Part shown: positions 1 through 64,000 of the stretch, in pieces | Layout: every line of letters begins with the position of its first letter | Numbering within the stretch: position 1 is the stretch's first letter | DNA from: Minisyncoccota bacterium | GTDB lineage: Bacteria > Patescibacteriota > Minisyncoccia > Phycocordibacterales > JABAAK01 | DNA length: 64,000 nucleotides | Direction of reading: 5' to 3' | Assembly (NCBI GenBank): GCA_965222235.1 | Contig: OZ244939.1 | Location: 323,396 to 387,395, forward strand | The notes under the pieces: generated by a model | Database searches by the model: none | The model's input: the letters and a program-made list of their open reading frames with translations, nothing else | Told to the model about the DNA's origin: nothing | Made by a program: the position numbers and the translations under genes

Positions 1-171
1 AATCCGCGTGCCGTCATTGCCGTATGCGACATGCTGCACGTTGACCTTGTGACCGGCCGGCAGAGCAAGCTCAAATGCGACCGGAATGAAGCCGTCGGAT
101 TCCTGTGCGGATACGGTTGTGCCGCACCAGCAAAGGAAGACAGCGCATACCGCTGCTGGTATGTTTTTCAT
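1..171 (-). CDS. Secreted protein, N-terminal fragment (gene runs off the window start). Translation MKNIPAAVCAVFLCWCGTTVSAQESDGF... has a signal peptide with a VSA/QE cleavage site.
   Basis: ATG at 171 on the minus strand, with a GAGGGGG Shine-Dalgarno 7 nt upstream. Hydrophobic h-region and AxA-like cleavage site. The frame stays open to position 1. It lies downstream of the left copy of the 40-bp promoter element. Confidence 0.5.
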   Translation of the reverse strand, partial: MKNIPAAVCAVFLCWCGTTVSAQESDGFIPVAFELALPAGHKVNVQHVAYGNDGTRI

Positions 172-225
172 GTTCAACCCCCTCGCTGTTGGGAACCATT
201 CCACGCCCACAAAACAGGCTGGATT

Positions 226-265
226 CTAGTATATATATTACAATATATCTATATTTAAGTCAATA
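226..265 (-). promoter_or_regulatory. Copy 1 of a 40-bp element carrying a sigma70-like promoter (-35 TTGACT, 17-nt spacer, -10 TAATAT) that fires leftward toward the ORF at 171.
   Basis: Exact reverse complement of 1183-1222. Read on the minus strand it gives TTGACT-N17-TAATAT with an inferred start about 55 nt upstream of the ATG at 171. Confidence 0.45.
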
Positions 266-340
266 CACCGTTCATTGCATATTTTGTTAATATGTTGTAT
301 AATATGTTTACATGCTCTTTTGACAACATGGAGAAAAACC

Positions 341-1084
341 ATGCTCCCAGCCACAAAAAAGGCGCTGAAATACATCGGCTCCGTGCTGCTGTGCAGTCTG
401 GCGATCGTTGGTGCTGCATACCTGACGATAATCTGTGATCTGTGGCAGACGACAGATGATGTCTCGGTCACGGTGATCCAAACGCCACCTGTCGTAGAAG
501 ACATCGCCGTACCCGTCAGGGTTACGAAGGTGGAGGTGTTTGAAACGCTATCTTCCTGCGGCACATATTCAGAAATCCTGTATATTCAGGATGGTTTGGA
601 TATGACGGGCGAACCCGTCTACCGGCCCGAGAACAACAAACAGAATATCCGGGCATGGGAATGCGGGATGCGGGATGCGCTGAAACGTATTCTCTCGCAG
701 GCAAGAATCAAGGTGGTGGTTTTTGACCCCCACAAGCAGGTTATTGACCGGCACCCGGTTCTTCCGTACCTCAAAGGATTCCCACCGGTTGCGGAGGGAA
801 TGGAGCAGTACCTCCTTCGGGGCATCGGCCCGCGCGAGGACTGGATGTTACAGCGATATCAGGTGCTCAGCACGCCGCTGTGCCTGGAACGCCTGTCATC
901 TCTGGGGTGGAACCGGAACGGTACCATTGACTCGTGCACCTTTCTTGCTGTGCAGGGCGCTGAGGGTATTCGGAAGAACACCTTTCAATCCCTGCAGACC
1001 AGGAAGATCGCGCCTGGGTACTGGCCGGATCTCAGCATCAGGGAGGTACAGCTGTTTTTCGGCCTCCCGATGCGGAGGATATGA
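341..1084 (+). CDS. Hypothetical protein with one N-terminal transmembrane anchor (about 248 aa)
   Basis: ATG at 341 preceded by GGAGAAAAACC. Its own promoter is TTGCAT-N17-TATAAT at about 275-303. Hydrophobic segment SVLLCSLAIVGAAYLTII. A rho-independent terminator follows. Confidence 0.6.
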   Translation: MLPATKKALKYIGSVLLCSLAIVGAAYLTIICDLWQTTDDVSVTVIQTPPVVEDIAVPVRVTKVEVFETLSSCGTYSEILYIQDGLDMTGEPVYRPENNKQNIRAWECGMRDALKRILSQARIKVVVFDPHKQVIDRHPVLPYLKGFPPVAEGMEQYLLRGIGPREDWMLQRYQVLSTPLCLERLSSLGWNRNGTIDSCTFLAVQGAEGIRKNTFQSLQTRKIAPGYWPDLSIREVQLFFGLPMRRI

Positions 1085-1118
1085 TCTCGCAGTTGCGGAG
1101 GATGTGATCTCGCAGCCA

Positions 1119-1157
1119 AACTTAAAGAGCCCTTGCCACAAGGGCTCTTTTTTTGTG
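1119..1157 (+). terminator. Rho-independent terminator
   Basis: Hairpin AGAGCCCTTGCCACAAGGGCTCT followed by TTTTTTT. Confidence 0.6.
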
Positions 1158-1182
1158 AATTGCACACAAATATCTCACTATA

Positions 1183-1222
1183 TATTGACTTAAATATAGA
1201 TATATTGTAATATATATACTAG
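1183..1222 (+). promoter_or_regulatory. Copy 2 of the 40-bp element: -35 TTGACT (1185-1190), 17-nt spacer, -10 TAATAT (1208-1213), driving the ORF at 1254
   Basis: Perfect inverted duplicate of 226-265. The AAAGGAG ribosome-binding site and ATG at 1254 follow about 30 nt after the predicted start. Confidence 0.5.
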
Positions 1223-1253
1223 AGTCCACCCCCTACAGAAAGGAGCGGCTACC

Positions 1254-1646
1254 ATGAAAAAAACATCGTCCTCCCCGGAACCCGGGAGAACCGCTGTACG
1301 CAAAAGGTTGTTGTGGGTATTCATGATTCTCACCATCCTGTTCCTCATCACCTATTTCATTGCTGACAGGTATTACTATCATCCCGCAACCGGCGTCGGC
1401 ACGACCTCGCCGCCGGAGAGACCTCTCTATGAGGAACAGGCCCAGAAACAGCCTGCTGCGGACGGAAATCGCGAGGAGCCGGCGGCGGAAAACGCACAGC
1501 CCGTCATTCCGAAACTGGACCTCAAGATTCTCAATAGCCCCAAAAAAGATCTGGGCATGGGGACGCAGATGTACCACAGGAACGATGGGCGGGGGGTTGC
1601 CGCGCTGCTGATTCTTGCCACCATTGCAAAGATGTACCGTGGATAG
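1254..1646 (+). CDS. Small membrane protein (130 aa) with an N-terminal transmembrane helix and a Pro/Glu-rich tail
   Basis: Shine-Dalgarno AAAGGAG. TM segment LLWVFMILTILFLITYFIA. A terminator follows. Confidence 0.6.
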   Translation: MKKTSSSPEPGRTAVRKRLLWVFMILTILFLITYFIADRYYYHPATGVGTTSPPERPLYEEQAQKQPAADGNREEPAAENAQPVIPKLDLKILNSPKKDLGMGTQMYHRNDGRGVAALLILATIAKMYRG

Positions 1647-1720
1647 CTCGCCGGTGTACACTACTGTGTTCCGGAACCGTTGATCACCGCTCCATATCGG
1701 ACATTTGTAATGCTATATAA

Positions 1721-1752
1721 AGGCGCATCCGTCAGGGTGCGCCTTATTTTCA
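1721..1752 (+). terminator. Rho-independent terminator
   Basis: AAAGGCGCATCC-GTCA-GGGTGCGCCTT followed by ATTTT. A nearly identical hairpin sequence recurs at 2541-2566. Confidence 0.6.
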
Positions 1753-1848
1753 TACCCTGACTATCCCTCTATTTCTTTACTTTTTTAGATAATATGGTAT
1801 AATATAACCAGACCAAACCCAATCTCTTAACCGAGAGGAGTCCTGACC

Positions 1849-2523
1849 ATGGGAAAATCCTTGGTGAAATTTCACCCCAACCCCCCGATGGTGCCGTGGA
1901 CCCCGCAGCAGCGGCAACATGCACCGTCAGATTCACAGGATCCGCAGACCGAACAGCGGCACCCCTCACCCTCCCCGAAGAAGAACTGGTGGCTACGTGC
2001 AACCGCGAGCGTCACAGCTATCGCCCTGATGCTGACCGCCGGCTTCCTGTGGTGGCCGACGGACGGAATACAGTTCCTCGCCGCGCAGGCCGAGGTGGCG
2101 GAACGCCACAACGCCTGTGATGACATCCGCCATCTGTGGGAAGAGCACACGAGTGCCCAGACCCACAACATGAGGGACAATGTCATCACATTCGTCTCAC
2201 CGGTATGGTGCCAGTACAACTTCGTGCTGGGCCAAAAGTTCAGGGAGAAGATCAACGGCGGAGCGGCGGTCGCGGAACAGAGCCTTCACATCAGAACTGA
2301 GAGCTACAATCTCCAGGTCACCGCACAGTACTGCGCGGATGAATCCGAGTACCAGACCTCTTCTTCCCCGATCAGTCGTATGTGCACCGGACTGTGGAAA
2401 ATCATGAGAGGAAAACCGGAATCTGTCGTCCGCACAAACGCAAAGACGACCAGGAACGGACTTCCCCAGATCTACATGAAGGACATAGAGATGATCCTCG
2501 GGAAAAGAATCAGAATCCCCTGA
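1849..2523 (+). CDS. Hypothetical membrane-anchored protein (224 aa)
   Basis: Shine-Dalgarno GAGAGGAG and an extended -10 TGGTATAAT upstream. TM segment LRATASVTAIALMLTAGFLWW. Confidence 0.6.
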   Translation: MGKSLVKFHPNPPMVPWTPQQRQHAPSDSQDPQTEQRHPSPSPKKNWWLRATASVTAIALMLTAGFLWWPTDGIQFLAAQAEVAERHNACDDIRHLWEEHTSAQTHNMRDNVITFVSPVWCQYNFVLGQKFREKINGGAAVAEQSLHIRTESYNLQVTAQYCADESEYQTSSSPISRMCTGLWKIMRGKPESVVRTNAKTTRNGLPQIYMKDIEMILGKRIRIP

Positions 2524-2540
2524 CTTTTTTGACTCTTTAA

Positions 2541-2575
2541 AGGCGCATCCACAAGGGTGCGCCTGCTTTTTTTAA
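2541..2575 (+). terminator. Rho-independent terminator, possibly bidirectional
   Basis: AAAGGCGCATCC-ACAA-GGGTGCGCC followed by TGCTTTTTTT. It lies between the convergent genes ending at 2523 and at 2593. Confidence 0.6.
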
Positions 2576-2592
2576 ACACACTAACATTCGGG

Positions 2593-3273
2593 CTACGGAT
2601 AGCATATATCAGGAAATGTATCACAATCAATAGCTGGTGAATCCCCTTCGTCCGGACCTCCGACCGGCTGTCCACCGTCAACCGGCTGTCCACCGTCAAC
2701 CGGCTGTCCACCGTCAACCGGCTGTTCACCGTCAACCGGCTGTCCACCGTTATGAGGATTGGGTCTGAGGCCGTCATCAGGGGGAATGACTGTTCCGGGC
2801 GGATCAGTGGGGATGATTGTTCCGGGCGGATCAGTGGGGATGATTGTTCCGGGCGGATCAGTGGGGATGATTGTTCCGGGCGGATCAGTACCACCTTTCG
2901 GCAGGATAAAAGAAAATATCTTGGGGGATCCGACTCGTTCGCCGAACAGCACGAGGCTGAAGAAATGAACAATTCCCCACACACTAACCAACACGAAAAT
3001 GGCCAATAGTCCCCAGAATATTTTATTTCTCGCCTCTTCCAACTTATTACTCCCGCTATTTTGGATAAAAGTGGCAATACCCCAAAAGAAAAAGAGGAAC
3101 GCGGCGGTAACAGCCAAAATTATGAGAATATCAAATACGGTAAGAATCGCGGACAGGGTATCAACAACTCTCTGCACTTCCACCTCGGCGGGCGTTTTCG
3201 TTTGCCCGTGTGCGATGACTGGAAATGCGAGCGTAGTACTTCCGATGACAGAAAAAAGGTATATCTTTTTCAT
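2593..3273 (-). CDS. Secreted membrane protein with signal peptide, two hydrophobic helices (VirB2/TrbC-pilin-like architecture) and a C-terminal tandem-repeat tail (TDPPGTIIP x4, GGQPVD x5)
   Basis: Signal peptide MKKIYLFSVIGSTTLAFPVIAHGQ. The pattern FWGxxxF...KxxWGLLAIFVLVSVWGIV is shared with the paralogs at 7591, 8090 and 8413. The repeats are in frame. Confidence 0.6.
   Translation of the reverse strand: MKKIYLFSVIGSTTLAFPVIAHGQTKTPAEVEVQRVVDTLSAILTVFDILIILAVTAAFLFFFWGIATFIQNSGSNKLEEARNKIFWGLLAIFVLVSVWGIVHFFSLVLFGERVGSPKIFSFILPKGGTDPPGTIIPTDPPGTIIPTDPPGTIIPTDPPGTVIPPDDGLRPNPHNGGQPVDGEQPVDGGQPVDGGQPVDGGQPVGGPDEGDSPAIDCDTFPDICYP
2656..2895. repeat. Two in-frame tandem repeat blocks: an 18-nt unit x5 (about 2656-2745) and a 27-nt unit x4 (about 2788-2895)
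   Basis: GTCAACCGGCTGTCCACC repeated five times. TGATTGTTCCGGGCGGATCAGTGGGGA repeated four times. They encode the PVDGGQ and TDPPGTIIP peptide repeats of the gene at 2593-3273. Confidence 0.8.
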
Positions 3274-3361
3274 TACGAACAGTATAGCAACAAATATCGA
3301 CGGATGATGTTTTTTCCATACCGCGAAACTGGTTATTGAAATTGAACCATTGGCGGGGCGG

Positions 3362-3727
3362 TCACCTTACCCCTCCCGGCGAAGTTGGAGACGGTCGCTC
3401 TACCTCTCCCGGCGTTCGCCGTACCAATTCATATTCACCGAACTCCACATCTTTTGGCTTCAGATCAATATCAGAGTTCGCCAGCCTGCTGATAAAGCTG
3501 AATATAGTGTAAATGGAGAATATGATGAAGATGCCGAATATAATGATGGCCATCCGTTTAAACATCTCTCCCCGCTCGCTCGCCGAGTCGGCATTGTGGA
3601 TAAATCGGATGGCGGCGAAAATAAATAGCAGGAGAGCCAGGAACGCCATGAGGGCGATGAGAGGATCAACTAAGATAGTGATAATCCTGTTTCCGAACTC
3701 TGCCGCTGAAAATGCGTATACTTCCAT
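3362..3727 (-). CDS. Small membrane protein with two transmembrane helices (VirB2/TrbC-like), 121 aa
   Basis: ATG at 3727. Hydrophobic segments ITILVDPLIALMAFLALLLFIFAAI and MAIIIFGIFIIFSIYTIF. It sits between the pilin genes and the gene at 2593. Confidence 0.5.
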   Translation of the reverse strand: MEVYAFSAAEFGNRIITILVDPLIALMAFLALLLFIFAAIRFIHNADSASERGEMFKRMAIIIFGIFIIFSIYTIFSFISRLANSDIDLKPKDVEFGEYELVRRTPGEVERPSPTSPGGVR

Positions 3728-3768
3728 ATATGTATATACTACCTCACTTTAATGAATGTATATCCCCC

Positions 3769-4239
3769 CTATTCACTGCCGAGACCCGCACAGCTTCTGT
3801 CTTGTACATCAATATAATCGGTTCTGAACTGTTTCGGATTGCCGTTAGTACTGTCGGCACAATAGGCGTTGGCGCCCTTCGCCGTGCTCAGCGCAAAGTT
3901 CTCAAATATAACGAAAGTATTGTTTGAGGTGTTAACAATACAGTACAGCACGCCGATTGATGCTCCTGTTTCATTTTCTTCCGTGCTGATCCGATCACTT
4001 GTTTCAACGGCAACGGATCCGGATGGGCATATATAACTCGCCTCCACATTTTCTCTCACGGCAACCTCGTATGTTACCAACATCTCTCTCACCGATTGCG
4101 ATACATTAAACTGCGCCTTTTTCCTCTGCGCATTCGGCACTTCATCCGACAGATTGCCGATGATGATGGTGGCGAGGATGCCGATGATCGCGATGACGAT
4201 GAGCAACTCAACCAAAGTAAAGCCTTTATTTCTTATCAT
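3769..4239 (-). CDS. Type IV pilin or pseudopilin (class III signal MIRNKG|FTLVELLIVIAIIGILA)
   Basis: N-terminal prepilin-peptidase motif G/FTLxELL, a conserved Glu at +5 and a Cys pair in the C-terminal half. It is the fourth gene in the minus-strand tandem array. Confidence 0.75.
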   Translation of the reverse strand: MIRNKGFTLVELLIVIAIIGILATIIIGNLSDEVPNAQRKKAQFNVSQSVREMLVTYEVAVRENVEASYICPSGSVAVETSDRISTEENETGASIGVLYCIVNTSNNTFVIFENFALSTAKGANAYCADSTNGNPKQFRTDYIDVQDRSCAGLGSE

Positions 4240-4285
4240 GTTGTGTATACCTATTTTCAGAGTGTTGTGAAACATCGTCTGTGCA

Positions 4286-4747
4286 TTAATCAAGATCCTC
4301 GCATGTATCATCCGCAGGATTACTGTTGTCGGTCTCAACCTTCCTCGGGTTGTTGTCCTCAGAATCTGCGCAGTATGCATTGGCATCAGTTTCCCCTATT
4401 GTTTTAAAGTTCTCAAAGATAACAAATTCATTGTCCGATGAATCAAGTATGCAGTACAGCACACCGATTGATGTTCCTGTTTCATTTACTTCTTCGGTGT
4501 CGTCGTCATCGGCACCCGAAACCGTAACAGAACCGGAAGGACATTCATAGTCCGCATCAGGATTATCTCTCACCGCTATTTCATGCTTGGTAATAACACC
4601 CCTCACTGCCTGTGCTACATTGAACTGAGCTTTCTTCTTCTGAGCATTACTGGTCTGATCCGTTAATGTGACAACAATGATGGAGGCGAGAATACCGATA
4701 ATCGCCACGACAATGAGCAACTCTATTAATGTGAACCCTTTCTTCAT
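4286..4747 (-). CDS. Type IV pilin or pseudopilin (MKKG|FTLIELLIVVAIIGILA)
   Basis: Prepilin motif and an acidic C-terminal domain with a Cys pair. An alternative TTG start lies at 4762. Confidence 0.75.
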   Translation of the reverse strand: MKKGFTLIELLIVVAIIGILASIIVVTLTDQTSNAQKKKAQFNVAQAVRGVITKHEIAVRDNPDADYECPSGSVTVSGADDDDTEEVNETGTSIGVLYCILDSSDNEFVIFENFKTIGETDANAYCADSEDNNPRKVETDNSNPADDTCEDLD

Positions 4748-4926
4748 ATATGCTGTTGGCAAATTAGTATGTGTGTAGTATACCCTATCTCACGGCTTCT
4801 ATGGAAAAACATACTGTCATTCGCATCTGAGGTGAATAAAACTGATCTTGTGCACATCATCAAGAATAAAAGAAAACACTCCCAACATGATTAGAAGTGT
4901 TCTCTTTATAAAGTGGGTTTTGTTGA

Positions 4927-5517
4927 CTACGATCCGACACCGTCTGTTCCATCATCACACTTAGCCGTATTTATGTGAGCAGCTGTTTCAGGTACACTGG
5001 TCAACTTACTGGTACCAACGCTACCGTATGAATCTAGGCAAAAGTATTTTGCGGAATCCTCAGATAATTGACCCCACACTGCCCAACCACCTTTATTAGA
5101 AGCACAACCATACCGTATTGTGTTACCAGTGACAGGAGCAGTGCCTTGAGCAACGGCTGCTGCAGCATCAGTGGCATCTACAAAAGGAGCTATGTACATA
5201 TTTACTTGTGTAGTACCGCTGCCCGTTGTTACAGTATTACTTGCCTGACCTTTTACTGTTTCAAATATAGTGTCCATAATACTTTTAACAGACTCAAGCG
5301 TACAGACTGTGCTCTGTTGGAAACTTGAAAGATTATTAGCTGCTTCATTACTCACCGCTGTAGCAACGGATCGCAAGTTAGATTTCAATGCTGCATCACT
5401 CGCCTTTGACCCTTGCCCGGTAAGCGAAACAACTACGATTGATGCCAATATACCAATGATGGCCACGACAATGAGCAACTCTATTAATGTGAATCCTTTT
5501 TTCATATTTATTTTCAT
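4927..5517 (-). CDS. Type IV pilin or pseudopilin (MKINMKKG|FTLIELLIVVAIIGILA)
   Basis: Prepilin motif. An alternative ATG lies at 5505. The C-terminal domain is Ser/Thr/Ala-rich and divergent. Confidence 0.75.
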   Translation of the reverse strand: MKINMKKGFTLIELLIVVAIIGILASIVVVSLTGQGSKASDAALKSNLRSVATAVSNEAANNLSSFQQSTVCTLESVKSIMDTIFETVKGQASNTVTTGSGTTQVNMYIAPFVDATDAAAAVAQGTAPVTGNTIRYGCASNKGGWAVWGQLSEDSAKYFCLDSYGSVGTSKLTSVPETAAHINTAKCDDGTDGVGS

Positions 5518-5546
5518 ATTACTTTATAATATTTTACCATGCGTCT

Positions 5547-5993
5547 TTACCGTGTAAGTGAGTTCAGTGTTCCGGTACAATACTTATCATTGGCATCAAT
5601 CTCTGTCTCCGAAATGTCCGAAGTTATATCTTTTGGCGTCGGGCTATTTTTATCCGCACACCAAACCGAAAGGTTGGTCGGGGTTGCTCTTGAGTATACC
5701 TCAAAGACCAAGAAATCTCCGCTGGTGTCTATATTCCTACAGTATAAAACACTTTCCTGTGCGATGTTATCCACGATCGACGCAGTTCCTTGAGGACAAG
5801 CAACATCAACCTTACCTTCAGCAGCTTGTTTGATAAACATTGTTCTTACGGCTTGAGCAACATTGGCTTTTGCTTTATTCTTTCTTGCTGTCTCTGATGA
5901 ATCACCTAATGAGATAACAACAATACCGGCGAGTATCCCTATAATAGAAACCACAATCAGAAGCTCAATGAGCGTGAAACCTTTAGCCTGCAT
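5547..5993 (-). CDS. Type IV pilin, likely the major pilin (MQAKG|FTLIELLIVVSIIGILA)
   Basis: It is the first gene of the array and the only one with a strong Shine-Dalgarno (TTAGGAGTGC then ATG). Prepilin motif and a Cys pair. Confidence 0.8.
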   Translation of the reverse strand: MQAKGFTLIELLIVVSIIGILAGIVVISLGDSSETARKNKAKANVAQAVRTMFIKQAAEGKVDVACPQGTASIVDNIAQESVLYCRNIDTSGDFLVFEVYSRATPTNLSVWCADKNSPTPKDITSDISETEIDANDKYCTGTLNSLTR

Positions 5994-6529
5994 GCACTCC
6001 TAATGTTACTGTATGTGGGATAATAACACAAGGGGCTGGTGGCGGGATATTGTGGAAAATGTCCACCCACTCCTATCAATACTCAAAAAAACATACATGG
6101 GCCGAGGGTTAATCAAAAGCATTCAGAAGCGTCGTTGTCTTGAGCAAATCGGCATCAATCCCTCTAGATATCAGACAATTATTGTAATATGTGTGCCATA
6201 CCTTGGTTTTATACCATGTTCCTTCCTTTCTGTTTTCGGCACAAGATATTTGAACTGCTTCGGACACATCATCCTCACTGCAGGTGAGGGTATTGAAGTG
6301 ATGTATTGCCGCTTTTGTGCTGAAATTCGCGCACAAAGCAGCTACCGAAGCCAGTCTAATTTCATACCACCAAAAGATACCGATACCACTTAAATGAGAA
6401 CACGGTTTCCCGCTTCATTCACAATATACCGCATATATAAAACTGTGCAGATACACAATAACGAGCCCCCCTGCACACAGATGCGTACAGGGGGGGCAAA
6501 GCCCACGAAAAACGGGCTCGGACGAATCA

Positions 6530-7366
6530 TCAGAGGCCGAACGGGATTCGAATTTCGGCAGTCGCCGAAAGCTCGTCCTCCAAATCATCAGGCATGAAGG
6601 CGTTCGTGACGCTTGCGCCGACCTCAAAGTGGTTGAACGCGTGCCGTATCGAAACACCGACCCGGGGCGTGAGGTCGTCATCATCGCCTTCCGAAAGATC
6701 AACGGTGCCCAGAGAGGTCTTGGCCTCGTTGCTGAGCTCCTTGTCCAGATGCCCACTGATACGGAACGAGGTCGTTTCTCCCAGAGCGAACGCGTGAGTT
6801 GCCGTCACACCGACGCTCGTTCCGGAGAATGACTTGATCTGCGGAAACGGATCGTCGGCATACTGGTAGGCGATGCGGGCATAGATGTTCTTGTGCCCCG
6901 CTTCCCCGTAAATGCCCATCGAATCGATGTCGTCAAGGGTCCGCTTCATGCCCTTCTTGAACCCCACCGCCACGTTGGCGAAGAGATCCTCAAACCCAGG
7001 ACCGGAGGAATTGATGCCGAGACCGACATTGACGTATGACGGATCGCCGTCAACGGCGGGAAAACCGCTGACCTCATGCTCGGCAGACACAGCAGCCCCG
7101 GCATTCCCGAACACGGAAAACGTGTCGTTCAGACCGAAAATGACGGTGCCGCTGAGACCGGCGTTGTGGTAGTCCTCCGCGAAAACGGTTGAGGCACCGA
7201 TTGACCCCCGGCTCTCAGTGCCGGTACAACCGCCTTCATAGCCGGGGATGCCGGGAAAAACAGCGAGACCGTCGTGTCCGGCAACCGACTGATCGTCAGC
7301 CAAGGCTGCCGTCCCCAGGGAACAGAACAGCACAAGAGCCGTCGAAACCGCGAGTAAGTGTTTCAT
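6530..7366 (-). CDS. Secreted Gly/Ser/Thr-rich protein with signal peptide (MKHLLAVSTALVLFCSLGTAALA), alternating-hydrophobic beta-strand pattern and an aromatic C-terminus; possibly beta-barrel or porin-like
   Basis: Signal peptide, no internal TM helix. Stretches such as GVSIRHAFNHFEVGASVTNAF look amphipathic-beta. The protein ends ...IRIPFGL. Confidence 0.5.
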   Translation of the reverse strand: MKHLLAVSTALVLFCSLGTAALADDQSVAGHDGLAVFPGIPGYEGGCTGTESRGSIGASTVFAEDYHNAGLSGTVIFGLNDTFSVFGNAGAAVSAEHEVSGFPAVDGDPSYVNVGLGINSSGPGFEDLFANVAVGFKKGMKRTLDDIDSMGIYGEAGHKNIYARIAYQYADDPFPQIKSFSGTSVGVTATHAFALGETTSFRISGHLDKELSNEAKTSLGTVDLSEGDDDDLTPRVGVSIRHAFNHFEVGASVTNAFMPDDLEDELSATAEIRIPFGL

Positions 7367-7590
7367 CCTTCACGCTCCTTTTGCATGTGAAATTGAACGA
7401 GCAGACCTGGCTCAGAAACCGAACCTGTATGAATTATAGACAGTTATTGAAGAAATGTCAATCAGCACAGAATCTCTGCAACCGACGAATATTCTGCCGA
7501 AAACCTGCTATTTCATCGGCAGAACAGCCCGCACAAAACCATCCAAAAGGCACCGCCCAGGGACCGTAAATATGAGAAATACAATCCTGA

Positions 7591-7983
7591 TTAAGTCTTA
7601 TTGGTAACAGTTGGCAATTGGATTGGATTGGTTTTTCCCGCGTCAATACCGATTACATTTCTGATGAATATAATGATTCCCCACAGTGACGTTAGCACCA
7701 CAAGCGCTATGACTCCCCACATCATCCCTCTCTTTGCCTCATCTTTCTTTTCACCGCCGCCGAGAACATAGGTACCGAGATTCCAAAAGAAATACAAAAA
7801 TGCCAACGCCACCGCAATGGCCGTGGCAGTATTAACAAGTTTCCCAAAAGCGGCAAGGTTCGCTTGAAGATCTCCAAATTGGTTCTCCGTCGCCGCCAGG
7901 GTGACACAGGTCGTCGAAATGATAAGTACGGGGGCCAGCAGAACCATGCCCCACATTTGTATATTTTTCACTACTATTTTCAT
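7591..7983 (-). CDS. VirB2/TrbC-like small secreted membrane protein (paralog family)
   Basis: ATG at 7983, with an alternative at 7956. Signal peptide, then AIAVALAFLYFFWNLGTYVLGGG ... KRGMMWGVIALVVLTSLWGIIIF. Confidence 0.55.
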   Translation of the reverse strand: MKIVVKNIQMWGMVLLAPVLIISTTCVTLAATENQFGDLQANLAAFGKLVNTATAIAVALAFLYFFWNLGTYVLGGGEKKDEAKRGMMWGVIALVVLTSLWGIIIFIRNVIGIDAGKTNPIQLPTVTNKT

Positions 7984-8089
7984 AATATAAATTTTGACTA
8001 AAATTTTAGTAACATTGCCGGCACTTTCAACTATACACCCATGATATCTACTCAATAGACAGTTGTTAAACATATGTGGAAAACTCCCT

Positions 8090-8416
8090 CTATCCGCCGA
8101 AAAATAGCCGTATTATCTCCAGCATCCCCCACAGTGAAAAGACCAGCAACAGAATGAGCACCGGGTACAGAAGTCGCTTTTTCGCCAGCCCCGCAAGACC
8201 TTTCTCCCCCCGATTGGCCGCGAGTATATATGAAGCAATACTTATCACAAACACGAGAAAGAGCAGCGCGATGGCCAACGGTATAAGCACCCCTCCAACC
8301 ACCTGTATCACGGAATTAACAATGCTGCTGAGCGTCTGGGCCGAGGCGGTCTGCGGGATACTGATCCCCAGCACGATGCACATCCATACGCTGCTCTGTT
8401 CTACCGCCCACCTCAT
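8090..8416 (-). CDS. VirB2/TrbC-like pilin-type protein (signal peptide plus two hydrophobic segments)
   Basis: MCIVLGISIPQTASAQT then VVGGVLIPLAIALLFLVFVISIASYILAANRGEKG ... LYPVLILLLVFSLWGMLEII. Confidence 0.6.
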   Translation of the reverse strand: MRWAVEQSSVWMCIVLGISIPQTASAQTLSSIVNSVIQVVGGVLIPLAIALLFLVFVISIASYILAANRGEKGLAGLAKKRLLYPVLILLLVFSLWGMLEIIRLFFGG

Positions 8417-8775
8417 ACGTCTTCAGACGGCGAACCGATCAGTCCGCCGATGGTGTTCTGCACCACTGCGAGCACGCCGTTTGCGGCAAGCACGAGAAAC
8501 AGACCGACCAGTGCCAGGATAAAATTGTATTTCAGTTTGTTAAACTTTTCAGGATTGACCGCGCCCGCCATCACCATCTGAAAGCCGATGTAGACAATCG
8601 CGAGCGCCAGGAACGGAATGAGTATGAGGGTCAGGCCTTTCAATACCGCCACCAGCAGTGCCGTGATACTGTCATATTTAATCGGATTTTCCACTATCTG
8701 CCCGTACGCCGGCAGCGCCAGCGCAACGGCACACGCCGCGCTCCATAGTACCGCACCGTTTCGCATACTGATCAT
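8413..8775 (-). CDS. VirB2/TrbC-like pilin-type protein
   Basis: ATG at 8775 (MISMRNGAVLWSAACAVALALPAYGQ), then LILIPFLALAIVYIGFQMVMAG ... FILALVGLFLVLAANGVLAVV. Confidence 0.55.
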   Translation of the reverse strand: MISMRNGAVLWSAACAVALALPAYGQIVENPIKYDSITALLVAVLKGLTLILIPFLALAIVYIGFQMVMAGAVNPEKFNKLKYNFILALVGLFLVLAANGVLAVVQNTIGGLIGSPSEDV

Positions 8776-8794
8776 ATGCCGCCAGTATATCACG

Positions 8795-10045
8795 CTATTG
8801 AAACAGTGTGATAACCCGCTGCGCACCGTCCTTGGCCGACATCGTCCCCACGACAACCCCCCGCAACACAACGAGCAGCGTCTGCCGCTCTGCCGCTGTC
8901 AGATAAATGCTTTTCGCGGAAAAAAGCGAGTCAATGAAGGCGGTTTCGGTGGTCCCGGCATCGGCGGCCGGGTAGTAATTCTGTATGGCCGGCGGTATGT
9001 TGTCAAACAGCACCGGCAAATTATTGTCCTCCCCGTAGAGCACTCCCACGAAATCAATCGCGGCGTTCAGCGCTGGGGTCGGCACCCTGCTCCGTTTCGG
9101 TATCGTGAAGCCGTAGAGCACCGCCGGCGACACCGGCGCGCTCTCCCGGGAAATCTGCGGCAGAGGCAGCGCCCGTATCGGTATGGTGTCCCCGCCGGCA
9201 CGCTTAAGCCCGCTGAACTCACTGATATAGCCGGGATAGAATAGGAGACGGCCGCTCACAAACATATCGCGGGCATCATCCAACGCAACGCTCCAGGTGA
9301 AAACCGGCGACCGGGTGTTCGCAAAACCGGCATAGAACCGCAGTATATCCGCAGCCGCATCAACGGTCAAACTGCCGGCCGCTGCCGTCTGCAGCATCAG
9401 GGCGATAAACACATCTGTTGCGTTGTCGTAATTGCGGTACGCGCCGAGCGGCACCAGCGCCCGGTTTGTCTCCCGATATCGCTTAATGGAACTGCGAAAA
9501 CTCTCATGGCCGAAATGCTCCCACAGTGACGGAAGCGCGCGTATCCTGCTCTGCAGCCGGAGCGCTTCGTTGTAGTAGAGCACCATCGCGTCCGAGAGAA
9601 ACGGAATGGCGATGTACCCGTCAGGTCGTATAAAAATATCGGCGTTCAGGGTGAACTGCTGCTGGTACCGCGCCAGGGGCAGATACCCGTACGGCACGGT
9701 CTGCAGCGTCTCCTCCAGCTCAAGAATCGTCCGATGATCAAGCAGCAGCAAATCCGGATGTTCGCTCACCGCAATCGCCTCAATATATTCATCCCGTACC
9801 GTTGCCGGATTCTTATGCACATAGGTCATGCTGTTATACGAGCGGTTGGGATTCCGGTTCAGCTGGCGGAGAATCGGCTGCATCCGCTCTTCGCTGAGCA
9901 GCCCCCACACCTGTATATCCGGTTTCACCGCCTCCTGCTCCGGATCTTTCTGCAGGAAACCGTACAGCGCCAGCCCGCCGAAACCGACAACAACGAAGAG
10001 ACCGAACACCGCATAGAGAATAATTTGAAATACATTTGTCTGCAT
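8795..10045 (-). CDS. Membrane-anchored extracytoplasmic protein (416 aa), function unknown; possibly solute-binding-like
   Basis: N-terminal TM helix IILYAVFGLFVVVGFGGLALYGF followed by a large soluble domain. No diagnostic motif was recognised. Confidence 0.5.
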   Translation of the reverse strand: MQTNVFQIILYAVFGLFVVVGFGGLALYGFLQKDPEQEAVKPDIQVWGLLSEERMQPILRQLNRNPNRSYNSMTYVHKNPATVRDEYIEAIAVSEHPDLLLLDHRTILELEETLQTVPYGYLPLARYQQQFTLNADIFIRPDGYIAIPFLSDAMVLYYNEALRLQSRIRALPSLWEHFGHESFRSSIKRYRETNRALVPLGAYRNYDNATDVFIALMLQTAAAGSLTVDAAADILRFYAGFANTRSPVFTWSVALDDARDMFVSGRLLFYPGYISEFSGLKRAGGDTIPIRALPLPQISRESAPVSPAVLYGFTIPKRSRVPTPALNAAIDFVGVLYGEDNNLPVLFDNIPPAIQNYYPAADAGTTETAFIDSLFSAKSIYLTAAERQTLLVVLRGVVVGTMSAKDGAQRVITLFQ

Positions 10046-10057
10046 ATACCAACCACC

Positions 10058-12490
10058 CTACATGTGGGTGCTTGCCGTCAGTATATCACCTCCTTTGAGC
10101 TTCATAACGAATACCCCCTGCGTCTGCCGCCCGCGCTTCGGAATATCATTGATGCCCATGCGCACCATCTGCCCCTTCTTTGACATGGTGATAATCTCAC
10201 CCTCCTCGCCGGTGAGAATGTGCGCGCCGACCAGCCTGCCCGTCTTTGCCGTGAGCATAGCCGCCTTCACACCGCTGCCGCCCCGCTTCTGCACCTTGAA
10301 CGCACTCAGCTTCGTCTGCTTGCCGAGTCCCTTCTCGCTCAACGTCAGCAGCAGCCCTGTGCCCTTCATTGCCTCGGTGATGACCAGCCCCCCTATGACC
10401 GCGTCATCCTTCCCGAGCCGGATGCCGCGCACGCCGCGGGCCGATCTGCCGGATGCGCGCACATCTCCGGCGACGAATTTGATCGCCTTGCCGCCGGCGG
10501 TGATGATGATGATCTCGTCGGTGTTCATGCAGAACATGGTGTTTACCAGCTGATCATTCCGGTCAAGCGACACGGCGATGAGTCCGGACTTCCGTATGTT
10601 TTTAAACTGATCAATCGCAACCTTTTTGATGGTTCCCTGCCTGGTGACAAAGAACAGGTAGGTATTCTTCTTTTCGGTATCGGACACGGGTACGATGGAG
10701 GTGACCCGTTCATCACCGTCAACGGCGATGAAATTGACGAGCGCGCGGCCCCTGCCCGTCCGCTTCGCCTCGGGAATCTCATACGCTTTCAGCTGGTACA
10801 CCTTGCCCTTGTTCGTGAAAAAGTAGAGCGTATCATGCGAGCTGGCGCTGATTGAAATGGTGGTGAAATCCTCGTCTTTGAGCTCCGCGCCCTTGGTGCC
10901 GACACCGCCGCGCCGCTGGCGCTTGTACTCGTCGTGCGTGGTGCGCTTGATGTAGCCGCCGCCGGTTATCATCACGATGCTCTGCTTTTCCGGTATCAGA
11001 TCCTCGTCGGTGACCGTGTCATGCCCCCGGCTTACGATTTTCGTTCTCCGCTCGTCGCCGAACAGCGCTTTTACCTCCTCAATGCCCTTCTTCACCTCGC
11101 CGTCAACCTTCTTCCTGCTCTTCAGAATCGCCTCCAGGCGGGCGATGGTTTTTTTCAGTGCGGCGAGTTCGTCCTCCACCTTCTTCCGCTCCAGACCCGC
11201 GAGCTTCGCCAGCCGCATTTCAAGAATGGCGTTCGCCTGTATTTCAGAAAACTTGAACTCCTTCATCAGCGCCTTCCGTGCGTCAGCAACCTCTCTCGAT
11301 GCCCTGATGAGCTTGATAATTTTGTCAATGTGGTCCAGTGCTTTTTTCAGCCCCTCAACGACGTGCTCCCGCTCTTTCGCCCGCTCCAGATCAAACGTCG
11401 TCGCCCGTTCAATAATTATGCGACGGTGGTCAATGTAGGCCTGCAGCAGCCGATGGAGTGTGAGCGTCTGCGGCACGCCATCAAGCAGCCCGACGAGATT
11501 GTAGTGATAGGTTTCCTCCAGCTGCGTGTGGCGGTAGAGCGTGTGCTGAACGCGGTGCGGCTGCGCGGTCGGCTTCAGCTCAACGACCACGCGGATGTCG
11601 TTAGTCGACTCATCACGCAGGTCTTTAATGCCCTCAATCTTCTTCAGCCGCGCCAGCTCGCCGATTTTTTCAATGAGCCGCGCCTTGTTGACCCGGAACG
11701 GGATAGAGGTGATGACTAAACTGATTCCCTTTTTATCCTCCACAATCTCCACCTCACCGCGCACGACCACACCGCCTCTGCCGGTTGCATACGCCTGCGC
11801 GATGGCTTTTTTGTCATAGGCGATGCCGCCCATGGGAAAGTCGGGGCCTTTGACGAACTGCAGGAGGTCTTCCGTCGTCGCATCCGGACGGTCAATAAGG
11901 TGCAGCAGCGCGTCTGCGACTTCGTTCAGATTGTGCGGGGGAATGTCGGTCGCCATGCCGACGGCGATGCCGAGCGTACCGTTGACGAGCAGATTCGGCA
12001 CCTTGGCGGGCATAACGGTCGGCTCCTGCAGGGTGTTCTCGTAGTTCGGCACGAAAGCGACGGTCCGCTTCTCTATATCCTCAAGCATGTTCTCGGCGTA
12101 CCGGGACATTTTCGCCTCGGTATACCGCTCGGCGGCGGGCGGATCGCCGTCAATGGAACCGAAGTTGCCCTGTCCGGCGACCAGCGGGTACCGGGTGACG
12201 AACTCCTGCGTCATTTTCGCCATCGCCTCGTAGACCGCAAGGTTGCCATGCGGATGGTACTTACCGAGCGTCTCGCCGACCACAGTCGCCGACTTTCTGG
12301 TCTTCGCCGCGAACCTGAGTCCCATGCCGAACATGGCGTAGAGAATACGCCGCTGCACCGGCTTGAGCCCGTCGCGGACATCAGGCAGCGCCCGGGCGGT
12401 AATGACCGACATGGCGTAGTCAAGATACGCGCTCCGCATCTCCTCAGTGATGTCCCTATGCACAATCCTCCCTTCCTCATTCTGAGCCAT
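10058..12490 (-). CDS. gyrA: DNA gyrase subunit A
   Basis: [53 protein letters not shown] matches the GyrA N-terminus including the active-site Tyr region. It is 810 aa with C-terminal beta-pinwheel repeats. ATG at 12490. Confidence 0.9.
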
Positions 12491-12524
12491 ATATGCGGTA
12501 TTGTACCATATATACGGTGTGTGT

Positions 12525-12563
12525 ATATAAAAGCAGTGCATCTGTCAGGGACAAATGCACTGC
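12525..12563 (-). terminator. Rho-independent terminator between tmk and gyrA
   Basis: 9-bp stem GCAGTGCAT / ATGCACTGC followed on the minus strand by TTTTATA. A TATATGGTACAAT promoter-like box precedes gyrA. Confidence 0.5.
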
Positions 12564-12752
12564 GTAATTCTGAGCCACATGCGTCAGAGTATCGGATAGA
12601 TTTCGTCGGCGATGGCGGAGACATTCGGTTTCATGCCGTTCGGTACCGTGTTGTACGGAATGATGTACTCGCCGCAGATGGCGGACTTCCCTCTGTACCC
12701 CTCCCTCCGGAGTGCCTCGTCAAAGCCGCTGATGATTGACCGGGGGTCCCTT

Positions 12753-13274
12753 TCAAAGTTGCCGTGAGCCCCGCTGTCTGATCCGATCGGCGAGCATCTC
12801 CGGCGTCAGTCCGGTGAGTATGATATGCAGAGGACGCAGGTCAAACCGCCGGCAAAGAACTTGCAGCTGATTGGCGGCGAAATTGTACACCGCCTCGTTT
12901 CGCTCATCCCGGGGATAGCGGTAGTACTGGTACACCAGCGTTGAGAGGTAGAAACGGTCAAGGATGAGCAGCGCGCCGCGGCTCACCGCCGGCGCGATGA
13001 GCGTCTTCGCCGATATGGTGAAATCGGCGAAAAATAGGTAAGCCATTGCGAGCGGATCTTCGTCCTTGTCGGAAAACGACAGAAGTATGTCCCGGATCTT
13101 TCTGCCGGCTTCCGTCGCGCCCGGTGTGCGGACAACTACCGTCTCCCGGTCGTCATTGCCGGCGCGTCTCGCCAACTCCCGCACCAATGTCGTTTTCCCG
13201 GACCCGTCCGGACCGTCAATCACGACGATGTTGTACTGCCCCCGATCGGGCAGCGGTTCCAGAAAATTATTCAC
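12753..13274 (-). CDS. tmk: Thymidylate kinase, frame-0 portion (173 aa). The conserved C-terminal region continues in another frame down to about 12586.
   Basis: P-loop VVIDGPDGSGKTT. The frame ends ...RIRQRGSRQL*, but the +1 frame immediately encodes ...GNFERDPRSIISGFDEALRREGY...VSAIADEIYPIL*, matching the Tmk C-terminal consensus (DFHxRVREGY). Confidence 0.7.
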   Translation of the reverse strand: MNNFLEPLPDRGQYNIVVIDGPDGSGKTTLVRELARRAGNDDRETVVVRTPGATEAGRKIRDILLSFSDKDEDPLAMAYLFFADFTISAKTLIAPAVSRGALLILDRFYLSTLVYQYYRYPRDERNEAVYNFAANQLQVLCRRFDLRPLHIILTGLTPEMLADRIRQRGSRQL

Positions 13275-13463
13275 AATTCACACTCCTTTTGTTTTGTGGA
13301 ATCTGACCGCAGTGTATCATAGACGGCTTAATACAGCCACAGCAACGCGACCGGCAGCCAGACGAGACAGATGATGACGGTTATGAGCGCGACAAGGCGC
13401 ACGACCTTCCTGTTTTTTTCCCGCTGCCGGCGGATAAATTCCTCGGAATCCATACCCCCCGCA

Positions 13464-14066
13464 TTATACCACCGTGATAACGGAGACGGTTTCATCCGCG
13501 ATATCTTTCTTCTTAATCGTGCACTTCCCCACGACCTCCTCGGCATTCCCGATTTCCCCGCCGATATCTTTCTGCAGTTTCCTGTTGTCGCCGATGAGCA
13601 CTATTCTGCGAACACCGAGCGCCGACACCGCACCCGCGATATCAACCGCGGCCAGCCGCTTTTCCCCCGTTGTGTTACAAAAACAGACAAGCACATCTGC
13701 GGCGATGAACTGTGCCGCAATCTGATTTGTGTCCTCCCTGCCGTCTACATCGCCGAGCACCGCAATACGGATATCATCCCCGACAACCAGCCATGATGTC
13801 GTCTGCAGATCATTGTCGACAGTGACCGTCCCGCTGCTGACCCCCTGCAGTATCAGAGCGTCCTTCTCATACTCGCCCGCACCTGTGAACACTTTCTGCC
13901 CGTCTTCCGCGGTGAATACGCCGGACCACCCGGCGACGGGAACCGAATAGGTATTGAGAATAACGGCCGACAACGGCAGCTTCTTTTTCGCGGGCGGATT
14001 AACTGCCACGGTACCGGTTGAGAATTTCAGTGTGATGCCGGTCTCACCTGACTTGTGGATCTCCAT
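13464..14066 (-). CDS. Hypothetical protein (200 aa), possibly a degenerate MBL-fold relative
   Basis: ORF with a reasonable start; no catalytic HxHxDH motif. Function is not assignable from sequence alone. Confidence 0.45.
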   Translation of the reverse strand: MEIHKSGETGITLKFSTGTVAVNPPAKKKLPLSAVILNTYSVPVAGWSGVFTAEDGQKVFTGAGEYEKDALILQGVSSGTVTVDNDLQTTSWLVVGDDIRIAVLGDVDGREDTNQIAAQFIAADVLVCFCNTTGEKRLAAVDIAGAVSALGVRRIVLIGDNRKLQKDIGGEIGNAEEVVGKCTIKKKDIADETVSVITVV

Positions 14067-14149
14067 ATATACGGAAGTGTAGCATATCCGGGCGGAGTGA
14101 GGTATACTGTACTCCGTTAACGGCGACAGCCGTTTGATATATATGGATT

Positions 14150-15223
14150 ATGAACACCGCAACAACTGAAACAACCGTTCTGAAAACGCTGCTGCGCCAT
14201 GTCGTGGGTGATGTTGTTGAGGGCACCATCATCGCCATTGACCGGTCAACCGTTTATATTGATCTCTCCCCCGTCGGCACCGGCATTATCTACGGACGGG
14301 AGTTCATCGTCGCAAAGGATATTCTGCGCAAGGCGCGGGTCGGCGACACCATATCCGCGAAAATCATTGATATGGCGGCTCCCGGCGGCTATATTGACCT
14401 GTCGCTGAAAGAGGCGCGGAAAATATATATCTGGAATGAAGCCGAGGAGGCGATGCGGGAGAAAAAGGTGTTCAATATCATCGTCAAAAGTGCAAACCGC
14501 GGCGGTCTCGTTATTGAATGGAACGGTATGCGGGGATTCCTACCCGCATCACAGCTCACCGAGGAGCACTATCCGAAAATACTCGGGGGGAATAAGGATA
14601 CGCTGCTCAACGAACTGAAAAAGATGATCGGCAAAGAACTGTCGGTGGTCATAGAAAGTATTGATCAGGACAACGACACACTCATCTTCGCCGAGTATAA
14701 AAACGGGGAGAAAAGCAGCGCGGATGACACCAAGGTGATCTACAAGGTCGGTGATATTAAAAGCGGCATCGTCACCGGTGTCGTTGATTTCGGCGTGTTC
14801 GTCACCATAGACAACACGGTCGAGGGGCTGGTGCACATCTCCGAGATGGACTGGGGGCTCGTTGACGATCCCCGCAAATTCTACAGCGTCGGCAACCAGG
14901 TGCAGGTGAAGATTATCGAAATTGAGGATGAGAAGTATTCATTCTCCTTCAAAGAATTGCACAAAAATCCATGGGAGGACATTCTTGAGCGGCACCAGGT
15001 CAGCAATGTTGTCTCCGGCGTTGTGATCAAATACGGCCAGTTCGGCGCGTTCGCCTCCATTGAAGCCGGCGTATCCGGACTCGTCCACATTTCAAACTTC
15101 AAGGATGAGCAGGATCTGCGTAACTCACTGGAAATCGGCAAAACCTACAAATTCGTTATCACCAATCTTGAGCCGGAGGAACAGAAACTCACGATTGTAC
15201 CGGAAGATCGGTATACGAAATAG
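14150..15223 (+). CDS. rpsA: 30S ribosomal protein S1 (short, four S1 domains)
   Basis: Repeated S1-domain signatures (GxVxGxVxxIxxxGxFVxI, EGLVHISE). 357 aa. Confidence 0.7.
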   Translation: MNTATTETTVLKTLLRHVVGDVVEGTIIAIDRSTVYIDLSPVGTGIIYGREFIVAKDILRKARVGDTISAKIIDMAAPGGYIDLSLKEARKIYIWNEAEEAMREKKVFNIIVKSANRGGLVIEWNGMRGFLPASQLTEEHYPKILGGNKDTLLNELKKMIGKELSVVIESIDQDNDTLIFAEYKNGEKSSADDTKVIYKVGDIKSGIVTGVVDFGVFVTIDNTVEGLVHISEMDWGLVDDPRKFYSVGNQVQVKIIEIEDEKYSFSFKELHKNPWEDILERHQVSNVVSGVVIKYGQFGAFASIEAGVSGLVHISNFKDEQDLRNSLEIGKTYKFVITNLEPEEQKLTIVPEDRYTK

Positions 15224-15734
15224 TATCCTGGAACAGCTGTTCAAAGATGTCCGGAAGCGCGGCAATGAGCGCTGCGGTGATGATATTCATATCATTCTCC
15301 AGAATCGGATCAAGCACATACTGCGCGACATTCTCCCCCCTGCCAATACCGATCCGCAGGCGCAGAAATGCATTCGTCCGCATTATCGCAGCGACGGATG
15401 CGACCCCTTTATGCCCCCCGGCAGACTTTTTTCTTGACAACCGGACCGTGCCGGCGGGAAAGTCAATATCATCATGCACGACGACCAGGCGGGACGGCTC
15501 CAACTCCTCAAGTATATCCGCCATATCCGTGCCGGTGTTATTCATGTATCCGTCCGAAACGACGCAGGTTATCGCATGCGGACCGATGAGCAGGCAGGCG
15601 AACCGTGCGACACCGATATGCTGCCAGGCACATCCCTGCCGACGCACCAATCCTTCAACGAAATCCTTGCCGACATTGTGCCGGGTGCCCTCGTAGCCGG
15701 CGGGATTGCCGAGTCCCAGAAACACATACTCCAT
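15189..15734 (-). CDS. pth: Peptidyl-tRNA hydrolase
   Basis: MEYVFLGLGNPAGYEGTRHNVG (Pth signature LGNPGxxYxxTRHNxG) and HDDIDFPAG. ATG at 15734. Confidence 0.8.
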   Translation of the reverse strand: MEYVFLGLGNPAGYEGTRHNVGKDFVEGLVRRQGCAWQHIGVARFACLLIGPHAITCVVSDGYMNNTGTDMADILEELEPSRLVVVHDDIDFPAGTVRLSRKKSAGGHKGVASVAAIMRTNAFLRLRIGIGRGENVAQYVLDPILENDMNIITAALIAALPDIFEQLFQDTISYTDLPVQS

Positions 15735-15791
15735 ACCGCATATATTGTACCAGACATTGTGTGTTACACTGGACATCGTACGCCAACTATC

Positions 15792-16382
15792 ATGGAGAAT
15801 CAGCACCCGTCATCCTGCAGTATTTCTAACCGCAGAGGAATTATTATCATCCTCGCCGGCGCGCTCTGCGCGGCCGCGGTATGGTTCCTCGGATTCCGGC
15901 CGTTCCTCGTCAACGGCGCGTCAATGTATCCGACATTCAACGCGTCATTTGAGGATTCAAACGATATGCGGCTCATCGGGGGCGACTATCTCATTATTGA
16001 CATCTTTTCCTACATATTCATTCACGAACCCGAACGGCTTGATGTCATCGTATTCCGGAGCCCGACAGAGCCGGGACGCTATCTCCTCAAACGGATTATC
16101 GCCCTGCCGAACGAGCAGGTGCGGCTTGCCGGTACGACAGTGACTGTCACCGGGGAGAACGGTGAGGTGCTGACCCTGACCGAACCGTACATCAACCGGC
16201 GGGACATCGTGTCATATAAAAGCAAAACATGGCGGCTGGGCGAGGATGAATATTTCCTGCTCGGTGACAACCGGGCGCGCAGCCTGGATTCACGCGTATG
16301 GGGATCGCTGCCGAAACATCGGATTGTCGGACGCGTCATCGCGCGGCTGTATCCGTTTTCCATGATTGACCTGTATACCTGA
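15792..16382 (+). CDS. lepB: Signal peptidase I
   Basis: GASMYPT (catalytic Ser), KRIIALPNE (catalytic Lys) and GDNRARSLDSRVWG boxes. N-terminal TM helix. Confidence 0.8.
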   Translation: MENQHPSSCSISNRRGIIIILAGALCAAAVWFLGFRPFLVNGASMYPTFNASFEDSNDMRLIGGDYLIIDIFSYIFIHEPERLDVIVFRSPTEPGRYLLKRIIALPNEQVRLAGTTVTVTGENGEVLTLTEPYINRRDIVSYKSKTWRLGEDEYFLLGDNRARSLDSRVWGSLPKHRIVGRVIARLYPFSMIDLYT

Positions 16383-16416
16383 CAAACTGCCGGTCATTGA
16401 CAGTGTGCGGACCTGA

Positions 16417-17619
16417 ATGTACAGTACCCTGTATATGAGTTTTGCTGATGTAACATCTGAAAAATTCTTTGACAAGGCATACCGAATCGCAACATCATAC
16501 GGATTTGAGCCGGCGCACAAATTCGTTGACCGGCACCGGAGGAATAAGCGGAGAAAAATAGCCACATACCACAGGGCGGACAGCAGAAATCTCAACAATC
16601 TCGCAACATTACTGCAGTTTTTCTTTGAGCGAGTGCAGCACCATTCGGAGGAGTGCGAACCGCTGTATATTTTTTACAGCAATATTGACCGGGAAACAAA
16701 ATCAGTCGTCACCCGCTCCAAAAAACCGGACGAAGCATATTTCACGCTTTCAATAATCGGTATTGACGGTCCGTATGCCGAAGCCCTCCTTATGTACTGC
16801 ACCGACCATATCTTTCGGGAGCTCAGATCAAAACAGCATCAGGTTCGGATCAATTCAATGGGATCCCGGGATGACTCAAAGGAATACTTCTCCAGATTTT
16901 CAAAAACGATCAAAAAAATGGCGCAGAAAGATATTCCGCCGGAATGCCGGAGGATGCTTGATAAATCTGAGATCGTGGGGGCGCATTCCCTGCTTTACGC
17001 CGGCGAGCAGGACAGCGTTACGGAATATATCACCCCGACACTCCGCCTGCTTTCCGACTCCGCTCAGTCCCACTTTGAGAAAATAATTGAATACCTGGAA
17101 GCGCACCGCCTGTCGTACGAGCTCGCGCCGGATCTGGTTGAGCTTACCAAATACGGCCTGCACACGGTGTTTGAGATACAATCGGAGTATTCGCCGGTAT
17201 ATGCGCACGGCGGTCGGTATGACACGCTTCCCCATACCCTGTACCGCCGCAGAGTGCCGGTCGCATCGGTCACGATTTCGCTGCCGGAAAAAACGGTCGG
17301 CTCGCACACGATCACTACCATGCCGAGAAAGCCGAAGATATTCTTCTGCCACGCCGGCAGCGTTGCGCGGTTGCGCTCCCTGCATGTGCTTTCGCAGCTG
17401 TGCGACGCGAACATATCCGTCGCGCACCGGCTTCATCACCCCCGTGTCGGCGATCAGCTGAATCAGGAAGCACAGCGGTATCCGTATGTCATCATTTTCG
17501 GGCAGGAGGAGGCGGCAAACAATGTCGTTTGCATACGGAAAACAGACACGCGCGCATCAAACTTCATCCATATTAACGGAGAGGCACTCAAGAATATTAA
17601 GGAGTTCATACGATCATAG
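16417..17619 (+). CDS. Histidyl-tRNA synthetase-like class II aaRS paralog (divergent)
   Basis: HisRS-like N-terminus (FADVTSEKFFDKAYRIATSYGFEP), TVFEI...HGGRYD (motif 3 region) and an anticodon-binding-like C-terminus (YVIIFGQEEAANNVVCIRK). Motif 2 is not recognisable. Confidence 0.5.
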   Translation: MYSTLYMSFADVTSEKFFDKAYRIATSYGFEPAHKFVDRHRRNKRRKIATYHRADSRNLNNLATLLQFFFERVQHHSEECEPLYIFYSNIDRETKSVVTRSKKPDEAYFTLSIIGIDGPYAEALLMYCTDHIFRELRSKQHQVRINSMGSRDDSKEYFSRFSKTIKKMAQKDIPPECRRMLDKSEIVGAHSLLYAGEQDSVTEYITPTLRLLSDSAQSHFEKIIEYLEAHRLSYELAPDLVELTKYGLHTVFEIQSEYSPVYAHGGRYDTLPHTLYRRRVPVASVTISLPEKTVGSHTITTMPRKPKIFFCHAGSVARLRSLHVLSQLCDANISVAHRLHHPRVGDQLNQEAQRYPYVIIFGQEEAANNVVCIRKTDTRASNFIHINGEALKNIKEFIRS

Positions 17620-17675
17620 TTGTATTCTGCGCCGGCTGTTGATATACTGCGGTATATATGAAGGACAATATCATC

Positions 17676-17897
17676 ATGACTAAAAAGGAGGGTGAAAATC
17701 CCTCGTCCCTCTATCGTCGTTTTGTCAAACATTTCCGCGCATCGGGTGTGCAGATGGCAACCAAAAAAGGCAGATTCTATGATCGCAGGCCGTCGAAAAA
17801 TACCAGAAAAAAGAACTGCATCACTCACCTGACAAAAAAAGAGAAGTTTGAAGAGGCGTACCGGCTCGGCAAGATATCGTCTCTTCAGAAGAAATAG
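17676..17897 (+). CDS. rpsU: 30S ribosomal protein S21
   Basis: MTKKEGENPSSLYRRFVKHFRASGV...RFYDRRPSKNTRKK aligns with E. coli S21 ([21 protein letters not shown]...EFYEKPTTERKR). Confidence 0.7.
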   Translation: MTKKEGENPSSLYRRFVKHFRASGVQMATKKGRFYDRRPSKNTRKKNCITHLTKKEKFEEAYRLGKISSLQKK

Positions 17898-17902
17898 TCG
17901 CC

Positions 17903-18301
17903 GTGAAACACGCGCTCCACACATTCAACGAAACATCCGTTCGTATGCCGCGGAAAAAATTGCGGGTCATGTACGGCGGTCTGCTCGGCAGAACATGCGA
18001 TCTCAATATCATATGCATCGGCGATGCGGCGGCGCGGAAGATGAACCGGCGGCACCGGAGCAGAAATACAGCGGCGAATGTGCTGACGTTTCCCGCCGGC
18101 ACGGGACCGGACGCGGTACTGACACCGGCGGAGATATACATCAACGCCGACCGGGCATTGCGGGAGGCAAAAGGGGGAAACATGCCCCACTCACACCGTA
18201 TTCTTTTCATGGCACTGCACGGCATGCTCCATCTGCTCGGACATACGCATGGAGATGCAATGGAGTCACTGGAGGATAAGTATGCTACAACATATATATA
18301 G
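17903..18301 (+). CDS. ybeY: Endoribonuclease YbeY
   Basis: Zinc-binding HGMLHLLGHTHGD (H-x3-H-x5-H) motif. About 130 aa. It follows rpsU. Confidence 0.75.
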   Translation: MKHALHTFNETSVRMPRKKLRVMYGGLLGRTCDLNIICIGDAAARKMNRRHRSRNTAANVLTFPAGTGPDAVLTPAEIYINADRALREAKGGNMPHSHRILFMALHGMLHLLGHTHGDAMESLEDKYATTYI

Positions 18302-18325
18302 CCTTGCGGGGAGAGACGCATATAT

Positions 18326-19531
18326 ATGAAACAAAAAGAAAAAAATATCGTGGTTTTTGACATCGGCGGCAGCAATCTCAAGGCGCTGTTCGGATCGCGT
18401 AATGACACGGAAACCCAGCGGAAGCCTTTTTTTGAACTGCACGGCGTAATCGGCGCCGTACAGGGTATTTCAAGCAAAGGATTTGTGCAGAACAGAACCG
18501 CGCTGCTGCGCTCCGTCCGGGATGTCTACGACAAGCTCTGTTCCTTTTCCGGATATGACATCAACGAAGCGTATGTACTCTACACCCACCCGAACACCCG
18601 ATTCCTCACAAAAACCATGGGGACCACCTCCATTAAAAATCCCGAGGGTATACATATCACGGAGGAATGGCTGGAACAGAAAAAAGAATACATACGGGAA
18701 CAGATTGCACGGTACCACCGCCAGGAAAAATGCACCTATTTTTCCGTTCAGTCCATATGCGCCGACGGCGAGGAAATTATGTATGACCCCTATGAATACA
18801 CCGCCATGCGCTCAATTGTCATCACCTACAACTACGCGCTGACACCGGCGACATACATGGAGCACATCCGGGAGATTATGGAGCAGGTGTTCGCCATAGT
18901 CACCATCCATCCTGTCGCTGTCGCGAACGGTTTTTTTCTTTCAAAGGAGCAGAAAGACCGGGGTGCTCTTGTCTGCGATATCGGCACGCACACAACCACG
19001 GTGTCCGTCTACCGGGACGGCCGGATGATCGGCATGCACACATTTCCGTTCGGCGGAGCGACTATCACGAATGAAATCGCGCTCAGCAAAAAGATATCAC
19101 TGGAAGAGGCCGAGCAGATAAAATATGACATGCATCTGCCGGAGCAGCCGCTGAAAAAACGCGAAGTGCAGACGATTGAAAAAAAACTGGCGGCACATAT
19201 TAAGGCGGACATATTGGGGTATATAAAAAGTGTGGACGCGAAGAAACAGTTCCCCGGCGGCGTGCTGCTCATCGGCAGCGGCGCGCAATATCCCAATCTT
19301 GATGCAGTCATTGAAAAAACACTCGGACTCTATACCGAGCACGCGAAGATATCGTACCACATTCAGAATCAGCAACACGCCCGGCAGACGACCTGGCAGT
19401 CCGCATACGGCCTGCTCCATGCGCTTGCTACCAGAACATTGGATGATACTGTATATGCCCACCGGACAAAAACACCGTTCTGGCACATCGTCACCCGGTG
19501 GCTCCATGCCGTTTCAAAAATACTGCGCTGA
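18326..19531 (+). CDS. ftsA: Cell division protein FtsA (actin-like ATPase)
   Basis: DIGGSN phosphate-1, CDIGTHTT phosphate-2, FGGATIT and IGSGAQ motifs. It lies immediately upstream of ftsZ. Confidence 0.65.
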   Translation: MKQKEKNIVVFDIGGSNLKALFGSRNDTETQRKPFFELHGVIGAVQGISSKGFVQNRTALLRSVRDVYDKLCSFSGYDINEAYVLYTHPNTRFLTKTMGTTSIKNPEGIHITEEWLEQKKEYIREQIARYHRQEKCTYFSVQSICADGEEIMYDPYEYTAMRSIVITYNYALTPATYMEHIREIMEQVFAIVTIHPVAVANGFFLSKEQKDRGALVCDIGTHTTTVSVYRDGRMIGMHTFPFGGATITNEIALSKKISLEEAEQIKYDMHLPEQPLKKREVQTIEKKLAAHIKADILGYIKSVDAKKQFPGGVLLIGSGAQYPNLDAVIEKTLGLYTEHAKISYHIQNQQHARQTTWQSAYGLLHALATRTLDDTVYAHRTKTPFWHIVTRWLHAVSKILR

Positions 19532-19575
19532 ACCGAGGTGGTGCGGACAGTAGCGATAGTGTATAGTGATGACAT

Positions 19576-20778
19576 ATGAAGAAGGTATCGCCGCCGGCAA
19601 GTGAGACATTCGCGCGGATTCGGGTCATCGGTCTCGGCGGTTCGGGCAAGAATGCAACCAATCATATGGTAAAAATGGGGGTTTCCGGTGTTGAGTTTAT
19701 CGTTGCGAACACGGACGCGCAGGATCTGCAGCATTCGCGCGCGGAGAAAAAGGTGCACCTCGGGAAAAAAACCACGCAGGGACTCGGCACCGGCATGAAT
19801 CCGACGCTCGGAAGAACCGCCGCGGAAGAATCGCTTGCCGACATACATGAAACATTGAAAGGAAGTGACCTTGTGTTCATCGCCTGCGGTATGGGGGGAG
19901 GCACCGGCACCGGAGCCGCTCCGGTCATCGCAAAAACCGCAAGAGATTTGAACATCCTCACCGTCGCGGTGGTGACGAAGCCGTTCACCTTTGAGGGCGG
20001 AAAGCGGCGGAGTGTTGCCGAGGAAGGCCTGGAAAAACTGTCCCAGAACACCGATGCCATCGTCATCATACCGAATGACAACATTCTCGCCATTGCTGAT
20101 GACAAAACTACCCTGGCGGAGGCATTCACCCTCAGCGACAATGTGCTCCATCAGGCGGTAAGCGGTATATCCCAGCTGATTATGAAGCCCGGTGACATTA
20201 ATATAGATTTTGCCGATATCCAGGTCATTCTCAAAGATTCCGGCGTATCGCTGCTCGGCATCGGCAACGGCCGCGGTACGAATCGTGCGGAGCTCGCGGT
20301 CACACGGGCGGTGTCTTCCCCACTTCTTGAAACCTCCATCAAAGGAGCAAAACGGGTACTGTTCTCCATTGCATCAAAATCGCGATCTGAGATTTCAATG
20401 CGCGAAGTGCAGACGATAGCGGAGCGGATTGCAGAATCCGTTGATCCGGAAGCGAAGATTATCTTCGGCACCTCAACCGACAAGGATCTGCGCCAGGGGG
20501 AAATTCAGGTAACCCTTATCGCAACCGCTTTTGAGCCGGCGATAAGCCAGCAGGTGCCTCCGGAGAAATCAGCCGCACAGGCTGATATCCCGGTTATACA
20601 GTCATCCGCCGTAAAAGCGACTGAACGACTGAGTGACTTTTCTATGGAGAACGCCCATACGAATAAAAACGAAGGGGCGGTGTTCGGCGATGATGTGATA
20701 TATGAGGAGGAAACGAGTATCAATAAAGACACTATGGATCAGAACAAAATATGGAAAAAACTATGGAACGGCAAGTAG
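19576..20778 (+). CDS. ftsZ: Cell division protein FtsZ
   Basis: GLGGSGKNA, NTDAQDL and the GGGTGTGAAPVIA tubulin signature. Confidence 0.9.
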   Translation: MKKVSPPASETFARIRVIGLGGSGKNATNHMVKMGVSGVEFIVANTDAQDLQHSRAEKKVHLGKKTTQGLGTGMNPTLGRTAAEESLADIHETLKGSDLVFIACGMGGGTGTGAAPVIAKTARDLNILTVAVVTKPFTFEGGKRRSVAEEGLEKLSQNTDAIVIIPNDNILAIADDKTTLAEAFTLSDNVLHQAVSGISQLIMKPGDINIDFADIQVILKDSGVSLLGIGNGRGTNRAELAVTRAVSSPLLETSIKGAKRVLFSIASKSRSEISMREVQTIAERIAESVDPEAKIIFGTSTDKDLRQGEIQVTLIATAFEPAISQQVPPEKSAAQADIPVIQSSAVKATERLSDFSMENAHTNKNEGAVFGDDVIYEEETSINKDTMDQNKIWKKLWNGK

Positions 20779-21689
20779 AGTTACTTATCATCGGCGCCGG
20801 ACCTGCCGGAACCGCTGCGGGTGTATATGCGGCGCGCAAGCAGCTCAGAACCGCTCTCATTACTGAGAGCTACGGCGGACAGAGCATCGTCTCACCGGAT
20901 ATTAAAAACTGGATCGGTATGCCGAGTATCAGCGGCGACGATCTTGCTGAATCTTTTAAACATCACCTTCGGGAATACACAGACGGATCGCTTGCCCTTC
21001 TTGAAACAAAAGTAACCGGCATGACAAAAACAAACAGCGGATACACTGCCGCATGTGAAAACGGCGAGACTGTATCGGCTCAGACAGTGTTTCTCGCGAC
21101 CGGCGCGGATCGCCGGCGCCTTGTTGATGTGCCCGGCGCGGACGAATTTGAACACAAAGGGCTGACCTACTGCGCCTCCTGCGACGGTCCGCTGTTCACC
21201 GGAAAAGAAGTCGCTGTTATCGGCGGCGGCAACGCCGGATTTGAAACGGCGGCGCAGTTGCTCGCCTACGCGAAAAAGGTCACACTCCTGCACCGCAGCG
21301 GCAAATACAAAGCGGACGCGGTCACGATTGAAAAAGTACTCGCGCATCCGAACATGACGGGGATACCTGACGCACACATTTCCGGAGTCAGCGGCAACGG
21401 ATTAGTCAGCGGTATCACCTATACCAAAGACGGTGCGGAACATGCGCTCGCTGTTGAGGGCGTGTTCGTTGAAATAGGTCTCATCCCTTCAACCGCGATA
21501 ACGGGCGATATGGTTGAGAAGGACGCGGTCGGCAGAATCAGGGTTGATCCGCGCACCCATCAATCCTCGGACTCCGGAATATGGGCCGCAGGCGACTGTT
21601 GCGACGGCATGTTTCATCAGAACAACATCGCCGCGGGCGATGCTGTAAAGGCACTTGAGCACATCTATCTCACATTGCACGCGCGATAG
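20751..21689 (+). CDS. trxB: Thioredoxin-disulfide reductase
   Basis: LIIGAGPAG FAD site, CASCDG redox-active disulfide and GGGNAG NADPH site. It overlaps the ftsZ 3' end. Confidence 0.85.
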   Translation: MEKTMERQVELLIIGAGPAGTAAGVYAARKQLRTALITESYGGQSIVSPDIKNWIGMPSISGDDLAESFKHHLREYTDGSLALLETKVTGMTKTNSGYTAACENGETVSAQTVFLATGADRRRLVDVPGADEFEHKGLTYCASCDGPLFTGKEVAVIGGGNAGFETAAQLLAYAKKVTLLHRSGKYKADAVTIEKVLAHPNMTGIPDAHISGVSGNGLVSGITYTKDGAEHALAVEGVFVEIGLIPSTAITGDMVEKDAVGRIRVDPRTHQSSDSGIWAAGDCCDGMFHQNNIAAGDAVKALEHIYLTLHAR

Positions 21690-23840
21690 CTATACCCCCG
21701 GCCACGGCTCAACAATGAGCATATCCCGCCGCTTATATCTTCCGCTCGGCACGTGTCTCCATATCGCTTCCGTGACGAAGGGCATGAACGGATGAAGTGC
21801 TCTGAGCGATGATGTATAAATATACATGAGCATTGCTTTCTTTGACTGTTTTTCCGTTCCGTCGGCTCCGTGCAGCACTTCTTTGCTTTCTTCAATGATG
21901 CTGTCGGCAAATGTATGCCATATATAGTGATACAGTTTCTCGGCCGCAAGATGGTATCGATAGTGTTCCATATCATCTGTTATCTCCCGAAGCAATTCTT
22001 CCCACCCGCGCACATGCGTGGCGTCCGTTTCGGTATATTCCCCGCCGCCGCTGTCTCCCGCTTCCGTGAGCACGAACCGCCCGATATTCCATACCTTGTT
22101 TGCGAATTTTCTGTATCCTCTGATGTTATCTATTGAAAAATTGATGCTCTCTCCCGGCACGGAGCCGATAATATATGCCATGCGCACGGCGTCAACGCCG
22201 TATTCATTCACAACCTCAGTCGGATCAATAACATTACCCTTTGATTTGCTCATTTTCTCACCCTTCGCATCGCGTACCAGTCCGTGAAGATATATTATCC
22301 TGAACGGCACGGCACCGGTGCGGTACAGCCCGAGCATTATCATACGAAGGACCCAGAAGAATAGTATGTCGTGCCCCGTCTCCATGACATCGGTCGGATA
22401 ATGGCGTTTGTAATCCGGACCGTCCGGATACCCCAACGTTATGAACGGCCACTGCCCCGATGAGAACCAGGTGTCAAAAGTGTCTGCATCCGGCACAACG
22501 TCGCCGCCGCATGCAGCGCAGGATGAAATCGTACCGTCAATATCAACCATGCCGTTGCCGCATGCAGTGCAGATTTTCGCCGGTATCGGTATGCCCCAAA
22601 CAATCTGCCGGGAAATATTCCAGTCCTGAATATCGGTGAGCCAGTGAAGCGCCACCCGCTCATACCGCTCTGTTATAAAAGAAACTTCTTTTGCTGTAAT
22701 TGCCTGAACTGCTTTCTCCGCAAGCGGCTTCATTGATATGAACCACTGCTTTTTGAGCTGCGGTTCAATCTCCCGTCCGCACTTGTAACAGGTCGGTACC
22801 GTGTGTGTGTAGGTGTCGTCAACACGGACCAACAGCCCTTTTTTGCGCATACTCTCAACGAGCGGTCCGCGTACGTCACGGATATCCGTGCCGGCAAATG
22901 CTCCGGCGACCGGCAGCAGCTTCCCCCGCTCATCAATGATCTGCTCGTATTCCAGACCGTGCCGCTTGGCTATCTCCCAGTCAACTGCTGAATGCCATGG
23001 TGTTATGGTCATGACGCCGCTTCCTTTTTCCGGATCACCCGCCCTGTCCTTGATAATCGTCGCCGTCACTGTTCTGTTAATCCACGGCACTTCAATTTTT
23101 TGCCCGTGCTCATACTTGATATACCGCGCATCATCCGGATGCATCACCACATACTTGTCGCCGAACTTTGTCTCGGGACGAACGGTACCGATGACAAAGG
23201 GACCGTACTTGAAATAGTAGAAGGGGTCGTTCCGTTCCTCATACAGCAGCTCCAACTCGGAAAACCCGGTCTGATGTTTCGGACACCAGTGCACCGTGCG
23301 CAGGTTCCGGTACAGCAGTCCGTCTTTCTCCAACTGTGCAAATGTCGCGTACACCTGCTTTTTGACCCGATCGTCAAGCGTGAAGGTGTCGCGCGACCAG
23401 TCACAGCTCGCACCCAGCGCTCTGAGCTGATTCTGCATGTGTTTCTTGTTCTCCTGCGTAAACTGCAGAATTTCACCGTAGAGCTCTTCCCGCGAGAGGT
23501 TAAACCGTGACCGTCCTTCTTTCTCCAATTTTTTTTCATACACAATCTGTGTTTCAAACCCGGCGTGATCCGCCCCGGGAAGCCACAGCGCCCTCTTCCC
23601 CCGCATTCTTGCGTACCGAACCATCAGATCTTCCAGCGTGACGAACAGCGCATGACCGGCATGCAGTGATCCGTTCGCGTTCGGCGGCGGCATGATGACG
23701 GTGTACGGCTCTCCCGCCTCGGGCAGGTTGTCCGGATTGAAATACCCGCCTTTCTCCCACTGTGTATATATATCAGCTTCTTTTTTCGTATGATTGTATG
23801 GTTTCAAAAAATCCTCCGAGACGGTATGCGCTTTTTCCAT
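21690..23840 (-). CDS. valS: Valyl-tRNA synthetase (716 aa, lacking the C-terminal coiled-coil extension)
   Basis: PPPNANGSLHAGHAL (compare ValRS PPPNVTGSLHMGHA), KMSKSKGN, editing-domain segments and a C-terminal anticodon-binding helix region. Confidence 0.8.
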   Translation of the reverse strand: MEKAHTVSEDFLKPYNHTKKEADIYTQWEKGGYFNPDNLPEAGEPYTVIMPPPNANGSLHAGHALFVTLEDLMVRYARMRGKRALWLPGADHAGFETQIVYEKKLEKEGRSRFNLSREELYGEILQFTQENKKHMQNQLRALGASCDWSRDTFTLDDRVKKQVYATFAQLEKDGLLYRNLRTVHWCPKHQTGFSELELLYEERNDPFYYFKYGPFVIGTVRPETKFGDKYVVMHPDDARYIKYEHGQKIEVPWINRTVTATIIKDRAGDPEKGSGVMTITPWHSAVDWEIAKRHGLEYEQIIDERGKLLPVAGAFAGTDIRDVRGPLVESMRKKGLLVRVDDTYTHTVPTCYKCGREIEPQLKKQWFISMKPLAEKAVQAITAKEVSFITERYERVALHWLTDIQDWNISRQIVWGIPIPAKICTACGNGMVDIDGTISSCAACGGDVVPDADTFDTWFSSGQWPFITLGYPDGPDYKRHYPTDVMETGHDILFFWVLRMIMLGLYRTGAVPFRIIYLHGLVRDAKGEKMSKSKGNVIDPTEVVNEYGVDAVRMAYIIGSVPGESINFSIDNIRGYRKFANKVWNIGRFVLTEAGDSGGGEYTETDATHVRGWEELLREITDDMEHYRYHLAAEKLYHYIWHTFADSIIEESKEVLHGADGTEKQSKKAMLMYIYTSSLRALHPFMPFVTEAIWRHVPSGRYKRRDMLIVEPWPGV

Positions 23841-24199
23841 ACCGCCAGTGTATCATACACAGCCGCGACATGATCTAAACGGAGTGCGCAAAACACCCCC
23901 TAATGATTTAGGGGGTGATCATGTGCGCGGCACATGTCCATTACCGCACGTATCCCAACGAGGTCAGCAGCGACATGAAGATGTATGCGATGAAGTATGC
24001 GCGGCCGAGCGGCACCGCAAACCTCAGAAACATCTCATCCTCTTCTTTCCGCTTTTCCGGATTGTCCGCTTTCATTGACATCTCCTTTGACGCGTGAGGC
24101 AAAGGTACATCGGAAGAAACATCCGACACGGAGTTAGTATATCCTGATCCGTCTTTTTCCGTCAAGCGGGAACAGTATACACCGTATATCCGCATCTTT

Positions 24200-24311
24200 G
24201 TTCTGGCGACGAGCTACTCTCCCGCATAAGCAGTACCATCGCCCCTGGAGGACTTAACTTCCGTATTCGGAATGAGAACGGGTGTGACCCCTCCGGTTTC
24301 ATCACCAGAAC
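24200..24311 (-). rRNA. rrf: 5S ribosomal RNA
   Basis: Reverse complement reads GTTCTGGTGATG...CCGTTCTCATTCCGAATACGGAAGTTAAG...GGGAGAGTAGCTCGTCGCCAGAAC. Helix I pairs. Ends are within 3 nt. Confidence 0.8.
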
Positions 24312-24384
24312 AAAAAGGCGGAATATATTTTCCGCATAATATCTATTGCAATAACCATGGGCAATTCTAACGAAACAGAACGCC

Positions 24385-27358
<2,974 letters not shown>

Positions 27359-27435
27359 ATAGCCGCTCTTGTTTCGTTTTTTGATGAACGAATTGCCCAT
27401 GCTTATTGCAATAGAATAATTGTAAAGATCAGGAT

Positions 27436-27465
27436 GAAAAAGAAAAAGCGTCCCGTCGGGACGCC
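27436..27465 (-). terminator. Rho-independent terminator of ychF
   Basis: GCGTCCCG-AC-GGGACGC hairpin followed on the minus strand by TTTTTCTTTTT. Confidence 0.55.
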
Positions 27466-27599
27466 TACTCAATACTACTGAATGCGAACCCTACGGTTTA
27501 TTCTTTTGCAATTTCTTTTCCACATACACAGTGTACCTGGCTCCGTGTAAAAACGCAATACCGACTTCCACATATCCGACCACAGATGCAACCGAATGG

Positions 27600-28679
27600 C
27601 TACCCCGTCCGGAATATGATGACATCACCGTCCTGCACGATATAGTCCTTCCCCTCCAGCCGTAACAGACCGGCGGACCGGGCATCGGTATAGGAGCCGG
27701 CACTGAGCAGATCCTCATGGGAGATAACCTCGGCACGGATAAAATTTTTCTCAAAATCGGTATGAATAGCTCGGGCGGCTCTCGGTGCTGTTGAGCCTGC
27801 CGGCACTGTCCAGGCACGGGTTTCTTTTTCGCCGGTGGTAAAAAAGGATATGAGGCCGAGCGTGCAGTATGCGGAACGGATAATATCGTCAACACCGCCG
27901 TCACCGTGAGAAAGCGCTTCTCTGAGCTCACGTGACTCTTTCGAACCCAGATGCGAAAGCTCCTCCTCGGTCTGCACGGCGACGATGACAACCTCGGAGC
28001 CCGTTCGTTTCGCGCATTCCCGCACCTGCTCAACATCCCGCTCGTCATACCGGATACCGATATTGCAGACATAGAGCATCGGCTTGACGGTGAGCAGGCC
28101 GAGTCCGTTTAAATACTGTTTCTCGTCATCAGCAAGCGGCAACGTTGCGGCGGGATGTCCCGAAGCGATTTCCGTGCGCACATTTTTCAGCAGCTTCTGC
28201 TCCGCCGCCGCATTTTCACCCCGCTTCATCTCCTTGTCAACCTTTTCCAGGCGACGTTCAACGATCTGTATATCGGCAAGCAGCAGTTCCGTTTCAATCA
28301 CCTCAATATCTCGGAGCGGATTCACTCCTCCGTCCACATGCAGCACATCCTCGTCAATAAAGCAGCGTACCATATGCACAATCGCGTTGACTTCGCGGAT
28401 ATGCGAGAGAAACGCGTTGCCGAGACCCTCGCCTTTTGACGCACCGCGTACCAAACCGGCAATATCCACGAATTCGAGGGCGGCGGGAACGGTGTTCTGT
28501 GACCGCGAAAACTCGGTAAGCTGTTTAAGCCGTCCGTCCGGCACCTCAACGACACCGACCGACGGATCAATGGTGCAGAACGGAAAGTTTTTCGCCGGCA
28601 CGCCTTTCTTCGTAAGCGCGTTAAATAGTGTGCTTTTCCCTGTGTTCGGCAGACCTACAATCCCCAATGTTATATTCAT
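27600..28679 (-). CDS. ychF: Ribosome-binding ATPase YchF (Obg-family GTPase)
   Basis: [24 protein letters not shown]-loop, [18 protein letters not shown]3/G4 region and a C-terminal TGS domain. ATG at 28679. Confidence 0.85.
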
Positions 28680-29263
28680 ACCGCATCCTTCACCGCCATC
28701 TTCTCCACCCGTTTCAGCCATGAGGAAAGCTTCTCCTTCGGGGTGTTGCGGGTCGGTCCGAAACTGGCCACCCGCACCGGCCTGACACCGCACGGGCGCA
28801 GTATGCCCCTGGTCAGCTCGTTGGTGTACGAACCGACGGTACAGCGGAGGAGCAGTGGATACGTTGAGCCGACAATATTAATGACCCGCGCCGTTTTTCC
28901 GCACAGGAGCGGCTTGAAGGTGTTATGTTCAAAGCGGAATGCAAACTGCGGCAGAAATGCCCGGTCAAACAGCCCCTTCATCTTTGCGGGCATGCTGCTC
29001 CACCAGTTCGGATACACAAAAACAAGGTGATCGGCCCAGGCAATCGCTTCCTGAAACGCGACCAGATCCGGTTCCAGTTCCTGAATCACTTCGTAGCCCT
29101 GATGGAGCGCCGGATCAAATACCATCTCGTCAATATTAAACCTCCGGATGTCCGCGCCCGCACGCTGTGCGGCGGACTCATATATGTCTCCACAGGCGTA
29201 TGAAAAGGATGTCTGAACCGGATTGCCGATAAGGAGCATGATTTTTTTGTTTGTCTTTTTCAT
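28676..29263 (-). CDS. Flavodoxin-fold NAD(P)H oxidoreductase-like protein (Flavodoxin_2/KefF/MdaB family)
   Basis: [24 protein letters not shown]-terminus and [22 protein letters not shown]. It has a 4-nt overlap with ychF. Confidence 0.55.
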
Positions 29264-29265
29264 AC

Positions 29266-29781
29266 CTATAAATGTTGCGGCTTAATATACTGACGGAAAA
29301 GTATGAACACCACCTGAAATGCGACAAATAAGAGCAGGTACCACAGTATCGGCGTGACAATGCTTGTGAGGATGAAACTCAGCGAGAATGTATGATACGC
29401 GGCAAGGAAATACCAGCCGGCCGCTATGCCCGGCGCGCCGTATGGAACCGGTATGCGTCCATGCGCCATACCGTACGCTATACCACCGTTAAAGAAGAGT
29501 ATCGCCGCCTTAATGCCGTATTCAACCTGGGCAGTGAGAGAGCCGTCAAGCACACCGAATATGAAAAGGGAGAGCGCCACCAGTATTGCCAGAAATATGT
29601 GAAGTACCCGTATGAGAGTGTATATCCAGTGAATGAAGATGTTGCCGAAACCCTCTCTCGGATAGCCGTATTTCAGGGAGAGCGCATATGAAAGCACAGC
29701 AATCGTTGAGGCGCCGAGCAGTATGCTGACGATGGTGCTTTCAATAAATATAAGAAGAGTGAACGGTACATCCATACGCAA
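29266..29781 (-). CDS. Multi-pass membrane protein (171 aa), hypothetical
   Basis: At least four predicted TM helices. Directly upstream of the flavodoxin-like gene. Confidence 0.5.
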   Translation of the reverse strand: MRMDVPFTLLIFIESTIVSILLGASTIAVLSYALSLKYGYPREGFGNIFIHWIYTLIRVLHIFLAILVALSLFIFGVLDGSLTAQVEYGIKAAILFFNGGIAYGMAHGRIPVPYGAPGIAAGWYFLAAYHTFSLSFILTSIVTPILWYLLLFVAFQVVFILFRQYIKPQHL

Positions 29782-29783
29782 TA

Positions 29784-30029
29784 TTATGACATGCTCTGCA
29801 CATCGGTCATCAATTTCTGCATTTCTGGCTGGTATTTCTTCATAACGGCCATGGTTGCGAGCATCTCATCTTGTCCCTGCTTCTTTTTTTCCTGTATTTC
29901 CTTCGCTATATTTTCAAACAGCGCGGGGTTCCGCTCATACATACTCATAAACATGGCTTTCTGACTCTCGGGCAGGTTCTTCATCTGTCGCTCAATCATT
30001 TTACGGGCAATAAAGCTTTTAACTCCCAT
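29784..30029 (-). CDS. Small Lys/Glu-rich hypothetical protein (about 82 aa)
   Basis: The longer computed ORF to 30179 reads through antisense tRNA-Ala (MYCRVDPTGFEPATSG...). The start was reset to ATG 30029, with an alternative at 30047. No ribosome-binding site. Confidence 0.35.
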   Translation of the reverse strand: MGVKSFIARKMIERQMKNLPESQKAMFMSMYERNPALFENIAKEIQEKKKQGQDEMLATMAVMKKYQPEMQKLMTDVQSMS

Positions 30030-30092
30030 ATATATTGAGTATACCATATACAGTATGCGACAGAACACAGCGGTGGTATACTGGAGGCATTG

Positions 30093-30166
30093 GGGCCCGT
30101 AGCTCAGTTGGCTAGAGCGCCGGTTTTGCACTCCGGAGGTCGCAGGTTCAAATCCTGTCGGGTCCA
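30093..30166 (+). tRNA. tRNA-Ala (anticodon UGC)
   Basis: Full cloverleaf: acceptor GGGCCCG/CGGGTCC with the G3:U70 Ala identity pair, D-arm GCTC/GAGC, anticodon loop TTTGCAC, T-loop TTCAAAT and discriminator A. No encoded CCA. Confidence 0.9.
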
Positions 30167-30592
30167 CTCTACAGTACAAATAGGTACACCCTCCCTGTCG
30201 GTCGGATGTGACTTGTTCGTGGTGCGTCGTTTCGGCACGTCATAGGGGGCTTTCCAGCCGTTTCTCGGTTTTTCATCTCTCACAGAGTTAAATATTTAGT
30301 ACTTTAATTTATACTTCCATACCTATTTGCAAAGAATAAATAAAGCACCCCACCAGCGCAACCATAGAGTAAAGCCCTATGAACTGATGGGGTGCTTCAA
30401 AAACTTTACCTATACCTATGGTTGCTTTTATAGTATATGATAAAAACACTTTTTGTGCATTCAAATTTAATTTTTTGTAGACAGGTTTCTTTTGTCATCA
30501 TCTTTTTGCTATACTATCAATAGCAACCAAAAGTATCGCCCGACTATCATATGGGAATATCCCATATTGTTAGTAAGATAATTAGGTGGAAT

Positions 30593-31162
30593 ATGGCGAT
30601 AAAAAAACATAAAACACATTTTGTATTTGCAAAAAAAGACATCAATAAATTAGTAGAAAAATATGATGTCGGAATGATTGAAGATAAGGATGCTGAAATC
30701 CTAACTGTTTTTTTTATTAGAAGTGGGAAAAGATCAAAGATACAGAAAGAAAATATAAAATCTTTTGAAATAAGCAATACTGGTGATGAATTTCCAAAAA
30801 AAATCTGTAATGTCTGTCATAAATTATTTAAAACTTCTCATTTTGAAAAAAATCAAAATGCAAAAAATAACAGAACTGTCAGAAGACCCTCTTGCAGAGA
30901 TTGTAGAAAAAATATTGATGGGGTACAAGTTAACATTAAAATAAGAAAAAAAATCTTAAAAACAAAACCTCATAAAATTCCATTTGAATGCCCCATCTGT
31001 CACAAAAGAACTATTGCAGGTGTCACTAGTAAAGTGGTGATTGACCATGACCATAAAACAGGAAAAATACGTGGGTGGATTTGTGATAGTTGTAATACGG
31101 GAATAGGAAGATTTAAGGATAATGTAGAAATTTTAAAGAGAGCCATCAGGTTTATCAAATAA
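30593..31162 (+). CDS. HNH-type (T4 endonuclease VII-like) nuclease with two Cys4 zinc sites; candidate type II restriction endonuclease
   Basis: AGGTGG ribosome-binding site then ATG 30593. CNVCHK...CRDCRKN zinc ribbon, then CPICHKR...VIDHDHKTGKIRGWICDSCNTGIGRF (Endonuclease_7/HNH signature DHDH...G.RG.LC..CN). Very AT-rich. Convergent with and overlapping the MTase. Confidence 0.6.
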   Translation: MAIKKHKTHFVFAKKDINKLVEKYDVGMIEDKDAEILTVFFIRSGKRSKIQKENIKSFEISNTGDEFPKKICNVCHKLFKTSHFEKNQNAKNNRTVRRPSCRDCRKNIDGVQVNIKIRKKILKTKPHKIPFECPICHKRTIAGVTSKVVIDHDHKTGKIRGWICDSCNTGIGRFKDNVEILKRAIRFIK

Positions 31163-31993
31163 AGATATATTCAACGTAAGGTGTTTGATTCTTTCCACTG
31201 CAATATCAACATATTTCTGTGAAATATCACAACCAAGATACAGACGATTATTTTTTTGCGCCATTTTACAAGTTGTTCCTGATCCACACATTGGATCAAA
31301 AACCAAATCCCCTTTATTGGTCCAAGAAAGAATATGATCCTCAGCTAACTTTTCTGGAAAAACTGCTGGGTGCTCAAAGGCAATCTTATCACTTGTTGAT
31401 CCATGCAACCCAACTGCATATTCCCATATGTTTGTTCTTGTCTTTTTATTTTTTAACATTTTTAGTGTTTTTTTGTTTATACCATCCGGACCTTTGTTGT
31501 GGGTAAGCATCTCTAAACCCTGCCTAACAGTATCTACTTCAATAGGATTAAATGTTGTCGGTTTCCCCTTACTTAACACAAACATAAATTCAAAACAATT
31601 TGTGTATCCATTAGAACGCATAAACGGTGTATTTTTCTTTTTATACACCATCACATCATGCACATTAAACCCAATTTCTTGAAATGTTATTGCCTGTTTA
31701 AAACTTGTGAGGCTCTTGTTTCCATTTTTCACTTTATCACCAACAACCCAAACAAGTACTCCCCCTTCTTTTGTTATTCTAAACAATTCAGGTACCATGG
31801 ATTCAAAATCAAAACGATACCCCTCATAGTTTCTTAATTCATCATAAGGAGGTGAAGTAACTGTTAAATCAATAAAACAATCTGGAAAATCTTTCATTAC
31901 CTCCATGGCATTGCCACACAAAATACTGTTTACTGGTGATTTATTGCTGTTGGTTGTCACCCTTTTTACAGGCATTTTTACTAAATCGCTCAT
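31133..31993 (-). CDS. Beta-class N4-cytosine or N6-adenine DNA methyltransferase
   Basis: Motif IV TSPPYDEL precedes motif I FDPMCGSGTT (beta permutation, N6_N4_Mtase family). 286 aa. Confidence 0.8.
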   Translation of the reverse strand: MSDLVKMPVKRVTTNSNKSPVNSILCGNAMEVMKDFPDCFIDLTVTSPPYDELRNYEGYRFDFESMVPELFRITKEGGVLVWVVGDKVKNGNKSLTSFKQAITFQEIGFNVHDVMVYKKKNTPFMRSNGYTNCFEFMFVLSKGKPTTFNPIEVDTVRQGLEMLTHNKGPDGINKKTLKMLKNKKTRTNIWEYAVGLHGSTSDKIAFEHPAVFPEKLAEDHILSWTNKGDLVFDPMCGSGTTCKMAQKNNRLYLGCDISQKYVDIAVERIKHLTLNISLFDKPDGSL

Positions 31994-32151
31994 ATGTTCA
32001 GTATACCTAATTAGAACACATCCATACTGGGTTATCTACAAAAATCATTTAATATATTAAATTAACCTTATTACAATAAGCTCATATATAAAGATACAAA
32101 ATATCTAAATATATACAATATCCTGTATACAAGTGTATTAATTTTCTATTT

Positions 32152-32682
32152 TCATAATTTTTCCCTGATCTTAGATTTCAGGAAAATTAATTGTGATGAT
32201 GATGTATAAAATTTCCGGGATATATCGTAAAGAAGCAGAGGAATGACAACAAAAGAAAACAAAATCAAAAGATTCATATACTCAAAATTAAATAAGAAAG
32301 CGACAAGTAGAACGAAGTACAAAATGATAATAAAAAACAGATGGGATATCATAAATGGAACGAAAATATCAAAAGCCTTATCTTTTTCTTTAACCATTTC
32401 CTTCCCCTTTTTATCTACTATTTCCCACAACGAAGCAAAAAACTCACTGGAAGACATACGCTGATTCATAAAAAATCCTATGAAGATAATGTATACAGAA
32501 AACACAAGGAAAAACAGAGAAAAAATATCACTCGTCTCAATGAAATCAAAATTTAATTCAACAAAGAAAAATTTGTCAAGCAGAAAAACAATAAAAACCA
32601 GTGCCGATGTAAAATATAGTTGACGCTTTGCGGTAACCCAAAAATTTATAACTAATTGCATCAGAGTTATGTTTTCTTGCAT
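32152..32682 (-). CDS. Hypothetical four-helix membrane protein in the AT-rich islet
   Basis: Alternative starts at 32745 or 32730. Hydrophobic helices LVFIVFLLDKFFFV, IFSLFFLVFSVYIIFIGFF, HLFFIIILYFVLLVAFLF and LLILFSFVVIPLLLY. No recognisable domain. Confidence 0.5.
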   Translation of the reverse strand: MQENITLMQLVINFWVTAKRQLYFTSALVFIVFLLDKFFFVELNFDFIETSDIFSLFFLVFSVYIIFIGFFMNQRMSSSEFFASLWEIVDKKGKEMVKEKDKAFDIFVPFMISHLFFIIILYFVLLVAFLFNFEYMNLLILFSFVVIPLLLYDISRKFYTSSSQLIFLKSKIREKL

Positions 32683-32907
32683 GCCACCATTATACCACCT
32701 ATATGCGTAAAGCGTACGAATAAATTGCATCGTCTTTAGAAGCACGCAGTGCCGACCTTACGCGGATGCGTCGCCGCCAGTGTAAGAAACACGGTACGCC
32801 ACACAGCGACAGGCGTGTCAATACGCCAACGCAGTCAGTATATCGCCTTCAGAACTGCACAATCTTATTAACGCAACCTTGGATAACCTATGTACATTAT
32901 ATTGTTA

Positions 32908-33468
32908 CTAAAGAGCAACAGATATTGATATATGTGTATTTCTCTGCAGAAGAGTTAAGTCAGCCCTCTTATTTAATTCCCTTAACAAATTCTCCAAAAA
33001 ATACAAATGGTACGGTGCAAGTATGTCAGAGTTGGAGATGTCCATTTTTTCATTATACTTAAATTTTACCACAACATCTTCACATTTAGACAATATTTTT
33101 TTAAGGTTTTCTTCTGGAAAATTTCCTGCTCCGGCATCTTTTCTGGCTTTACACAAAGTTTCAAAACCTTTTTTTCTATGCTCATCATCATGAAAGATAT
33201 CTTGAATATATATTTTTGTCTCATCATTCAAGTTTTCAAAGAACTCTAATGTATTGTGATTATGCTCAGCTTTTTTATCATTTTCAATCATCCAAAACAT
33301 TTTCATAATTAACTCAAGACAAATAGTATTAAGAAGAATTTGTGTTAAAAAATAGTGAGTGGGACCTGTATCTGGGTCTACTACCATTCCCAAAACTTTA
33401 GAAGATCTTAAAAAGCTATCAGCACGATATGAGAATCTCTGTATCTGACTTTTTACTTCATTATTCAT
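32908..33468 (-). CDS. Hypothetical soluble protein (186 aa) in the AT-rich islet
   Basis: ATG at 33468; the upstream extension into the GC-rich region is rejected. Lys/Glu/Asn-rich. No recognisable domain. Confidence 0.5.
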   Translation of the reverse strand: MNNEVKSQIQRFSYRADSFLRSSKVLGMVVDPDTGPTHYFLTQILLNTICLELIMKMFWMIENDKKAEHNHNTLEFFENLNDETKIYIQDIFHDDEHRKKGFETLCKARKDAGAGNFPEENLKKILSKCEDVVVKFKYNEKMDISNSDILAPYHLYFLENLLRELNKRADLTLLQRNTHISISVAL

Positions 33469-33784
33469 ACAAGAAACAATAACAAATGAAAAGTATAAAA
33501 GCAAATATCTGAATGAGCGGAGCGAATACGGGCCCGTAGTGAAGCGGAGCGGCATTTGGCGGCACGCTTCGTAAAGTTCTGGTGTTGGTTGCAGCGTGCG
33601 GGTAGGTGGCGACACGGTTTTGGTCAGAGTACTGAGCGGGTCAAAGGGTGCGCTGTCGTCAAAATATTCTTTCAGTTTCCGTGCTATGGTTTGCGTATGG
33701 GGCTCTGAAGTCCACCAGACAGTACAATAATTGTTATCACAGCGGTACTCGCGGAAGCAGTGTTAATTGGGGTATTTCTATTAT

Positions 33785-36031
33785 CTATTCTTCATTCTTT
33801 TTGTCTGGGCGTAGGTTAATTCTTTCAATTTCTCTCAGATTTCTCAGATTGTTTGCCTTAATTGCCGATGGTGAAATGGTGTAAAGTACATTGTCCATAT
33901 ACAACGAACGATCTATGGTAAACAAATGAGAATAATTGTATGTATAGTCGTCCTCTTTTGATTCCCTTTCAAAGTGTGTTATCCTCCCCCGCTCTTTAAT
34001 GCCGGAGGGAGAGATGGTGAACACGAGCGCGCCGATCCATTGTGTATCATGCTGTATGTCGCGCGACATGGCGCGCTTTTCCTCAACGAGTGTCACGGGC
34101 AGCACCAGCAGTTCCCTTTCTTTGTCAAACAGGAATGCCCGGTGGTCGTGGATAACGCTTGTGCTTGTTCCGCGCGCGCCGATTTCGTACGATGCTTTCT
34201 CCTTCGGATTGTGCACATCGGAGACATCAAATAGCGAAACTTTCACGCCTTTGAACGATACCCATCTACTGTTGTCAGTGGTCGACCTGCCGACACCGAT
34301 GAGATAGTTCGCGTCATACGGATGCAGGTAGTCGGAAACGCCGGGTATTTTCAGTTCTCCCAGCACCTGCGGATTGGTTGGGTCGGAAAGATCTATCACA
34401 AACAACGGATCAACCTGCACGAAGGTCACCATATACAGCCGGTCGCCAATGAAACGGGTGGAATAAATACGCTCGCCTTTCGCAAGATCTTCCAGTGAGC
34501 CGACGGTCTTCATATTTTTATCCAGCACAAAGAGATGATTGAGGGACTTGTTTCCGCCGTGCGTCGTGGTTGCAATTCTAAAATATCCATTGTACTCATC
34601 CATAGAAAATTGATTGAGCGGCCTACCGACAACCTCCCCTTTGGAGACATACTGTATCGCACCATTGTTCACCCCTATCTTGTGCACAATGGTTTTTTGC
34701 CGTTCTTTATCATGCTTTCGTCTGATGTCCTCTGCTTCCTCCTCAAAACCGCTGAGAATAGTTGCGGCGGTTTCAGGGTTAATAGAACTGATCCATTCTT
34801 CAAGAATCCCCCCAATTGTTACATATTTCAACTCAATCTCATGAACTGTTTCATCCTCGTGTGATATGGAATCCCTGATCTTTTGTATTTCGGCTTTGGT
34901 GGCATTGGGAAGCTTCGGCAAAAGTATATTCAGCGAATCATCAAGCAACTCTAATTCGCTATATTGATTTTCATACTGGTAATTGATATAGAGGTTATCG
35001 CGGGACATAAAAAGATTTGAGGAGTGCCCGAGTAGGAATACTTTATTACGCACGGTGCCGTCGGTGATGCGGAGGGAAACAATATTGGTGAAGACATACG
35101 ACCGACCGGACGATCCGAAGTGATGTATCTCCGGGAAGTCCCGCTGTCGCGGAGAGAATTGCGGCATTCTCACGCCATCGTCAAAAAAACGTACGGGGGT
35201 CTGCGCAACCATATACACATACTCGCCGATCATTCGTGAATTGTTGTATTGCCCGTCAAACAGGAGATTGTGTTGCAACACCGGGTGTGCCCGATTCGTT
35301 ATGTTGTAAACAAGAATTCTTGTTTTTTCGCCGTCATTGTTACTTGTCGGTATGAATATAACGGCTGTGTTATCGTTAATGTACAATTCATTCGGATTCC
35401 AATGCCCGCCGAATTCACTGAGCGATGTGGTAGAAACAATCTCAGCGTTATATGGCGGGAATGCATCCACAATTACCAATCTTTTTTCATTTAAAAGGTA
35501 GATGTATTTTCCGTCATTTTTGATGAAGTCCGCTTCATCAACACCTGCCACCTGAATGTTCGTCGTTGAATAATCGTCGGCTAGGTCTTGAACCGCCGCA
35601 CCGACGGACACCTGTGCCGTATCAAGAGTTATTCCAGCTGAGGTTGTCAGCGACTCTACGCGCGACACCGAAGAAACCCGCTTCTGATACGTTTGGTCAT
35701 GCAAATACTGCGATTGACTTTCCCACAGGAATGCCTCCAGCTCTTTTTGTGAGGAGAAAGTTTGCAGGGTATTCTCTTTCCATTTTTTTTGACTAACATC
35801 CTCACTGTCTTTCGGAACGTCTTTCAGCGACTCTGCGGGTGCCGTATCATTTGGAGCCGGTGCCTCGGTCGGTATTTTCTCCGGTGTTTCTTTTTGTGTT
35901 GCTGTATCGGATGTTTTCTCATCCCCGTTATTGTAAGTATCTGATGTTTTCAGGATGTCCAGAGCACTATATAGCAGCACTATCCCGATTATTATTATAA
36001 ACAAGACAAAAAAGGGGGACATCTTTTTCAT
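33785..36031 (-). CDS. Signal-anchored secreted beta-propeller-domain protein (about 750 aa)
   Basis: N-terminal anchor MKKMSPFFVLFIIIIGIVLLYSAL and a Thr/Pro/Glu-rich linker. The C-terminal 500 aa has repeated YxxGDxLY/V-type blades resembling the archaeal/CPR 'beta_propel' family. Confidence 0.5.
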   Translation of the reverse strand: MKKMSPFFVLFIIIIGIVLLYSALDILKTSDTYNNGDEKTSDTATQKETPEKIPTEAPAPNDTAPAESLKDVPKDSEDVSQKKWKENTLQTFSSQKELEAFLWESQSQYLHDQTYQKRVSSVSRVESLTTSAGITLDTAQVSVGAAVQDLADDYSTTNIQVAGVDEADFIKNDGKYIYLLNEKRLVIVDAFPPYNAEIVSTTSLSEFGGHWNPNELYINDNTAVIFIPTSNNDGEKTRILVYNITNRAHPVLQHNLLFDGQYNNSRMIGEYVYMVAQTPVRFFDDGVRMPQFSPRQRDFPEIHHFGSSGRSYVFTNIVSLRITDGTVRNKVFLLGHSSNLFMSRDNLYINYQYENQYSELELLDDSLNILLPKLPNATKAEIQKIRDSISHEDETVHEIELKYVTIGGILEEWISSINPETAATILSGFEEEAEDIRRKHDKERQKTIVHKIGVNNGAIQYVSKGEVVGRPLNQFSMDEYNGYFRIATTTHGGNKSLNHLFVLDKNMKTVGSLEDLAKGERIYSTRFIGDRLYMVTFVQVDPLFVIDLSDPTNPQVLGELKIPGVSDYLHPYDANYLIGVGRSTTDNSRWVSFKGVKVSLFDVSDVHNPKEKASYEIGARGTSTSVIHDHRAFLFDKERELLVLPVTLVEEKRAMSRDIQHDTQWIGALVFTISPSGIKERGRITHFERESKEDDYTYNYSHLFTIDRSLYMDNVLYTISPSAIKANNLRNLREIERINLRPDKKNEE

Positions 36032-36090
36032 TACAGCCAGTATATCACATATTCTGCCCCAAAAACGGCGCTGTGTCATATTGAGATGCT

Positions 36091-36435
36091 ATGATGGCAT
36101 ATATGTTTGACTTCATATTCTCGAAGATGTTTGATGGAATGATGGAAACACCCGGGGGAGGTCGATCGGCGACATGGAGGTTTTTTCTTATCACCCTTTT
36201 CGGCATTCTGGTGTTGGCTGTTGTGGTTTTGCCGCTGCTTCTGCGGATAGTTGACGGTGTGCTTGCGCCGGGGTATGTGTATACCAGAACGGCATTTATC
36301 GTACTGTGGATGTTGATCGGCCTTCGGTATTTTTTGCTGTCGCTGCGGACGCGCAAGATAGGCGATGCAATTGGTGTTGTCGCCGTGTTCGGTATAACAG
36401 TCGCGGTGGTGTATGTACTCGGAAGCGCGGCATAG
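36091..36435 (+). CDS. Small three-helix membrane protein, hypothetical
   Basis: RFFLITLFGILVLAVVVLPLLL, FIVLWMLIGLRYFLL and IGVVAVFGITVAVVYVLG. Confidence 0.45.
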   Translation: MMAYMFDFIFSKMFDGMMETPGGGRSATWRFFLITLFGILVLAVVVLPLLLRIVDGVLAPGYVYTRTAFIVLWMLIGLRYFLLSLRTRKIGDAIGVVAVFGITVAVVYVLGSAA

Positions 36436-36493
36436 GTGTTTCAATCCAGGCCTTTATTCAAGGAAAATTCGGATATTTCAGAAATGAACGCGA

Positions 36494-37456
36494 TTACCCG
36501 TACCACCGTTCGCCGATTATCGTAAATAGTGCCATCCTGATGTAGACACCGTTCGCTGCCTGTGCGAAGTAGCGGGCCCTTGGATCTGTGTCCACTTCAG
36601 TGCTTATCTCATTCAGGCGGGGCAGTGGATGAAGTATAATGGCATCCTTTTTCATTGATGACGCTATTTCCGGTGTCAGAATGTAGGTGTCTTTTGCTCG
36701 TTCGTATTCCTGCAAATTGTCAAATCGTTCTTTTTGTATTCTTGTCATGTAACAGACATCGGCATCTTTAACAGCACGGGCAAGTGAGTTAGTTTCTGTG
36801 AATCGGGTATCCTTTTCTTTCAGAAAATTTCTCAGTGAATCTTTTATTCGTGAATTGTCCGGTGAGACGAAATTGAAACTGTTTCCCGGGAAATCCGCGA
36901 GTAGGTATACAAGAGATTCCGCCGTCCGTCCGCGCAGCAGGTCGCCGACCACTACTATATGCATATTCTCAGTTCTGCCGATGTCTTCGTGTATTGTGAA
37001 GAGGTCAAGCAGTGATTGTGTCGGATGTTGATCCGTTCCGTTACCCGCGTTTATCAGTGGTATTTTTGCAGTTTGTATTGCCTCATAGATTGAATTGTTG
37101 TCCGTATGTCTGAGAACGATAAAATTGCCGTAGAAATTTGAGACGGCTATTGAATCGGTCAATGACTCTCCTTTTGCCGCGGATGACATTGTTTTCGCGT
37201 TTTCCGTTGAGATACATCGCATGTTCAATTTATGCGCCGCATTCTCAAAGGAAAATCTTGTTCTTGTTGAGGGTTCATAAAAGAGGTTTATCGCTATCTT
37301 GTCTTTCAAAAAAGAAGGAGGTGCTACCTCCTCATTTTTATATTGTTTCGCTGTTGCAAATATTTTTTGAATAAATTGTTTATCAAACTGTCTCGTATGC
37401 AATATATGCTTTCTCGGATCTGTCGTGATTATTTTTTCCTTGACCTCCTTACTCAC
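36494..37456 (-). CDS. pyrB: Aspartate carbamoyltransferase catalytic subunit
   Basis: FYEPSTRTRFSFE carbamoyl-phosphate site, HPTQSLLD and HPLPRLNEI (Asp site). GTG start. Confidence 0.8.
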   Translation of the reverse strand: MSKEVKEKIITTDPRKHILHTRQFDKQFIQKIFATAKQYKNEEVAPPSFLKDKIAINLFYEPSTRTRFSFENAAHKLNMRCISTENAKTMSSAAKGESLTDSIAVSNFYGNFIVLRHTDNNSIYEAIQTAKIPLINAGNGTDQHPTQSLLDLFTIHEDIGRTENMHIVVVGDLLRGRTAESLVYLLADFPGNSFNFVSPDNSRIKDSLRNFLKEKDTRFTETNSLARAVKDADVCYMTRIQKERFDNLQEYERAKDTYILTPEIASSMKKDAIILHPLPRLNEISTEVDTDPRARYFAQAANGVYIRMALFTIIGERWYG

Positions 37457-37599
37457 TTTTTACAGTATACTATAGACATTTTTTTCTTATGGTTCTATGT
37501 GGATTTTTGTTTTGCATACTGGTTTTGGGGCGGTATCCGACATTGGAGCCGTATGTTGATTCTTCGGGGATCGCGCTGCGCGACTAGATACCGTTTTTC

Positions 37600-40293
37600 T
37601 TATCTAAATAAAATATATTGCGGTATTCCGGGTGATTGATCGGTCGTTTCATCGGCAAGCACAGCGTTGACATGCGCCCGTGTTTTCGGTCCGAAGAATC
37701 CGCGCGCCGGGGTGATACTGTTCGTCTCCTGATACTGCCTAACCGCATCCTGCGTCAGGGCACCGAAGTAGGTGGTTTCAAATCCCGGAGATCCCGCCCG
37801 TCCCGGCTCATTAATTGTGTATCCCTTTCGGTTAAGGAATTGCTGGAGTGCCCTGACATCCTCACCGATACTGCCGATGGTGAGATTGCGGGTGAATGAC
37901 GTTACCGTTGTTCCGGATGAACCCCGCTTTTCCCGTATCTCCAGTCGGGGCTCCTCGTGCTGCTGCCGTTGTGCTGCCAGCGGCGGTATTTCCTGCTGCT
38001 GTTGGCCCGGCTGTTGTTGTGCTGTCGGCAGCGGTATTTCCTGCTGCTGTTGACCCGGTTGTTTGTGTGTTGTCGGCAGCGGTATTTCCTGCTGCTGTTG
38101 ACCCTGCTGTTTTTGTGCTGTCGGTAGCGTAATTGACTGAGAAAAGGTGTCCAAAACTATATCTGTTGTAGGCGACAGGGCAGTAATCGTATTACTCGAA
38201 TCCTGCGTGTAGACCACCGTTGCCGAAGTGCCCGTCGGTATGCTTTCCGCCAAGGTAATATATATCTCACGTTCACAGTACTTCGTGTTGCCGGTGCCGT
38301 CGCAGGCATCAACATATACCGCGGTCGCCGCTATACTTCTTTCGTCACTCAGTTTCACAATGAAGTCGTCTGTAAAAAGTGTCCCATCGTGAAGCTGCTT
38401 GTTCAACCGCACCAGAACAGCAGCAGGGTCAGAAATATAGTGAGCGAATAAAACTTCGAGCGGTTCACTATAAATTAAATCCTTATACAGTTCCGTCAAT
38501 TCGGCTAATGTGTCCCGGAGTATCTTCCCCCTGCCGTTGTTCGCTTTCAACTGCCCCTCCATTTCATCCCTAAGCTCTGGTGTGATAAGGTTAAAGATTT
38601 CATCGTTAACATTCACTATTTGATGAAGGTTGGGGCTCCAGTCCACCTGAAACTCATTAATATCCAATGTTGCCGTATTTCCGTACTTGTCTTTGACAGT
38701 AATGACGCAGCCGTTGTAGATCACACCGTCATACAGATAGTTAAACTTTACTTCCGTGTCCGTGTCCGGTTCCACAATCGTCGGAGCGAGTTCCAGATGA
38801 CTGTCCTCGTAGGTGTTGCCGGAACTGCTCGTACAGTCACGACCGGTGTTGCCCGCTTTGGTGCTGTAGGTAACCCTCCCCCATTCGTTAGATCTGAACA
38901 CATATACCGGATACAAGGTATCGCTCGGAGACGGTACCGGCGTTACCTCAGTTAGTATCGGCGGCGTCGTGTCCGATGAAATAACAGTATAGGTAATTCC
39001 CAATGGTTCGGAGGTATTTCCGTAGTAATCCCGCACGCTGAAAGAACAGGTTTTTACTCCGCTAACTCCTGCATAGTCTCCTGATGTTATCGGCAGATCA
39101 CGCGCTTTTTCAAGGGTGACCGTATTTCCTCCATCTTTAACCCGTATAGACCCCCCCAGATCGAAAACAAACATACAGCCCCCCGGATCTGCCCGGGCGG
39201 CAACTAACACGCCACTTTCCGAGGAGTTAAAGGTATAGGTCGGCTCGGTCTTATCGTCTATAACCAGCGGTGAAACTTTTCCCGGAATAAGAGTCGGCGG
39301 TGTTGTGTCCGGAACATACTCAGCACAGGAGTTATCGAATTCCCGCCATACACCCGCATCGGTGCAGGTATACCCACAATTGCCCTGCCACCTTTTATTC
39401 GCATCGTCCGGATTTATACACACCCCCTGCATGGTATTACCCGGAGAAACAGTAAAGTTCAGAGAACAGTTCTTTATCGTTTCCGGAACACAATTCTTCC
39501 TCTCCCGCCGGCATGAGTTGGAACGCACCCTCCAGGTACTGTCGCCGCAGTAGTAGGTACACTCCCCAATCAGTCCGGAACCACATGTTCCGTCTTTTGA
39601 CTCTCCCGATCTGGCTAAGGGAAGGCTGCACTCCTCGTCTTTTGCACCCTTCACCCCCGCTGAGCAGCCGTCTTTCTCCATATGGCAGAGTATTGTCCCC
39701 CGAATAGAGTTTGATTCTTTTTCGCAGGTCCAGGAATAATGATTCAGATTCGTAAAATCACTGCCTTCCGTCAGCTTGCCGTTTATACAGGCATCCTTTG
39801 CAACGCCGCATTCAAGAGGGCGCGGAGCATTCGCATCATCGCCGCCGGTAAATAGCAAATATCGAATGTCAAAGTGGGCTACGCCGACACCCGATACTGA
39901 TTTCAAATCATACTGAATTGTTTGTGCATTGGCACCTGTGTAAAATACATACACCTCCGCCCCTGAAGGAAAGGGGCTCACCAGGTGTATGACAATCTCT
40001 CTAGTCGCCGTCTCGGTGGTTGTCGCGATATCAACGGAGGCAATCTCCCCTTTCCATCCCCCGTCGGCACCGACACGCAGGTCATTCCGCAGAATGTTGG
40101 CATGATAGTTTTCAACATAGACCGGTCGATCAAAAGTGATCGTCACCGATCGTTCCGTGTAAGTCCCCGCCGCCGGCCGAGGAGCACCCGACGGTGCGTT
40201 TTCATTGACGAAGATTTCCTGACCGTGCGCCGGAACAGCCCATGCGAGCAGAATAACCGCCATCAGAAAAATCATTCCGATGGGTATACGCAT
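37600..40293 (-). CDS. Large secreted surface protein (about 900 aa) with Gln-rich tandem repeats and a C-terminal peptidoglycan-binding (PG_binding_1-like) domain
   Basis: Signal peptide MRIPIGMIFLMAVILLAWAVPAHGQ. Many Cys pairs. Repeats QQGQQQQEIPLPT. The C-terminus GEDVRALQQFLNRKGYTINEPGRAGSPGFETTYFGALTQDAVRQYQ matches the PG_binding_1 pattern. Confidence 0.65.
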   Translation of the reverse strand: MRIPIGMIFLMAVILLAWAVPAHGQEIFVNENAPSGAPRPAAGTYTERSVTITFDRPVYVENYHANILRNDLRVGADGGWKGEIASVDIATTTETATREIVIHLVSPFPSGAEVYVFYTGANAQTIQYDLKSVSGVGVAHFDIRYLLFTGGDDANAPRPLECGVAKDACINGKLTEGSDFTNLNHYSWTCEKESNSIRGTILCHMEKDGCSAGVKGAKDEECSLPLARSGESKDGTCGSGLIGECTYYCGDSTWRVRSNSCRRERKNCVPETIKNCSLNFTVSPGNTMQGVCINPDDANKRWQGNCGYTCTDAGVWREFDNSCAEYVPDTTPPTLIPGKVSPLVIDDKTEPTYTFNSSESGVLVAARADPGGCMFVFDLGGSIRVKDGGNTVTLEKARDLPITSGDYAGVSGVKTCSFSVRDYYGNTSEPLGITYTVISSDTTPPILTEVTPVPSPSDTLYPVYVFRSNEWGRVTYSTKAGNTGRDCTSSSGNTYEDSHLELAPTIVEPDTDTEVKFNYLYDGVIYNGCVITVKDKYGNTATLDINEFQVDWSPNLHQIVNVNDEIFNLITPELRDEMEGQLKANNGRGKILRDTLAELTELYKDLIYSEPLEVLFAHYISDPAAVLVRLNKQLHDGTLFTDDFIVKLSDERSIAATAVYVDACDGTGNTKYCEREIYITLAESIPTGTSATVVYTQDSSNTITALSPTTDIVLDTFSQSITLPTAQKQQGQQQQEIPLPTTHKQPGQQQQEIPLPTAQQQPGQQQQEIPPLAAQRQQHEEPRLEIREKRGSSGTTVTSFTRNLTIGSIGEDVRALQQFLNRKGYTINEPGRAGSPGFETTYFGALTQDAVRQYQETNSITPARGFFGPKTRAHVNAVLADETTDQSPGIPQYILFR
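37975..38140. repeat. Tandem repeat of about 57 nt, three copies, in frame (encodes the QQPGQQQQEIPLPT repeats)
   Basis: GGCAGCGGTATTTCCTGCTGCTGTTG... recurs three times with minor substitutions. Confidence 0.7.
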
Positions 40294-40448
40294 TGCAAGC
40301 TGACAGGGATTCATTAACACCAATATACCACACGCTCAACAATGCCGAAAAGGAAGTGGAAAACAAAAAAGGTGCCATATATACATAGAGAAAAACTCCG
40401 CATACGCGGAGTTTGTCTCGTTCAGCAATTCGTTTGCCGAAGTAGTGC

Positions 40449-40967
40449 TTAGTCAGTGAAGTTGCAGGAACCGCCATCCTCTGCAATCTGCAGTTTCACC
40501 GGATCCGACCACGGACCAAGGGTGATGTTTGAGGTTGCGCCCGCATGCGGTGCTTGTACCGCCCTGACATAGAAGGTGATGTAACTGTCATCTTTGGGCA
40601 TAAGCCGCCATACTCTCATCGGCCAGCAGAAACCGCTGGTGGTAACGGAGAATGTCGTGTCATCGTTGCCTTCCATTAAGTAGTATGTCTCTCTATTCAG
40701 CACACTGTCGGTTCCCTGCTGATTCTGCATGAGAAAGGCAACCCGGTATCCGGTGGCACCGGTAACAGAATTCCACTTCAGAAGCTGACCGCCGTTATGC
40801 ATCTTGTTAAGATCACTGTCCGGATTCTTATGCTTGAACGCTCCGACAGTCTGTCCGAGGGGGTTTGCGCCGAACGCCGTCTGCGCTGTGAATGCGATAC
40901 CGAATACCGAAACAGCAACGAAACAGATTGCGAGAAACAGACCGCCCAGTGTATATGTCTTATTCAT
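40449..40967 (-). CDS. Small secreted FN3-like protein; paralog of the gene at 50451-50933
   Basis: Signal anchor. WNSVTGATGYRVAF, CWPMRVW, YVRAV and GPWSDPVKL...GGSCNFTD are shared with 50451-50933 (WDKHPQADGYRIVSY, CWIMRNW, YFRVR, GTWSESVKL...GACVFSD). Confidence 0.55.
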   Translation of the reverse strand: MNKTYTLGGLFLAICFVAVSVFGIAFTAQTAFGANPLGQTVGAFKHKNPDSDLNKMHNGGQLLKWNSVTGATGYRVAFLMQNQQGTDSVLNRETYYLMEGNDDTTFSVTTSGFCWPMRVWRLMPKDDSYITFYVRAVQAPHAGATSNITLGPWSDPVKLQIAEDGGSCNFTD

Positions 40968-41288
40968 ATCTTTTATGTGTTAGATTAAGAAAGTAATAAA
41001 TTTTAGTTACAAAATTCGGCATGTTCCCCTTTTTTATAACTCTGCATGTAGTATACCTGATACGCCATTACCATCGGTAAGGTTATACACAGCCCTTTCT
41101 TTCAGTGTATCAAACTATCCTTTAATTGCATGTCAAGTCCGGAAATATCCGCTTAGTATTCAAGCTATTATCGTCAAGAACAAAAGGGTTTTGTGCAACA
41201 CACTCACATCGCTACCATGTCAACAGACAGTGGTGCGCTGATCTGCTGTGTAAGGTATATAGGCGGTGAACAACGGTACGGCGGAGTA

Positions 41289-41318
41289 TGCACCAAAGAA
41301 CACCCCGCACGGATGTGC
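41289..41318 (-). terminator. Strong 13-bp hairpin downstream of the giant gene; probable terminator
   Basis: GAACACCCCGCAC-GGAT-GTGCGGGGTGTTC. Only a short T-run (TTTGG) follows on the minus strand. Confidence 0.4.
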
Positions 41319-41358
41319 GGGGTGTTCTCGGTCAGTGTTTCCGTATTCGTACCGGCGG

Positions 41359-44300
41359 TTACACTGTCTGACGATCGGCGATTATCTGATTGATTATCTC
41401 AATAAGTGCGAAAATAACCTGTTTCAGAAGCGCGATATAGTCATTGTAGAGCGAACTGTAGAGCTCGGGTGTGAGCACTCCCGTTATCGGAAGACCCTTT
41501 GACTCCTCATAGCACATAATCGCCCGGTGTGTCAGCGCACCGAAACGGTCCACTTCCTCCCCGTCTGAGCCGGCACCGTCTGTCGCAACCGGACATACTG
41601 TCTGGTTGAGCAGCTTCTGCGCCGATCGGATCTCGTCGGATGAATCGCCCAGGCGGTATGTCTGCACTATATTCCCATGAACATCGTCAATGATGGACGG
41701 CAGGGTGATATCGTTAAAAGATACCGGATTCTTCTGCTGTTCGGGAAGCAGCGAAGGCGCTTCCGTAAAAGATACCGGATCCTTCTGCTGTTCGGGAAGC
41801 AGCGAAGGCGCTTCCGTTGCAAGCACGCCGGACCATCCGCCGCCGCCGCTTCGGCCTCTTGTTTTCTTCTTTTTATTTCCTGTTCCATCGTTGCTGGTAT
41901 CGTCGGCAGTATCATCAGATCCACCGTTGTCAGTACCGGTATCGTCGGTGACAGTGTGGTCATCATTCTCGCCGTTCTGCCCGTCATTCTCCCGCTGATT
42001 GTTCAGGGGGGTTGACGGAGGCTGCGCCGATTGTTCGGGCTGGGGAGATGCAGCGACTTCAACTGTTTGCTCCGCCGTGCCGGTGTTCCCTGCCGCATCC
42101 GTCGCGGTGTAGGTGATGATGTAGGTACCGGGGATGGAAGTGTCCGCTGTGCCGGCAACTATCACGGTCTCTCCGCCGTTTGCGGTTGCAGTCAAATCAA
42201 TATCAGTAATGCTGCTTCCCTCTTCAACTTCAATAACAGCGTCACCGTTCAGCGTAACAAGCGGTGCAACCGTGTCCCTAGTGAAGGAATCTGAAGTCAC
42301 ATGGGTGTTGTTGTTCGCCTGATCTGTCGCCCGCACACATACTTTGTAGGCAGCATCTGCCACGGGAACATCAACAGTCTGAGGAATATCGGTGTTGAAG
42401 CCGGTTGTGGTGTCGTTACAGACCGCAGTATCGGCAATGAGCGCGTAGGTAAGAGTGACTGATCCGCCGTCATCTGTTGCGACCGGTTCGATGATCAGAT
42501 CAACGGATGTCTTTGTCTCCTCTGTGTTCAGGTATCCATCGGTAAGCACTGAGGTGAACGAGGGAGCGCTGACAGTCGGCGCAATGGTGTCGGCAACAGG
42601 AATTACCGTCACTGTTCTTTCCTTTGTCGCTCTGTTTCCTGCCGCGTCTGTTGCGGTGTAGGTGATGGTGTACTGACCTGCAGTGTCTGTGTCTATTGTC
42701 TCCGGTGAGGCAGTGACAGTCACTCCTGGCTCAGATGCTGCTCCCGGGTCAGTGTAGGTGTCTCCTACGGTGAGAAGGAGAGGGTTGTTACCGGTAAGGG
42801 TGATGACCGGTGCAGTAGTGTCTATCGTTATTGAACTGTCGGTTTCCTCTGATGGGTCAAATGTATTTTCCGCCATATCAGTGAAAACACCGATGTCGTA
42901 GGTGACTGCTCCATCGGGAGTATCCGTAGTTACCGTGTAGGTTGCAGTGTAGGTGTTTCCGTTTGCGCCTACTTCAGCGTCGTTACCCGCTATCTGTACC
43001 GTCGGGGCCTGGCTGAGGGTCTCTGAGACCGTGAAGGTGAGGGTGAGCCTGTCTCCTTCTTTTGCGTAGGCATTGTCGGTATTTGATGTTGCGAGTGTCG
43101 GGGTTTCCGTCAGATACGGTGCAACCATGTCACTGATGAAGGAATCTGAAGTCACATGGGTGTTGTTGTTCGCCTGATCTGTCGCCCGCACACATACTTT
43201 GTAGGCAGCATCTGCCACGGGAACATCAACAGTCTGAGGAATATCGGTGTTGAAGCCGGTTGTGGTGTCGTTACAGACCGCAGTATCGGCAATGAGCGCG
43301 TAGGTAAGAGTGACTGATCCGCCGTCATCTGTTGCGACCGGTTCGATGATCAGATCAACGGATGTCTTTGTCTCCTCTGTGTTCAGGTATCCATCGGTAA
43401 GCACTGAGGTGAACGAGGGAGCGCTGACAGTCGGCGCAATGGTGTCGGCAACAGGAATTACCGTCACTGTTCTTTCCTTTGTCGCTCTGTTTCCTGCCGC
43501 GTCTGTTGCGGTGTAGGTGATGGTGTACTGACCTGCAGTGTCTGTGTCTATTGTCTCCGGTGAGGCAGTGACAGTCACTCCTGGCTCAGATGCTGCTCCC
43601 GGGTCAGTGTAGGTGTCTCCTACGGTGAGAAGGAGAGGGTTGTTACCGGTAAGGGTGATGACCGGGGGTGTGGTGTCAACGAAGATATTAGTGTTTGTGT
43701 TCGCGCTAGGGTTAATGACATTGCCAAAGTATGAGATCTCCCCTATATCGTAGGTAACTTCTCCGTTGGGAGTATTCTCAGTCACCATGTAGGTTGCTGT
43801 ATAGATGGTTCTGCCGCTTTCGGTTACTTCACCTACTTCTACTGCAGCGTCGTTACCCGCTATCTGTACCGTCGGGATCCGGTTGGGGTCCGCCCAAAAG
43901 ACGGTGAAGGTCAGGGTCAGAGTATCTCCTTCTTTAGCCTGATGGGACACGAGATTATTTGAGGTAAATTCTATGTCTGTAAAGAACTCTATTACTGTGA
44001 CAGTTCGTTTTTCCCTTACCTGATTACCTGCCTCGTCATCCGCTACATATGAAATGGTGTATTTACCTGCGGTGTCTGTGTCAACCGTTCCTGTTGGTGT
44101 GACGGTCTCTCCTGTGTCAGCAGTTGCTCCCGGGTCAGTGTAGGTGTCTCCCACATCGAGAAAGAGGATCTTGCTACCCTTGAGTGTGATGACCGGTGCA
44201 GTTGTGTCAACGACGATACTGCTTGTTACCGGAGAGGGATTAGTGGTTCTGCCGATAATGTCTGTGAACTCTCCGATGTCGTAGATAACCGGTCCCTCGG

Positions 44301-46107
44301 GAGTATCCGAAGCCACCGTGTAGACTACGGTGTAAACTCCGTTGTCGCTTGCATCCTCAATCTCCGTGTAGGCTGCGTGCTCTGCGTGGGCTCCGCTGTT
44401 TCTTGACGATACTATTTTCTTGCCCGCTATGGTAACAGTTGGTGCCGTTACGAGTTCCGCGGAGGGGACGAAGGTCAGGGCCAGAACATCTCTTTCCTTT
44501 GCAAAAACAGGGCTGGGGTTACCTGTGGTGAGGACCTCTAAAGAGAGTGAGAGGGGCTTGGCGTATACATTTCTCAATACCGCGACTCTGTTGCCTTCGT
44601 TGCCTACCATGTTTCCCGCAACATCCCTGATCTGGAAGTCAGCTCGAACGGCCGAAATTGAAGCTCTTGAGCAGTAAGCTTCATGGTCAATGAATTGGTA
44701 GTACCGGAGATAGGGACCGACTCCTCTGAAATCGGTAGATGTGATGGTGGCGGTTACAGATGCCTCTTCCTTGGTGGTTGAAAAAGAGGCGGAATTTATT
44801 GTAAGCCTGTTGCGACCCTTCTTCATTATAAATCCTCCGGTTTCATATGTATTACCTGCCGGACAGGTAGCTATTTCTGATATAGGGGTGTTCTCGGTTC
44901 CTGCCGCATCAAACCATACAGGTTCGTCGAAAGTGATCGTTATTGTTGCCGTGTCGTCATTAATGACATATTTTGCTGAGGTGATACGCGGTGGTAAGGT
45001 GTCGTCCACCAGAAGGACCTGCACTCTGACCGTTCGTGTCGTTGTGTCGATGTTCCCTGCCGCGTCTGTCGCGGTGTAGGTAATGGTGTAGTCACCTGCA
45101 GTGTCTGTGTCAACCGTTCCTGTTGGTGTGACCTCTACTCCTTCGGTAGCAGTTGCTCCCGGGTCAGTGTAGGTGTCGCCCACAGTGAGAAGGAGAGGGT
45201 TGTCTCCGGTAAGGGTGATGACCGGTGCAGTGGTGTCTATCATTATTGAATTGTCGGTTTCCTCAAATGGGTCAGCAGTGTTGTCCGCCATATCAGTGAG
45301 GATGCCGATGTTGTATGTGACTGCTCCATCGGGAGTATCCGTAGTTACCATGTAGGTTGCGGTGTAGGTGTTTCCGTTTGGGGTTACTTCAGTGCTGTTA
45401 CCCGCTATCTGCACCGTCGGGGTCTGGCTGAGGGTCTCTGAGGTCATGAAGGTGAGGGTTAGGGTGTCTCCTGCTTTTGCGTAGGCACTGTTGGCATTTG
45501 ATGAGGTGATGTCCTGTGTGATGATGGTCGGTACAGTGGCGTCTGTGGTGGTTACCTCTGCTGCTCTACGTGTTGAGACAACCTTGCCTCTTGCCATGTT
45601 TTCCGCAACATCCCTGATCTGGAAGTCAGCTTCTTCAAGTAGGTTAAAATCTCCTGAAGAACAGTAGGCTACCTGGTTAGTGAAGGGATAGTATTCAAGT
45701 CGGGGAGAGCTGGTTCCGAAACTGGCAGCTGTGATGGTGACGGTTACGGATGCTCCTTCCTCTGTGGTTGGAAGAGAGACGGAATTTATTGCAAGCCTGC
45801 GCCCTCTCACCCTCAGTTCAAATCCTCCGGTTTCCTCTGATCTACCACCCTCCGTACAGGTAAATTCTTCTGATATAAGATTATTATCGGTTTCTGCCGC
45901 ATCAAACCATACCGGTTCGTTGAAGGTGACCGTTATTGTTTCCGTGTTATCGTCATTAGTAACATATGTGGCTGCAGTGAGATACGGTCGTGTGGTGTCA
46001 CTCGTGGCAAATATGGAGGTTGTCGTCGCTATCGTTACGGTGATACATGCAAGAATAGCCGCACCTATGTACAGCCTTGTTTTTATAGTGTTTTTTGTGT
46101 TATTCAT
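41359..46107 (-). CDS. Giant secreted surface protein (about 1583 aa) built from repeated Ig-like (DUF5011-like) modules with a C-terminal PG-binding-like domain
   Basis: Signal peptide MNNTKNTIKTRLYIGAAILACITVTIATTTSIFA. At least five modules carry PVITLTG(N/D)NPLLLTVGDTYTDPGA...TDTAG.YTITYTATDAAGN. A Gly/Asp/Thr-rich linker, then LGDSSDEIRSAQKLLN...DRFGALTHRAIMCYEESKGLPITG. Confidence 0.7.
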   Translation of the reverse strand: MNNTKNTIKTRLYIGAAILACITVTIATTTSIFATSDTTRPYLTAATYVTNDDNTETITVTFNEPVWFDAAETDNNLISEEFTCTEGGRSEETGGFELRVRGRRLAINSVSLPTTEEGASVTVTITAASFGTSSPRLEYYPFTNQVAYCSSGDFNLLEEADFQIRDVAENMARGKVVSTRRAAEVTTTDATVPTIITQDITSSNANSAYAKAGDTLTLTFMTSETLSQTPTVQIAGNSTEVTPNGNTYTATYMVTTDTPDGAVTYNIGILTDMADNTADPFEETDNSIMIDTTAPVITLTGDNPLLLTVGDTYTDPGATATEGVEVTPTGTVDTDTAGDYTITYTATDAAGNIDTTTRTVRVQVLLVDDTLPPRITSAKYVINDDTATITITFDEPVWFDAAGTENTPISEIATCPAGNTYETGGFIMKKGRNRLTINSASFSTTKEEASVTATITSTDFRGVGPYLRYYQFIDHEAYCSRASISAVRADFQIRDVAGNMVGNEGNRVAVLRNVYAKPLSLSLEVLTTGNPSPVFAKERDVLALTFVPSAELVTAPTVTIAGKKIVSSRNSGAHAEHAAYTEIEDASDNGVYTVVYTVASDTPEGPVIYDIGEFTDIIGRTTNPSPVTSSIVVDTTAPVITLKGSKILFLDVGDTYTDPGATADTGETVTPTGTVDTDTAGKYTISYVADDEAGNQVREKRTVTVIEFFTDIEFTSNNLVSHQAKEGDTLTLTFTVFWADPNRIPTVQIAGNDAAVEVGEVTESGRTIYTATYMVTENTPNGEVTYDIGEISYFGNVINPSANTNTNIFVDTTPPVITLTGNNPLLLTVGDTYTDPGAASEPGVTVTASPETIDTDTAGQYTITYTATDAAGNRATKERTVTVIPVADTIAPTVSAPSFTSVLTDGYLNTEETKTSVDLIIEPVATDDGGSVTLTYALIADTAVCNDTTTGFNTDIPQTVDVPVADAAYKVCVRATDQANNNTHVTSDSFISDMVAPYLTETPTLATSNTDNAYAKEGDRLTLTFTVSETLSQAPTVQIAGNDAEVGANGNTYTATYTVTTDTPDGAVTYDIGVFTDMAENTFDPSEETDSSITIDTTAPVITLTGNNPLLLTVGDTYTDPGAASEPGVTVTASPETIDTDTAGQYTITYTATDAAGNRATKERTVTVIPVADTIAPTVSAPSFTSVLTDGYLNTEETKTSVDLIIEPVATDDGGSVTLTYALIADTAVCNDTTTGFNTDIPQTVDVPVADAAYKVCVRATDQANNNTHVTSDSFTRDTVAPLVTLNGDAVIEVEEGSSITDIDLTATANGGETVIVAGTADTSIPGTYIITYTATDAAGNTGTAEQTVEVAASPQPEQSAQPPSTPLNNQRENDGQNGENDDHTVTDDTGTDNGGSDDTADDTSNDGTGNKKKKTRGRSGGGGWSGVLATEAPSLLPEQQKDPVSFTEAPSLLPEQQKNPVSFNDITLPSIIDDVHGNIVQTYRLGDSSDEIRSAQKLLNQTVCPVATDGAGSDGEEVDRFGALTHRAIMCYEESKGLPITGVLTPELYSSLYNDYIALLKQVIFALIEIINQIIADRQTV
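41722..41815. repeat. 47-nt perfect tandem duplication inside the giant gene (TEAPSLLPEQQK[D/N]PVSF x2)
   Basis: GATACCGGA(T/A)TCTTCTGCTGTTCGGGAAGCAGCGAAGGCGCTTCCGT(A/T)AAA is repeated twice back to back. Confidence 0.7.
42282..43665. repeat. Perfect 529-bp direct repeat (42282-42810 and 43137-43665; period 855 bp) within the giant gene
   Basis: The ORF track shows identical 68-aa ORFs at 42455-42661 and 43310-43516. The nucleotide identity was checked by eye across about 529 bp. It encodes the identical 176-aa segment PVITLTGNNPLLL...THVTSDSF twice. Confidence 0.9.
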
Positions 46108-46564
46108 GGTGTTTTTGTTGGTGTCATCACGGTATATTAATTGGCAGGATTGACGCTTTTTCATACACAATATATGCTAAAACCCTGTATATACAAGGTT
46201 TTCTAATGAAAATAGAGGTATGGTTTACGGTATTCAGTGTTTCTCCTGCACGTGAAAAATTGGTAATGTCACATACATTCAACTGATGCTATAGTAGCAT
46301 ATATAGTATATTTTGTCAATAAATCATCGCCTAAGTTCAAACAAATAATAGAACACTTGTCATATATACAGCAGGTAACACTGGGAAGCATTCCTGCTTC
46401 CTCTGCGGTGAATTGTGTATACCGTCAGGCAGGAGGAAGGCGGAGCATATTGTCTCTTTTTTAAAGTATTTTTAACTTCAACGCTATGCGCAAACACCAC
46501 CTGAACAACACAAAAGCGGGGATTCTGCTTCAAATAATCGGAGCTCAACCCTGAAATTGACTAT

Positions 46565-48655
46565 GTGTTACACTGTACGGTAATGTATCGGACACGCCGG
46601 GTAAGATATCACAAAATATTCCGCCATACCCCGTATTTGTACTTACTGATAGCACTGTGCATCAGTATCAGCACACCGCTTGCCGCTATTTCAGAACAGG
46701 AGATAGGTGCGAATCCGCCTATGACACTCACGGGAATATTGAGTTTAGAGAATACGAATATTGACACACTCATATATGACGCTGACACGCGTACCGGCGC
46801 CATTCTGCACGATGCTTTTTTCACTCTTAATGACACACTATATACCATCAGCCGCATAGAAGTAACGCCCGACAGATTTTCCCTGCAGATAAAACAAGAC
46901 GGTCAGGAGACGGATGAAGCAGCCGTCCTCGCCGATCGATATATTGTATTTAAAAAAGAATTCTCCGTCATAGGATACATTGACGCGAACATGGTCGCTC
47001 CGCATACTGCACATCCTGATATGGCATCAATACCGCTTGCCGCCGGGAACGGTCTGCAAAAAGACGATTTTCTCTCGGATCGCACGTTTGAAATAACAAC
47101 CGTTAAGCCGATTGTGAACAGATATCCGGAAGAACTGCAGCCGCTGCCGGATATAACGCGGCGCCTTGCGGACGGACCGATCACCCTGCACCTCACGGAA
47201 TACTACAAAGATCCGGAAGGTACGCAACTCTCATTCCGCTCGTCTCTTGACGGTCCGTGCTGTGTGGCGCACCACAGCATACAGGGAAACGTTCTCACTC
47301 TCACGCCGATTGGCGCGGGTGCAACGACAATTGAAGTGGAAGTGTACGACACCCCGGGATATTTGGAAACGGGGAGTATAGAGATTGAAATACTGCCGGG
47401 CGATTCACCGGCGGCAAAAGACAGTAATCCGCCGATTATCACAAACGAAAAAACTATTGAGGTATCCTCGGCCATAACACCCGCTGTAACAGTCACCGTT
47501 GATCATCAGGCGTATGCCGGAGAAAATTTGCAGGTCATTTTTGACGGTTCCGATGCCTGCAAACAGCTCTCCTCCGATACTGTTGAGGGCACAAGCATTG
47601 ATACAAGGCCGGCGAGAGCGATATACAGCGGGATTCTTACCGGCGGCACACAAACAACTCCCGCCGCTTACGGCTATCGGGAATCGGAACACATCGGAGA
47701 TCTCACACCGGCGACGGTTGAAATGAACGGTGTTGTGTATCGCATAACAGAACTGCTGTACGACACTAATCGGATAACACTGCGCACGGAGGAAGATGCG
47801 GAGGAGTCAGAGACAGCGGAAACCGAGACAGCAAAGAAATATCCCGCTTTATCCGATCACTATCTGATATTTAAAAATAACAATGAAACCCTGATCGGAT
47901 ATGCTGTTATAGAAACTTCTGCGGAAAACGGGGAGGCATTCAGTGTGCCGCTTGAGAGCGCGTCACCGCTGCGCAATCAACGATGGTTTGACGGCACGGC
48001 ACACACCGCCGTTGAACTCACCGCGAACAAACCCGGAGGCATGCGCGTCATTCCGCCGCAAACCTACACCGCGACAATTATCGGCCCGCCGGGAATCTAC
48101 AGCGGCTGCACTCTCACGGTGGAAAACCGTGCCGGTCATCGGGCGAAAAAGCCGGTGCCGCTCTCTACATTCACTGTTCTGCGAAGTGAAGAAGAGAAAG
48201 AAGCGGAACTGCGCCGACGGTACCCGAATGCATACGCACCGTTTGTTCCGGAACAGCAGACACCGAAAAAACAGTATTCCCTGTTCATCGCACATGAAGA
48301 GAAAGAAGACGCGAAAAAATTGCTGCTGATAGGAAAATTAGCATTGCGGTTGGCAGGTCCGGATATCAGCACCAGCAGCGTGCAAAAAGTTAATCTCGGC
48401 AGGAGATCAAACATTCCGGAAGTCCGCGACCTGCAGGTGTTCCTCAATCTCGCCGACTACACCGTGGCGCAAACCGGATGGGGATCCCGCGGCATGGAAA
48501 CAGAATATTTCGGACCGGCGACGGAAAGAGCGACAAAAGCGTTTCAAAAAGAAAATGGCATACAAGTCACCGGCGATTTAGATCAGGAAACTAAAACTAC
48601 GATACGCAATGCTGTTCTCATTAAAATAACAGAGTTTCTGAGCGACTGGCAATAA
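46565..48655 (+). CDS. Secreted repeat protein (about 690 aa) with a C-terminal peptidoglycan-binding domain
   Basis: Signal peptide (...LYLLIALCISISTPLAAISEQ), with an alternative start at 46583. Internal duplicated modules (YTISRIEVTPDRFSLQIK / YRITELLYDTNRITLRTEED). The C-terminus VRDLQVFLNLADYTVAQTGWGSRGMETEYFGPATERATKAFQKENGIQVTGDLD is PG_binding_1-like. Confidence 0.6.
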   Translation: MLHCTVMYRTRRVRYHKIFRHTPYLYLLIALCISISTPLAAISEQEIGANPPMTLTGILSLENTNIDTLIYDADTRTGAILHDAFFTLNDTLYTISRIEVTPDRFSLQIKQDGQETDEAAVLADRYIVFKKEFSVIGYIDANMVAPHTAHPDMASIPLAAGNGLQKDDFLSDRTFEITTVKPIVNRYPEELQPLPDITRRLADGPITLHLTEYYKDPEGTQLSFRSSLDGPCCVAHHSIQGNVLTLTPIGAGATTIEVEVYDTPGYLETGSIEIEILPGDSPAAKDSNPPIITNEKTIEVSSAITPAVTVTVDHQAYAGENLQVIFDGSDACKQLSSDTVEGTSIDTRPARAIYSGILTGGTQTTPAAYGYRESEHIGDLTPATVEMNGVVYRITELLYDTNRITLRTEEDAEESETAETETAKKYPALSDHYLIFKNNNETLIGYAVIETSAENGEAFSVPLESASPLRNQRWFDGTAHTAVELTANKPGGMRVIPPQTYTATIIGPPGIYSGCTLTVENRAGHRAKKPVPLSTFTVLRSEEEKEAELRRRYPNAYAPFVPEQQTPKKQYSLFIAHEEKEDAKKLLLIGKLALRLAGPDISTSSVQKVNLGRRSNIPEVRDLQVFLNLADYTVAQTGWGSRGMETEYFGPATERATKAFQKENGIQVTGDLDQETKTTIRNAVLIKITEFLSDWQ

Positions 48656-48662
48656 CAGATGC

Positions 48663-50165
48663 CTACTGTTTCTCATTAAGGAACGCGATATCCCGTTCAA
48701 ACTTCCGCGCGCTGGAAACAACAGCTCTGCAATAGTTCAACGCCACCCGGGAATCCCACCAACTTCCCGCATAGTAGCGCCGCGCCGCCCTGCATTCATC
48801 TGTAGCGGCGCCGAGGTGCTGCACATACAGCGCGGAAGCGAAGAATGCATCCCGCGGATTCCACGGATCAGACGGCATGTCCGATTTTGTCATCCTCCGC
48901 ACAACATCCCGCCGGCTGTCATAACGCCACGGTCCCGAATAGAAATTAAGCTGATTAATTGCGTTGCGCGTCGCCGGACCGACACTGCCGGTACCGCGGG
49001 TGTATCCGTACTGCCGCAGTATTCGTTTTGAATATTTATTCTGAAATGTAATAACCGCCTTACCGACCGCGTGTGTGTACTGATCCGTCTCATTACCGGG
49101 ACTTCCCGGACCGCTCTTTGCGACAGTAAAACCGTTTCTGTTGAGAAATTCCTGCAGCCGCCGCACATCGGAACCGTCGCTGCCGACCGACAGCCGTTTG
49201 TTCGTTCGAATAACGCCGGTAGTTGGCATGCATGTATTTGTCTTTTCGTTCAGTAAACCGCCGAGACATACCCATGTTGAAGGAATAAACTGCGCCGGAC
49301 CCATTGCGCCGCCCCAACCGAACCCGGGACTTTTGGAAACCGGCATATCTTCGGCGATGTAGCCGAGCGTTTCAATGATAAAAGGAAATACCGGAAAATC
49401 CCGCGTCGGATGCATGGGCGCCGTCAGATATGTTGCCGATCCGATATTGTGACCGAGCCGTGATTCGGTCCTGATGAGTCCGAGAAGAAACGCCGGCCGT
49501 ACGCCGGTTATCTCCGATACCTGCTCCGCATATCGCAGTGCCTGTTCAAACGAAAGTGCAACGCCGCCCCGTACGCCGAAAATCTTGTTTCGGATCGCTG
49601 CCGCCCTGTTCTCATACGAACCCGTCTGCTGCATCTCTTTTTCCGGTGAAGAAATATAGCTGAGGAGTGATCGCTTTTCTTCAATATATTCTTCAAGCTG
49701 CTCAATAAGGGCGTACTGCTGACGAACATAGCGCTCCCGCTCTCCTTTTTTATTTTCCAAAGAAACACTGTGTGCCTCAAGCCGCTCTCTCAGCGCATCT
49801 GATTCCGTCGTCTGCAATGGATGCCGCAAAACACCCGCCTCCCGTTCCGCATCCGCAATTTCACCGTTCAAATCACTTATGCTGTTGTTGTTTGAAGAAA
49901 AATTCAAAAGCAACGCCTCAATCTCCCGATCAATAAGACGGAGTGTGTGCTGCGCACGACTCCTTTCCTGCATCGCATCCGCCAAAAGCTTTTCCGCTTC
50001 CCCGATTCTTTTTTCGCAATCCTCAAGCGCCTTCTCCAAAATTTCCCTGTCAACACTAAGATTGGTAAAACAGCCTTCTCCCTCCGCATGTGCCGGCACA
50101 GTGCCCCCCGATACGGACAAAAACAGGCTTCCGAGGATGAATACATACAACCATGCCCCTTTCAT
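48663..50165 (-). CDS. Secreted coiled-coil protein with a lytic-transglycosylase-like (lysozyme-fold) region and a PG-binding domain
   Basis: Signal peptide MKGAWLYVFILGSLFLSVSGGTVPAHA. An N-terminal coiled coil of about 180 aa. TESRLGHN...GAMGPAQFIPSTW and ...ALYVQHLGA...RYYAGSWW resemble SLT motifs (E-S...G.MQ..P.T; YNAG). VRRLQEFLNRNGFTV...GNETDQYTHAVGKAVITFQ is PG_binding_1. Confidence 0.5.
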   Translation of the reverse strand: MKGAWLYVFILGSLFLSVSGGTVPAHAEGEGCFTNLSVDREILEKALEDCEKRIGEAEKLLADAMQERSRAQHTLRLIDREIEALLLNFSSNNNSISDLNGEIADAEREAGVLRHPLQTTESDALRERLEAHSVSLENKKGERERYVRQQYALIEQLEEYIEEKRSLLSYISSPEKEMQQTGSYENRAAAIRNKIFGVRGGVALSFEQALRYAEQVSEITGVRPAFLLGLIRTESRLGHNIGSATYLTAPMHPTRDFPVFPFIIETLGYIAEDMPVSKSPGFGWGGAMGPAQFIPSTWVCLGGLLNEKTNTCMPTTGVIRTNKRLSVGSDGSDVRRLQEFLNRNGFTVAKSGPGSPGNETDQYTHAVGKAVITFQNKYSKRILRQYGYTRGTGSVGPATRNAINQLNFYSGPWRYDSRRDVVRRMTKSDMPSDPWNPRDAFFASALYVQHLGAATDECRAARRYYAGSWWDSRVALNYCRAVVSSARKFERDIAFLNEKQ

Positions 50166-50450
50166 TTCGCGACGCACAACACGAAAACACACAGCAATCA
50201 TTGGCACCAGTATACCACAACCATCTTTTTGTTCCCTCATTCGCGACCGTGATCAGCGACGGCACTCGGATTGTTGAGATCAAAAGAGCCCCCCATGTCT
50301 CGCCCGTGGGTGCCGCCGCCGAACGGCAGAAAATACGTATGAGTGGTCACACCACCCTGCTACCCACAAAAAAAGCCCCGGTACTTCAGGGCTTTTTTCG
50401 GATATCTTGTGTGATATCTTGATACAAACTGATTCGGTTATTTCTCTGCC

Positions 50451-50933
50451 TTATTGATCACTGAATACACACGCTCCGGTATCCAGTTTTACAGACTCAC
50501 TCCATGTACCCAAGTCATCTCTTACTTGCACCCCTCTTGCATCCTCGTCAGTACCATTTACGCCATTGTGACGATACGGTCTGACACGGAAATAAACATC
50601 CTTGGCTTCGCCGTACGGATAGTACCAATTTCTCATTATCCAGCAGTAGTCCCAACGACTTGACCACGATGCCCGGTCGGCTCCCGCCTGTCTGGTGTAC
50701 GCCAAATCGTCATAATCATCTCCTTCAAAATAGCTAACAATACGATACCCGTCAGCTTGAGGATGCTTATCCCAACTGATAGTTAGGCCGCCGTTGTGAG
50801 TGAAGTTTGTTACCGGTGCAAGATATCCTCCGGCGAATACATGTTGCGCCAAAAACATCATACTCACAAGTGCAAAAGCGATAAGGCCGATTGTTAGTAA
50901 CAACCCCCCTGATGTATGTAATGCGTTATTCAT
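50451..50933 (-). CDS. Small secreted FN3-like protein; paralog of the gene at 40449-40967
   Basis: Signal anchor MNNALHTSGGLLLTIGLIAFALVSMMFLAQHVFA. Motifs are shared with 40449-40967. Confidence 0.55.
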   Translation of the reverse strand: MNNALHTSGGLLLTIGLIAFALVSMMFLAQHVFAGGYLAPVTNFTHNGGLTISWDKHPQADGYRIVSYFEGDDYDDLAYTRQAGADRASWSSRWDYCWIMRNWYYPYGEAKDVYFRVRPYRHNGVNGTDEDARGVQVRDDLGTWSESVKLDTGACVFSDQ

Positions 50934-51176
50934 ATTTTTTAATCATTTGACTGTTGATAATTTTTACCACACGAAAAATTTTCTTCTGTTCCTGTGGTCT
51001 AATGCATAGTATGACATATATTTAGATATTCATTACCGGGTGCGGATTTAAACCACGTAGCATCTTCATTTAAAACTGTGTTCAAAACAGATATTGGAAT
51101 TTGATTTACAGAAAATGCGATACAGGTACAGGTGCGCAAACGGATATTCAGTCAGCGGCGGCGTCTCAGATCCGAA

Positions 51177-51839
51177 CTACTTCCCCAGATTAACGGACAC
51201 CCCGCCGAAATCTTCCATGATCCAGTCAAACTCCTCCCTTGAAAAGTCCGGCCACAGGGTTTTGGTAAAGTAAAGCTCCGCATACGCCGCTTCCCACAGC
51301 AGAAAATTTGACAGCCGTCTCGCGTTCCCGGTTCGGATAATCAGATGGGGGTACGGCATGCCCTTCGTGCTCAGCACATCGCGGAACATGTCCTCATCAG
51401 CCGGTTTTCCCGCGGCGATAAGTATATTGGCGGCGCGCACAATATCCCACCGCGCACCGTACGAAAAAAGAATCCACAGCCGCAGACCCCGGTTCCGGCT
51501 CGTTTTCTCCCTGATTCTCTCCAGCGTTTTCCGGGCATGCGCGGGACATCGTTCAATATCCCCGATCGGCAGCACCCGCACATCCTCCCCGACGCGCAGA
51601 TCCTCCGACAGTAACTTGAATACCGCATTGATATCATCCGAGCCCCGGTTCCAATTCTCCGTGGAAAAGGCGTAGACCGCAACATCGGTAATCCGGTGCT
51701 TCCGCGCCCAGGATACGACATCAAAGAGCTTTGCAAGTCCCTCGGCATACCCTTCCTGCAGCGACACGCCGCGCCCCTTCGCCCACCGCCGATTGCCGTC
51801 AACGATAAGACCGAGACAGAAGGTGTGTGTATGCTCCAT
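51177..51839 (-). CDS. uppS: Undecaprenyl-diphosphate synthase (cis-isoprenyl transferase)
   Basis: LIVDGNRRWA, VYAFSTENWNR and LIIRTGNARRLSNFLLWEAAYAELYF are hallmark UppS boxes. ATG at 51839; the longer ORF reads through the antisense tRNA. Confidence 0.85.
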   Translation of the reverse strand: MEHTHTFCLGLIVDGNRRWAKGRGVSLQEGYAEGLAKLFDVVSWARKHRITDVAVYAFSTENWNRGSDDINAVFKLLSEDLRVGEDVRVLPIGDIERCPAHARKTLERIREKTSRNRGLRLWILFSYGARWDIVRAANILIAAGKPADEDMFRDVLSTKGMPYPHLIIRTGNARRLSNFLLWEAAYAELYFTKTLWPDFSREEFDWIMEDFGGVSVNLGK

Positions 51840-51858
51840 ATATATAGCGTCTGCTGCT

Positions 51859-51930
51859 GCCGGACCAGGGCTCGAACCTGGATTAACGGGACCAAAACCC
51901 GTCGTCCTACCAATTAGACGATCCGGCATG
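51859..51930 (-). tRNA. tRNA-Gln (anticodon UUG)
   Basis: 72-nt cloverleaf TGCCGGA-TC-GTCT-AATTGGTA-GGAC-G-ACGGG-TTTTGGT-CCCGT-TAAT-CCAGG-TTCGAGC-CCTGG-TCCGGCA-G. A U1:A72 first pair as in E. coli tRNA-Gln. Confidence 0.85.
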
Positions 51931-51963
51931 GCGAAACGGAGACAGTGTACCACACCCCCCGCA

Positions 51964-52398
51964 TCACCCCCAGACAAAACGACTCCCGACAGACACACCG
52001 AACCGACGCGCAAAACCCGCCGGTACCTCAAGCACATACCGCGCGGGAAACGGAGAAGTGAATGTCCCGGGAAATGATTCGGGAGAAACATCCTCCGCCA
52101 GATGCACTACCTGTTTCCCGGCATCAAGCCATAAGATATCAATTGAAAAATACATATCTTTCATCCAGATGGAGTGCGGACCGTCATGCGGAAATACAAA
52201 CAGCATGCCGCATGTGTCACACAGCGATTCCCGGTGCGACAGACCGAGCGTGCGCTCCTCGGGAGTCAGCGATATATCCGCGTGTATGGCGATATCACCA
52301 AAAAAAATCTCAACCCGGGAATCGTGCGGCAACCGGAACATGACCGCGACAATCAGCAGAAGGGCGAAAAGGATGAGCGGAAGAACACGGACTGTCAT
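51964..52398 (-). CDS. DUF192 family protein (COG1430-like)
   Basis: N-terminal TM helix. GLSHRESLCDTCGMLFVFP, IWMKDM, SIDILWLD and YVLEVPAG fit the DUF192 consensus. Confidence 0.6.
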   Translation of the reverse strand: MTVRVLPLILFALLLIVAVMFRLPHDSRVEIFFGDIAIHADISLTPEERTLGLSHRESLCDTCGMLFVFPHDGPHSIWMKDMYFSIDILWLDAGKQVVHLAEDVSPESFPGTFTSPFPARYVLEVPAGFARRFGVSVGSRFVWG

Positions 52399-52784
52399 AC
52401 CGTGCCGGCACGCTGCGCAAGCGACAGCGCGCATGAATTGATGCAGTACCGCTGACCCGTGGGTGTCCCCGGCGCGTCATCAAATACATGACCCAGATGC
52501 GCGCCGCACGCGCCGCAGGACACCTCGGTCCGGCGCATACCGGCGGAATCGTCCTGTTTCAGGGACACCGATCCGTCTTTGACGGCTGTGTAGAAACTGG
52601 GCCAACCGGAGTGTGAATCAAATTTCGCGGACGAATCAAACAGCGGCGAATTACAGACAATGCAGTGATACATTCCGTCATCTTTTGTTTTGTAATACGC
52701 ACCGGTGTACGGCGGCTCGGTGGCCCTCTCCTGCGTCACCCGATACGCCTGTTCGGACAGCTGCTCGCGTAAATTTTCATTCAT
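52395..52784 (-). CDS. msrB: Peptide-methionine (R)-S-oxide reductase
   Basis: CxxC...GWPSF...CGACGAHLGHVFDDAPGTPTGQRYCINS (SelR/MsrB signature with a zinc-binding Cys4 site). Confidence 0.85.
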   Translation of the reverse strand: MNENLREQLSEQAYRVTQERATEPPYTGAYYKTKDDGMYHCIVCNSPLFDSSAKFDSHSGWPSFYTAVKDGSVSLKQDDSAGMRRTEVSCGACGAHLGHVFDDAPGTPTGQRYCINSCALSLAQRAGTV

Positions 52785-52794
52785 ATATACACCA

Positions 52795-53265
52795 CTATGC
52801 CACGGAAGAAGTGCTTTGTTTCCGAAGATACTGCTGATGGTATTCCTCCGCCGCAAAGAACGGGGATGCCGGAACGATATCCGTCACAATCGGATCGTCG
52901 TGCATGCCCGATTCCTCAAGCAGCCGCCTGGACGCGAGAGCGGCCTCCCGCTGCGGCTCGGTGTGATAGAAAATGACGGAGCGGTACTGCTCTCCCGCAT
53001 CAGGTCCCTGGCGGTTCGGCGTCGTGGGGTCATGCATGTCCCAGAACACCCGCAGCAATTCGTCATATGAAACGACATCGGAATCATACATCACCTCAAC
53101 CGCCTCGCGATGCCCCGTGCCGCCGGCGCATACCCGCTCGTAGCTCGGACTGTCAACAGTACCGCCGGTGTACCCCGCCCGGGTCCGTATGACACCGGGG
53201 GTGTTCATAAAGGTGTCCTCAACACCCCAAAAACAGCCGGCGGCAAATGTCGCTTTTTCTTCCAT
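52795..53265 (-). CDS. msrA: Peptide-methionine (S)-S-oxide reductase
   Basis: [12 protein letters not shown] active site, GYTGG and [19 protein letters not shown]. Confidence 0.85.
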
Positions 53266-53287
53266 ATATATGCAGTATAGACAACAA

Positions 53288-53320
53288 AAAGGACTGTGCG
53301 GCAGATATCGCACAGTCCCT
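53288..53320 (-). terminator. Rho-independent terminator or attenuator immediately upstream of msrA
   Basis: 10-bp stem GGACTGTGCG / CGCACAGTCC followed on the minus strand by TTTTTGTTGT; only about 23 nt then separate it from the msrA ATG. Confidence 0.45.
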
Positions 53321-53336
53321 GTGTATTTCAGCGGCT

Positions 53337-53474
53337 CGGTTTTTTCGGATGCAGGTTCCGATGGCCGGTCTGCTGGTATGTTCGTTGTCGTCGCTCTTAG
53401 TGACCCGGTCTTTTCGGGTGCAGATTCCGATGCCCGGTTTGCCGTTGTGTTCGCCGTCGTTGCTTTTTTTTACG
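53337..53474. repeat. Imperfect tandem direct repeat (about 69 bp x2, roughly 75% identity)
   Basis: CGGTTTTTTCGGATGCAGGTTCCGATGGCCGGTCTGCTGG... and CGGTCTTTTCGGGTGCAGATTCCGATGCCCGGTTTGCCG... It overlaps the 3' tail of ORF A and ends in a T8 run. Confidence 0.6.
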
Positions 53475-53786
53475 AATCACTTTTGAGCTGCGGGCGAACG
53501 CATGGTGTTCGCACAACACCCGGACATGGTGGGGCCAACAGGTGTTCCGGTCATACCCCTTTTCCGGAAATACAAAAAATGCGGTCTCTCCCCCTCCCCT
53601 CTGTTTGCCGCGCTCGGAATGCAGAACCCATTCCAAAAAATCAAACGGCAGGTTCTTCCAGGAAAACAGGACCGGAAGCCGGACAGTGCGCATGGTTTTC
53701 TTCTCACAGCCCGGATGGTCGCAGCGGAATGTGCAGGAGAACAGCACGGGAAAACCATTCCCCTCATCAAACGATACAACTCTCAT
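53397..53786 (-). CDS. Cys/His-rich small protein A (paralog of 54882-55157), hypothetical
   Basis: Strong Shine-Dalgarno [26 protein letters not shown]...PFDFLEW...FFVFP...CWPHH...CEHH aligns with B (RCKCDHNGCGKTATRKTVR...PFFYW...FYLFA...CAEH). A low-complexity basic tail follows. Confidence 0.55.
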
Positions 53787-53858
53787 TCGCCTCTCCCCTT
53801 GGTATGAAGTTGAGTCTGCCTCCAGTATACCAAAATTCCGGACAATTCGGTAGGTGGT

Positions 53859-54820
53859 CTTAATGGTTCAATACATTTGCACATGAGTGTACCACATCTA
53901 TGGGTTTCTTAAGGTCAATGCCGAAATGCGGTCTCTCATGGTTGTAATGATGGAGGTATTGGGCGTATTGTTCTCTGAGATCGTCATATTCTTTGAAAGG
54001 AGCCTTGTAGTAGATGAACTCCTCCTCATCAGTCCTGAACGATCGTTCAATGACGGCATTCTCGTTAGGACTTGATTTGTGAATATAGTGGTGTTTTGTA
54101 CAGAGAGCAGTTACATGGGTATGGAATCTTTTTTGAAATTCAAGACCGTTATCCGTTTGGATGAATACTGTTCTGAAGGGTAGACGGTTCACTATTTCCG
54201 TCATAGCTGAAATGGCATTATTCTGATTCAGATCATTGTATATGACGGCATCCTTGTATCGGGAGTAAATGTCTATGATGGCATACTCGAAACAGGTCCA
54301 GGGCAATCCTGTCAATTCAGGGGTGAGGTACTTCACATCCATCTGGAGGTAGCCGACGGTTTCAGCGTTCTTTGCGTGCATATGTACTGTATTCTGACAC
54401 AAGGGACGACGATGTCGCTTCTTCTGTCGTATGTAGCCACGGGCTATCAGGAACCGTTTCACCGTACTTACTGATACCGCTATACCGGTTTCCTCCCTGA
54501 GTTTCTCGGCACACCATCCCCGTTTCTGCCTCATTGCCGCAATGACTACTCTTTCCTCCCCGGAGAGTGCCGGTTCCCTCAGTCTCTTCGGTCTCGTGCT
54601 CTTCCGCTGCAGTCCCCGCATGACATACCGCGGTTCCCCGTAGGGATACGGTGACCGTGCCCGTCTCAGCCACCGGGATACCGTGGTTCTGTGGATACCG
54701 AGCAGTTCAGCAGTATGCTGTATATCTCTTGTTTCTTTGTATATTTGAATGATTTTCTTGGGATGTTGTCTCATACATCTGCAGTATCGCTGCTATGTGC
54801 AAATGTATTGAACCATTAAG
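53859..54820. mobile_element. IS481-family insertion sequence (962 bp) with 26-bp perfect terminal inverted repeats and a 6-bp target-site duplication GGTGGT
   Basis: Left inverted repeat CTTAATGGTTCAATACATTTGCACAT (53859-53884) is the exact reverse complement of the right one (54795-54820). GGTGGT sits at 53853-53858 and 54821-54826. There is a single transposase ORF. Confidence 0.8.
53860..54774 (-). CDS. IS481-family transposase (HTH plus rve/DDE integrase core)
   Basis: N-terminal HTH (ELLGIHRTTVSRWLRR) and a DDE core (...IQTDNGLEF...NAVIERSFRT...). 304 aa. The stop lies inside the left inverted repeat. Confidence 0.8.
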   Translation of the reverse strand: MRQHPKKIIQIYKETRDIQHTAELLGIHRTTVSRWLRRARSPYPYGEPRYVMRGLQRKSTRPKRLREPALSGEERVVIAAMRQKRGWCAEKLREETGIAVSVSTVKRFLIARGYIRQKKRHRRPLCQNTVHMHAKNAETVGYLQMDVKYLTPELTGLPWTCFEYAIIDIYSRYKDAVIYNDLNQNNAISAMTEIVNRLPFRTVFIQTDNGLEFQKRFHTHVTALCTKHHYIHKSSPNENAVIERSFRTDEEEFIYYKAPFKEYDDLREQYAQYLHHYNHERPHFGIDLKKPIDVVHSCANVLNH

Positions 54821-54881
54821 GGTGGTGCAAGAAAAGTGCCGCACACAGTACTGTGCACGGCATCTATATACCCCGAATGTA

Positions 54882-55157
54882 TCAGCGGTGCTCGGCGCAA
54901 TAGGCGCTGACACCGTCAGGAAAATAGTGCACATCCGTGGCGAAAAGGTAGAAGGGGTTCCTGCCGCCGGCAAAAACCTTCTGCCAATAGAAGAATGGCA
55001 TGCGGGGTTTTGAGACACTTGTCCGCATCCTGCCGGTTTCGCGGTCATAGTGATATCGGACAGTTTTCCGTGTTGCTGTCTTGCCGCAGCCGTTGTGGTC
55101 GCACTTACAGCGGATTTCCTTCCGTCCGTCGGGCAGTGTCCGCACTGATACCGTCAT
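54882..55157 (-). CDS. Cys/His-rich small protein B (92 aa; paralog of A)
   Basis: Strong Shine-Dalgarno GGAGGAGG then ATG 55157. It lies in the 421-bp gap between the two IS elements. Confidence 0.6.
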   Translation of the reverse strand: MTVSVRTLPDGRKEIRCKCDHNGCGKTATRKTVRYHYDRETGRMRTSVSKPRMPFFYWQKVFAGGRNPFYLFATDVHYFPDGVSAYCAEHR

Positions 55158-55241
55158 TGCCTCCTCCGTCGGTTGTGAAAAACCTAACCTAATATATATT
55201 GTACAATATAATAAAATATTGTCAATGCTCTCCTGTAATGT

Positions 55242-56237
55242 GCAAGGACATATTGCACCCCCAGCGGTAACATATCCAGTAATGACGATATATATGCCCC
55301 AAACATCACAAGAAGAACGATGGCGGTGGATCCGCCCCATTATCACGAATGAGCTGACCTACGATCAGGTGCTGCGCATGTGTCCGCACAGTAGGAGAAC
55401 TCTGAAATATTGGGTTTCCCGTTATCGTGATGAGGGAGAGGGTGGATTGGTGCCGCGCAGCACCAGACCGAAGCGGAGTCCGGAAAGGACTTCCGAAAAG
55501 GTGCGGAAACAAGTCATCAGAAAAAGAAAGGAAACAGGATTCTGCGCGAAGAAACTGCACTGGCGTCTGGAAAAGGAAGGACTGTCAGTGCCGGTGCGAA
55601 CCATCGGGAAGATACTGAATGATGAGGGATTGGCCAGAACCTACCGAAAAAGAAAAACACGGTACACCTACCTGCCACGGGTATGGATGCCGGGAGATAT
55701 GGTGGAGATTGATGTGAAGCATGTCCCCCAAAAGATTGAAAACAGAAGGTATTTCCAGTACACCGCCGTTGACCTGGGAAGTAGGTGGCGGCTGCTTGAT
55801 GTCTTTGAGGAACAGTCATCACGGAACTCCGTCCGGTTCCTTGACCTGTTCAGAACAGTGTTTCCTGTACCGGTTATCAGTGTGAAAACAGACAATCACA
55901 GCACCTTCACCAATTACTATGTCGGTTCAAACAAACGATCCGATATGACCGTGAAAACACTCCACCAGCCGGATGTCTACTGTAGAGAGAATACCATCAT
56001 CCACTATCTCATTGACCCCGGGAAACCGACTCAGAACGGCACCGTTGAACGAAGTCACCGCGAGGACAATGAGAAGTTCTACCGAAAAAACACCTTCTCT
56101 GATTTCTCCGATCTGCAGAAAAAACTCCGTGTCTGGAACGACACCTACAACGACCTTGAGCACTGCTCCTTAAACGGAAAAACTCCCAATGAAATGCTAC
56201 AATTATTGCAACCGCAAGGGGTGCAATATGTCCTTGC
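55242..56237. mobile_element. Second, distinct IS481-family insertion sequence (about 1.0 kb) with 20-bp terminal inverted repeats
   Basis: GCAAGGACATATTGCACCCC at 55242-55261 is the reverse complement of 56218-56237. The transposase ORF fills the element. No clear target-site duplication was identified. Confidence 0.6.
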
Positions 56238-56241
56238 CTAA
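55282..56241 (+). CDS. IS481-family transposase (second element)
   Basis: HTH (YDQVLRMCPHSRRTLKYWVSRYR) and a DDE core (VKTDNHSTF...GTVERSHRED). An alternative ATG lies at 55294. Only distantly related to the first transposase. Confidence 0.75.
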   Translation: MTIYMPQTSQEERWRWIRPIITNELTYDQVLRMCPHSRRTLKYWVSRYRDEGEGGLVPRSTRPKRSPERTSEKVRKQVIRKRKETGFCAKKLHWRLEKEGLSVPVRTIGKILNDEGLARTYRKRKTRYTYLPRVWMPGDMVEIDVKHVPQKIENRRYFQYTAVDLGSRWRLLDVFEEQSSRNSVRFLDLFRTVFPVPVISVKTDNHSTFTNYYVGSNKRSDMTVKTLHQPDVYCRENTIIHYLIDPGKPTQNGTVERSHREDNEKFYRKNTFSDFSDLQKKLRVWNDTYNDLEHCSLNGKTPNEMLQLLQPQGVQYVLA

Positions 56242-56252
56242 AACACTTTCGG

Positions 56253-58985
56253 TTACCGCCGTGTGCCGCTGAAGGTAAGCCGCTCCTGGGGATGCAGGTC
56301 GCGGCGGCGGAGAAATACCGCCTTGACGATCTCAATAATTACCACATGGAATAGCGCGCTGACGGGGATAATCCAGTACACCCACACCGGCAGCGGCACG
56401 AGCGACAGGGCCTGCGTGAGCGGCGGCACCATGAACGCCAGAATTAAAATAACAATACTTACCGCCACCGCCACCGTCAACCAGCGGTTGCTGAACGGGT
56501 TGGTGGTAAACACGCTCTTGCCCAACTGGCGGAGCGAGAAGGCGAGAAAAATGGAATCAACGGACACGGCGATAAACATAACGGTCTGCAGCTGCTCCTG
56601 AGTCAATGAGGTGAATGAGGAGAGCAGTCCGTAAATGACCAGCAGAAACGCGCCCGTAAACATCGCGAGCACGATGATGCCGGTCTGCACATCCCGCCCG
56701 ATGATGCTGTCCCCCTTCTCCCGGCGCATGTACCGCACGTTATCACCCCGCTCAAATGCGAATGCAAACGCGATAAATGCTTCCTCAACGATATTCGCCC
56801 AGAGAATCTGCACCGGCGTGATTGGCAGCGCCGCGGACATCAGAAGACCGCCGGCAACGAGAATCGCCTCGCTGAACGAGGTGGAAAACAGATATATCAC
56901 AATCTTCTTCAGATTCTGAATGATCTTCCTGCCTTCAATGATGGACGCAGTGATGGTTGAAAATGAATCTTTCAGAAGAATCAAATCGGATGATTCCTTC
57001 GCGACATCGGTGCCGGAAGCGACCGCAATGCCGATAGAGGCGTGGTGCAGCGCCGGCGCGTCGTTCACACCGTCGCCGGTCATGGCGACCACCTCCCCGT
57101 TCGTCAGAAGCACCCGTAACAGATGGGATTTCTGATCGGGCAGCATGCGCGCGAAGACGCGGACGGTCTGCGCCTTCGCAAAAAGTGCGGTGTCACTGAA
57201 CCCGCGAATGTCATCGCCCAACAACACTTCCTCCGAATCGCCGTCGGCAACAATACCGCACTGCTTCGCTACATACAGCGCCGTATACTTGTTGTCACCC
57301 GTCACCATCGTGAGCGCAACATGCGCCCTGCGGATGTAGTCAACGGATTCGGACACATCGGCGCGAATGCCGTCCTCAAGGGAAAGAAATGCCACGAACG
57401 AAACGGCATGCACCGATTCGCTCACCTGTTGATAGTACGCATGCTCATCTGTCTCATCAGTCATATCGGCCGCGACCTGCGCCGAGCCGACGGCGATGAC
57501 ACGACGGCCTTTTTCGGTCTCGGCGACAAGAGCCTGTTTCAACTTTTCACGCTGCATGGTGGTGAGCGTGACCGTCCGTCCGTTCTGCTGCACCATCGTC
57601 GACTCCGCAAGAATATGTTCGGGAGCGCCGACGGCGTAGTAGCGAAGCCCTCCGCCCTGTTCACGGACAATGGAAGAAGAGCACCGTTTTGACGATTCAA
57701 ACGGGGTATAGAATATGCGACGATCGCGCGTCGGCGACACCGTGCACACATCCTCACATGCCGTCACGAGCGCCTGTTCTATGGACGAACCGGTGAGCAC
57801 GGTATCCGCTTCTTCCGATTCTTCCCGGTGCAGCCGTTTCCCGTCCGTCGCCAGATACGCCCCGAGCACAATGGAACGGCCGAGCGGCGATATGGTGCGG
57901 TCATCGACACGCTCGCGTGTGTCGGCGGTAATAATCTCAGAGAGTGTCATGATACCGTTTGTCAGCGTCCCCGTCTTGTCGGTCAGAATCCAGGTCGTGC
58001 TGCCGAGCGTCTCGGCGGCGAGCATATTGCGCACCAATCCGTTATGACGCAGCACCGCCTGCATGCCGATAACCAGCACCACCGTAATCGCCGCGGGCAG
58101 TCCCGACGGAATGCCGGCGATTGCGATTGCGATGGATGTGATGACAATTTCAACAAGAGGAATGCCCTGCAGCAGGCCGATGGCGACAATACCGAGCACC
58201 GCGATCATAACCAGAATCATGATCCACTGCGCCATCTGCTGTATCTGCAGATACAGCGGCGTCTTGGTCCCCTCAGCATGCAAGCCGGTGACAATGGAGC
58301 CGATTGCGGTCTGGGCACCCGTATGCACTACGATGCCCCGCCCGGTGCCGGTAATGATGGTGGTCCCTTTCCATACCATATTGGCCTGATCGGCAAAGTC
58401 CCGCCTGTTTACGAGTGTGATTGCCTGTTTATGCACCGGCACCCATTCACCGGTGAGCGCTGACTCGTTAATCTGTAAATTATGCTCCTCAAGAATGCGG
58501 ATATCCGCCGGCACCTGATTGCCGGCATCAAAGAGCACGATATCCCCCGGCACCAGCCGCTCCGCCGGCAGCTCAACCTTCCTGCCGTCCCGCAGCACCT
58601 GCGCATACGACTGCCGGGCGTCTCTCAGCAGCTCAAAAGCGCGGGACACCTTCTCCTCCTGCAGCAGCGCGACGACCAGATTAATAATGAGCGCGGCGAA
58701 CACGACATACGCGTCCAGCGTGTAGTTGATGAGATAGAGGATGACGGCCGAAATGAGCAGAATGGACACAACGGGATTCTTCAACTGCGAAAACAACCGG
58801 CGGATCCGGGTGAATCGCCGCTCATGCCGGAACATATTGGCGCCGTATGAAAGGAGTCGCCGCTCTGCTTCGGCGGTGGACAGTCCCCCTTCCGATGAAT
58901 GGAGCATGTCCAGGACCTCCTTACCGGATCGCTCGGCAAAGGTGTGTGAAAAAGAAGATGTTGTGTCAGTGGAGTCAGGTTTCAC
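56253..58985 (-). CDS. Cation-transporting P-type ATPase (P2-like)
   Basis: The N-terminus ...GLSTAEAERRLLSYGAN is typical. ILTDKTGTLTNG phosphorylation site, MTGDGVNDAPALHHASIGIAV hinge, TGEWVP, and about 10 TM helices. Confidence 0.85.
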   Translation of the reverse strand: MKPDSTDTTSSFSHTFAERSGKEVLDMLHSSEGGLSTAEAERRLLSYGANMFRHERRFTRIRRLFSQLKNPVVSILLISAVILYLINYTLDAYVVFAALIINLVVALLQEEKVSRAFELLRDARQSYAQVLRDGRKVELPAERLVPGDIVLFDAGNQVPADIRILEEHNLQINESALTGEWVPVHKQAITLVNRRDFADQANMVWKGTTIITGTGRGIVVHTGAQTAIGSIVTGLHAEGTKTPLYLQIQQMAQWIMILVMIAVLGIVAIGLLQGIPLVEIVITSIAIAIAGIPSGLPAAITVVLVIGMQAVLRHNGLVRNMLAAETLGSTTWILTDKTGTLTNGIMTLSEIITADTRERVDDRTISPLGRSIVLGAYLATDGKRLHREESEEADTVLTGSSIEQALVTACEDVCTVSPTRDRRIFYTPFESSKRCSSSIVREQGGGLRYYAVGAPEHILAESTMVQQNGRTVTLTTMQREKLKQALVAETEKGRRVIAVGSAQVAADMTDETDEHAYYQQVSESVHAVSFVAFLSLEDGIRADVSESVDYIRRAHVALTMVTGDNKYTALYVAKQCGIVADGDSEEVLLGDDIRGFSDTALFAKAQTVRVFARMLPDQKSHLLRVLLTNGEVVAMTGDGVNDAPALHHASIGIAVASGTDVAKESSDLILLKDSFSTITASIIEGRKIIQNLKKIVIYLFSTSFSEAILVAGGLLMSAALPITPVQILWANIVEEAFIAFAFAFERGDNVRYMRREKGDSIIGRDVQTGIIVLAMFTGAFLLVIYGLLSSFTSLTQEQLQTVMFIAVSVDSIFLAFSLRQLGKSVFTTNPFSNRWLTVAVAVSIVILILAFMVPPLTQALSLVPLPVWVYWIIPVSALFHVVIIEIVKAVFLRRRDLHPQERLTFSGTRR

Positions 58986-59018
58986 TTTGTACAGTATACC
59001 AAGCGAAGAAACACCGAA

Positions 59019-60695
59019 TTACATATGCTCCGGCGCAGGAATGCCGAGAAGGTATAAACCGTTTTTGAGCGTCTGTCGCACCGCCCGCGTCACCGCAACC
59101 TTGTACGGCGCATGAACATCAGAAGCGTCAGCGATGCGTTCGTGCGCATACCATGCGTTGAACGAGCCGGCGAGCGTGATCAGGTAGGTGGCAAGATGAT
59201 GCGGCGAACGTTTTTCAAGCGCCGAGCGCGTCGTTTCGCCGAACCGGTGGAGCAGTGTCTCGGGAGGGCACACCGCACCGTTCGGCGCGTCGGTTGAAGG
59301 TGTGATCCCGTTCTCCGCGGCATGTGCAAGCACTGATGCGGCACGTGCGTGCGCATACTGCAGATACGGACCGGAGTCGCCCTCAAAGGAAAACGCCTGT
59401 TCCATGTCAAACGATATGTCCGAACCGGCATGCTGGCGCAGTATCCAATATTTCAGAGCGCCGACCGCGATCTGCCCGCTGAGCGCTTCGGTATCCGGCG
59501 CACGCATACTTGTCGCCCGCCCCATTGCCTCGCGACGCAGCTCGGCAAGCACCGTCTCGCCGGTGAGCACATCGCCGGTGCGGGATGACATTTTTTTCCC
59601 GCCGGCGAGCGTGAGAAACCCGGTGGTAACATGCTCAAGAGATTGTCCGTCAAGATCAAACATCTCCCGCAACGCGGCGTGAATGACCTGAAAGTAGTCG
59701 CGCTGCTCAGTCCCCGTCACAACCAGCGACAGATCCCAGCCGGGATACCGCCGTTGCTTAATGCTGAAATTGCCGATATCCTTCGCCTCATAAGTCGGCA
59801 AACCGGCGGAATTGACAAATACGCGGGTATGAAGTCCGTGCCGTTCGCCCCGGAAGATAACGGCGCCGGCATCCTCTTCAAATATGCCGTCCGATAGATG
59901 TTCGCGCACGAACGCCAGCCCGACCGGCGCCGCTTCGCTTTCATAGATAACAGTATCAAATATTGTACCGAGTGTGCGGCACAGATTCTCAATATGCCGG
60001 AGTGAGGTCGCCTTCCCCGCCTCCTTCAGTTCGGTGAGGCCGGCATCCCCGGTATACAAACCGGCATTAACCCGGTCAATGGCGGCGCGCGCATCGGCAC
60101 CCGCGTCATATGCCGCAGCTCCGGTCCGGTATGCTTCATTCAGTGCGTCAATATCGCCCGGATCGCCGTTCGTCCGTGTAAGGCCCCAGACCGCTTTTGC
60201 AACCGTCAGACCGACATCGGAGGGATAGGTAATCCGCCGTACGACCGCACCGCTGAATGAAAAAAGACGCGCCAATGATTCGCCGACGATGACACCGACC
60301 AAATTACCGACATGCAGTTGTTTGAACAGATTCGGACTTCCGTATTCAATGAGCACCTCCCGCCCTGATTCGGCGGTGCCGGCGCCCCACTGCTCACCGG
60401 CGGTCAGTGCCTCGGAAACATAATCGGTGAAACAGGAACGGGCGAGAAAAATGTTGAGAAAACCGGGGCCGGCAACAGCAACACGGTCAACAAACGGCAG
60501 CTGTTCAAGCGCCGGTTTCAGCAGTTCAGCGACCGCGGCGGGCTGTTTGCGCAATTCAGACGCGGCTGTCATGGCAGCGTTGGTGGCATAGTCACCGTGT
60601 GCCGGAGTGCCGGGATATTCAACATTGAACCCAACAGTATCGGCACCGAGATCGCGGAGTGCCTGAGCAACAGCCTCATGAATGCGGGATTTCAT
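59019..60695 (-). CDS. argS: Arginyl-tRNA synthetase
   Basis: FNVEYPGTPAHGDYATNAAM N-terminal domain, class I HIGH-like SPNLFKQLHVGNLVG, C-terminal DALRYWIL-type anticodon-binding domain ending ...EHM. ATG at 60695. Confidence 0.85.
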   Translation of the reverse strand: MKSRIHEAVAQALRDLGADTVGFNVEYPGTPAHGDYATNAAMTAASELRKQPAAVAELLKPALEQLPFVDRVAVAGPGFLNIFLARSCFTDYVSEALTAGEQWGAGTAESGREVLIEYGSPNLFKQLHVGNLVGVIVGESLARLFSFSGAVVRRITYPSDVGLTVAKAVWGLTRTNGDPGDIDALNEAYRTGAAAYDAGADARAAIDRVNAGLYTGDAGLTELKEAGKATSLRHIENLCRTLGTIFDTVIYESEAAPVGLAFVREHLSDGIFEEDAGAVIFRGERHGLHTRVFVNSAGLPTYEAKDIGNFSIKQRRYPGWDLSLVVTGTEQRDYFQVIHAALREMFDLDGQSLEHVTTGFLTLAGGKKMSSRTGDVLTGETVLAELRREAMGRATSMRAPDTEALSGQIAVGALKYWILRQHAGSDISFDMEQAFSFEGDSGPYLQYAHARAASVLAHAAENGITPSTDAPNGAVCPPETLLHRFGETTRSALEKRSPHHLATYLITLAGSFNAWYAHERIADASDVHAPYKVAVTRAVRQTLKNGLYLLGIPAPEHM

Positions 60696-60789
60696 ACAGA
60701 ACAGTATGACACACGCCGGCACGGTATATCCTTTTCATGCCGCCGAAACACATTGCACCGAATCTGTCCCCGTGGTACCATGCGTACAT

Positions 60790-61032
60790 ATGGCGAAAAC
60801 ATGCCCGATATCACAGAAGACGAGCGTGGTCGGCGGCGGATACAGCAACCGCACCCGTGCGACGAAGTTCAATCCGACCGGTAAGGTACGCAAACAGATT
60901 AATCTGCAGAAAAAGAAGGTGTTCGTGCCTTCGCTCGGCAAATCAGTGAAAGTCACCGTTACCCCGAAAGGCCTGCGCATGCTGAAAAAGAACGGCGTGG
61001 AAAAAGGGCTCCGTGCGGCGAACATCATCTAA
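60790..61032 (+). CDS. rpmB: 50S ribosomal protein L28
   Basis: MAKTCPISQKTSVVGGGYSNRTRATKFNPTGKVRK...LRMLKKNG fits the L28 pattern (C..TGK...GN.VSH...TKR...PN). Confidence 0.7.
   Translation: MAKTCPISQKTSVVGGGYSNRTRATKFNPTGKVRKQINLQKKKVFVPSLGKSVKVTVTPKGLRMLKKNGVEKGLRAANII

Positions 61033-64000: not shown

What the first reader, a model, noticed from the sequence alone, without database searches (positions are those of the whole stretch)
226..1222. Perfect 40-bp inverted duplication acting as two outward-facing promoters around a self-contained gene cassette
226-265 is the exact reverse complement of 1183-1222. Each copy contains TTGACT-N17-TAATAT. The right copy sits about 30 nt before a Shine-Dalgarno plus ATG (1254, plus strand). 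The left copy, read on the minus strand, sits about 55 nt before a Shine-Dalgarno plus ATG (171, minus strand) that opens a secreted-protein gene running off the window. The 957-bp interval between them holds one gene (341-1084) with its own different promoter and terminator. Identical promoter modules on two unrelated divergent genes suggest either a shared regulon operator and promoter or a recently duplicated mobile promoter cassette. The 40-bp inverted repeats are also a substrate for inversion of the intervening segment.
Basis: seen in the sequence. Interest (0 to 1): 0.5.

Follow-up and report, generated by a model that had tools for sequence, protein, structure and literature searches.

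The report
Duplicated promoter flanking an orphan gene
Two mirror-image copies of one promoter-sized stretch of DNA sit on either side of a small stand-alone gene and face two unrelated neighbouring genes; this looks like an ordinary recent local duplication of a promoter, not a mobile element or a genetic switch.

Summary
The inverted repeat is real. It is exact over 41 nt (225-265 / 1183-1223) and runs to 49 nt with 2 mismatches (217-265 / 1183-1231). It is the longest inverted repeat in the window, and the arms lie 917 bp apart, not 957.

Each arm carries TTGACT-N17-TAATAT, the promoter layout seen elsewhere at this locus, and faces outward towards a Shine-Dalgarno site and ATG. The gene between the arms (341-1084) is a stand-alone unit. 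Its own promoter is conserved in three distant relatives, although the protein is only 26-33% identical.

None of those relatives has the flanking repeat. No other copy exists in the window or in three public DNA collections.

The enclosed protein is a membrane-anchored, cysteine-bearing orphan, not a recombinase or transposase. There is no target-site duplication. No site-specific recombinase was found among 53 ORFs scanned.

Flipping the segment would leave both outward promoters unchanged.

Best reading: a recent, lineage-specific inverted duplication or gene conversion of a promoter, in a rearrangement-prone cluster of surface-protein genes of a small, probably CPR-type, genome. This corresponds to a two-copy "putative mobile promoter". 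It is real but ordinary, so interest is low.

The parts
217..265 (-). Left arm of the inverted repeat (exact over 225-265). Read on the minus strand it is a promoter copy: -35 TTGACT at 263-258, -10 TAATAT at 240-235, and an alternative -10 TATACT at 233-228.
1183..1231 (+). Right arm of the inverted repeat (exact over 1183-1223). Promoter copy: -35 TTGACT at 1185-1190, -10 TAATAT at 1208-1213, and an alternative -10 TATACT at 1215-1220.
1200..1215 (.). Inner AT-only palindrome ATATATT-NN-AATATAT overlapping the -10 hexamer. It also lies at 233-248 in the left arm. It could be an operator or simply AT-rich spacer.
   Evidence: found only at these two places in the window
1..171 (-). 5' end of the left outward gene. 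It has an N-terminal Sec-type signal peptide (MKNIPAAVCAVFLCWCGTTVSA|QE) and runs off the window. Its Shine-Dalgarno site GAGGGGG is the complement of 178-184.
   Evidence: no family match; no database hit
275..303 (+). Own promoter of the enclosed gene, TTGCAT-N17-TATAAT. It is conserved upstream of the homologues in L003, L004 and L007.
341..1084 (+). Enclosed gene of 247 aa. It has an N-terminal membrane helix and four cysteines conserved across the three aligned full-length sequences. It is an orphan family with three distant relatives found and no known domain.
1071..1115 (+). Tandem duplication with a 23-bp period (two 22-nt copies differing at one base) spanning the stop codon of the enclosed gene.
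   Evidence: D5
1124..1150 (+). Intrinsic terminator of the enclosed gene: a 12-bp stem followed by a T run.
1254..1646 (+). Right outward gene of 130 aa, a membrane protein with a low-complexity middle. It has no homologue in the five related loci. Its Shine-Dalgarno site AGGAG is at 1241-1245.
1720..1745 (+). Terminator of the right outward gene. A near-copy of this hairpin follows the next gene at 2540-2565.
   Evidence: (D3)

Best explanation
The two arms are two copies of one ordinary sigma-70-type promoter of this organism. A segment of about 49 bp, running from 2 nt upstream of the -35 hexamer to about +1/+10, was recently duplicated in inverted orientation, or two copies were homogenised by gene conversion. 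As a result the left secreted-protein gene (minus strand, ATG 171) and the right small membrane-protein gene (plus strand, ATG 1254) are each driven by the same promoter. The stand-alone gene 341-1084 sits between the copies with its own promoter and terminator.

Shown: the repeat itself; the promoter-like anatomy and its position relative to both start codons; the autonomy and conserved promoter of the enclosed gene; the absence of the repeat in relatives; and the varying gene order of this neighbourhood among relatives.

Inferred: that the arms are active promoters; that identity reflects recent duplication or conversion rather than selection on every base; and that the event belongs to the local rearrangements seen in this cluster. 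The repeat is a by-product with the side effect of co-expressing two unrelated envelope genes. It is not a programmed switch or a transposon.
For: - The repeat is exact over 41 nt and reaches 49 nt at 96%, with 0 expected by chance.
- The unit begins 2 nt before TTGACT and ends just past the expected transcription start. Identity stops abruptly on the inner side and decays on the outer, transcribed side.
- The hexamers have 17-nt spacing with TG directly before the -10, the same layout as the enclosed gene's promoter. That promoter keeps 21 invariant positions, concentrated in the -35 to -10 stretch, across four loci whose proteins are only 26-33% identical. The layout is therefore under selection in this lineage.
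- Each arm is the only promoter-like element between the neighbouring terminator or promoter and the outward Shine-Dalgarno site and ATG.
- The two outward proteins are unrelated.
- The homologues of the enclosed gene in L003, L004 and L007 have no such flanking repeat.
- Gene order around the enclosed gene differs in every relative. The homologue of 1849-2523 is inverted or relocated, so rearrangements are frequent here.
- Other small recent duplications lie within 1.5 kb: a tandem duplication of 23-bp period at 1071-1115 and a copied terminator hairpin at 1720-1745 / 2540-2565.
- In L007 the two divergent promoters beside the homologue form a 33-nt, 82% inverted repeat.
- Two-copy families of near-identical promoters upstream of non-homologous genes are common in prokaryotes: 2771 of 4074 families, with mean 92% identity and 66 nt (PMC3488235).
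Against: - No transcription data exist, so promoter activity is inferred from sequence alone.
- Only 64 kb of a 641-kb contig could be examined, so further copies elsewhere in the genome cannot be excluded.
- Both mismatches fall in the outer 9 nt and none in the inner 41. By my own rough estimate this has a probability of about 0.03 under uniform divergence. It hints at constraint or gene conversion on the core and leaves room for a bound regulator.
- The duplication mechanism over a 917-bp distance is not identified.
- No close relative is available to date the event or to say which copy is the original.
Confidence: 0.6

Rival explanations
1. Invertible segment (inverton). The 41-bp arms are recombination sites, and the 917-bp segment with its gene flips between two orientations, as in the Salmonella Hin H segment or other phase-variable cassettes.
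For: A perfect inverted repeat flanks a segment of about 0.9 kb next to surface and secreted protein genes. The size resembles the Hin H segment (about 1 kb, from my own knowledge). Gene order and orientation vary among relatives at this locus. Short-read contigs break in the repeat, so orientation is unresolved in that assembly.
Against: No serine or tyrosine recombinase domain was found among 53 ORFs scanned across the window. The enclosed protein is a membrane-anchored orphan with no recombinase domain. The outward promoters lie inside the arms, so inversion would change neither promoter-gene pairing. The enclosed gene carries its own promoter and terminator and would be expressed either way. 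The three relatives lack the repeat. The enclosed gene has the same orientation relative to the pilin cluster in all four loci.
Confidence: 0.08
2. Shared operator. The identity is maintained because a dimeric regulator binds the palindrome ATATATT-NN-AATATAT over the -10 hexamer and co-regulates the two outward genes. This is compatible with an origin by duplication.
For: A 7+7 palindrome overlaps the -10 hexamer in both arms and occurs nowhere else in the window. Both mismatches lie outside the 41-nt core.
Against: The palindrome is AT-only, in a lineage whose promoter spacers are generally AT-rich ATAT runs. No regulator gene is nearby. Selection for a binding site does not explain identity at all 41 positions. 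There are only two sites.
Confidence: 0.15
3. Terminal inverted repeats of a small mobile element, either a non-autonomous transposon or an insertion-sequence remnant, carrying 341-1084 as a passenger gene.
For: The 49-nt terminal-style repeats bound a unit of about 1.0 kb. That is similar in size to the genuine IS481-like element at 53859-54820, which has 26-bp perfect terminal repeats.
Against: No transposase lies inside. There is no target-site duplication at either the 41-nt or the 49-nt boundary (read directly). The arms are unrelated to the IS481-like terminal repeats. There is only one such unit in the window, and the core is absent from three public collections. The gene sits at the same syntenic place, next to the pilin cluster and without repeats, in L003, L004 and L007. 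The family has no viral or phage relatives.
Confidence: 0.04
4. Footprint of, or substrate for, one past inversion. The inverted duplication was created at the breakpoints of a local inversion (staggered breaks or template switching), or it mediated a one-off homologous inversion during the reshuffling of this cluster. It has no present function beyond the promoters it carries.
For: The homologue of 1849-2523 is on the opposite strand or the opposite side of the enclosed gene in relatives. The right arm lies where the block 1254-2523, which is absent or inverted in relatives, begins. Other slippage-type duplications lie nearby.
Against: The relatives are too distant (26-67% protein identity) to reconstruct events. 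The enclosed gene itself is not inverted relative to the pilin genes in any locus. This is a statement about origin and overlaps with the best explanation.
Confidence: 0.13

Closest known systems
Putative mobile promoters (promoter propagation or reuse; Matus-Garcia, Nijveen and van Passel 2012, PMC3488235 and PMC3575422)
   Same: Near-identical non-coding sequence lies within about 100 nt upstream of two non-homologous coding sequences in one genome. It is a two-member family, which is the commonest class in that survey, and the identity is high.
   Different: The repeat is 49 nt, one short of that survey's 50-nt cut-off. The copies are only 917 bp apart and inverted around a third gene. There is no sign of mobility beyond this single duplication.
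Invertons and programmed invertible segments (Hin/Gin-type and tyrosine-recombinase switches)
   Same: Inverted repeats bound a segment of about 1 kb near surface-protein genes.
   Different: No recombinase was found. The promoters lie in the arms rather than between them, so flipping changes nothing. The repeat is not conserved in relatives.
Insertion sequences and MITE-like elements with terminal inverted repeats, for example the IS481-like element at 53859-54820 of this window
   Same: Terminal-style inverted repeats bound a unit of about 1 kb.
   Different: There is no transposase and no target-site duplication. It is a single copy, and the cargo gene is syntenic in relatives that lack the repeats.
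Palindromic divergent promoter regions, for example the 33-nt, 82% inverted repeat between the divergent genes in L007 at 2852-2975
   Same: Two outward-facing promoters are mirror images of each other, in the same gene neighbourhood of a related organism.
   Different: Here the copies are identical, and a whole gene separates them rather than 58 nt.

Membership tests
Putative mobile promoter (duplicated promoter) doublet | [quoted passage not shown] | tested here: met
   The arms end 22 nt (1231 to 1254) and 45 nt (217 to 171) from the start codons.
Putative mobile promoter (duplicated promoter) doublet | The downstream coding sequences are not homologous | tested here: met
   BLASTP of the 57 visible residues of the left gene against the 130-aa right gene gave no alignment at E <= 100. 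Only the N-terminus of the left gene is visible.
Putative mobile promoter (duplicated promoter) doublet | At least 50 nt at 80% identity or more (the survey's operational cut-off) | tested here: not met
   The repeat is 49 nt at 96%, of which 41 nt are exact. It misses the length cut-off by 1 nt and exceeds the identity cut-off.
Putative mobile promoter (duplicated promoter) doublet | The sequence acts as a promoter | not testable with these tools
   There is only consensus anatomy and the conservation of the same layout at the enclosed gene's orthologous promoters.
Inverton / programmed invertible segment | Inverted repeats bound the segment | tested here: met
Inverton / programmed invertible segment | A site-specific serine or tyrosine recombinase is encoded in or near the segment | tested here: not met
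   Pfam scans of 53 ORFs across the window found no resolvase/invertase or phage-integrase domain. Only two IS481-like DDE transposases were found, about 53 kb away. The DNA to the left of the window was not visible.
Inverton / programmed invertible segment | Both orientations are present in a population | not testable with these tools
   The Logan k=31 contigs break inside the repeat (L001 = 236-1212, L002 = 1194-2692).
Inverton / programmed invertible segment | Inversion changes which gene a promoter drives, or changes a coding sequence | tested here: not met
   The outward promoters lie inside the arms and stay in place. The enclosed gene has its own promoter and terminator.
Insertion sequence / MITE-like transposon | Terminal inverted repeats | tested here: met
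Insertion sequence / MITE-like transposon | A transposase is encoded inside (autonomous element), or there are multiple copies (non-autonomous element) | tested here: not met
   The enclosed protein has no Pfam, NCBIfam or PADLOC hit. There is no other copy in the window or in three collections.
Insertion sequence / MITE-like transposon | Target-site duplication flanks the repeats | tested here: not met
   The flanks are ...AAAACA|217 and 1231|CCTACAG. At the 41-nt boundary they are GGAT and GTCC. There are no direct repeats.

The most novel reading that the evidence does not exclude
Copying of regulatory modules may have assembled a new expression unit. The orphan gene 1254-1646 has no homologue in any related locus. 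It is framed by an exact copy of the neighbour's promoter (right arm) and a near-copy of the next gene's terminator hairpin (1720-1745 versus 2540-2565). This could be a snapshot of how a reduced-genome bacterium wires a newly arisen or newly acquired membrane-protein gene into expression. A weaker alternative is that the 41-bp arms allow recombinase-independent flipping of the enclosed cassette.
Probability: 0.1. Interest if true: 0.5.

Novelty: new member of a known kind. Interest (0 to 1): 0.22.

Why it matters
If the arms are active promoters, two unrelated envelope genes in a very small genome are co-expressed from identical promoters created by one local duplication. That is a neat but unsurprising example of promoter reuse. 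The practical points are modest. The repeat breaks short-read assemblies at this locus, and the orientation of 266-1182 needs reads that span the arms. The conserved promoter of the enclosed gene gives a usable promoter consensus (TTGCAT/TTGACT, a 17-nt AT-rich spacer ending in TG, then TATAAT) for this poorly studied lineage.

Tried and rejected
- Further copies: I searched the 29-nt core of the repeat in genome contigs, metagenome contigs and viral contigs and found no match. The source genome itself is evidently not in those collections, so copies elsewhere in it could not be counted.
- Plasmids and phages: blastn of window 1-3000 found nothing relevant.
- Homologues of the enclosed protein: the word-indexed search found only itself. 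The exhaustive HMMER search found two weak relatives. A profile of the three found nothing in genome contigs, metagenome contigs or viral contigs, nothing in phage records and nothing in PDB sequences.
- Structure: the AlphaFold model from the 3-sequence alignment had pLDDT 54. That is too poor for a fold search, so none was run.
- Left flank: I tried to recover the full left gene and the DNA left of the window from its 57-residue N-terminus. The search returned no candidate.
- Closer relatives: I used the best-conserved neighbour (3362-3727) to look for them. The nearest is only 67% identical, so the duplication cannot be dated or polarised.
- Internal structure: each arm folded as single-stranded DNA is no better than shuffles, z = -0.3.
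- A long-range RNA stem enclosing the gene was rejected. No plausible transcript contains both arms, because each lies outside the enclosed gene's promoter-terminator span and faces outward.
- An assembly artefact was rejected on the independent Logan contigs.

Full report
**The observation**

The sequence at 226-265 is the exact reverse complement of 1183-1222, and shuffles of the window give 0 such matches. An exact-repeat scan shows the perfect match is 41 nt, 225-265 / 1183-1223. It is the longest exact inverted repeat in the 64-kb window. It continues outward to 49 nt (217-265 / 1183-1231) with mismatches at 219 and 224. Beyond that, similarity stops on both sides. A short-word blastn found no partial copy elsewhere in the window.

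The arms are 917 bp apart.

An independent short-read assembly (Logan, ERR13605531, seen in two samples) has one contig equal to window 236-1212 and another equal to 1194-2692. The repeat is therefore real and breaks a k=31 assembly graph. The orientation of the inner segment cannot be read from those contigs.

**Genomic context**

The window is chromosomal. It carries gyrA, ftsA/ftsZ, several aminoacyl-tRNA synthetases, and 23S and 5S rRNA genes. The source contig is 641,294 bp.

The first 8 kb is a cluster of small secreted or membrane proteins. It includes three PF18895 T4SS-pilin-like proteins and three type IV pilin-like proteins. From my own knowledge, this set and the genome size suggest a CPR/Patescibacteria-type bacterium. 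No tool confirmed the taxonomy.

**Anatomy of the locus**

- Each arm holds TTGACT-N17-TAATAT. TG lies directly before the -10 hexamer, and a second -10 candidate, TATACT, lies 7 nt downstream.
- The exact repeat starts 2 nt before the -35 hexamer and ends about at the expected transcription start. The 49-nt version reaches about +10.
- The right arm is followed by AGGAG (1241-1245) and ATG 1254. This opens a 130-aa membrane protein that ends before a terminator at 1720-1745.
- The left arm, read on the minus strand, is followed by GAGGGGG and the ATG at 171. This opens a protein with a clear signal peptide that runs off the window.
- The two outward proteins are unrelated over the visible part.
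- No other promoter-like sequence is available to either gene.
- Between the arms lies a complete unit: promoter TTGCAT-N17-TATAAT (275-303), GGAG (330-333), coding sequence 341-1084, and terminator 1124-1150.

**The enclosed gene**

The protein is 247 aa with an N-terminal membrane helix. It has no Pfam, NCBIfam or PADLOC match and no match to PDB sequences.

Among 5.8 billion clustered proteins only itself was found. An exhaustive HMMER search of 1.8 billion representatives found two weak relatives, at E = 1.5e-5 and 6e-4. tblastn found a third in L007.

The 3-sequence alignment shows four invariant cysteines behind the membrane anchor, which suggests an extracytoplasmic domain. The structure model was too poor to use, with pLDDT 54.

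Nothing suggests a recombinase or transposase.

**Comparison with relatives**

In L003, L004 and L007 the homologue lies in the same neighbourhood, beside the same pilin-like genes. The best-conserved of those is 58-67% identical in these three loci. The homologue keeps the same orientation relative to them.

None of the three loci has a comparable repeat flanking the homologue.

The homologue's own promoter is conserved: 21 invariant columns, concentrated in the -35 to -10 stretch. The proteins meanwhile are only 26-33% identical. This is the best available evidence that this hexamer-and-spacer layout is a working promoter in the lineage. The repeat arms have the same layout.

The neighbours of the gene differ in every locus. 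The homologue of window 1849-2523 is on the other strand to the right in L003, and on the left side in L004 and L007. Gene 1254-1646 has no counterpart anywhere. The region is therefore prone to rearrangement.

Within 1.5 kb of the arms there are other small duplications. One is a tandem duplication of 23-bp period across the stop codon of the enclosed gene (1071-1115). Another is a near-copy of the terminator hairpin (1720-1745 and 2540-2565). In L007 the two divergent promoters beside the homologue form a 33-nt, 82% inverted repeat 58 nt apart.

**Most likely explanation**

A promoter-sized segment was recently duplicated in inverted orientation, or two copies were homogenised by gene conversion. 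Two unrelated outward genes now share one promoter.

General promoter constraints cannot explain the identity. By my own hand alignment, the arm and the enclosed gene's promoter share only about 58% of positions.

This matches the class described as putative mobile promoters. In that survey two-copy families were the majority, with mean 92% identity and 66 nt. [quoted passage not shown] The present repeat is 1 nt short of that survey's 50-nt cut-off.

Both mismatches lie in the outer 9 nt. That leaves some room for constraint on the 41-nt core. One possible cause is a regulator binding the palindrome ATATATT-NN-AATATAT, which occurs only in the arms. The palindrome is AT-only and sits in AT-rich promoter DNA.

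**Rivals**

- Programmed inverton: unlikely. No serine or tyrosine recombinase domain was found among 53 ORFs scanned across the window. The enclosed protein is not a recombinase. The promoters sit inside the arms, so flipping changes neither promoter-gene pairing. The enclosed gene is expressed from its own promoter either way. The relatives lack the repeat.
- Transposon with terminal repeats: largely refuted. There is no transposase, no target-site duplication and only a single copy. The arms are unrelated to the 26-bp terminal repeats of the genuine IS481-like element at 53859-54820. The gene is syntenic in relatives, and the family is absent from viral and phage data.
- Origin at an inversion breakpoint, or one-off use as an inversion substrate: possible, and compatible with the best explanation. 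The relatives are too distant to test it.
- Assembly artefact: excluded by the independent contigs.

**What remains open**

- Whether more copies exist in the other 577 kb of the genome.
- Whether both orientations occur in reads.
- Where transcription starts.

The most novel reading still open concerns the orphan gene 1254-1646. It may have acquired both a copied promoter and a copied terminator from its neighbours, making a small case of expression-unit assembly. I give this about 10%.

**Verdict**

The feature is an ordinary, lineage-specific two-copy promoter duplication, not a new kind of element.

Noticed in passing
window 1071-1115: A tandem duplication with a 23-bp period (TGCGGAGGATATGATCTCGCAG / TGCGGAGGATGTGATCTCGCAG) spans the stop codon of gene 341-1084. 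It is a recent slippage-type event next to the inverted repeat.
   Followed up: no
window 1713-1763 and 2533-2583: Two direct copies of a terminator hairpin with identical 11-bp stems (AAGGCGCATCC...GGGTGCGCCT) follow the consecutive genes 1254-1646 and 1849-2523. The copies are 75% identical over 51 nt, and none is expected by chance.
   Followed up: partly
window 275-303; L003 about 4931-4960; L004 about 4920-4950; L007 2852-2884 (minus): The promoter of the orphan gene is better conserved than its protein. It keeps 21 invariant positions, concentrated in the -35 to -10 stretch, against 26-33% amino-acid identity. This gives a usable promoter consensus for the lineage.
   Followed up: yes
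L007 2852-2884 / 2943-2975: In a related metagenome contig, the two divergent promoters beside the homologue of the enclosed gene form a 33-nt, 82% inverted repeat with 58 nt between the arms.
   Followed up: partly
window 53859-54820 and 55081-56241: An IS481-like element has 26-bp perfect terminal inverted repeats (53859-53884 / 54795-54820) around a 304-aa rve_3 transposase. A second IS481-like transposase gene lies just beside it on the other strand.
   Followed up: partly
window about 30000-34000: A low-GC island (0.35 against about 0.52) lies next to tRNA-Ala (30093-30167). It encodes an endonuclease VII / His-Me finger protein and an N6/N4 DNA methylase, and is probably horizontally acquired.
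   Followed up: no
window 2656-2910 (inside gene 2593-3273, minus strand): Two tandem repeat arrays of 18-nt and 27-nt units, about five copies each, lie in a T4SS-pilin-like gene. They encode GGQPVD and PTDPPGTII repeats. L004 has a comparable repeat-rich gene at the same position.
   Followed up: no
window 42282-42810 / 43137-43665: A 529-bp exact direct repeat lies inside the 1603-aa gene for a surface protein with Ig-like domains (41359-46170, minus strand).
   Followed up: no
window-wide, for example upstream of 2593-3273, 13464-14066, 21690-23840, 31133-31993, 36494-37456, 56253-58985: Roughly ten of 43 genes have a TATACT-like or TACACT-like box ending 6-9 nt before the start codon and no Shine-Dalgarno site, which suggests frequent leaderless mRNAs. 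The genes at the inverted repeat instead have leaders with Shine-Dalgarno sites.
   Followed up: no
window 24201-27349: The 23S and 5S rRNA genes are present without an adjacent 16S gene in the window. The tRNA-Ala at 30093 is on the opposite strand. The rRNA genes appear to be unlinked.
   Followed up: no

What the first reader, a model, noticed from the sequence alone, without database searches (positions are those of the whole stretch)
30167..33784. AT-rich islet next to tRNA-Ala carrying a restriction-modification pair plus two uncharacterised genes; candidate undescribed defence-type module
The segment from just past tRNA-Ala(UGC) to about 33.5 kb is strikingly AT-rich (roughly 30% GC by eye, against about 55% for flanking genes such as gyrA and ychF). 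It holds four genes: an HNH/endonuclease-VII-type double-zinc nuclease (30593-31162), a convergent beta-class SPPY methyltransferase (31133-31993), a four-helix membrane protein (32152-32682) and a 186-aa soluble protein (32908-33468). Neither of the last two has a recognisable motif. Defence genes cluster in islands, and tRNA genes are classic integration hotspots. The membrane-plus-soluble gene pair sitting immediately beside an R-M system is therefore a reasonable candidate for an uncharacterised abortive-infection or effector module, although plain cargo of unknown function is equally possible. No integrase is present and the islet is only about 3.3 kb, so it may be a decayed island.
Basis: partly seen in the sequence, partly recalled or inferred. 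Interest (0 to 1): 0.65.

Follow-up and report, generated by a model that had tools for sequence, protein, structure and literature searches.

The report
Small defence islet beside tRNA-Ala
A 3.5-kb AT-rich piece of foreign DNA next to a tRNA gene carries a known type of restriction-modification system, a gene from a rare uncharacterised branch of the HEPN (toxin RNase) fold that recurs in defence islands elsewhere, and an orphan membrane protein. It is a modest new member of a known kind, not a new kind of system.

Summary
Two AT-rich blocks (30-31% GC against 51.9 +/- 4.8% for the rest of the window) lie just past tRNA-Ala and carry four genes at the stated coordinates. No integrase is present.

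- **R-M pair:** It is an ordinary Hpy99I-type type IIP system. The REase is a full-length Hpy99I ortholog (E 1e-46) with its catalytic Asp, His and Asn and all four CXXC motifs. The MTase is beta-class with an SPPY motif, like the m4C enzyme M.Hpy99I.
- **B's relatives:** They sit beside unrelated R-M systems (DpnII-type, BglII-type), Cas12d with Cas1, a GajB-like helicase, and an OLD/AriA-like ATPase with a Panacea antitoxin gene. B is therefore most likely a defence-linked HEPN toxin/effector, although it lacks the canonical Rx4-6H motif.
- **Membrane protein (A, 32152-32682):** It remains an orphan, and nothing ties it functionally to B.

HEPN-R-M linkage has been described since 2013.

The parts
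30093..30167 (+). tRNA-Ala(UGC), the left anchor of the islet
   Evidence: ARAGORN; Rfam tRNA, 68.9 bits. The G3:U70 pair is visible in the sequence.
30162..30179 (+). Left copy of a degenerate direct repeat (GTCCACTCTACAGTACAA). It overlaps the last 5 nt of the tRNA and is a candidate attL.
   Evidence: the repeat finder family D6. With up to 3 mismatches the 18-mer occurs only twice in 64 kb, with 0.02 expected. The 18-mer was chosen post hoc, so this is suggestive only.
30168..30290 (.). S1, a host-like (51% GC) segment after the tRNA. It contains a terminator-like hairpin at 30256-30270 followed by a T-run.
   Evidence: GC; terminator scan (the count does not exceed that of shuffles); no excess RNA structure, z = -0.16.
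30551..31162 (+). Hpy99I-type beta-beta-alpha-Me (His-Me finger) type IIP restriction endonuclease. An alternative start at 30593 has an AGGTGG Shine-Dalgarno-like sequence.
   Evidence: Pfam Endonuclease_7 5.6e-20 and His_Me_b4a2 1.2e-16. PADLOC REase_II 1e-46. PDB 3fc3 Hpy99I 1.4e-46 over the full length, with Asp148/His149/Asn165 and four CXXC motifs conserved (PMC2699513).
31133..31993 (-). Beta-class N4/N6 DNA methyltransferase (SPPY, then DPMCGSGTT), convergent with the REase and overlapping it by 30 nt. The predicted product is m4C.
   Evidence: Pfam N6_N4_Mtase 8.5e-43. PADLOC oMTase 1.8e-86 and MTase_II 2.8e-63. Motif order read from the translation. M.Hpy99I is a beta-class m4C enzyme for CGWCG (PMC3936762).
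32152..32682 (-). Protein A: a 176-aa orphan membrane protein with about four TM segments and a charged central loop. It lies in the same AT-rich block as the R-M genes.
   Evidence: ORF; hydrophobic segments. No hit in Pfam, PADLOC, PHROGs or NCBIfam. Only itself among 5.8e9 proteins by word-seeded search. No relative in any fetched locus or viral contig. The AF2 model is unusable, pLDDT 61.
32701..32890 (.). S2, a host-like (49.5% GC) spacer between B and A. Its A-proximal end carries a -10-like motif shared with the region upstream of the tRNA.
   Evidence: GC; inverted repeat I12. No Rfam hit. No excess structure, z = +1.0 and +0.5. Not conserved in other loci.
32908..33468 (-). Protein B: a 186-aa all-helical HEPN-fold protein from a rare uncharacterised family. 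Conserved positions are E52, K56, H71-N72 and [K/R]137-Y138.
33501..33784 (.). S3, a host-like (51% GC) segment between B and the beta-propeller gene.
   Evidence: GC; no excess structure, z = +0.5; no Rfam hit.
33710..33727 (+). Right copy of the degenerate direct repeat (GTCCACCAGACAGTACAA, 15 of 18 identical). Candidate attR.

Best explanation
The segment is a small, integrase-less, horizontally acquired defence islet inserted just downstream of tRNA-Ala. The host is a small-genome bacterium, probably CPR-like. The islet has three functional parts.

1. **A complete Hpy99I-type type IIP R-M system.** The methyltransferase is expected to protect host CGWCG sites by N4-cytosine methylation. 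The His-Me-finger endonuclease is expected to cut unmethylated incoming DNA.
2. **Protein B, a stand-alone HEPN-fold protein of the HEPN-T (PF05168)-like kind.** It lacks the canonical Rx4-6H histidine. It keeps the basic residue ([K/R]137) and has an invariant histidine further N-terminal (H71). Most likely it is a toxin-type RNase effector that acts as a second line of defence or as an addiction module beside the R-M system, following the PrrC-EcoprrI logic.
3. **Protein A, an orphan four-TM protein.** It arrived in the same AT-rich block as the R-M genes, and its role is unknown.

**Shown:** the composition, gene identities, B's fold and B's neighbourhoods. **Inferred:** the R-M specificity, RNase activity of B, and any coupling between the parts.
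For: **Foreign origin**
- GC and GC3 deviate by about 4 sd from the rest of the window.
- The islet abuts the tRNA 3' end.
- A degenerate direct repeat brackets it.

**R-M system**
-, together with the literature.

**B has a HEPN fold**
- The model is confident.
- The best viral hit is a HEPN protein.
- Relative P0008 passes Pfam's HEPN gathering score, and four others hit below threshold over the same region.

**B's motif pattern**
- It matches the description of HEPN-T/AF0298 in PMC3710099: the H of the motif is absent, the basic residue is kept, and a second conserved H lies N-terminal.

**B's relatives lie in defence contexts**
- L083: N6_N4 MTase with a DpnII REase, a GajB-like helicase, AAA_15/21 fragments and a serine recombinase.
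- L084: an OLD/AriA-like ATPase upstream and a Panacea antitoxin-domain gene 51 nt downstream.
- L085: Cas1 and Cas12d on one side, a BglII REase with its MTase on the other.
- The three MTases are only 25-28% identical and the REases belong to three different families, so the R-M linkage arose independently.
- Every B homolog is more AT-rich than its locus.
Against: - B itself has no Pfam, PADLOC, PHROG or NCBIfam hit.
- Foldseek against the PDB gave no significant match; the best HEPN hit had E = 1.5.
- A profile of the family finds no solved structure by sequence.
- No arginine is conserved 4-6 residues before H71, so RNase activity is not assured. Many HEPN domains are non-catalytic binding modules.
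- Only five loci give usable context. One of them (L089, Magasanikbacteria) shows no recognised defence gene.
- The window has no antitoxin-like partner: no MNT, no Panacea, and no structured or repeated RNA.
- The host shows no CGWCG avoidance, 143 sites observed against 145 expected. This neither supports nor contradicts R-M activity.
- No sister genome could be found to show an empty site.
Confidence: 0.6

Rival explanations
1. B and the membrane protein A form a two-gene abortive-infection module. A HEPN component would be coupled to a small polytopic membrane effector, as a membrane pore accessory (Csx28) is reported to couple to the HEPN RNase Cas13b.
For: - A and B are adjacent, on the same strand, and both AT-rich.
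- A B relative (P0010) is followed 35 nt downstream by a different small protein with about four TM segments, DUF6804.
- The P0017 operon also contains small TM proteins.
- In four of seven loci a co-directional gene follows B within 55 nt or less.
- The Csx28-Cas13b analogy comes from my own knowledge and was not checked here.
Against: - A has no detectable homolog anywhere, including next to B's relatives.
- A is unrelated to DUF6804.
- A and B are 225 nt apart, separated by a host-like GC spacer. Compositionally A belongs to the R-M block.
- The closest B relative (50% identity) has no membrane partner.
- The gene downstream of B is different in every locus.
Confidence: 0.15
2. B is a non-catalytic HEPN-fold protein, acting as a binding, regulatory or antitoxin-like subunit. 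Alternatively it is simply neutral cargo that hitch-hikes in AT-rich mobile DNA, and its defence neighbours reflect the general clustering of mobile genes.
For: - There is no canonical Rx4-6H motif.
- PMC3710099 notes that many HEPN domains are inactive binding modules.
- The family is tiny and its context sample is small.
- One locus has no recognised defence genes.
- No antitoxin is apparent in the window.
Against: - E52, K56, H71 and [K/R]137-Y138 are strictly conserved across proteins that are only 20-50% identical. This argues for a constrained functional site.
- The same H-plus-basic-residue arrangement is proposed as an alternative active site for HEPN-T.
- A Panacea antitoxin-domain gene lies directly downstream of one relative.
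- Defence genes flank the family in four of five informative loci.
Confidence: 0.25
3. The islet is not one element. It is the result of two or more independent insertions into a native intergenic region of about 600 bp. One insertion is the R-M + A block (30291-32700) and the other is the single-gene B block (32891-33500). On this reading the co-location of B and the R-M pair is accretion at a hotspot, not a functional unit.
For: - S1, S2 and S3 have host-like GC of 0.50-0.51.
- S1 carries a terminator-like hairpin right after the tRNA.
- The end of S2 shares a 17/19 promoter-like motif with the region upstream of the tRNA.
- B homologs elsewhere also look like single AT-rich genes set in GC-richer flanks, for example L093 at 0.25 against 0.41-0.47.
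Against: - A 15/18 direct repeat brackets the whole 3.55-kb segment, including S1-S3.
- B relatives lie next to R-M systems in two further independent loci. That would not be expected from chance accretion.
- No target-site duplications were seen at the block edges.
Confidence: 0.35

Closest known systems
Hpy99I restriction-modification system of Helicobacter pylori J99 (R.Hpy99I, PDB 3fc3/3gox; M.Hpy99I, jhp0756)
   Same: - The REase aligns over its full length (E 1.4e-46).
- It has the catalytic Asp-His...Asn and both Cys4 zinc sites (PMC2699513).
- The partner is a beta-class N4/N6 MTase with SPPY, and M.Hpy99I is a beta-class m4C enzyme (PMC3936762).
   Different: - The host is a different phylum and the DNA is very AT-rich.
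- The genes converge with a 30-nt overlap.
- CGWCG specificity is inferred, not shown.
- The MTase was not compared directly with M.Hpy99I.
HEPN-T / classical HEPN (Pfam PF05168; e.g. AF0298 2hsb, TT1696 1ufb, ST0689 1wol, sacsin HEPN 3o10), including the R-M-linked members described by Anantharaman et al. 2013
   Same: - The pattern of a conserved N-terminal His plus a retained basic residue, instead of Rx4-6H, matches.
- The genes cluster with R-M operons.
   Different: - B is longer, at 186 aa with two extra helices.
- B itself falls below Pfam detection.
- No MNT partner is present.
- The family is very rare, with about 17 clusters among 15 billion proteins.
PrrC-EcoprrI: a HEPN anticodon nuclease held in check by a type I R-M system, released when phage disables restriction
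   Same: A HEPN-superfamily gene is embedded beside an R-M system. This is the logic I propose for B.
   Different: - PrrC has an ABC ATPase domain and a canonical motif, and it interacts with a type Ic enzyme.
- B is a bare HEPN domain beside type II systems.
- No interaction was tested.
AbiV (HEPN RNase toxin with an RNA antitoxin; PDB 9bj5; bioRxiv 10.1101/2024.05.05.592566)
   Same: - Both are stand-alone HEPN proteins of about 190-200 aa.
- In both families the R and H of the motif are not strictly conserved.
   Different: - No family member hits a Pfam AbiV model.
- No conserved, structured or repeated RNA lies next to B.
PanAT toxin-antitoxin pairs (Panacea-domain antitoxins; PMC8832971, PMC10440598)
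   Same: One B relative (P0008) is followed 51 nt downstream by a SocA_Panacea gene (E 1.6e-20), which places the B family in the toxin position.
   Different: The window has no Panacea gene. The pairing is seen once only.

Membership tests
Hpy99I-type type IIP R-M system | REase homologous to Hpy99I over its full length, with the beta-beta-alpha-Me catalytic Asp-His...Asn and two Cys4 zinc sites | tested here: met
   phmmer against PDB 3fc3_A gives E 1.4e-46, aligning residues 8-189 to 15-196. 'DH' aligns with D148-H149, 'CDSCN' with N165, and all four CXXC motifs are conserved (PMC2699513).
Hpy99I-type type IIP R-M system | Adjacent cognate beta-class N4-cytosine methyltransferase | tested here: met
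   N6_N4_Mtase 8.5e-43. SPPY (motif IV) precedes DPMCGSGTT (motif I) in the translation, which defines the beta class. M.Hpy99I is a beta-class m4C enzyme. The m4C product itself was not tested.
Hpy99I-type type IIP R-M system | Recognition of CGWCG and cleavage with a 5-nt stagger | not testable with these tools
   This needs an enzyme assay or methylome data. Site counts in the window are uninformative, 143 observed against 145 expected.
HEPN superfamily | Up-down alpha-helical bundle fold of HEPN domains | tested here: met
   [not shown]
HEPN superfamily | Sequence-profile match to a HEPN family model (PF05168) | tested here: inconclusive
   B itself has no hit. Relative P0008 scores 26.4 bits against a cut-off of 22. 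Four more relatives score 13-18 bits over the same region.
HEPN superfamily | Rx4-6H catalytic motif at the start of the last core helix | tested here: not met
   [K/R]137 is conserved in 14 of 15 sequences, but no His follows within 4-6 residues. The invariant His is H71, N-terminal to it. This is the variant pattern described for HEPN-T/AF0298. Spatial proximity of H71 and K137 could not be checked.
HEPN superfamily | Metal-independent RNase activity | not testable with these tools
   Needs biochemistry.
HEPN-MNT toxin-antitoxin | Adjacent minimal nucleotidyltransferase (MNT) gene | tested here: not met
   No nucleotidyltransferase domain occurs in any islet gene or in the neighbours of B homologs.
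AbiV type III TA | AbiV-family HEPN protein with an adjacent antitoxin RNA | tested here: not met
   No AbiV Pfam hit in 15 members. Flanking spacers are not conserved, not unusually structured, not repeated and have no Rfam hit. An unstructured RNA cannot be excluded.
tRNA-integrated genomic island | Insertion at the tRNA 3' end with deviant composition | tested here: met
tRNA-integrated genomic island | Flanking direct repeats that include the tRNA 3' end | tested here: inconclusive
   A 15/18 repeat lies at 30162-30179 and 33710-33727. It is the only such pair in 64 kb, with 0.02 expected. It was chosen post hoc and it encloses host-like segments.
tRNA-integrated genomic island | Integrase gene | tested here: not met
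   No integrase or recombinase domain lies within the islet or its flanks. The only transposase (rve_3) is at 53860-54774.
tRNA-integrated genomic island | Empty site in related genomes | not testable with these tools
   The best relatives of the flank gene are 40-55% identical. The near-identical Logan contigs stop short of the junction.
Catalogued anti-phage systems (PADLOC-DB v2) | A or B matches a model of a known or candidate defence protein | tested here: not met
   No PADLOC hit for A or B at E <= 0.1.

The most novel reading that the evidence does not exclude
The B family is a previously unnamed HEPN clade, largely confined to ultra-small (CPR-type) bacteria. It would work as the constant component of a two-gene defence or toxin module whose downstream partner is swapped freely. 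The partners seen are a Panacea antitoxin, DUF3800, small four-TM proteins such as A or DUF6804, and small nuclease-like proteins. The module would be recruited repeatedly beside type II R-M and CRISPR loci as a back-up, abortive-infection layer. In the window, A would be the membrane partner.
Probability: 0.2. Interest if true: 0.55.

Novelty: new member of a known kind. Interest (0 to 1): 0.35.

Why it matters
**Known parts.** The R-M pair adds nothing new.

**What B adds.** B shows that an apparently orphan gene, with no hit in Pfam, PADLOC, PHROGs or NCBIfam and none in a word-seeded search of 5.8 billion proteins, belongs to a small and strongly conserved HEPN family. That family turns up beside R-M, Cas12d, Gabija-like and OLD/Panacea genes in genomes of uncultivated, probably CPR, bacteria. 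Defence repertoires of these organisms are poorly catalogued.

**Practical value.** A compact 186-aa HEPN variant with a non-canonical catalytic pattern would be a cheap target for toxicity, RNase and phage-challenge tests. It could also be added to defence-finder model sets.

**Limits.** Linkage between HEPN genes and R-M systems has been described since 2013, so this extends a known theme and does not open a new one.

Tried and rejected
1. **Sister-genome or empty-site comparison.** Scans of genome contigs and metagenome contigs with the flanking beta-propeller gene gave at best 40-55% identity, mostly to DPANN archaea and CPR bacteria. Exact look-ups found only two short, 100%-identical Logan contigs (L001, L082) that end before the junction. 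Flank proteins at 29266-29781 and 33785-36079 were not on record.
2. **Type III (RNA antitoxin) idea for B, prompted by AbiV.** The spacers are not conserved, not structured and not repeated, and have no Rfam hit. Rejected for lack of support.
3. **Structure of A.** The single-sequence AF2 model has pLDDT 61 and pTM 0.29, so no fold search was run on it.
4. **A as a relative of DUF6804, or of any gene near B homologs.** No similarity.
5. **Locus searches with B-family alignments.** A1 was too divergent for pattern searches. A2 found nothing in the metagenomes.
6. **Viral contigs.** They hold no A or B relatives.
7. **Profile of the B family against PDB sequences.** Nothing. Nothing for P0008 either.
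8. **Harvesting bona fide PF05168 proteins from fetched loci.** The aim was a column-level profile-profile alignment, but none were found. The correspondence of E52, K56, H71 and K137 to HEPN-T positions therefore rests on Pfam match coordinates, the description in PMC3710099, and my own recollection of the PF05168 consensus.
9. **CGWCG avoidance in the host.** None.
10. **The afdb50 fold library.** It was unavailable.
11. **A 10-nt match of S3 to the tRNA 5' end (GGGCCCGTAG).** I judged this to be at chance level.

Full report
**1. Observation**

tRNA-Ala(UGC) lies at 30093-30167 on the + strand. Immediately downstream, windowed GC falls from about 50% to 25-37% and recovers near 33500.

Across the rest of the 64-kb window, 500-nt GC is 0.519 +/- 0.048 and never falls below 0.376. 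The blocks 30291-32700 and 32891-33500 are 0.310 and 0.297. The four genes have GC3 of 0.21-0.33, against 0.44-0.76 for six flanking genes.

In DNA of about 30% GC, stop codons are frequent, so open frames of 176-186 codons are very unlikely to arise by chance. This last point is my own estimate from base composition.

One correction is needed. The islet is a mosaic. Three segments of host-like composition (S1 30168-30290, S2 32701-32890, S3 33501-33784; GC 0.51, 0.50, 0.51) separate an AT-rich block that holds the REase, the MTase and A from a second AT-rich block that holds B alone.

**2. Boundaries and origin**

An 18-mer overlaps the last five bases of the tRNA (30162-30179, GTCCACTCTACAGTACAA). 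It recurs with three mismatches at 33710-33727 on the same strand. With up to three mismatches these are the only two hits in the window, with 0.02 expected by chance. The 18-mer was picked after seeing the match, so I treat it as a suggestive att-like repeat and not as proof.

Neither the islet nor its flanks contain an integrase. The only transposase lies 20 kb away.

S1 carries a terminator-like hairpin directly after the tRNA. That fits S1 being native sequence, and it fits accretion of separate AT-rich cassettes.

No sister genome could be found. The flanking beta-propeller gene has no relative above about 55% identity in 185,579 species genomes or in the JGI metagenomes. Two 100%-identical Logan contigs end before the informative junction.

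The host is bacterial. It has a bacterial 23S rRNA and GyrA, ValRS and ArgRS equivalogs. Its contig is 641 kb, and it has many large unannotated proteins with PG_binding_1 domains. A CPR-like organism is a reasonable inference but is not established.

**3. The R-M pair**

*REase.* It matches Pfam Endonuclease_7 and the Hpy99I-specific His_Me_b4a2 domain, and a PADLOC type II REase model at 1e-46. It aligns over its full length with the crystallised Hpy99I at E 1.4e-46. In that alignment the catalytic Asp148, His149 and Asn165 and all four CXXC zinc motifs defined by Sokolowska et al. (PMC2699513) are conserved.

*MTase.* It is an N6_N4 enzyme (8.5e-43). SPPY precedes the DPMCGSGTT AdoMet motif, which is the beta-class order. 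M.Hpy99I is itself a beta-class m4C enzyme acting on CGWCG (PMC3936762).

The pair is therefore a known kind of type IIP system. CGWCG specificity is inferred. The window shows no avoidance of CGWCG, with 143 sites against 145 expected.

**4. Protein B (32908-33468, minus strand)**

*Homologs.* Direct scans of Pfam, PADLOC, PHROGs and NCBIfam were negative. A word-seeded search of 5.8 billion proteins returned only B itself. An exhaustive phmmer search of 1.84 billion cluster representatives then found 14 relatives, with E from 1e-38 to 6e-4 and identity from 50% to 24%. A profile search added two more.

*Conserved positions.* The alignment has invariant E52, K56 (motif LELxIK), H71 (motif THN), L80 and L126. 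Y138 and F157 are nearly invariant, and position 137 before Y138 is K or R in 14 of 15 sequences.

The best BFVD match is an annotated phage HEPN protein with probability 1.00. Foldseek against the PDB was not significant, although its highest-probability hits were again HEPN entries.

*Sequence-level support.* Pfam's HEPN model hits five of the fifteen members. One of them (P0008) scores 26.4 bits, above the gathering score of 22.

*Active site.* The canonical Rx4-6H motif is absent. The family instead keeps a basic residue at the motif position and has an invariant His further N-terminal. Anantharaman et al. describe exactly this pattern for the HEPN-T/AF0298 group and propose it as an alternative active site. 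They also note that HEPN-T genes cluster with R-M operons (PMC3710099). I could not verify the column-level correspondence by profile-profile alignment, nor the spatial proximity of H71 and K137.

**5. Genomic company of the B family**

- **L083 (50% identity):** B, then an N6_N4 MTase, then a DpnII-type REase. Also present are a GajB-like helicase, AAA_15/21 fragments, a small gene with an RNAVAH (canonical HEPN-like) motif, and a large serine recombinase.
- **L084:** an OLD/AriA/PtuA-like ATPase, then B, then a SocA_Panacea antitoxin-domain gene after 51 nt.
- **L085:** Cas1 and Cas12d (E 2e-125), then B, then DUF3800, then a BglII-type REase with its MTase.
- **L086/L087:** B, then after 35 nt a 109-aa DUF6804 protein with about four TM segments.
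- **L089-L092 (Candidatus Magasanikbacteria, named):** B heads a tight, AT-rich operon of six unannotated small genes, about 27% GC against about 39% in the flanks.
- **L093:** B, then a GyrI-like/Cass2 gene.

The three MTases next to B-family genes are only 25-28% identical, and their REases belong to three unrelated families. The R-M linkage is therefore recurrent and independent. It is not one travelling cassette.

Every B homolog is more AT-rich than its locus. No member was found on viral contigs.

**6. Protein A (32152-32682, minus strand)**

A is a 176-aa protein with about four hydrophobic segments and a charged central loop. The evidence on it is entirely negative:
- It has no family hit in any library.
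- It finds only itself among 5.8 billion proteins.
- It has no relative in any fetched locus or viral contig.
- It is not similar to DUF6804.
- Its single-sequence model is unusable.

A lies in the same uninterrupted AT-rich block as the R-M genes, 158 nt upstream of the MTase. It is separated from B by 225 nt that include the host-like S2.

**7. Interpretation**

The best-supported reading is a small, decayed or accreted defence islet. It carries a standard Hpy99I-type R-M system and a stand-alone HEPN-T-like protein. By fold, conserved polar residues and neighbourhood, that protein is most likely a toxin-type RNase serving as a back-up or addiction function beside R-M. This is the model Anantharaman et al. 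generalised from PrrC-EcoprrI. The islet also carries an orphan membrane protein of unknown role.

- **Shown:** composition, gene identities, conservation of the REase active site, B's fold, the B family and its neighbourhoods.
- **Inferred:** CGWCG/m4C specificity, RNase activity of B, any coupling of B to the R-M system or to A, and CPR host identity.

The AbiV-style RNA-antitoxin idea was tested and found no support.

**8. Novelty and score**

The R-M pair is already known. HEPN-R-M linkage is a described theme. The B family itself is not in Pfam (as a family), PADLOC, PHROGs or NCBIfam. It appears to be a rare clade found in defence islands of uncultivated bacteria, so it is a new member of a known kind.

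Overall interest is 0.35.

Noticed in passing
window 30072-30090 (+) and 32681-32699 (- strand sense): A 19-nt motif, GGTGGTATA(C/A)TGG(A/T)GGCAT, is shared at 17 of 19 positions. One copy lies just upstream of tRNA-Ala and the other immediately upstream of A's ATG. Both contain a -10-like TATACT/TATAAT. It may be a host-type promoter, which would make A's mRNA nearly leaderless. Its significance is borderline for a 4.5-kb self-comparison.
   Followed up: partly
window 32084-32122: A 17-nt tandem repeat (ATATCTAAAGATACAAA, 2.3 copies) lies in the AT-rich gap between A's stop and the MTase start. It could be a regulatory site for the MTase promoter.
   Followed up: no
window 24201-27349 (-): The 23S and 5S rRNA genes have no 16S gene upstream; ychF follows directly at 27600. 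The rRNA operon is therefore split.
   Followed up: no
window 53860-54774 (-): An IS-type transposase (rve_3 integrase core plus HTH domains) is the only mobile-element enzyme found in the window. It lies about 20 kb from the islet.
   Followed up: no
window 33785-36079 (-): The flanking Beta_propel (PF09826) protein has its closest relatives, at only 40-44% identity, mainly in DPANN archaea (Aenigmatarchaeota, Woesearchaeota), although the host is bacterial. This may reflect inter-domain sharing of this surface protein.
   Followed up: no
L085 4053-7646 (-) and 2087-2911 (+): A Cas12d/CasY effector (PADLOC E 1.9e-125) and a Cas1 gene lie directly upstream of a B-family gene on a 364-kb metagenomic contig. 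The same contig carries an ORF annotated as 10,559 aa.
   Followed up: partly
L089 8001-11599: In a Candidatus Magasanikbacteria genome, a B-family gene heads a tight, AT-rich operon of seven genes (27% GC against 39% in the flanks). The six others are unannotated. One has a weak hit to a methyl-directed type II REase model (E 2.5e-4) and three have TM segments. It may be an uncharacterised defence operon.
   Followed up: partly
L083 8904-9335 (-): A 143-aa gene next to the closest B relative contains an RNAVAH sequence, which is a canonical Rx4H. It has weak hits to Csm6-HEPN and pEK499_p136 models. Two different HEPN-type genes therefore sit side by side there.
   Followed up: partly
L083 10529-10756: The apparent 228-nt spacer between the B relative and the MTase encodes a peptide that looks like an MTase N-terminus (…LYHGDCLDFLNKLPEESVN). 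The called MTase, which starts MIFADPPY, may therefore be N-terminally truncated by a frameshift or a miscalled start.
   Followed up: no
L001 and L082 (window 30120-33689 and about 33681-36400): Two Logan assemblies from different runs (ERR13602196, ERR13605531) carry DNA 100% identical to the window over the stretches compared. Their contigs break within a few bases of each other, near 33681-33689, just inside the right-hand repeat, and inside the tRNA. This might reflect an assembly-graph branch caused by site polymorphism, or only low coverage.
   Followed up: partly
window 37000-37400 and 45900-46300: These are the only other dips below 40% GC in the window (0.376-0.39). Both are much shallower and shorter than the islet.
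   Followed up: no

Follow-up and report, generated by a model that had tools for sequence, protein, structure and literature searches.

A cluster of genes for predicted secreted, peptidoglycan-binding surface proteins in a Kaiserbacteria-like Patescibacteria, with a conserved transglycosylase-like gene pair among lineage-specific genes

The locus described here lies in a 64-kb window, the whole stretch of DNA that was analysed. Its genes, for surface proteins predicted to be secreted and to bind the wall, form a well-defined cluster of an ordinary kind; the organism, with its small genome, is a Kaiserbacteria-like member of Patescibacteria, class Paceibacteria. With moderate confidence we regard it as a composite of three layers rather than one system: a conserved wall-remodelling pair, lineage-specific large surface proteins, and orphan paralogs with an FN3 fold. 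All six ORFs of an earlier note on this DNA were recovered with the same coordinates in the ORF calls of the window, and its general reading of a cell-envelope or host-interaction gene cluster holds, as do its calls of peptidoglycan (PG)-binding modules, Ig-like repeats and a lytic-transglycosylase-like protein (SLT protein). The translations of all six proteins start with a hydrophobic signal-like segment, the signal peptides being assigned by eye rather than by a predictor. The taxon was placed by the named SLT homologs, along with a source contig of 641 kb and 23S-5S rRNA genes that occur without an adjoining 16S gene. The features of the locus are as follows.

37600-40293, minus strand: 897-aa secreted protein with signal peptide, ectodomains, Q-rich repeat spacer and C-terminal PG_binding_1 module
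37675-37866, minus strand: C-terminal PG_binding_1 module, at residues 820-883 in the 907-aa ORF of the 897-aa protein (Pfam)
37968-38129, minus strand: 48-nt tandem repeat, 3.4 copies, the spacer directly before that module
40388-40419, minus strand: intrinsic terminator of gene A, hairpin and U-tract, -27.1 kcal/mol, z -6.2
40449-40967, minus strand: small protein A, 172 aa, with an N-terminal signal peptide or signal anchor and a predicted FN3-fold domain
41292-41332, minus strand: intrinsic terminator of the giant gene, -32.9 kcal/mol, z -6.6
41359-46107, minus strand: giant surface protein, 1582 aa (Pfam, NCBIfam, internal repeats)
41455-41640, minus strand: probable diverged PG_binding_1 module of the giant protein (Pfam and hhalign)
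41715-41817, minus strand: 51-nt tandem repeat, 2 copies, the spacer before that module
42262-42810 and 43117-43665, minus strand: 549-bp duplicated segment, 99.3% identity, offset 855 bp
46583-48655, plus strand (ORF from 46565): 690-aa secreted protein (Pfam, internal repeat, orthologs)
48416-48598, plus strand: C-terminal PG_binding_1 module of the 690-aa protein (Pfam)
48663-50165, minus strand: 500-aa secreted SLT protein (Pfam, homolog alignment)
49032-49175, minus strand: PG_binding_1 module of the SLT protein, inserted in the catalytic domain (Pfam)
50367-50400, minus strand: intrinsic terminator of gene B, 14-bp stem and U-tract, -25.3 kcal/mol, z -4.5
50451-50933, minus strand: small protein B, 160 aa, paralog of A with the same architecture

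The earlier note had proposed PG-binding modules in all four large proteins, and this is borne out. Matches to PG_binding_1 (PF01471, Pfam gathering cut-off 23 bits) were found above the cut-off in the 897-aa protein (897/907 aa, 37.3 bits), the 690-aa protein (690/696 aa, 43.5 bits) and the SLT protein (32.4 bits). The module of the giant protein (1582/1603 aa) scores 20.6 bits, under the cut-off; because hhalign aligned it to a six-sequence alignment of the module with 97% probability (E 4e-11, 62 columns), we consider it probably to be a diverged PG_binding_1 copy. These four are the only PG_binding_1 modules of the window and fall within five consecutive genes, an arrangement with a chance probability of approximately 4-8e-4 for 50-65 genes when clustering is assessed within the window. 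The closest pair of modules is that of the 897-aa and SLT proteins (38% identity over 92 aa), and tandem-repeat spacers stand directly upstream of PG-binding modules. The proposed C-terminal position was found in the 897-aa, 690-aa and giant proteins and not in the SLT protein, in which the module is internal (residues 356-403 of 525); the non-covalent wall anchoring suggested on this basis is plausible for the three proteins with a C-terminal module.

The 897-aa and 1582-aa proteins appear to share one plan, composed of a signal peptide, beta-sandwich or Ig-like ectodomains, a Q/P-rich tandem-repeat spacer and the C-terminal PG_binding_1 module. Export would be through Sec, and the PG-binding module would attach them to the wall non-covalently, with the spacer spanning the wall and the ectodomains facing outward in an adhesin-like manner. 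The ectodomains of the 897-aa protein are beta-rich with a Cys-rich region and gave no match in Pfam or the PDB, and its 48-nt repeat encodes the 16-aa Q-rich unit PTAQKQQGQQQQEIPL. For the giant protein, the Ig-like repeats that had been expected were recovered as five Bact_surface_Ig-like domains (PF16403, 243 bits in five stretches), along with an HYR domain (48.6 bits, Pfam), an OmpL47-type domain (NCBIfam) and a duplicated N-terminal module. Multiple repeats above the cut-off and an N-terminal hydrophobic segment are the features by which we judged likeness to PF16403/HYR repeat adhesins, and the giant protein has both. Its 51-nt repeat encodes the 17-aa unit TEAPSLLPEQQKDPVSF twice, and its 549-bp segment, which encodes an Ig-like unit, looks like a recent intragenic duplication. 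Neither the 897-aa nor the giant protein has homologs in 86 related loci beyond the generic PG-binding module.

The conserved core consists of two convergent genes. One codes for a predicted secreted enzyme that has a coiled coil in its N-terminal part and a PG_binding_1 module inserted into its MltB-type (SLT_2) lytic transglycosylase domain; the other codes for the 690-aa protein, likewise predicted to be secreted, with PG_binding_1 at its C-terminus. At the DNA level, homology with the closest relative (88% identity) spans 46516-50247 only, i.e. the SLT gene and its 690-aa partner, and ends short of both gene B and the giant gene. Four relatives (L002, L003, L085 and L086) retain the 3.7-kb convergent pair, the partner being ~690 aa long and the flanks differing in each of them. 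In the latter three the pair adjoins genes for peptidase M23, FemAB and a Mur ligase as well as mraY, ftsW and murG, and in the window uppS is adjacent. The strand reported earlier for 46565-48655 has to be corrected, as the gene lies on the plus strand, convergent with the SLT gene, and the two stop codons are 7 bp apart. Orthologs of the 690-aa protein are 85% and 64% identical and always convergent with an SLT gene. This protein has a signal peptide and a module of ~110 aa that is duplicated internally (E 6e-5); no known family was found for its ectodomain.

The SLT protein comprises a signal peptide, a coiled coil of ~180 aa (about 49509-50060) and an SLT_2 catalytic domain made up of 49269-49694 plus the C-terminal ~95 aa. 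The earlier call of a coiled-coil lytic transglycosylase is supported by the coiled-coil profile matches, which include SMC and EnvC, and by the SLT_2 match, which exceeds its cut-off by a narrow margin (25.1 against 24.3 bits, with profile positions 27-167 of 292 aligned). Invariant in 14 homologs are E259-S260, G314-A316-Q317-F318 (GPAQF) and Y489-Y490-A491-G492 (YYAG), which we take to be the motifs of the lytic transglycosylase family, the Glu of E-S being presumably catalytic. Since ~95 conserved residues of the catalytic domain come after the PG_binding_1 module, the module is an internal insertion; it is specific to a clade, more distant Patescibacteria homologs of ~470 aa being devoid of it. 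The protein falls far short of the NCBIfam MltB equivalogs NF008029 (16.7 bits, cut-off 449) and TIGR02283 (15.5 bits, cut-off 248), so that, judged from its sequence, it is a distant relative and not an MltB ortholog. A protein search yielded more than 1900 homologs, and homologs occur at more than 500 loci; nearly all named ones belong to Patescibacteria (Candidatus Kaiserbacteria, Paceibacterota and others). Most likely, the pair would remodel the cell's own peptidoglycan during growth or division.

Alternatively, the PG_binding_1 modules and the transglycosylase could be directed at the peptidoglycan, or pseudomurein, of a host to which the organism is attached as an epibiont, with the giant Ig-like protein and the FN3 proteins acting as adhesins. 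It has been proposed that lytic transglycosylases of Patescibacteria break through host envelopes (PMC11665869), and Paceibacteria express at high levels extracellular proteins containing PG-binding and Ig-like domains, for which a role in host attachment has been proposed (PMC10936435). The giant gene is also lineage-specific, repeat-rich and recently duplicated, which fits a fast-evolving protein engaged in host interaction. However, the SLT pair is conserved and in relatives has genes for the cell's own wall synthesis and division as its neighbours, and a PG-binding module at the C-terminus, behind a spacer, is what would be expected of a protein anchored to the wall of the cell that makes it. 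Moreover, the SLT homologs are near-universal in the class, so a housekeeping role fits better. We consider action on a host wall unlikely.

A further proposal, compatible with own-wall remodelling and refining its conserved layer, is that the coiled-coil SLT protein is an effector of an FtsEX-type division switch, like EnvC, PcsB or CwlO, with the 690-aa protein as regulator or partner. PcsB, CwlO and RipC are built of a signal peptide, a coiled coil and a PG hydrolase, a plan that the SLT protein follows; its coiled-coil profile matches the EnvC coiled coil (8hd0_E, E 1.3e-7) and an M23 peptidase (8tzk_E), and in relatives the pair adjoins ftsW, murG, mraY and M23 genes. On the other hand, the coiled-coil match is heavily biased in composition (a bias of 23 bits for a score of 33 bits), coiled coils of SMC and of pore-forming toxins are hit by this region as well, and neither ftsE nor ftsX is among the called genes of the four related loci. 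Nor do we know of an FtsEX effector that has a lytic transglycosylase domain. The proposal thus seems to us rather improbable. A bolder form of it, in which the pair is a Patescibacteria-specific division hydrolase system while the two small proteins are newly born, fast-evolving, lineage-specific surface ligands, we hold to be speculative and improbable. If true, an EnvC/PcsB-like coiled coil would couple a lytic transglycosylase to FtsEX or another membrane switch, and the transglycosylase would take the place of the amidase activator or endopeptidase in the division switch.

The small proteins A and B align end to end (27% identity, E 9e-17), supporting the earlier claim that they are paralogous, and on this sequence evidence we regard them as true paralogs. 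Among the motifs that had been listed as shared, CWxMRxW, GxWSxxVKL and GxCxFxD are common to both, and 'W..V.GA.GYR' is retained in part, as W....A.GYR. Protein A has a 22-aa insertion (CWPMRVW) in the FN3-fold domain and a C-terminal extension with a conserved Cys; B has an FN3-like fold with a CWIMRNW insertion and a conserved Cys pair, and its n-region contains no basic residue. The assignment of both to the FN3 fold rests on profile matches to FN3-like repeats and on modelling. The A/B profile matches 364 multi-repeat proteins at E <= 1e-3, mainly via profile positions 55-110, and each of the five that were checked carries fn3, GH85_C or both. The modelled fold, a beta-sandwich of seven strands, can be superposed on solved FN3 structures, although the underlying alignment consists largely of FN3 repeats and so biases the model to this fold, and the model from an alignment of A and B alone is poor (pLDDT 47.7). 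No Pfam or NCBIfam family matches either protein at E <= 0.01, and both score below all Pfam FN3 thresholds. The earlier description as FN3-like is hence upheld by the profile matches and the modelled fold, and not by Pfam.

Searches of 1.84 billion cluster representatives and 5.8 billion clusters returned no other full-length homolog of A or B, and both are absent from all 86 related loci, as are the 897-aa and giant proteins. Because strong terminators follow the giant gene, A and B, the latter two are predicted to be monocistronic, separate transcription units. They may thus be described as orphan small paralogs with a putative FN3 fold, secreted or membrane-anchored, and their placement on either side of the block would reflect genes arising and duplicating locally, in a region that is plastic.

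Two other explanations for this placement follow suggestions of the earlier note. In one, which elaborates the shared chaperone or adaptor role named there, A and B are adaptors or chaperones that bind the PG_binding_1 protein encoded directly downstream or aid its export or wall attachment. Consistent with it, A directly precedes the 897-aa gene and B the SLT gene on the same strand, these two proteins contain the most similar pair of modules, and in L003 an unrelated small FN3 protein is encoded upstream of the SLT gene, at the position of B. Similarity between B and the L003 protein is, however, undetectable, A and B are each cut off from the gene downstream by a strong terminator (that of gene B standing between B and the SLT gene), and the SLT orthologs in L002, L085 and L086 have no small FN3 gene upstream. 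A and B are orphans in comparison with the widespread SLT family, and orthologs of the PG-binding pair occur in the absence of either. We thus find a shared adaptor or chaperone role very improbable.

The other explanation, in which A and B delimit, as duplicated ends, a surface-protein cassette that is variable or mobile, is already largely refuted and almost certainly wrong: A and B do share orientation and flank ~9.5 kb, two IS481-like transposase genes (53860-56241) lie outside the locus at 3-5 kb, and no two relatives have the SLT pair in the same surroundings, but the conserved 46516-50247 sits inside the supposed cassette with both paralogs outside it, so that the synteny comparison shows the interior kept and the surroundings variable; A lies between two 'cargo' genes, which leaves the 897-aa PG-binding gene outside the bracket; the proteins share only 27% identity and no common DNA repeat, implying an old duplication; A and B are found in no other genome; and the boundaries bear no integrase or recombinase. 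Nor is GC content anomalous, the locus genes (0.47-0.53) being typical of the window (mean 0.51; housekeeping genes 0.43 to 0.585). The bracketing of the block by A and B is without structural meaning, and the locus is not a paralog-bounded cassette.

The three-layer reading can be compared with several known systems. From the FN3 domains of bacterial extracellular proteins (fn3 and GH85_C-type repeats), A and B differ in being stand-alone, single-domain proteins rather than repeats in large enzymes or adhesins, in adding the 22-aa insertion, the C-terminal extension and the conserved Cys pair, and in having no orthologs. The extracellular proteins of Candidatus Yanofskyibacterium and Candidatus Minisyncoccus (Kuroda et al., mBio 2024, PMC10936435) come from the same class and, as in the locus, are secreted proteins with PG_binding-type modules or Ig-like folds, proposed as surface or attachment factors. 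Those were defined by expression data, whereas the proteins here were defined from sequence, and the portions of that report drawn on here do not describe the clustering of four such genes or the conserved SLT and partner pair.

The large anchored proteins resemble the non-covalently wall-anchored proteins of Gram-positive bacteria (LysM, SLH, CWB2, GW, SH3b and PG_binding_1 anchors) in the order of signal peptide, ectodomains, low-complexity spacer and C-terminal wall-binding module, and in lacking an LPXTG sortase signal. They differ in that two of the ectodomains match no family and in that the anchor belongs to a Patescibacteria form of PG_binding_1 that contains a G-x-GS-x-G-x-ET insertion. 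With EnvC, PcsB, CwlO and RipC, the SLT protein shares secretion, an N-terminal coiled coil and a C-terminal domain of the PG-hydrolase type, as well as a weak EnvC coiled-coil match and the division genes nearby in relatives. That match may be compositional, however, and the catalytic domain is a lytic transglycosylase instead of M23, CHAP or NlpC/P60. Many family 3 lytic transglycosylases (MltB/Slt35, SLT_2) have a PG_binding_1 domain, and like them the SLT protein combines an above-cut-off SLT_2 domain, the E-S and later motifs, and a PG_binding_1 module. It departs from them, however, in having the module inserted within the catalytic domain rather than appended to it, and in bearing at its N-terminus a secreted coiled coil of ~180 aa in place of the lipobox.

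The locus (37600-50933) is a composite, in which a conserved pair, formed by the lytic-transglycosylase-like (SLT) protein and its convergent 690-aa partner, stands beside lineage-specific surface proteins and two orphan small paralogs, A and B. Six real-looking genes were called as open reading frames, and the products of all six carry a hydrophobic signal-like segment at the N-terminus.

Open reading frames called in the locus
37600-40293, minus strand, 897-aa protein
40449-40967, minus strand, A, 172 aa
41359-46107, minus strand, giant Ig-repeat surface protein, 1582 aa
46583-48655, plus strand, 690-aa protein
48663-50165, minus strand, SLT protein, 500 aa
50451-50933, minus strand, B, 160 aa

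An earlier note on this DNA is correct for the most part. Two of its facts need correcting: the strand of the 690-aa gene, which was implied to be minus and is plus in the ORF call, and the position of the peptidoglycan (PG)-binding module in the SLT protein. Its domain-level interpretation holds, comprising four PG_binding_1 modules, Ig-like domains, and a coiled coil with SLT_2. PG_binding_1 exceeds the Pfam threshold in the 897-aa, 690-aa and 500-aa proteins. The giant protein falls just under it (20.6 bits vs a threshold of 23), and was placed by profile-profile comparison, which puts its module in one family with the remaining modules and the orthologs of these (97% probability, E 4e-11). 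The window holds these four modules and no others, and the chance probability of their lying inside five consecutive genes is ~4-8e-4.

The domain order of the 897-aa and 1582-aa proteins is that of surface proteins anchored non-covalently to the wall: a signal peptide, ectodomains, a tandem-repeat spacer and a C-terminal PG-binding module.

Q/P-rich tandem-repeat spacers
37968-38129, in the 897-aa protein
41715-41817, in the 1582-aa protein

Five Bact_surface_Ig-like domains together with HYR and OmpL47-type domains were identified in the giant protein by Pfam and NCBIfam. Its gene contains a 549-bp internal duplication of 99.3% identity, as is typical where repeats drive the variation of adhesins. 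For the 897-aa and 690-aa proteins, searches of Pfam, NCBIfam and the PDB gave no match to the ectodomains. Residues ~170-345 of the 897-aa protein (window 38900-39700) are Cys-rich, with the motif G-x-C-x-Y-x-C-x-D-x-x-W-x(6)-C occurring twice. A sushi-like identity was suspected for this segment, for which Pfam and PDB searches gave no match; it may be a novel disulfide-rich module.

The SLT protein possesses a coiled coil of ~180 residues and matches SLT_2 at 25.1 bits (Pfam threshold 24.3), and its E-S, GPAQF and YYAG motifs are invariant in 14 homologs. All four large proteins had been described as ending in a PG-binding module. This is true of three, whereas the module of the SLT protein is positioned between the second and third motifs, GPAQF and YYAG, and is therefore an insertion in the catalytic domain rather than a C-terminal anchor. 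The insertion is found only in a Kaiserbacteria-like clade. More than 1900 homologs were retrieved, those named belonging to Candidatus Kaiserbacteria, Campbellbacteria, Paceibacterota and other Patescibacteria, from which we infer that the taxon falls among the Kaiserbacteria-like Patescibacteria. The source contig measures 641 kb. The coiled coil resembles that of EnvC, weakly and with composition bias, which suggests FtsEX-type control as a lead, not a finding.

In each of four relatives (L002, L003, L085 and L086; SLT identity 89, 70, 69 and 58%), the SLT gene is followed by a convergent gene for a ~690-aa PG_binding_1 protein; the orthologs of the 690-aa protein in the two closest relatives show 85% and 64% identity to it. 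The pair lies beside mraY, ftsW, murG, Mur ligase, FemAB or peptidase M23 genes in L003, L085 and L086. On the strength of this conservation and gene neighbourhood, the conserved core formed by the SLT protein and its partner most likely acts on the cell's own wall. The PG-binding and Ig-like proteins could possibly serve instead in host-directed binding or attack, a role that two publications propose for such proteins in other Paceibacteria (PMC10936435; PMC11665869).

A class-wide association of the pair was considered and rejected, as neither L005-L007 nor the more distant loci have the ~690-aa partner next to the SLT gene. The convergent ends lie 7-15 bp apart in the window (48655/48663) and in relatives (L002, 11539/11553; L003, 11551/11567); those of L085 (11545/11540) overlap by a few bases, and in L086 two small called genes separate the pair. 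Such spacing leaves no room for terminators, so that transcripts must enter the opposite gene, and antisense interference between them is possible. In L003 (7051-9213) and L086 (7745-9958) the gene directly upstream of the SLT gene encodes a class I aminoacyl-tRNA synthetase. Its counterpart in the window (21690-23840), with ~72% nucleotide identity to these two, lies 25 kb off, beyond the opposite end of the locus, which shows a rearrangement between these lineages.

The alignment of A with B extends over the whole of both proteins (27% identity, E 9e-17). Both have the motifs CWxMRxW, GxWSxxVKL and GxCxFxD, in which a pair of Cys residues is conserved. When 5.8 billion clusters were searched by word index, each query retrieved itself alone, and an exhaustive search of 1.84 billion representatives with an HMMER profile recovered A and B as the only full-length homologs. 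The latter search also matched 364 large multi-repeat proteins, mostly at profile positions 55-110, corresponding to the W..V.GA.GY.V part of FN3-like repeats; the members examined carry Pfam fn3 and/or GH85_C. A sequence search of the PDB gave only noise, and the AF2 model of A on the two-sequence alignment was poor (pLDDT 47.7) and was left out of the fold search. Both are FN3-fold proteins confined to this lineage; when aligned with such repeats, they resemble an FN3 domain bearing 22 inserted residues ahead of strand F and an extension at the C-terminus.

For two paralogs of 27% identity, A and B have unusually similar hydrophobic segments at the N-terminus (MN...T.GGL.L.I...A......F.AQ..F), and the n-region of B contains no Lys or Arg. 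The segment may be a signal peptide that is cleaved, a signal anchor or a special sorting signal. Its conservation also prompted a type IV pilin-like leader to be considered; this was set aside, as there is neither a G-F-T-L-I-E motif nor an N_methyl match.

Terminators (hairpin followed by a U tract)
40388-40419, terminator of A
41292-41332, terminator of the giant gene
50367-50400, terminator of B

All three are strong (z-scores -4.5 to -6.6), and ~240-390 bp of AT-rich intergenic DNA precedes each of A and B. These features imply that A and B are monocistronic and are not co-transcribed with the large genes. The proposed chaperone or adaptor role is not supported. An Rfam search of the locus's long intergenic stretches gave no RNA family.

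The proposal that A and B bracket a cassette is contradicted on four counts: DNA-level homology with the closest relative is confined to 46516-50247, a conserved block within the supposed cassette; A sits between two supposed cargo genes; no DNA repeat is common to A and B; and the composition of the locus is ordinary. None of the 86 related loci encodes a homolog of A, of B, of the giant protein or of the ectodomain of the 897-aa protein. In L003, a 178-aa secreted protein (9386-9922, plus strand) with a classical FN3 domain and an FG-GAP-like tail holds B's position relative to the SLT gene, without similarity to B. It was rejected as a B ortholog (hhalign probability 0.6%, no BLASTP alignment) and is at most a positional analog, which may have been acquired independently or may have diverged to an extreme from an ortholog at this position. 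Nor does a small FN3 gene recur upstream of the SLT gene, being present in only L003 and L004 of the 86 loci, the latter being L003's site on a second contig.

Several features surround the locus. Two divergent IS481-family transposase genes (53860-54774, minus; 55081-56241, plus), both encoding rve/rve_3 with HTH and the second also LZ_Tnp_IS481, lie 3-5 kb away, which suggests that the region is rearrangement-prone. A low-GC island (30000-34000; ~35% GC vs ~51% for the window) adjoins tRNA-Ala (30093-30167). One of its genes encodes an N6/N4 DNA methylase (31133-31993), and two of its ORFs (32152-32745, 32908-33615) have no Pfam match; the island probably arrived by horizontal transfer as a restriction-modification or defence islet. 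Just past pyrB, a secreted 764-aa Beta_propel protein (PF09826, 508 bits; 33785-36079, minus) is a further exported protein adjoining the cluster. No 16S gene lies upstream of the 23S and 5S rRNA genes (24201-27349, minus), where YchF and other protein-coding genes come next; unlinked rRNA genes are common among small-genome Patescibacteria. Because the longest uppS ORF (51177-52091) contains tRNA-Gln(UUG) (51856-51928, minus) in its 5' part, the true uppS start must be downstream, at the methionine of MEHTHTF... near 51800.

Patescibacteria are ultrasmall and mostly uncultivated, and how they build their envelopes and attach to partner cells is poorly understood. The locus offers concrete experimental candidates: three wall-anchor-type proteins, two orphan FN3-fold proteins, and a coiled-coil transglycosylase with its partner, the transglycosylase being widely conserved and bearing a clade-specific PG-binding insertion. 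The chief value of the analysis lies in a corrected annotation and in removal of the cassette reading. Current ideas are unaltered by the locus, as PG-binding and Ig-like extracellular proteins are already reported for Paceibacteria (PMC10936435).

Follow-up and report, generated by a model that had tools for sequence, protein, structure and literature searches.

The described elements closest to those analysed here belong to the IS481 family of insertion sequences (IS), the prototype of which was found in Bordetella pertussis; IS481 itself begins with TGT and targets NCTAGN. An outward promoter of this element, Pout, drives the neighbouring genes katA and bteA (PMC6161684). The small proteins encoded beside the elements resemble described systems locally: their C-x4-C knuckle with the sequence PGCGK-x-A is similar to the EsV-1-7/WRKY19 cysteine-rich motifs and to the KLF/Sp C2H2 fingers, and the tails of some of their relatives recall the peptides that bind the beta sliding clamp, for which the consensus QLSLF has been used (PMC3971601).

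The locus lies within a 64-kb stretch of DNA that was analysed as a whole (hereafter the window), about 87% of which is coding, with about 39 short gaps. Two insertion sequences, designated IS1 and IS2, are interleaved there with a pair of small genes, A and B, between the gene of a P-type cation ATPase and msrA. The coordinates of all features are given in Table 1.

Table 1. Features of the locus, by position in the window.
Feature	Position	Strand	Details
msrB, after msrA	52395-52856		
msrA, conserved on the right of the B/A pair	52795..53265	-	
Intrinsic terminator downstream of A	53289..53320	-	12-bp stem then TTTGTTG; terminator scan
Two tandem 69-nt copies	53330..53467	-	78% identical
Gene A, divergent paralog with a basic tail in the small zinc-protein family (putative)	53397..53786	-	129 aa; ribosome-binding site GGGGAGAGG
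IS1 target-site duplication, left copy	53853..53858	.	GGTGGT
IS1, IS481-like insertion sequence	53859..54820	-	962 bp; perfect 26-bp terminal inverted repeats
IS1 transposase T1	53860..54774	-	304 aa; DDE triad D146/D208/E243
IS1 target-site duplication, right copy	54821..54826	.	GGTGGT
Intrinsic terminator of B	54837..54862	-	11-bp stem then CTTTTCTT
Gene B (P0001), core-only member of the small zinc-protein family (putative)	54882..55157	-	91 aa; ribosome-binding site GGAGGAGG
Sigma-70 promoter of B, near-consensus	55198..55225	-	TTGACA, 16 nt, TACAAT; 11/12 positions
IS2, IS481-like insertion sequence	55242..56237	+	996 bp; no target-site duplication
IS2 transposase T2	55282..56241	+	319 aa; DDE triad D144/D204/E256
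P-type cation ATPase, conserved on the left of the B/A pair	56253..58985	-	

Structure of the Insertion Sequences

The arms of IS1 (53859-53884 and 54795-54820) are 100% complementary over 26 nt (26/26), while a shuffled-sequence control for this inverted repeat gave 0 matches. Since GGTGGT directly abuts both ends, the element is flanked by a 6-bp duplication, and the pre-insertion sequence reconstructed in silico reads ...GCACTTTTCTTGCACCACCTACCGAATTGTCC... An exact scan of the genome contig collection for the IS1 inverted repeat returned 0 matches and no empty site from a close relative, and no further copy of either IS1 or IS2 is present in the window. Within IS1, the Logan contigs of sample ERR13605531 break at 54791 and 53888, in each case 30 nt from the end of the element, and a 962-bp unitig (L027) is identical to exactly the interval 53859-54820. 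These breaks, together with the recovery of IS1 as a contig of its own, are the signature of a repeat at k=31 and show that the element occurs in at least two contexts in the sample. IS2 was assembled straight through in the same sample and thus has one context. With its perfect inverted repeats, intact duplication and more than one context, IS1 looks like a recent insertion, and it is apparently an active, still mobile, multi-copy element.

The arms of IS2 (55242-55261 and 56218-56237) match perfectly over 20/20 positions and extend to 27 nt at 93% identity (25/27; 55242-55268 and 56211-56237). Neither plausible end of the element is flanked by a visible target-site duplication. An extended terminus beginning with TGT (55234-56245) was considered and rejected, since only 4/8 of the added positions pair and the flanks carry no clean duplication. 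We infer that IS2 is an older copy, present in a single context.

The catalytic triads of both transposases, located by motif and by the alignment of T1 with T2, are intact; the second D and the E are separated by 35 residues in T1 and by 52 in T2, and the two proteins are 27% identical. The stop codon of T1 lies within the inverted repeat of IS1 and its transcription runs towards A, while T2 is divergent from B and ends with a TAA stop codon 2-4 nt past the right inverted repeat of IS2. The best NCBIfam match of T1 and T2 is the IS481 model, which is covered end to end (positions 5-283 and 2-283 of 284, respectively) with 159.5 and 190.9 bits against a curated cut-off of 224; the runner-up, IS3, scored 79.6 and 55.5 bits. 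The rve and rve_3 domains of the transposases exceed the Pfam thresholds, as does the IS481 leucine-zipper domain in T2. All nearest annotated relatives of the two proteins are IS481 family transposases, with about 30% identity, and each protein is the sole member of its own 90%-identity cluster.

Both elements share with IS481 a length of about 1 kb, terminal inverted repeats and a single DDE (rve) open reading frame of about 300-320 aa, which reaches or passes the end of the element; the 6-bp length of the IS1 duplication is a further likeness. However, T1 and T2 score below the NCBIfam curated cut-off and share only about 30% of their residues with any annotated relative, the ends of IS1 begin with CTTAATGG and its duplication is GGTGGT, whereas IS2 has no duplication and differs in the 52 residues from the second D to the E. 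The host also differs, as it appears to belong to a Patescibacteria lineage and is probably Paceibacteria-like, with a small genome. The preliminary description of this DNA had recognised two distantly related IS481-type elements, a recent insertion of IS1 with perfect 26-bp repeats and a GGTGGT duplication, and an IS2 with 20-bp repeats and a transposase divergent from B; on re-alignment, all these features and coordinates were reproduced, the common best match to IS481 and the low mutual identity of the transposases agree with the first statement, and the separate unitig agrees with the second. IS1 and IS2 are two new and very divergent IS481-type elements from a lineage with tiny genomes, and are otherwise routine.

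The Family of Genes A and B

The A and B proteins are 25% identical (E 1e-4) and have the C-x4-C and C-x2-H motifs in common. When both A and B were left out of the family profile, a search with it among 1,254 ORF fragments of the window recovered B with an E-value of 3.5e-30 and A with 3.7e-10. A and B are true paralogs, and the shared motifs noted earlier in these Cys/His-containing small genes are real. The earlier statement that they fall into no recognised family also stands: searches of both proteins against Pfam and NCBIfam yielded no match and no model. Across the whole family, these databases gave only sub-threshold matches to Zf_WRKY19 and EsV_1_7_cys, and one family match in PHROGs (E 0.0022) was to a family of unknown function.

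A set of 1.84 billion representative proteins contains 12 clusters of the family. A word-indexed homolog search with B found only B itself, and with A it found nothing; a search with the family alignment retrieved only 5 proteins. The degenerate pattern MG...CDHxGC...YW matched 12 times in genome contigs, the true matches being only those at loci L005 and L006, 0 times in viral contigs, and 12 times in metagenome contigs, where all matches were false. Homologs were also found on three short contigs (L029-L031), too short to reveal neighbours. The family is thus rare and unannotated, and was found here only in Paceibacteria-type genomes and metagenome contigs.

The AlphaFold model of B (pLDDT 88.4) predicts a fold of seven strands and one helix with a CX4C...CX2[H/C] site, in which the knuckle follows strand 2 and the C-x2-H motif follows the last strand. 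Residues C19, C24 and C87 are invariant across the family, and position 90 is occupied by His in all members except A', the A homolog of locus L006, in which the final His is replaced by Cys to give CxxC. Exchanges of His for Cys are typical of zinc ligands. We infer from the sequences and the model that the family probably binds zinc via a putative CCC[H/C] site. A Foldseek search against the PDB gave no match with an E-value below 1, and neither the PDB nor BFVD contained a significant structural neighbour or a convincing fold relative. The similarity to known zinc knuckles is weak, with matches to Zf_WRKY19 in 3/13 members (best E 0.0014), to EsV_1_7_cys (E 0.0022) and to KLF4 chains (E 0.013). 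In contrast to those motifs, the C-x2-H/C pair of the A/B family lies about 60 residues further on, past five more strands and the helix; the predicted fold is neither a C2H2 nor a treble-clef finger, and no zinc-knuckle model reaches its threshold.

Comparison with Related Loci

On the Candidatus Pacebacteria chromosome OY282360.1 (locus L006), the gene order ArgRS-ATPase-B'-A'-msrA-msrB is identical to that in the window, and no IS is present. This genome is only about 60% identical to the window at the protein level, with 60-64% for the flanking proteins (about 60% for ArgRS and the ATPase) and 42% for B and B'. A' is an ortholog of A, with 29% identity (E 3.5e-15) and the same length, position and basic tail. 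The layout of promoters and terminators is also the same, including a similar promoter of B. The presence of the same gene order without IS indicates that the B/A pair is ancestral and that both IS came later.

At locus L005, another paralog of the family lies between the genes of SerRS and a prepilin peptidase, with no IS. Locus L030 contains a family member, a tRNA 3' end and a promoter, again with no IS. At locus L002, the family member P0010 has an IS30-family element upstream, which ends 66 nt from it. Its transposase scored 217.2 bits against the IS30 model NF033563 (cut-off 80), and a 12-bp perfect inverted repeat, AAAGTACACACC, is present at 8846-8857 and 9923-9934, for which about 0.002 chance matches would be expected; the element showed neither a canonical start codon nor a duplication. 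The position of this element, equivalent to that of the IS in the window, hints at more than tolerance of insertions. An adjacent IS is present in two of the genomes carrying the A/B family and absent from two.

Position of the Insertions

In the window, IS1 lies directly after the T-tract of the B terminator; one of its ends is 61 nt past the B stop codon and the other 72 nt upstream of the ATG codon of A. IS2 ends 15 nt from the ATPase stop codon on one side, and on the other 84 nt upstream of the B start codon and 16 nt from the B promoter, which is intact. The palindrome ATATTGTACAATAT overlaps the -10 element of this promoter; it was considered as a possible operator and rejected, since it is not conserved at L006, where only the extended -10 element TGTACAAT recurs, upstream of A', and it was counted as part of the promoter.

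The explanation that we regard as probable is that an ancestral tandem B/A pair, encoding small, basic and presumably zinc-binding proteins, between the P-type ATPase and msrAB was entered later and independently by two IS481-type elements, and that their clustering reflects tolerance, the small genes being neither cargo nor regulators. IS2 would have landed between the ATPase stop codon and the -35 element of B, and IS1 between the B terminator and the promoter of A, so that each IS would occupy the sole dispensable DNA available. In compact genomes, the gap from an upstream terminator to a -35 element is almost the only place where an insertion survives. The location of the IS in dispensable gaps would explain why A and B retain their ribosome-binding sites and terminators, and B also its near-consensus promoter. 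Insertions could persist here beside fast-evolving, probably non-essential monocistronic genes of a tightly packed genome. What counts against tolerance is that two independent IS are found in adjacent gaps, for which the chance is about 5% within the window and would be lower across the genome should it have few IS.

Less likely, although deserving serious consideration, is a genuine insertion hotspot, in which the DNA just upstream of A/B-family promoters attracts several transposase families, or insertions are positively selected because they change expression. The attraction could be exerted by an AT-rich near-consensus promoter behind a terminator hairpin, or by a DNA-bound protein, and the change of expression could result from read-through of T1 transcription into A or from an IS481-type outward promoter at the left end of IS2 reading into B. 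Measured from the start codons of A, B and P0010, three elements of three lineages end at similar distances upstream (72, 84 and 66 nt, respectively), two of the three lie directly after a terminator hairpin, the IS30 identity of the element at L002 is firm (217 bits against the cut-off of 80), and no other IS is present in the 64-kb window or in the 20-kb L002 locus. The documented outward promoter of IS481, which drives neighbouring genes (PMC6161684), makes an effect on expression conceivable: T1 points in the same direction as A and no terminator separates the two, T2 is divergent from B, and the location of both elements just upstream of intact promoters would be analogous to the Pout arrangement, with an outward promoter facing a neighbour. 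However, no recognisable hybrid -35/-10 pair was found at the junction of IS1 and A, and B keeps its own promoter.

Moreover, an adjacent IS was found in only 2/4 genomes and in 3/6 genes with context, numbers too small to tell targeting from tolerance. L005, both genes of L006 and L030 have no IS, and the window, having been picked for its IS, is not an independent test. The constant distance of 66-84 nt is explained by gap geometry, because an insertion into a gap of 100-140 nt can leave the preceding gene and the promoter undamaged only at this position. No sequence is common to the three flanks. The AT-skewed target suggested in the preliminary description fits the AT-rich site of IS2, but not the IS1 duplication GGTGGT, which is GC-rich. 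Tolerance of insertions beside an ancestral pair is the explanation that we prefer.

Possible Link to the Sliding Clamp

The C-terminal ends of several relatives carry short motifs, namely QLSLF in P0008 and P0013, QLFLF in P0004, RLSLF-COOH in P0002, and QLSLW-COOH in L031.

Such tail-end motifs of the B-type relatives resemble the peptides of beta-sliding-clamp-binding proteins (QL[SD]LF), and the tails that bear them are otherwise unconserved and disordered-looking. Clamp-binding motifs are usually located at the end of such tails. One could speculate that the A/B family is a new class of Patescibacteria DNA-replication-associated factors, whose beta-rich fold would be stapled by zinc and whose ancestral tether to the clamp would be the C-terminal QLSLF motif, and that the promoter-proximal DNA is a family-specific landing site for several IS families, possibly since transposases also use the clamp, which would make the association with IS mechanistic. 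We consider this improbable. The motif is absent from A and B themselves, B having no tail and A a basic one, and we know of no clamp partner with a zinc domain of the A/B type. If either the clamp link or the targeting of IS were confirmed, the result would point towards the replication biology of organisms of which hardly any have been cultured.

Status of Gene A and the Cargo Hypothesis

It is quite doubtful that A is a decayed duplicate or a chance ORF, with B as the only functional gene and the IS gathering in debris, even though several features of A could be read in this way. The A protein is absent from a collection of 15 billion proteins; neither the 10-residue Y-x-R-x-T-G hairpin nor the PFPYW motif is present in it; its AlphaFold model is less confident (pLDDT 78) than that of B; and a stop codon lies within the tandem duplication of its tail. 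The absence of A from public protein sets is explained by the calling of an antisense 197-aa ORF in its place. Against decay, the distant genome of L006 has kept the ortholog A', which matches A in length, position and basic tail; a profile from which A had been left out detects A with high significance; and A is intact in its Cys ligands, ribosome-binding site and terminator. A is a real gene, yet one that is missing from public protein sets.

Concerning the tail, the proximal of the two 69-nt copies codes for the basic C-terminal tail of A, and the distal copy continues in frame past the TAA stop codon. These repeats were not reported by Tandem Repeats Finder, and an Rfam scan of the locus with E-values up to 1 gave no match, so they are not a known RNA.

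Finally, it is highly improbable that A and B are accessory genes of the IS (cargo or regulators, as the preliminary description had suggested, or target-selection factors) travelling along with them, as their adjacency in the window and at L002 might suggest, because both genes lie outside the inverted repeats and A outside the IS1 duplication, the 962-bp repeat unit of the assembly graph leaves both of them out, the three associated transposases come from different lineages, and similarities of fold and profile do not rise above noise (no Foldseek match in the PDB with E<1). The family profile matched residues 220-248 of T1 with 13 bits, which was judged to be due to chance (i-Evalue 0.024). 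The B'-A' pair at the same chromosomal position of L006 with no transposase, along with the IS-free locus L005, rules out the idea of cargo or regulators.

Two divergent IS481-type elements beside genes A and B

A pair of small Cys/His genes, A and B, is flanked by genes of a P-type ATPase and msrA-msrB, with one insertion sequence (IS1) between B and A and another (IS2) beyond B. The preliminary description of the region was confirmed, the coordinates and inverted repeats of both elements and the GGTGGT target duplication abutting IS1 on both outer sides all being reproduced. The 26-nt inverted repeats of IS1 occurred in none of 100 shuffles. No direct repeat was found at the ends of IS2, including with shifted boundaries, and neither element has a second copy elsewhere in the 64-kb window.

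Coordinates of the elements, genes and regulatory sites in the window
Feature	Position	Strand	Size	Remarks
A	53397-53786	-	129 aa	
Terminator of A	53320-53289	-		
IS1	53859-54820		962 bp	Inverted repeats 26 nt, 100% complementary
T1 (IS1 transposase)	54774->53860	-	304 aa	TAA stop within IS1 inverted repeat
B	54882-55157	-	91 aa	
Terminator of B	54862-54837	-		
B promoter	55198-55225	-		TTGACA-16-TACAAT, near-consensus (11/12 positions)
Promoter-like site	55173-55200	+		TTGTGA-16-TATATT, back to back with and overlapping B promoter, toward IS2/T2
IS2	55242-56237		996 bp	Inverted repeat 20 nt perfect, 27 nt at 93% when extended
T2 (IS2 transposase)	55282->56241	+	319 aa	TAA stop 2-4 nt past right inverted repeat
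rRNA/tRNA (listed together)	24201-27349	-		
	30093-30167	+		
	51856-51928	-		

Each element carries a single ORF, T1 or T2, with an rve-type integrase domain and the DDE residues (D146/D208/E243 and D144/D204/E256, respectively). The best NCBIfam match of both is IS481, covered over the whole model with 159.5 (T1) and 190.9 (T2) bits, which is under the curated cut-off of 224 bits, versus 79.6 and 55.5 bits for the IS3 model. T1 and T2 are 27% identical to each other; their closest annotated relatives, from plasmid records, are IS481 family transposases with ~30% identity, and each is the sole member of its own 90%-identity cluster among ~15 billion proteins. IS1 and IS2 are new, divergent members of the known IS481 type. 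In the public annotation, the IS2 transposase spans 55225-56241 (+; 338 aa), with an ATG at 55225 outside the left inverted repeat; alignment to the family model supports the predicted internal start at 55282 instead.

In sample ERR13605531, whose Logan contigs match this locus, the contig carrying ATPase-IS2-B ends at window position 54791, 30 nt into IS1, the contig with msrA begins at 53888, 30 nt into the opposite end, and IS1 forms its own contig of exactly 962 bp. This is the pattern expected in a k=31 graph for a repeat with at least two different flanks, and therefore IS1 is present in multiple contexts. Simple presence/absence polymorphism would give the element plus 30 nt of flanking sequence at either end, unlike the contigs seen. 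Together with the perfect inverted repeats and the duplication, this indicates that IS1 was probably active recently, in line with the age first proposed for it. IS2 was assembled straight through and has no duplication; it is a single-copy, probably older element. Elsewhere, the window carries 23S and 5S rRNA genes without a 16S gene (an unlinked arrangement), as well as tRNA-Ala(TGC) and tRNA-Gln(TTG).

An undescribed family of small proteins

A and B had been described as paralogs of no recognisable family, and both statements hold. The two proteins share 25% identity (E 1e-4); their paralogy is real, since a profile built without either of them recovered both from 1,254 window ORF fragments (B, E 3.5e-30; A, E 3.7e-10). 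Neither matches Pfam or NCBIfam, and when 1.84 billion representative proteins were searched exhaustively by HMMER, with A and B aligned as the query, only 12 proteins were retrieved, which have in common the pattern MGV...G...C-D-H-P-G-C-x-K-x-A-x-R...Y-x-R-x-T-G...P-F-P-Y-W-R-K-V-F...F-x-L...W-P-x-x-V...C-x-x-H. A is missing from a public collection of ~15 billion proteins because gene calling chose a 197-aa antisense ORF in its place (window 53168-53863 (+); Logan contig L032, 26-619); a conserved A ortholog exists nonetheless. This undescribed family of small, putatively zinc-binding proteins is a more interesting by-product of the analysis than the insertion sequences.

A scan of species-representative genomes with a degenerate DNA pattern of this family gave two true loci, L005 and L006. 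In L006, on a 724-kb Candidatus Pacebacteria chromosome, the genes for ArgRS, P-type ATPase, B' (6032-6376), A' (6497-6898), msrA and msrB follow exactly the order of the window minus strand, with no transposase in the locus and with the same regulatory layout (promoter, B', terminator, promoter, A'). Because this order is kept without the elements, the tandem B-A pair is ancestral and chromosomal, and both elements are later arrivals. Identity to the window is 60% for ArgRS and ATPase, 62-64% for MsrA and MsrB, 42% for B/B' and 29% for A/A' (E 3.5e-15). In L005, part of a 662-kb chromosome of Candidatus Paceibacterota, a further paralog lies between the genes for SerRS and a prepilin peptidase, with no insertion sequence at the locus. 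The synteny points to a probable Paceibacteria-type host for the window, and the unlinked 23S-5S rRNA arrangement is compatible with this.

The AlphaFold2 model of B (13-sequence alignment) is confident (mean pLDDT 88.4), with seven strands and one helix; that of A is less so (pLDDT 78); it lacks one hairpin relative to B, and its basic tail is helical. C19, D20, G23, C24 and C87 are invariant in the family, and position 90 is His in every member but A' of L006 (Cys). This residue pattern suggests a putative structural zinc site, CX4C...CX2[H/C], stapling the C-terminus to the first hairpin. Foldseek found no match with E < 0.3 in PDB and BFVD, and only the 'PGCGK-x-A' knuckle shows similarity at the sequence level, to Zf_WRKY19, EsV_1_7_cys and KLF fingers (E 0.001-0.02).

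Several B-type relatives (P0002, P0004, P0008, P0013; L031, 77-420) have tails with QLSLF, QLFLF, RLSLF-COOH or QLSLW-COOH ends, and an F-E-D terminus after or near these motifs. They resemble the bacterial sliding-clamp-binding consensus, QLSLF being the consensus beta-clamp-binding peptide (PMC3971601). B of the window has no tail, and those of A and A' are basic; a link to the clamp is no more than a lead. In L031, an in-frame TAA stands exactly where the W-P motif has its conserved Trp, and the frame then runs on to the QLSLW end; this homolog may be a pseudogene, or the stop may stem from an error in sequencing.

A and B are basic (pI 9.8 and 10.6), and B has a strong ribosome-binding site. 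A perfect palindrome, ATATTGTACAATAT, spans the -10 of its promoter. A tandem duplication of 69 nt (78% identical; 53330-53467, minus) was found at the end of A: the first copy encodes the A tail, and in the second the same frame continues beyond the TAA stop, which may represent a decayed repeat of a His-rich or basic tail or else a read-through extension.

Insertion next to members of the family

The window is ~87% coding, with ~39 gaps of at least 30 nt, and two unrelated elements in adjacent gaps would be expected by chance within it at ~5%, which is mildly improbable. We favour, as the somewhat likelier explanation, that insertions would be tolerated beside fast-evolving, probably dispensable monocistronic genes, because IS-free family loci, motif-less flanks and gap geometry speak against a specific mechanism. 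Genuine targeting, in line with the preferred target first proposed, or a selected regulatory insertion, is the main alternative and appears less likely. It draws on an independent case, an IS30-family element of 1,089 bp (L002, 8846-9934; 12-bp inverted repeat; transposase score 217 bits, family cut-off 80) that ends directly after a terminator hairpin, 66 nt upstream of the family member P0010, compared with 72 nt from IS1 to A and 84 nt from IS2 to B in the window. However, L005, both L006 genes and L030 are free of insertion sequences, no motif is common to the three flanks, whose composition also varies, and where a gap measures 100-140 nt, an insertion can leave both neighbours intact solely between the upstream terminator and the -35. 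The earlier suggestion that A and B are cargo or regulators of the elements is ruled out by the syntenic, transposase-free L006 locus. The L002 transposase has no canonical start codon, and the element together with a 296-aa ORF of unassigned function accounts for 2.3 kb of inserted DNA that the syntenic L005 lacks.

The insertions could plausibly affect their neighbours. Judging from gene orientation, T1 transcription might read into A, and an outward promoter, as reported for IS481 (PMC6161684), might by analogy face B. In the opposite direction, the plus-strand promoter-like site may feed chromosomal transcription into the IS2 transposase.
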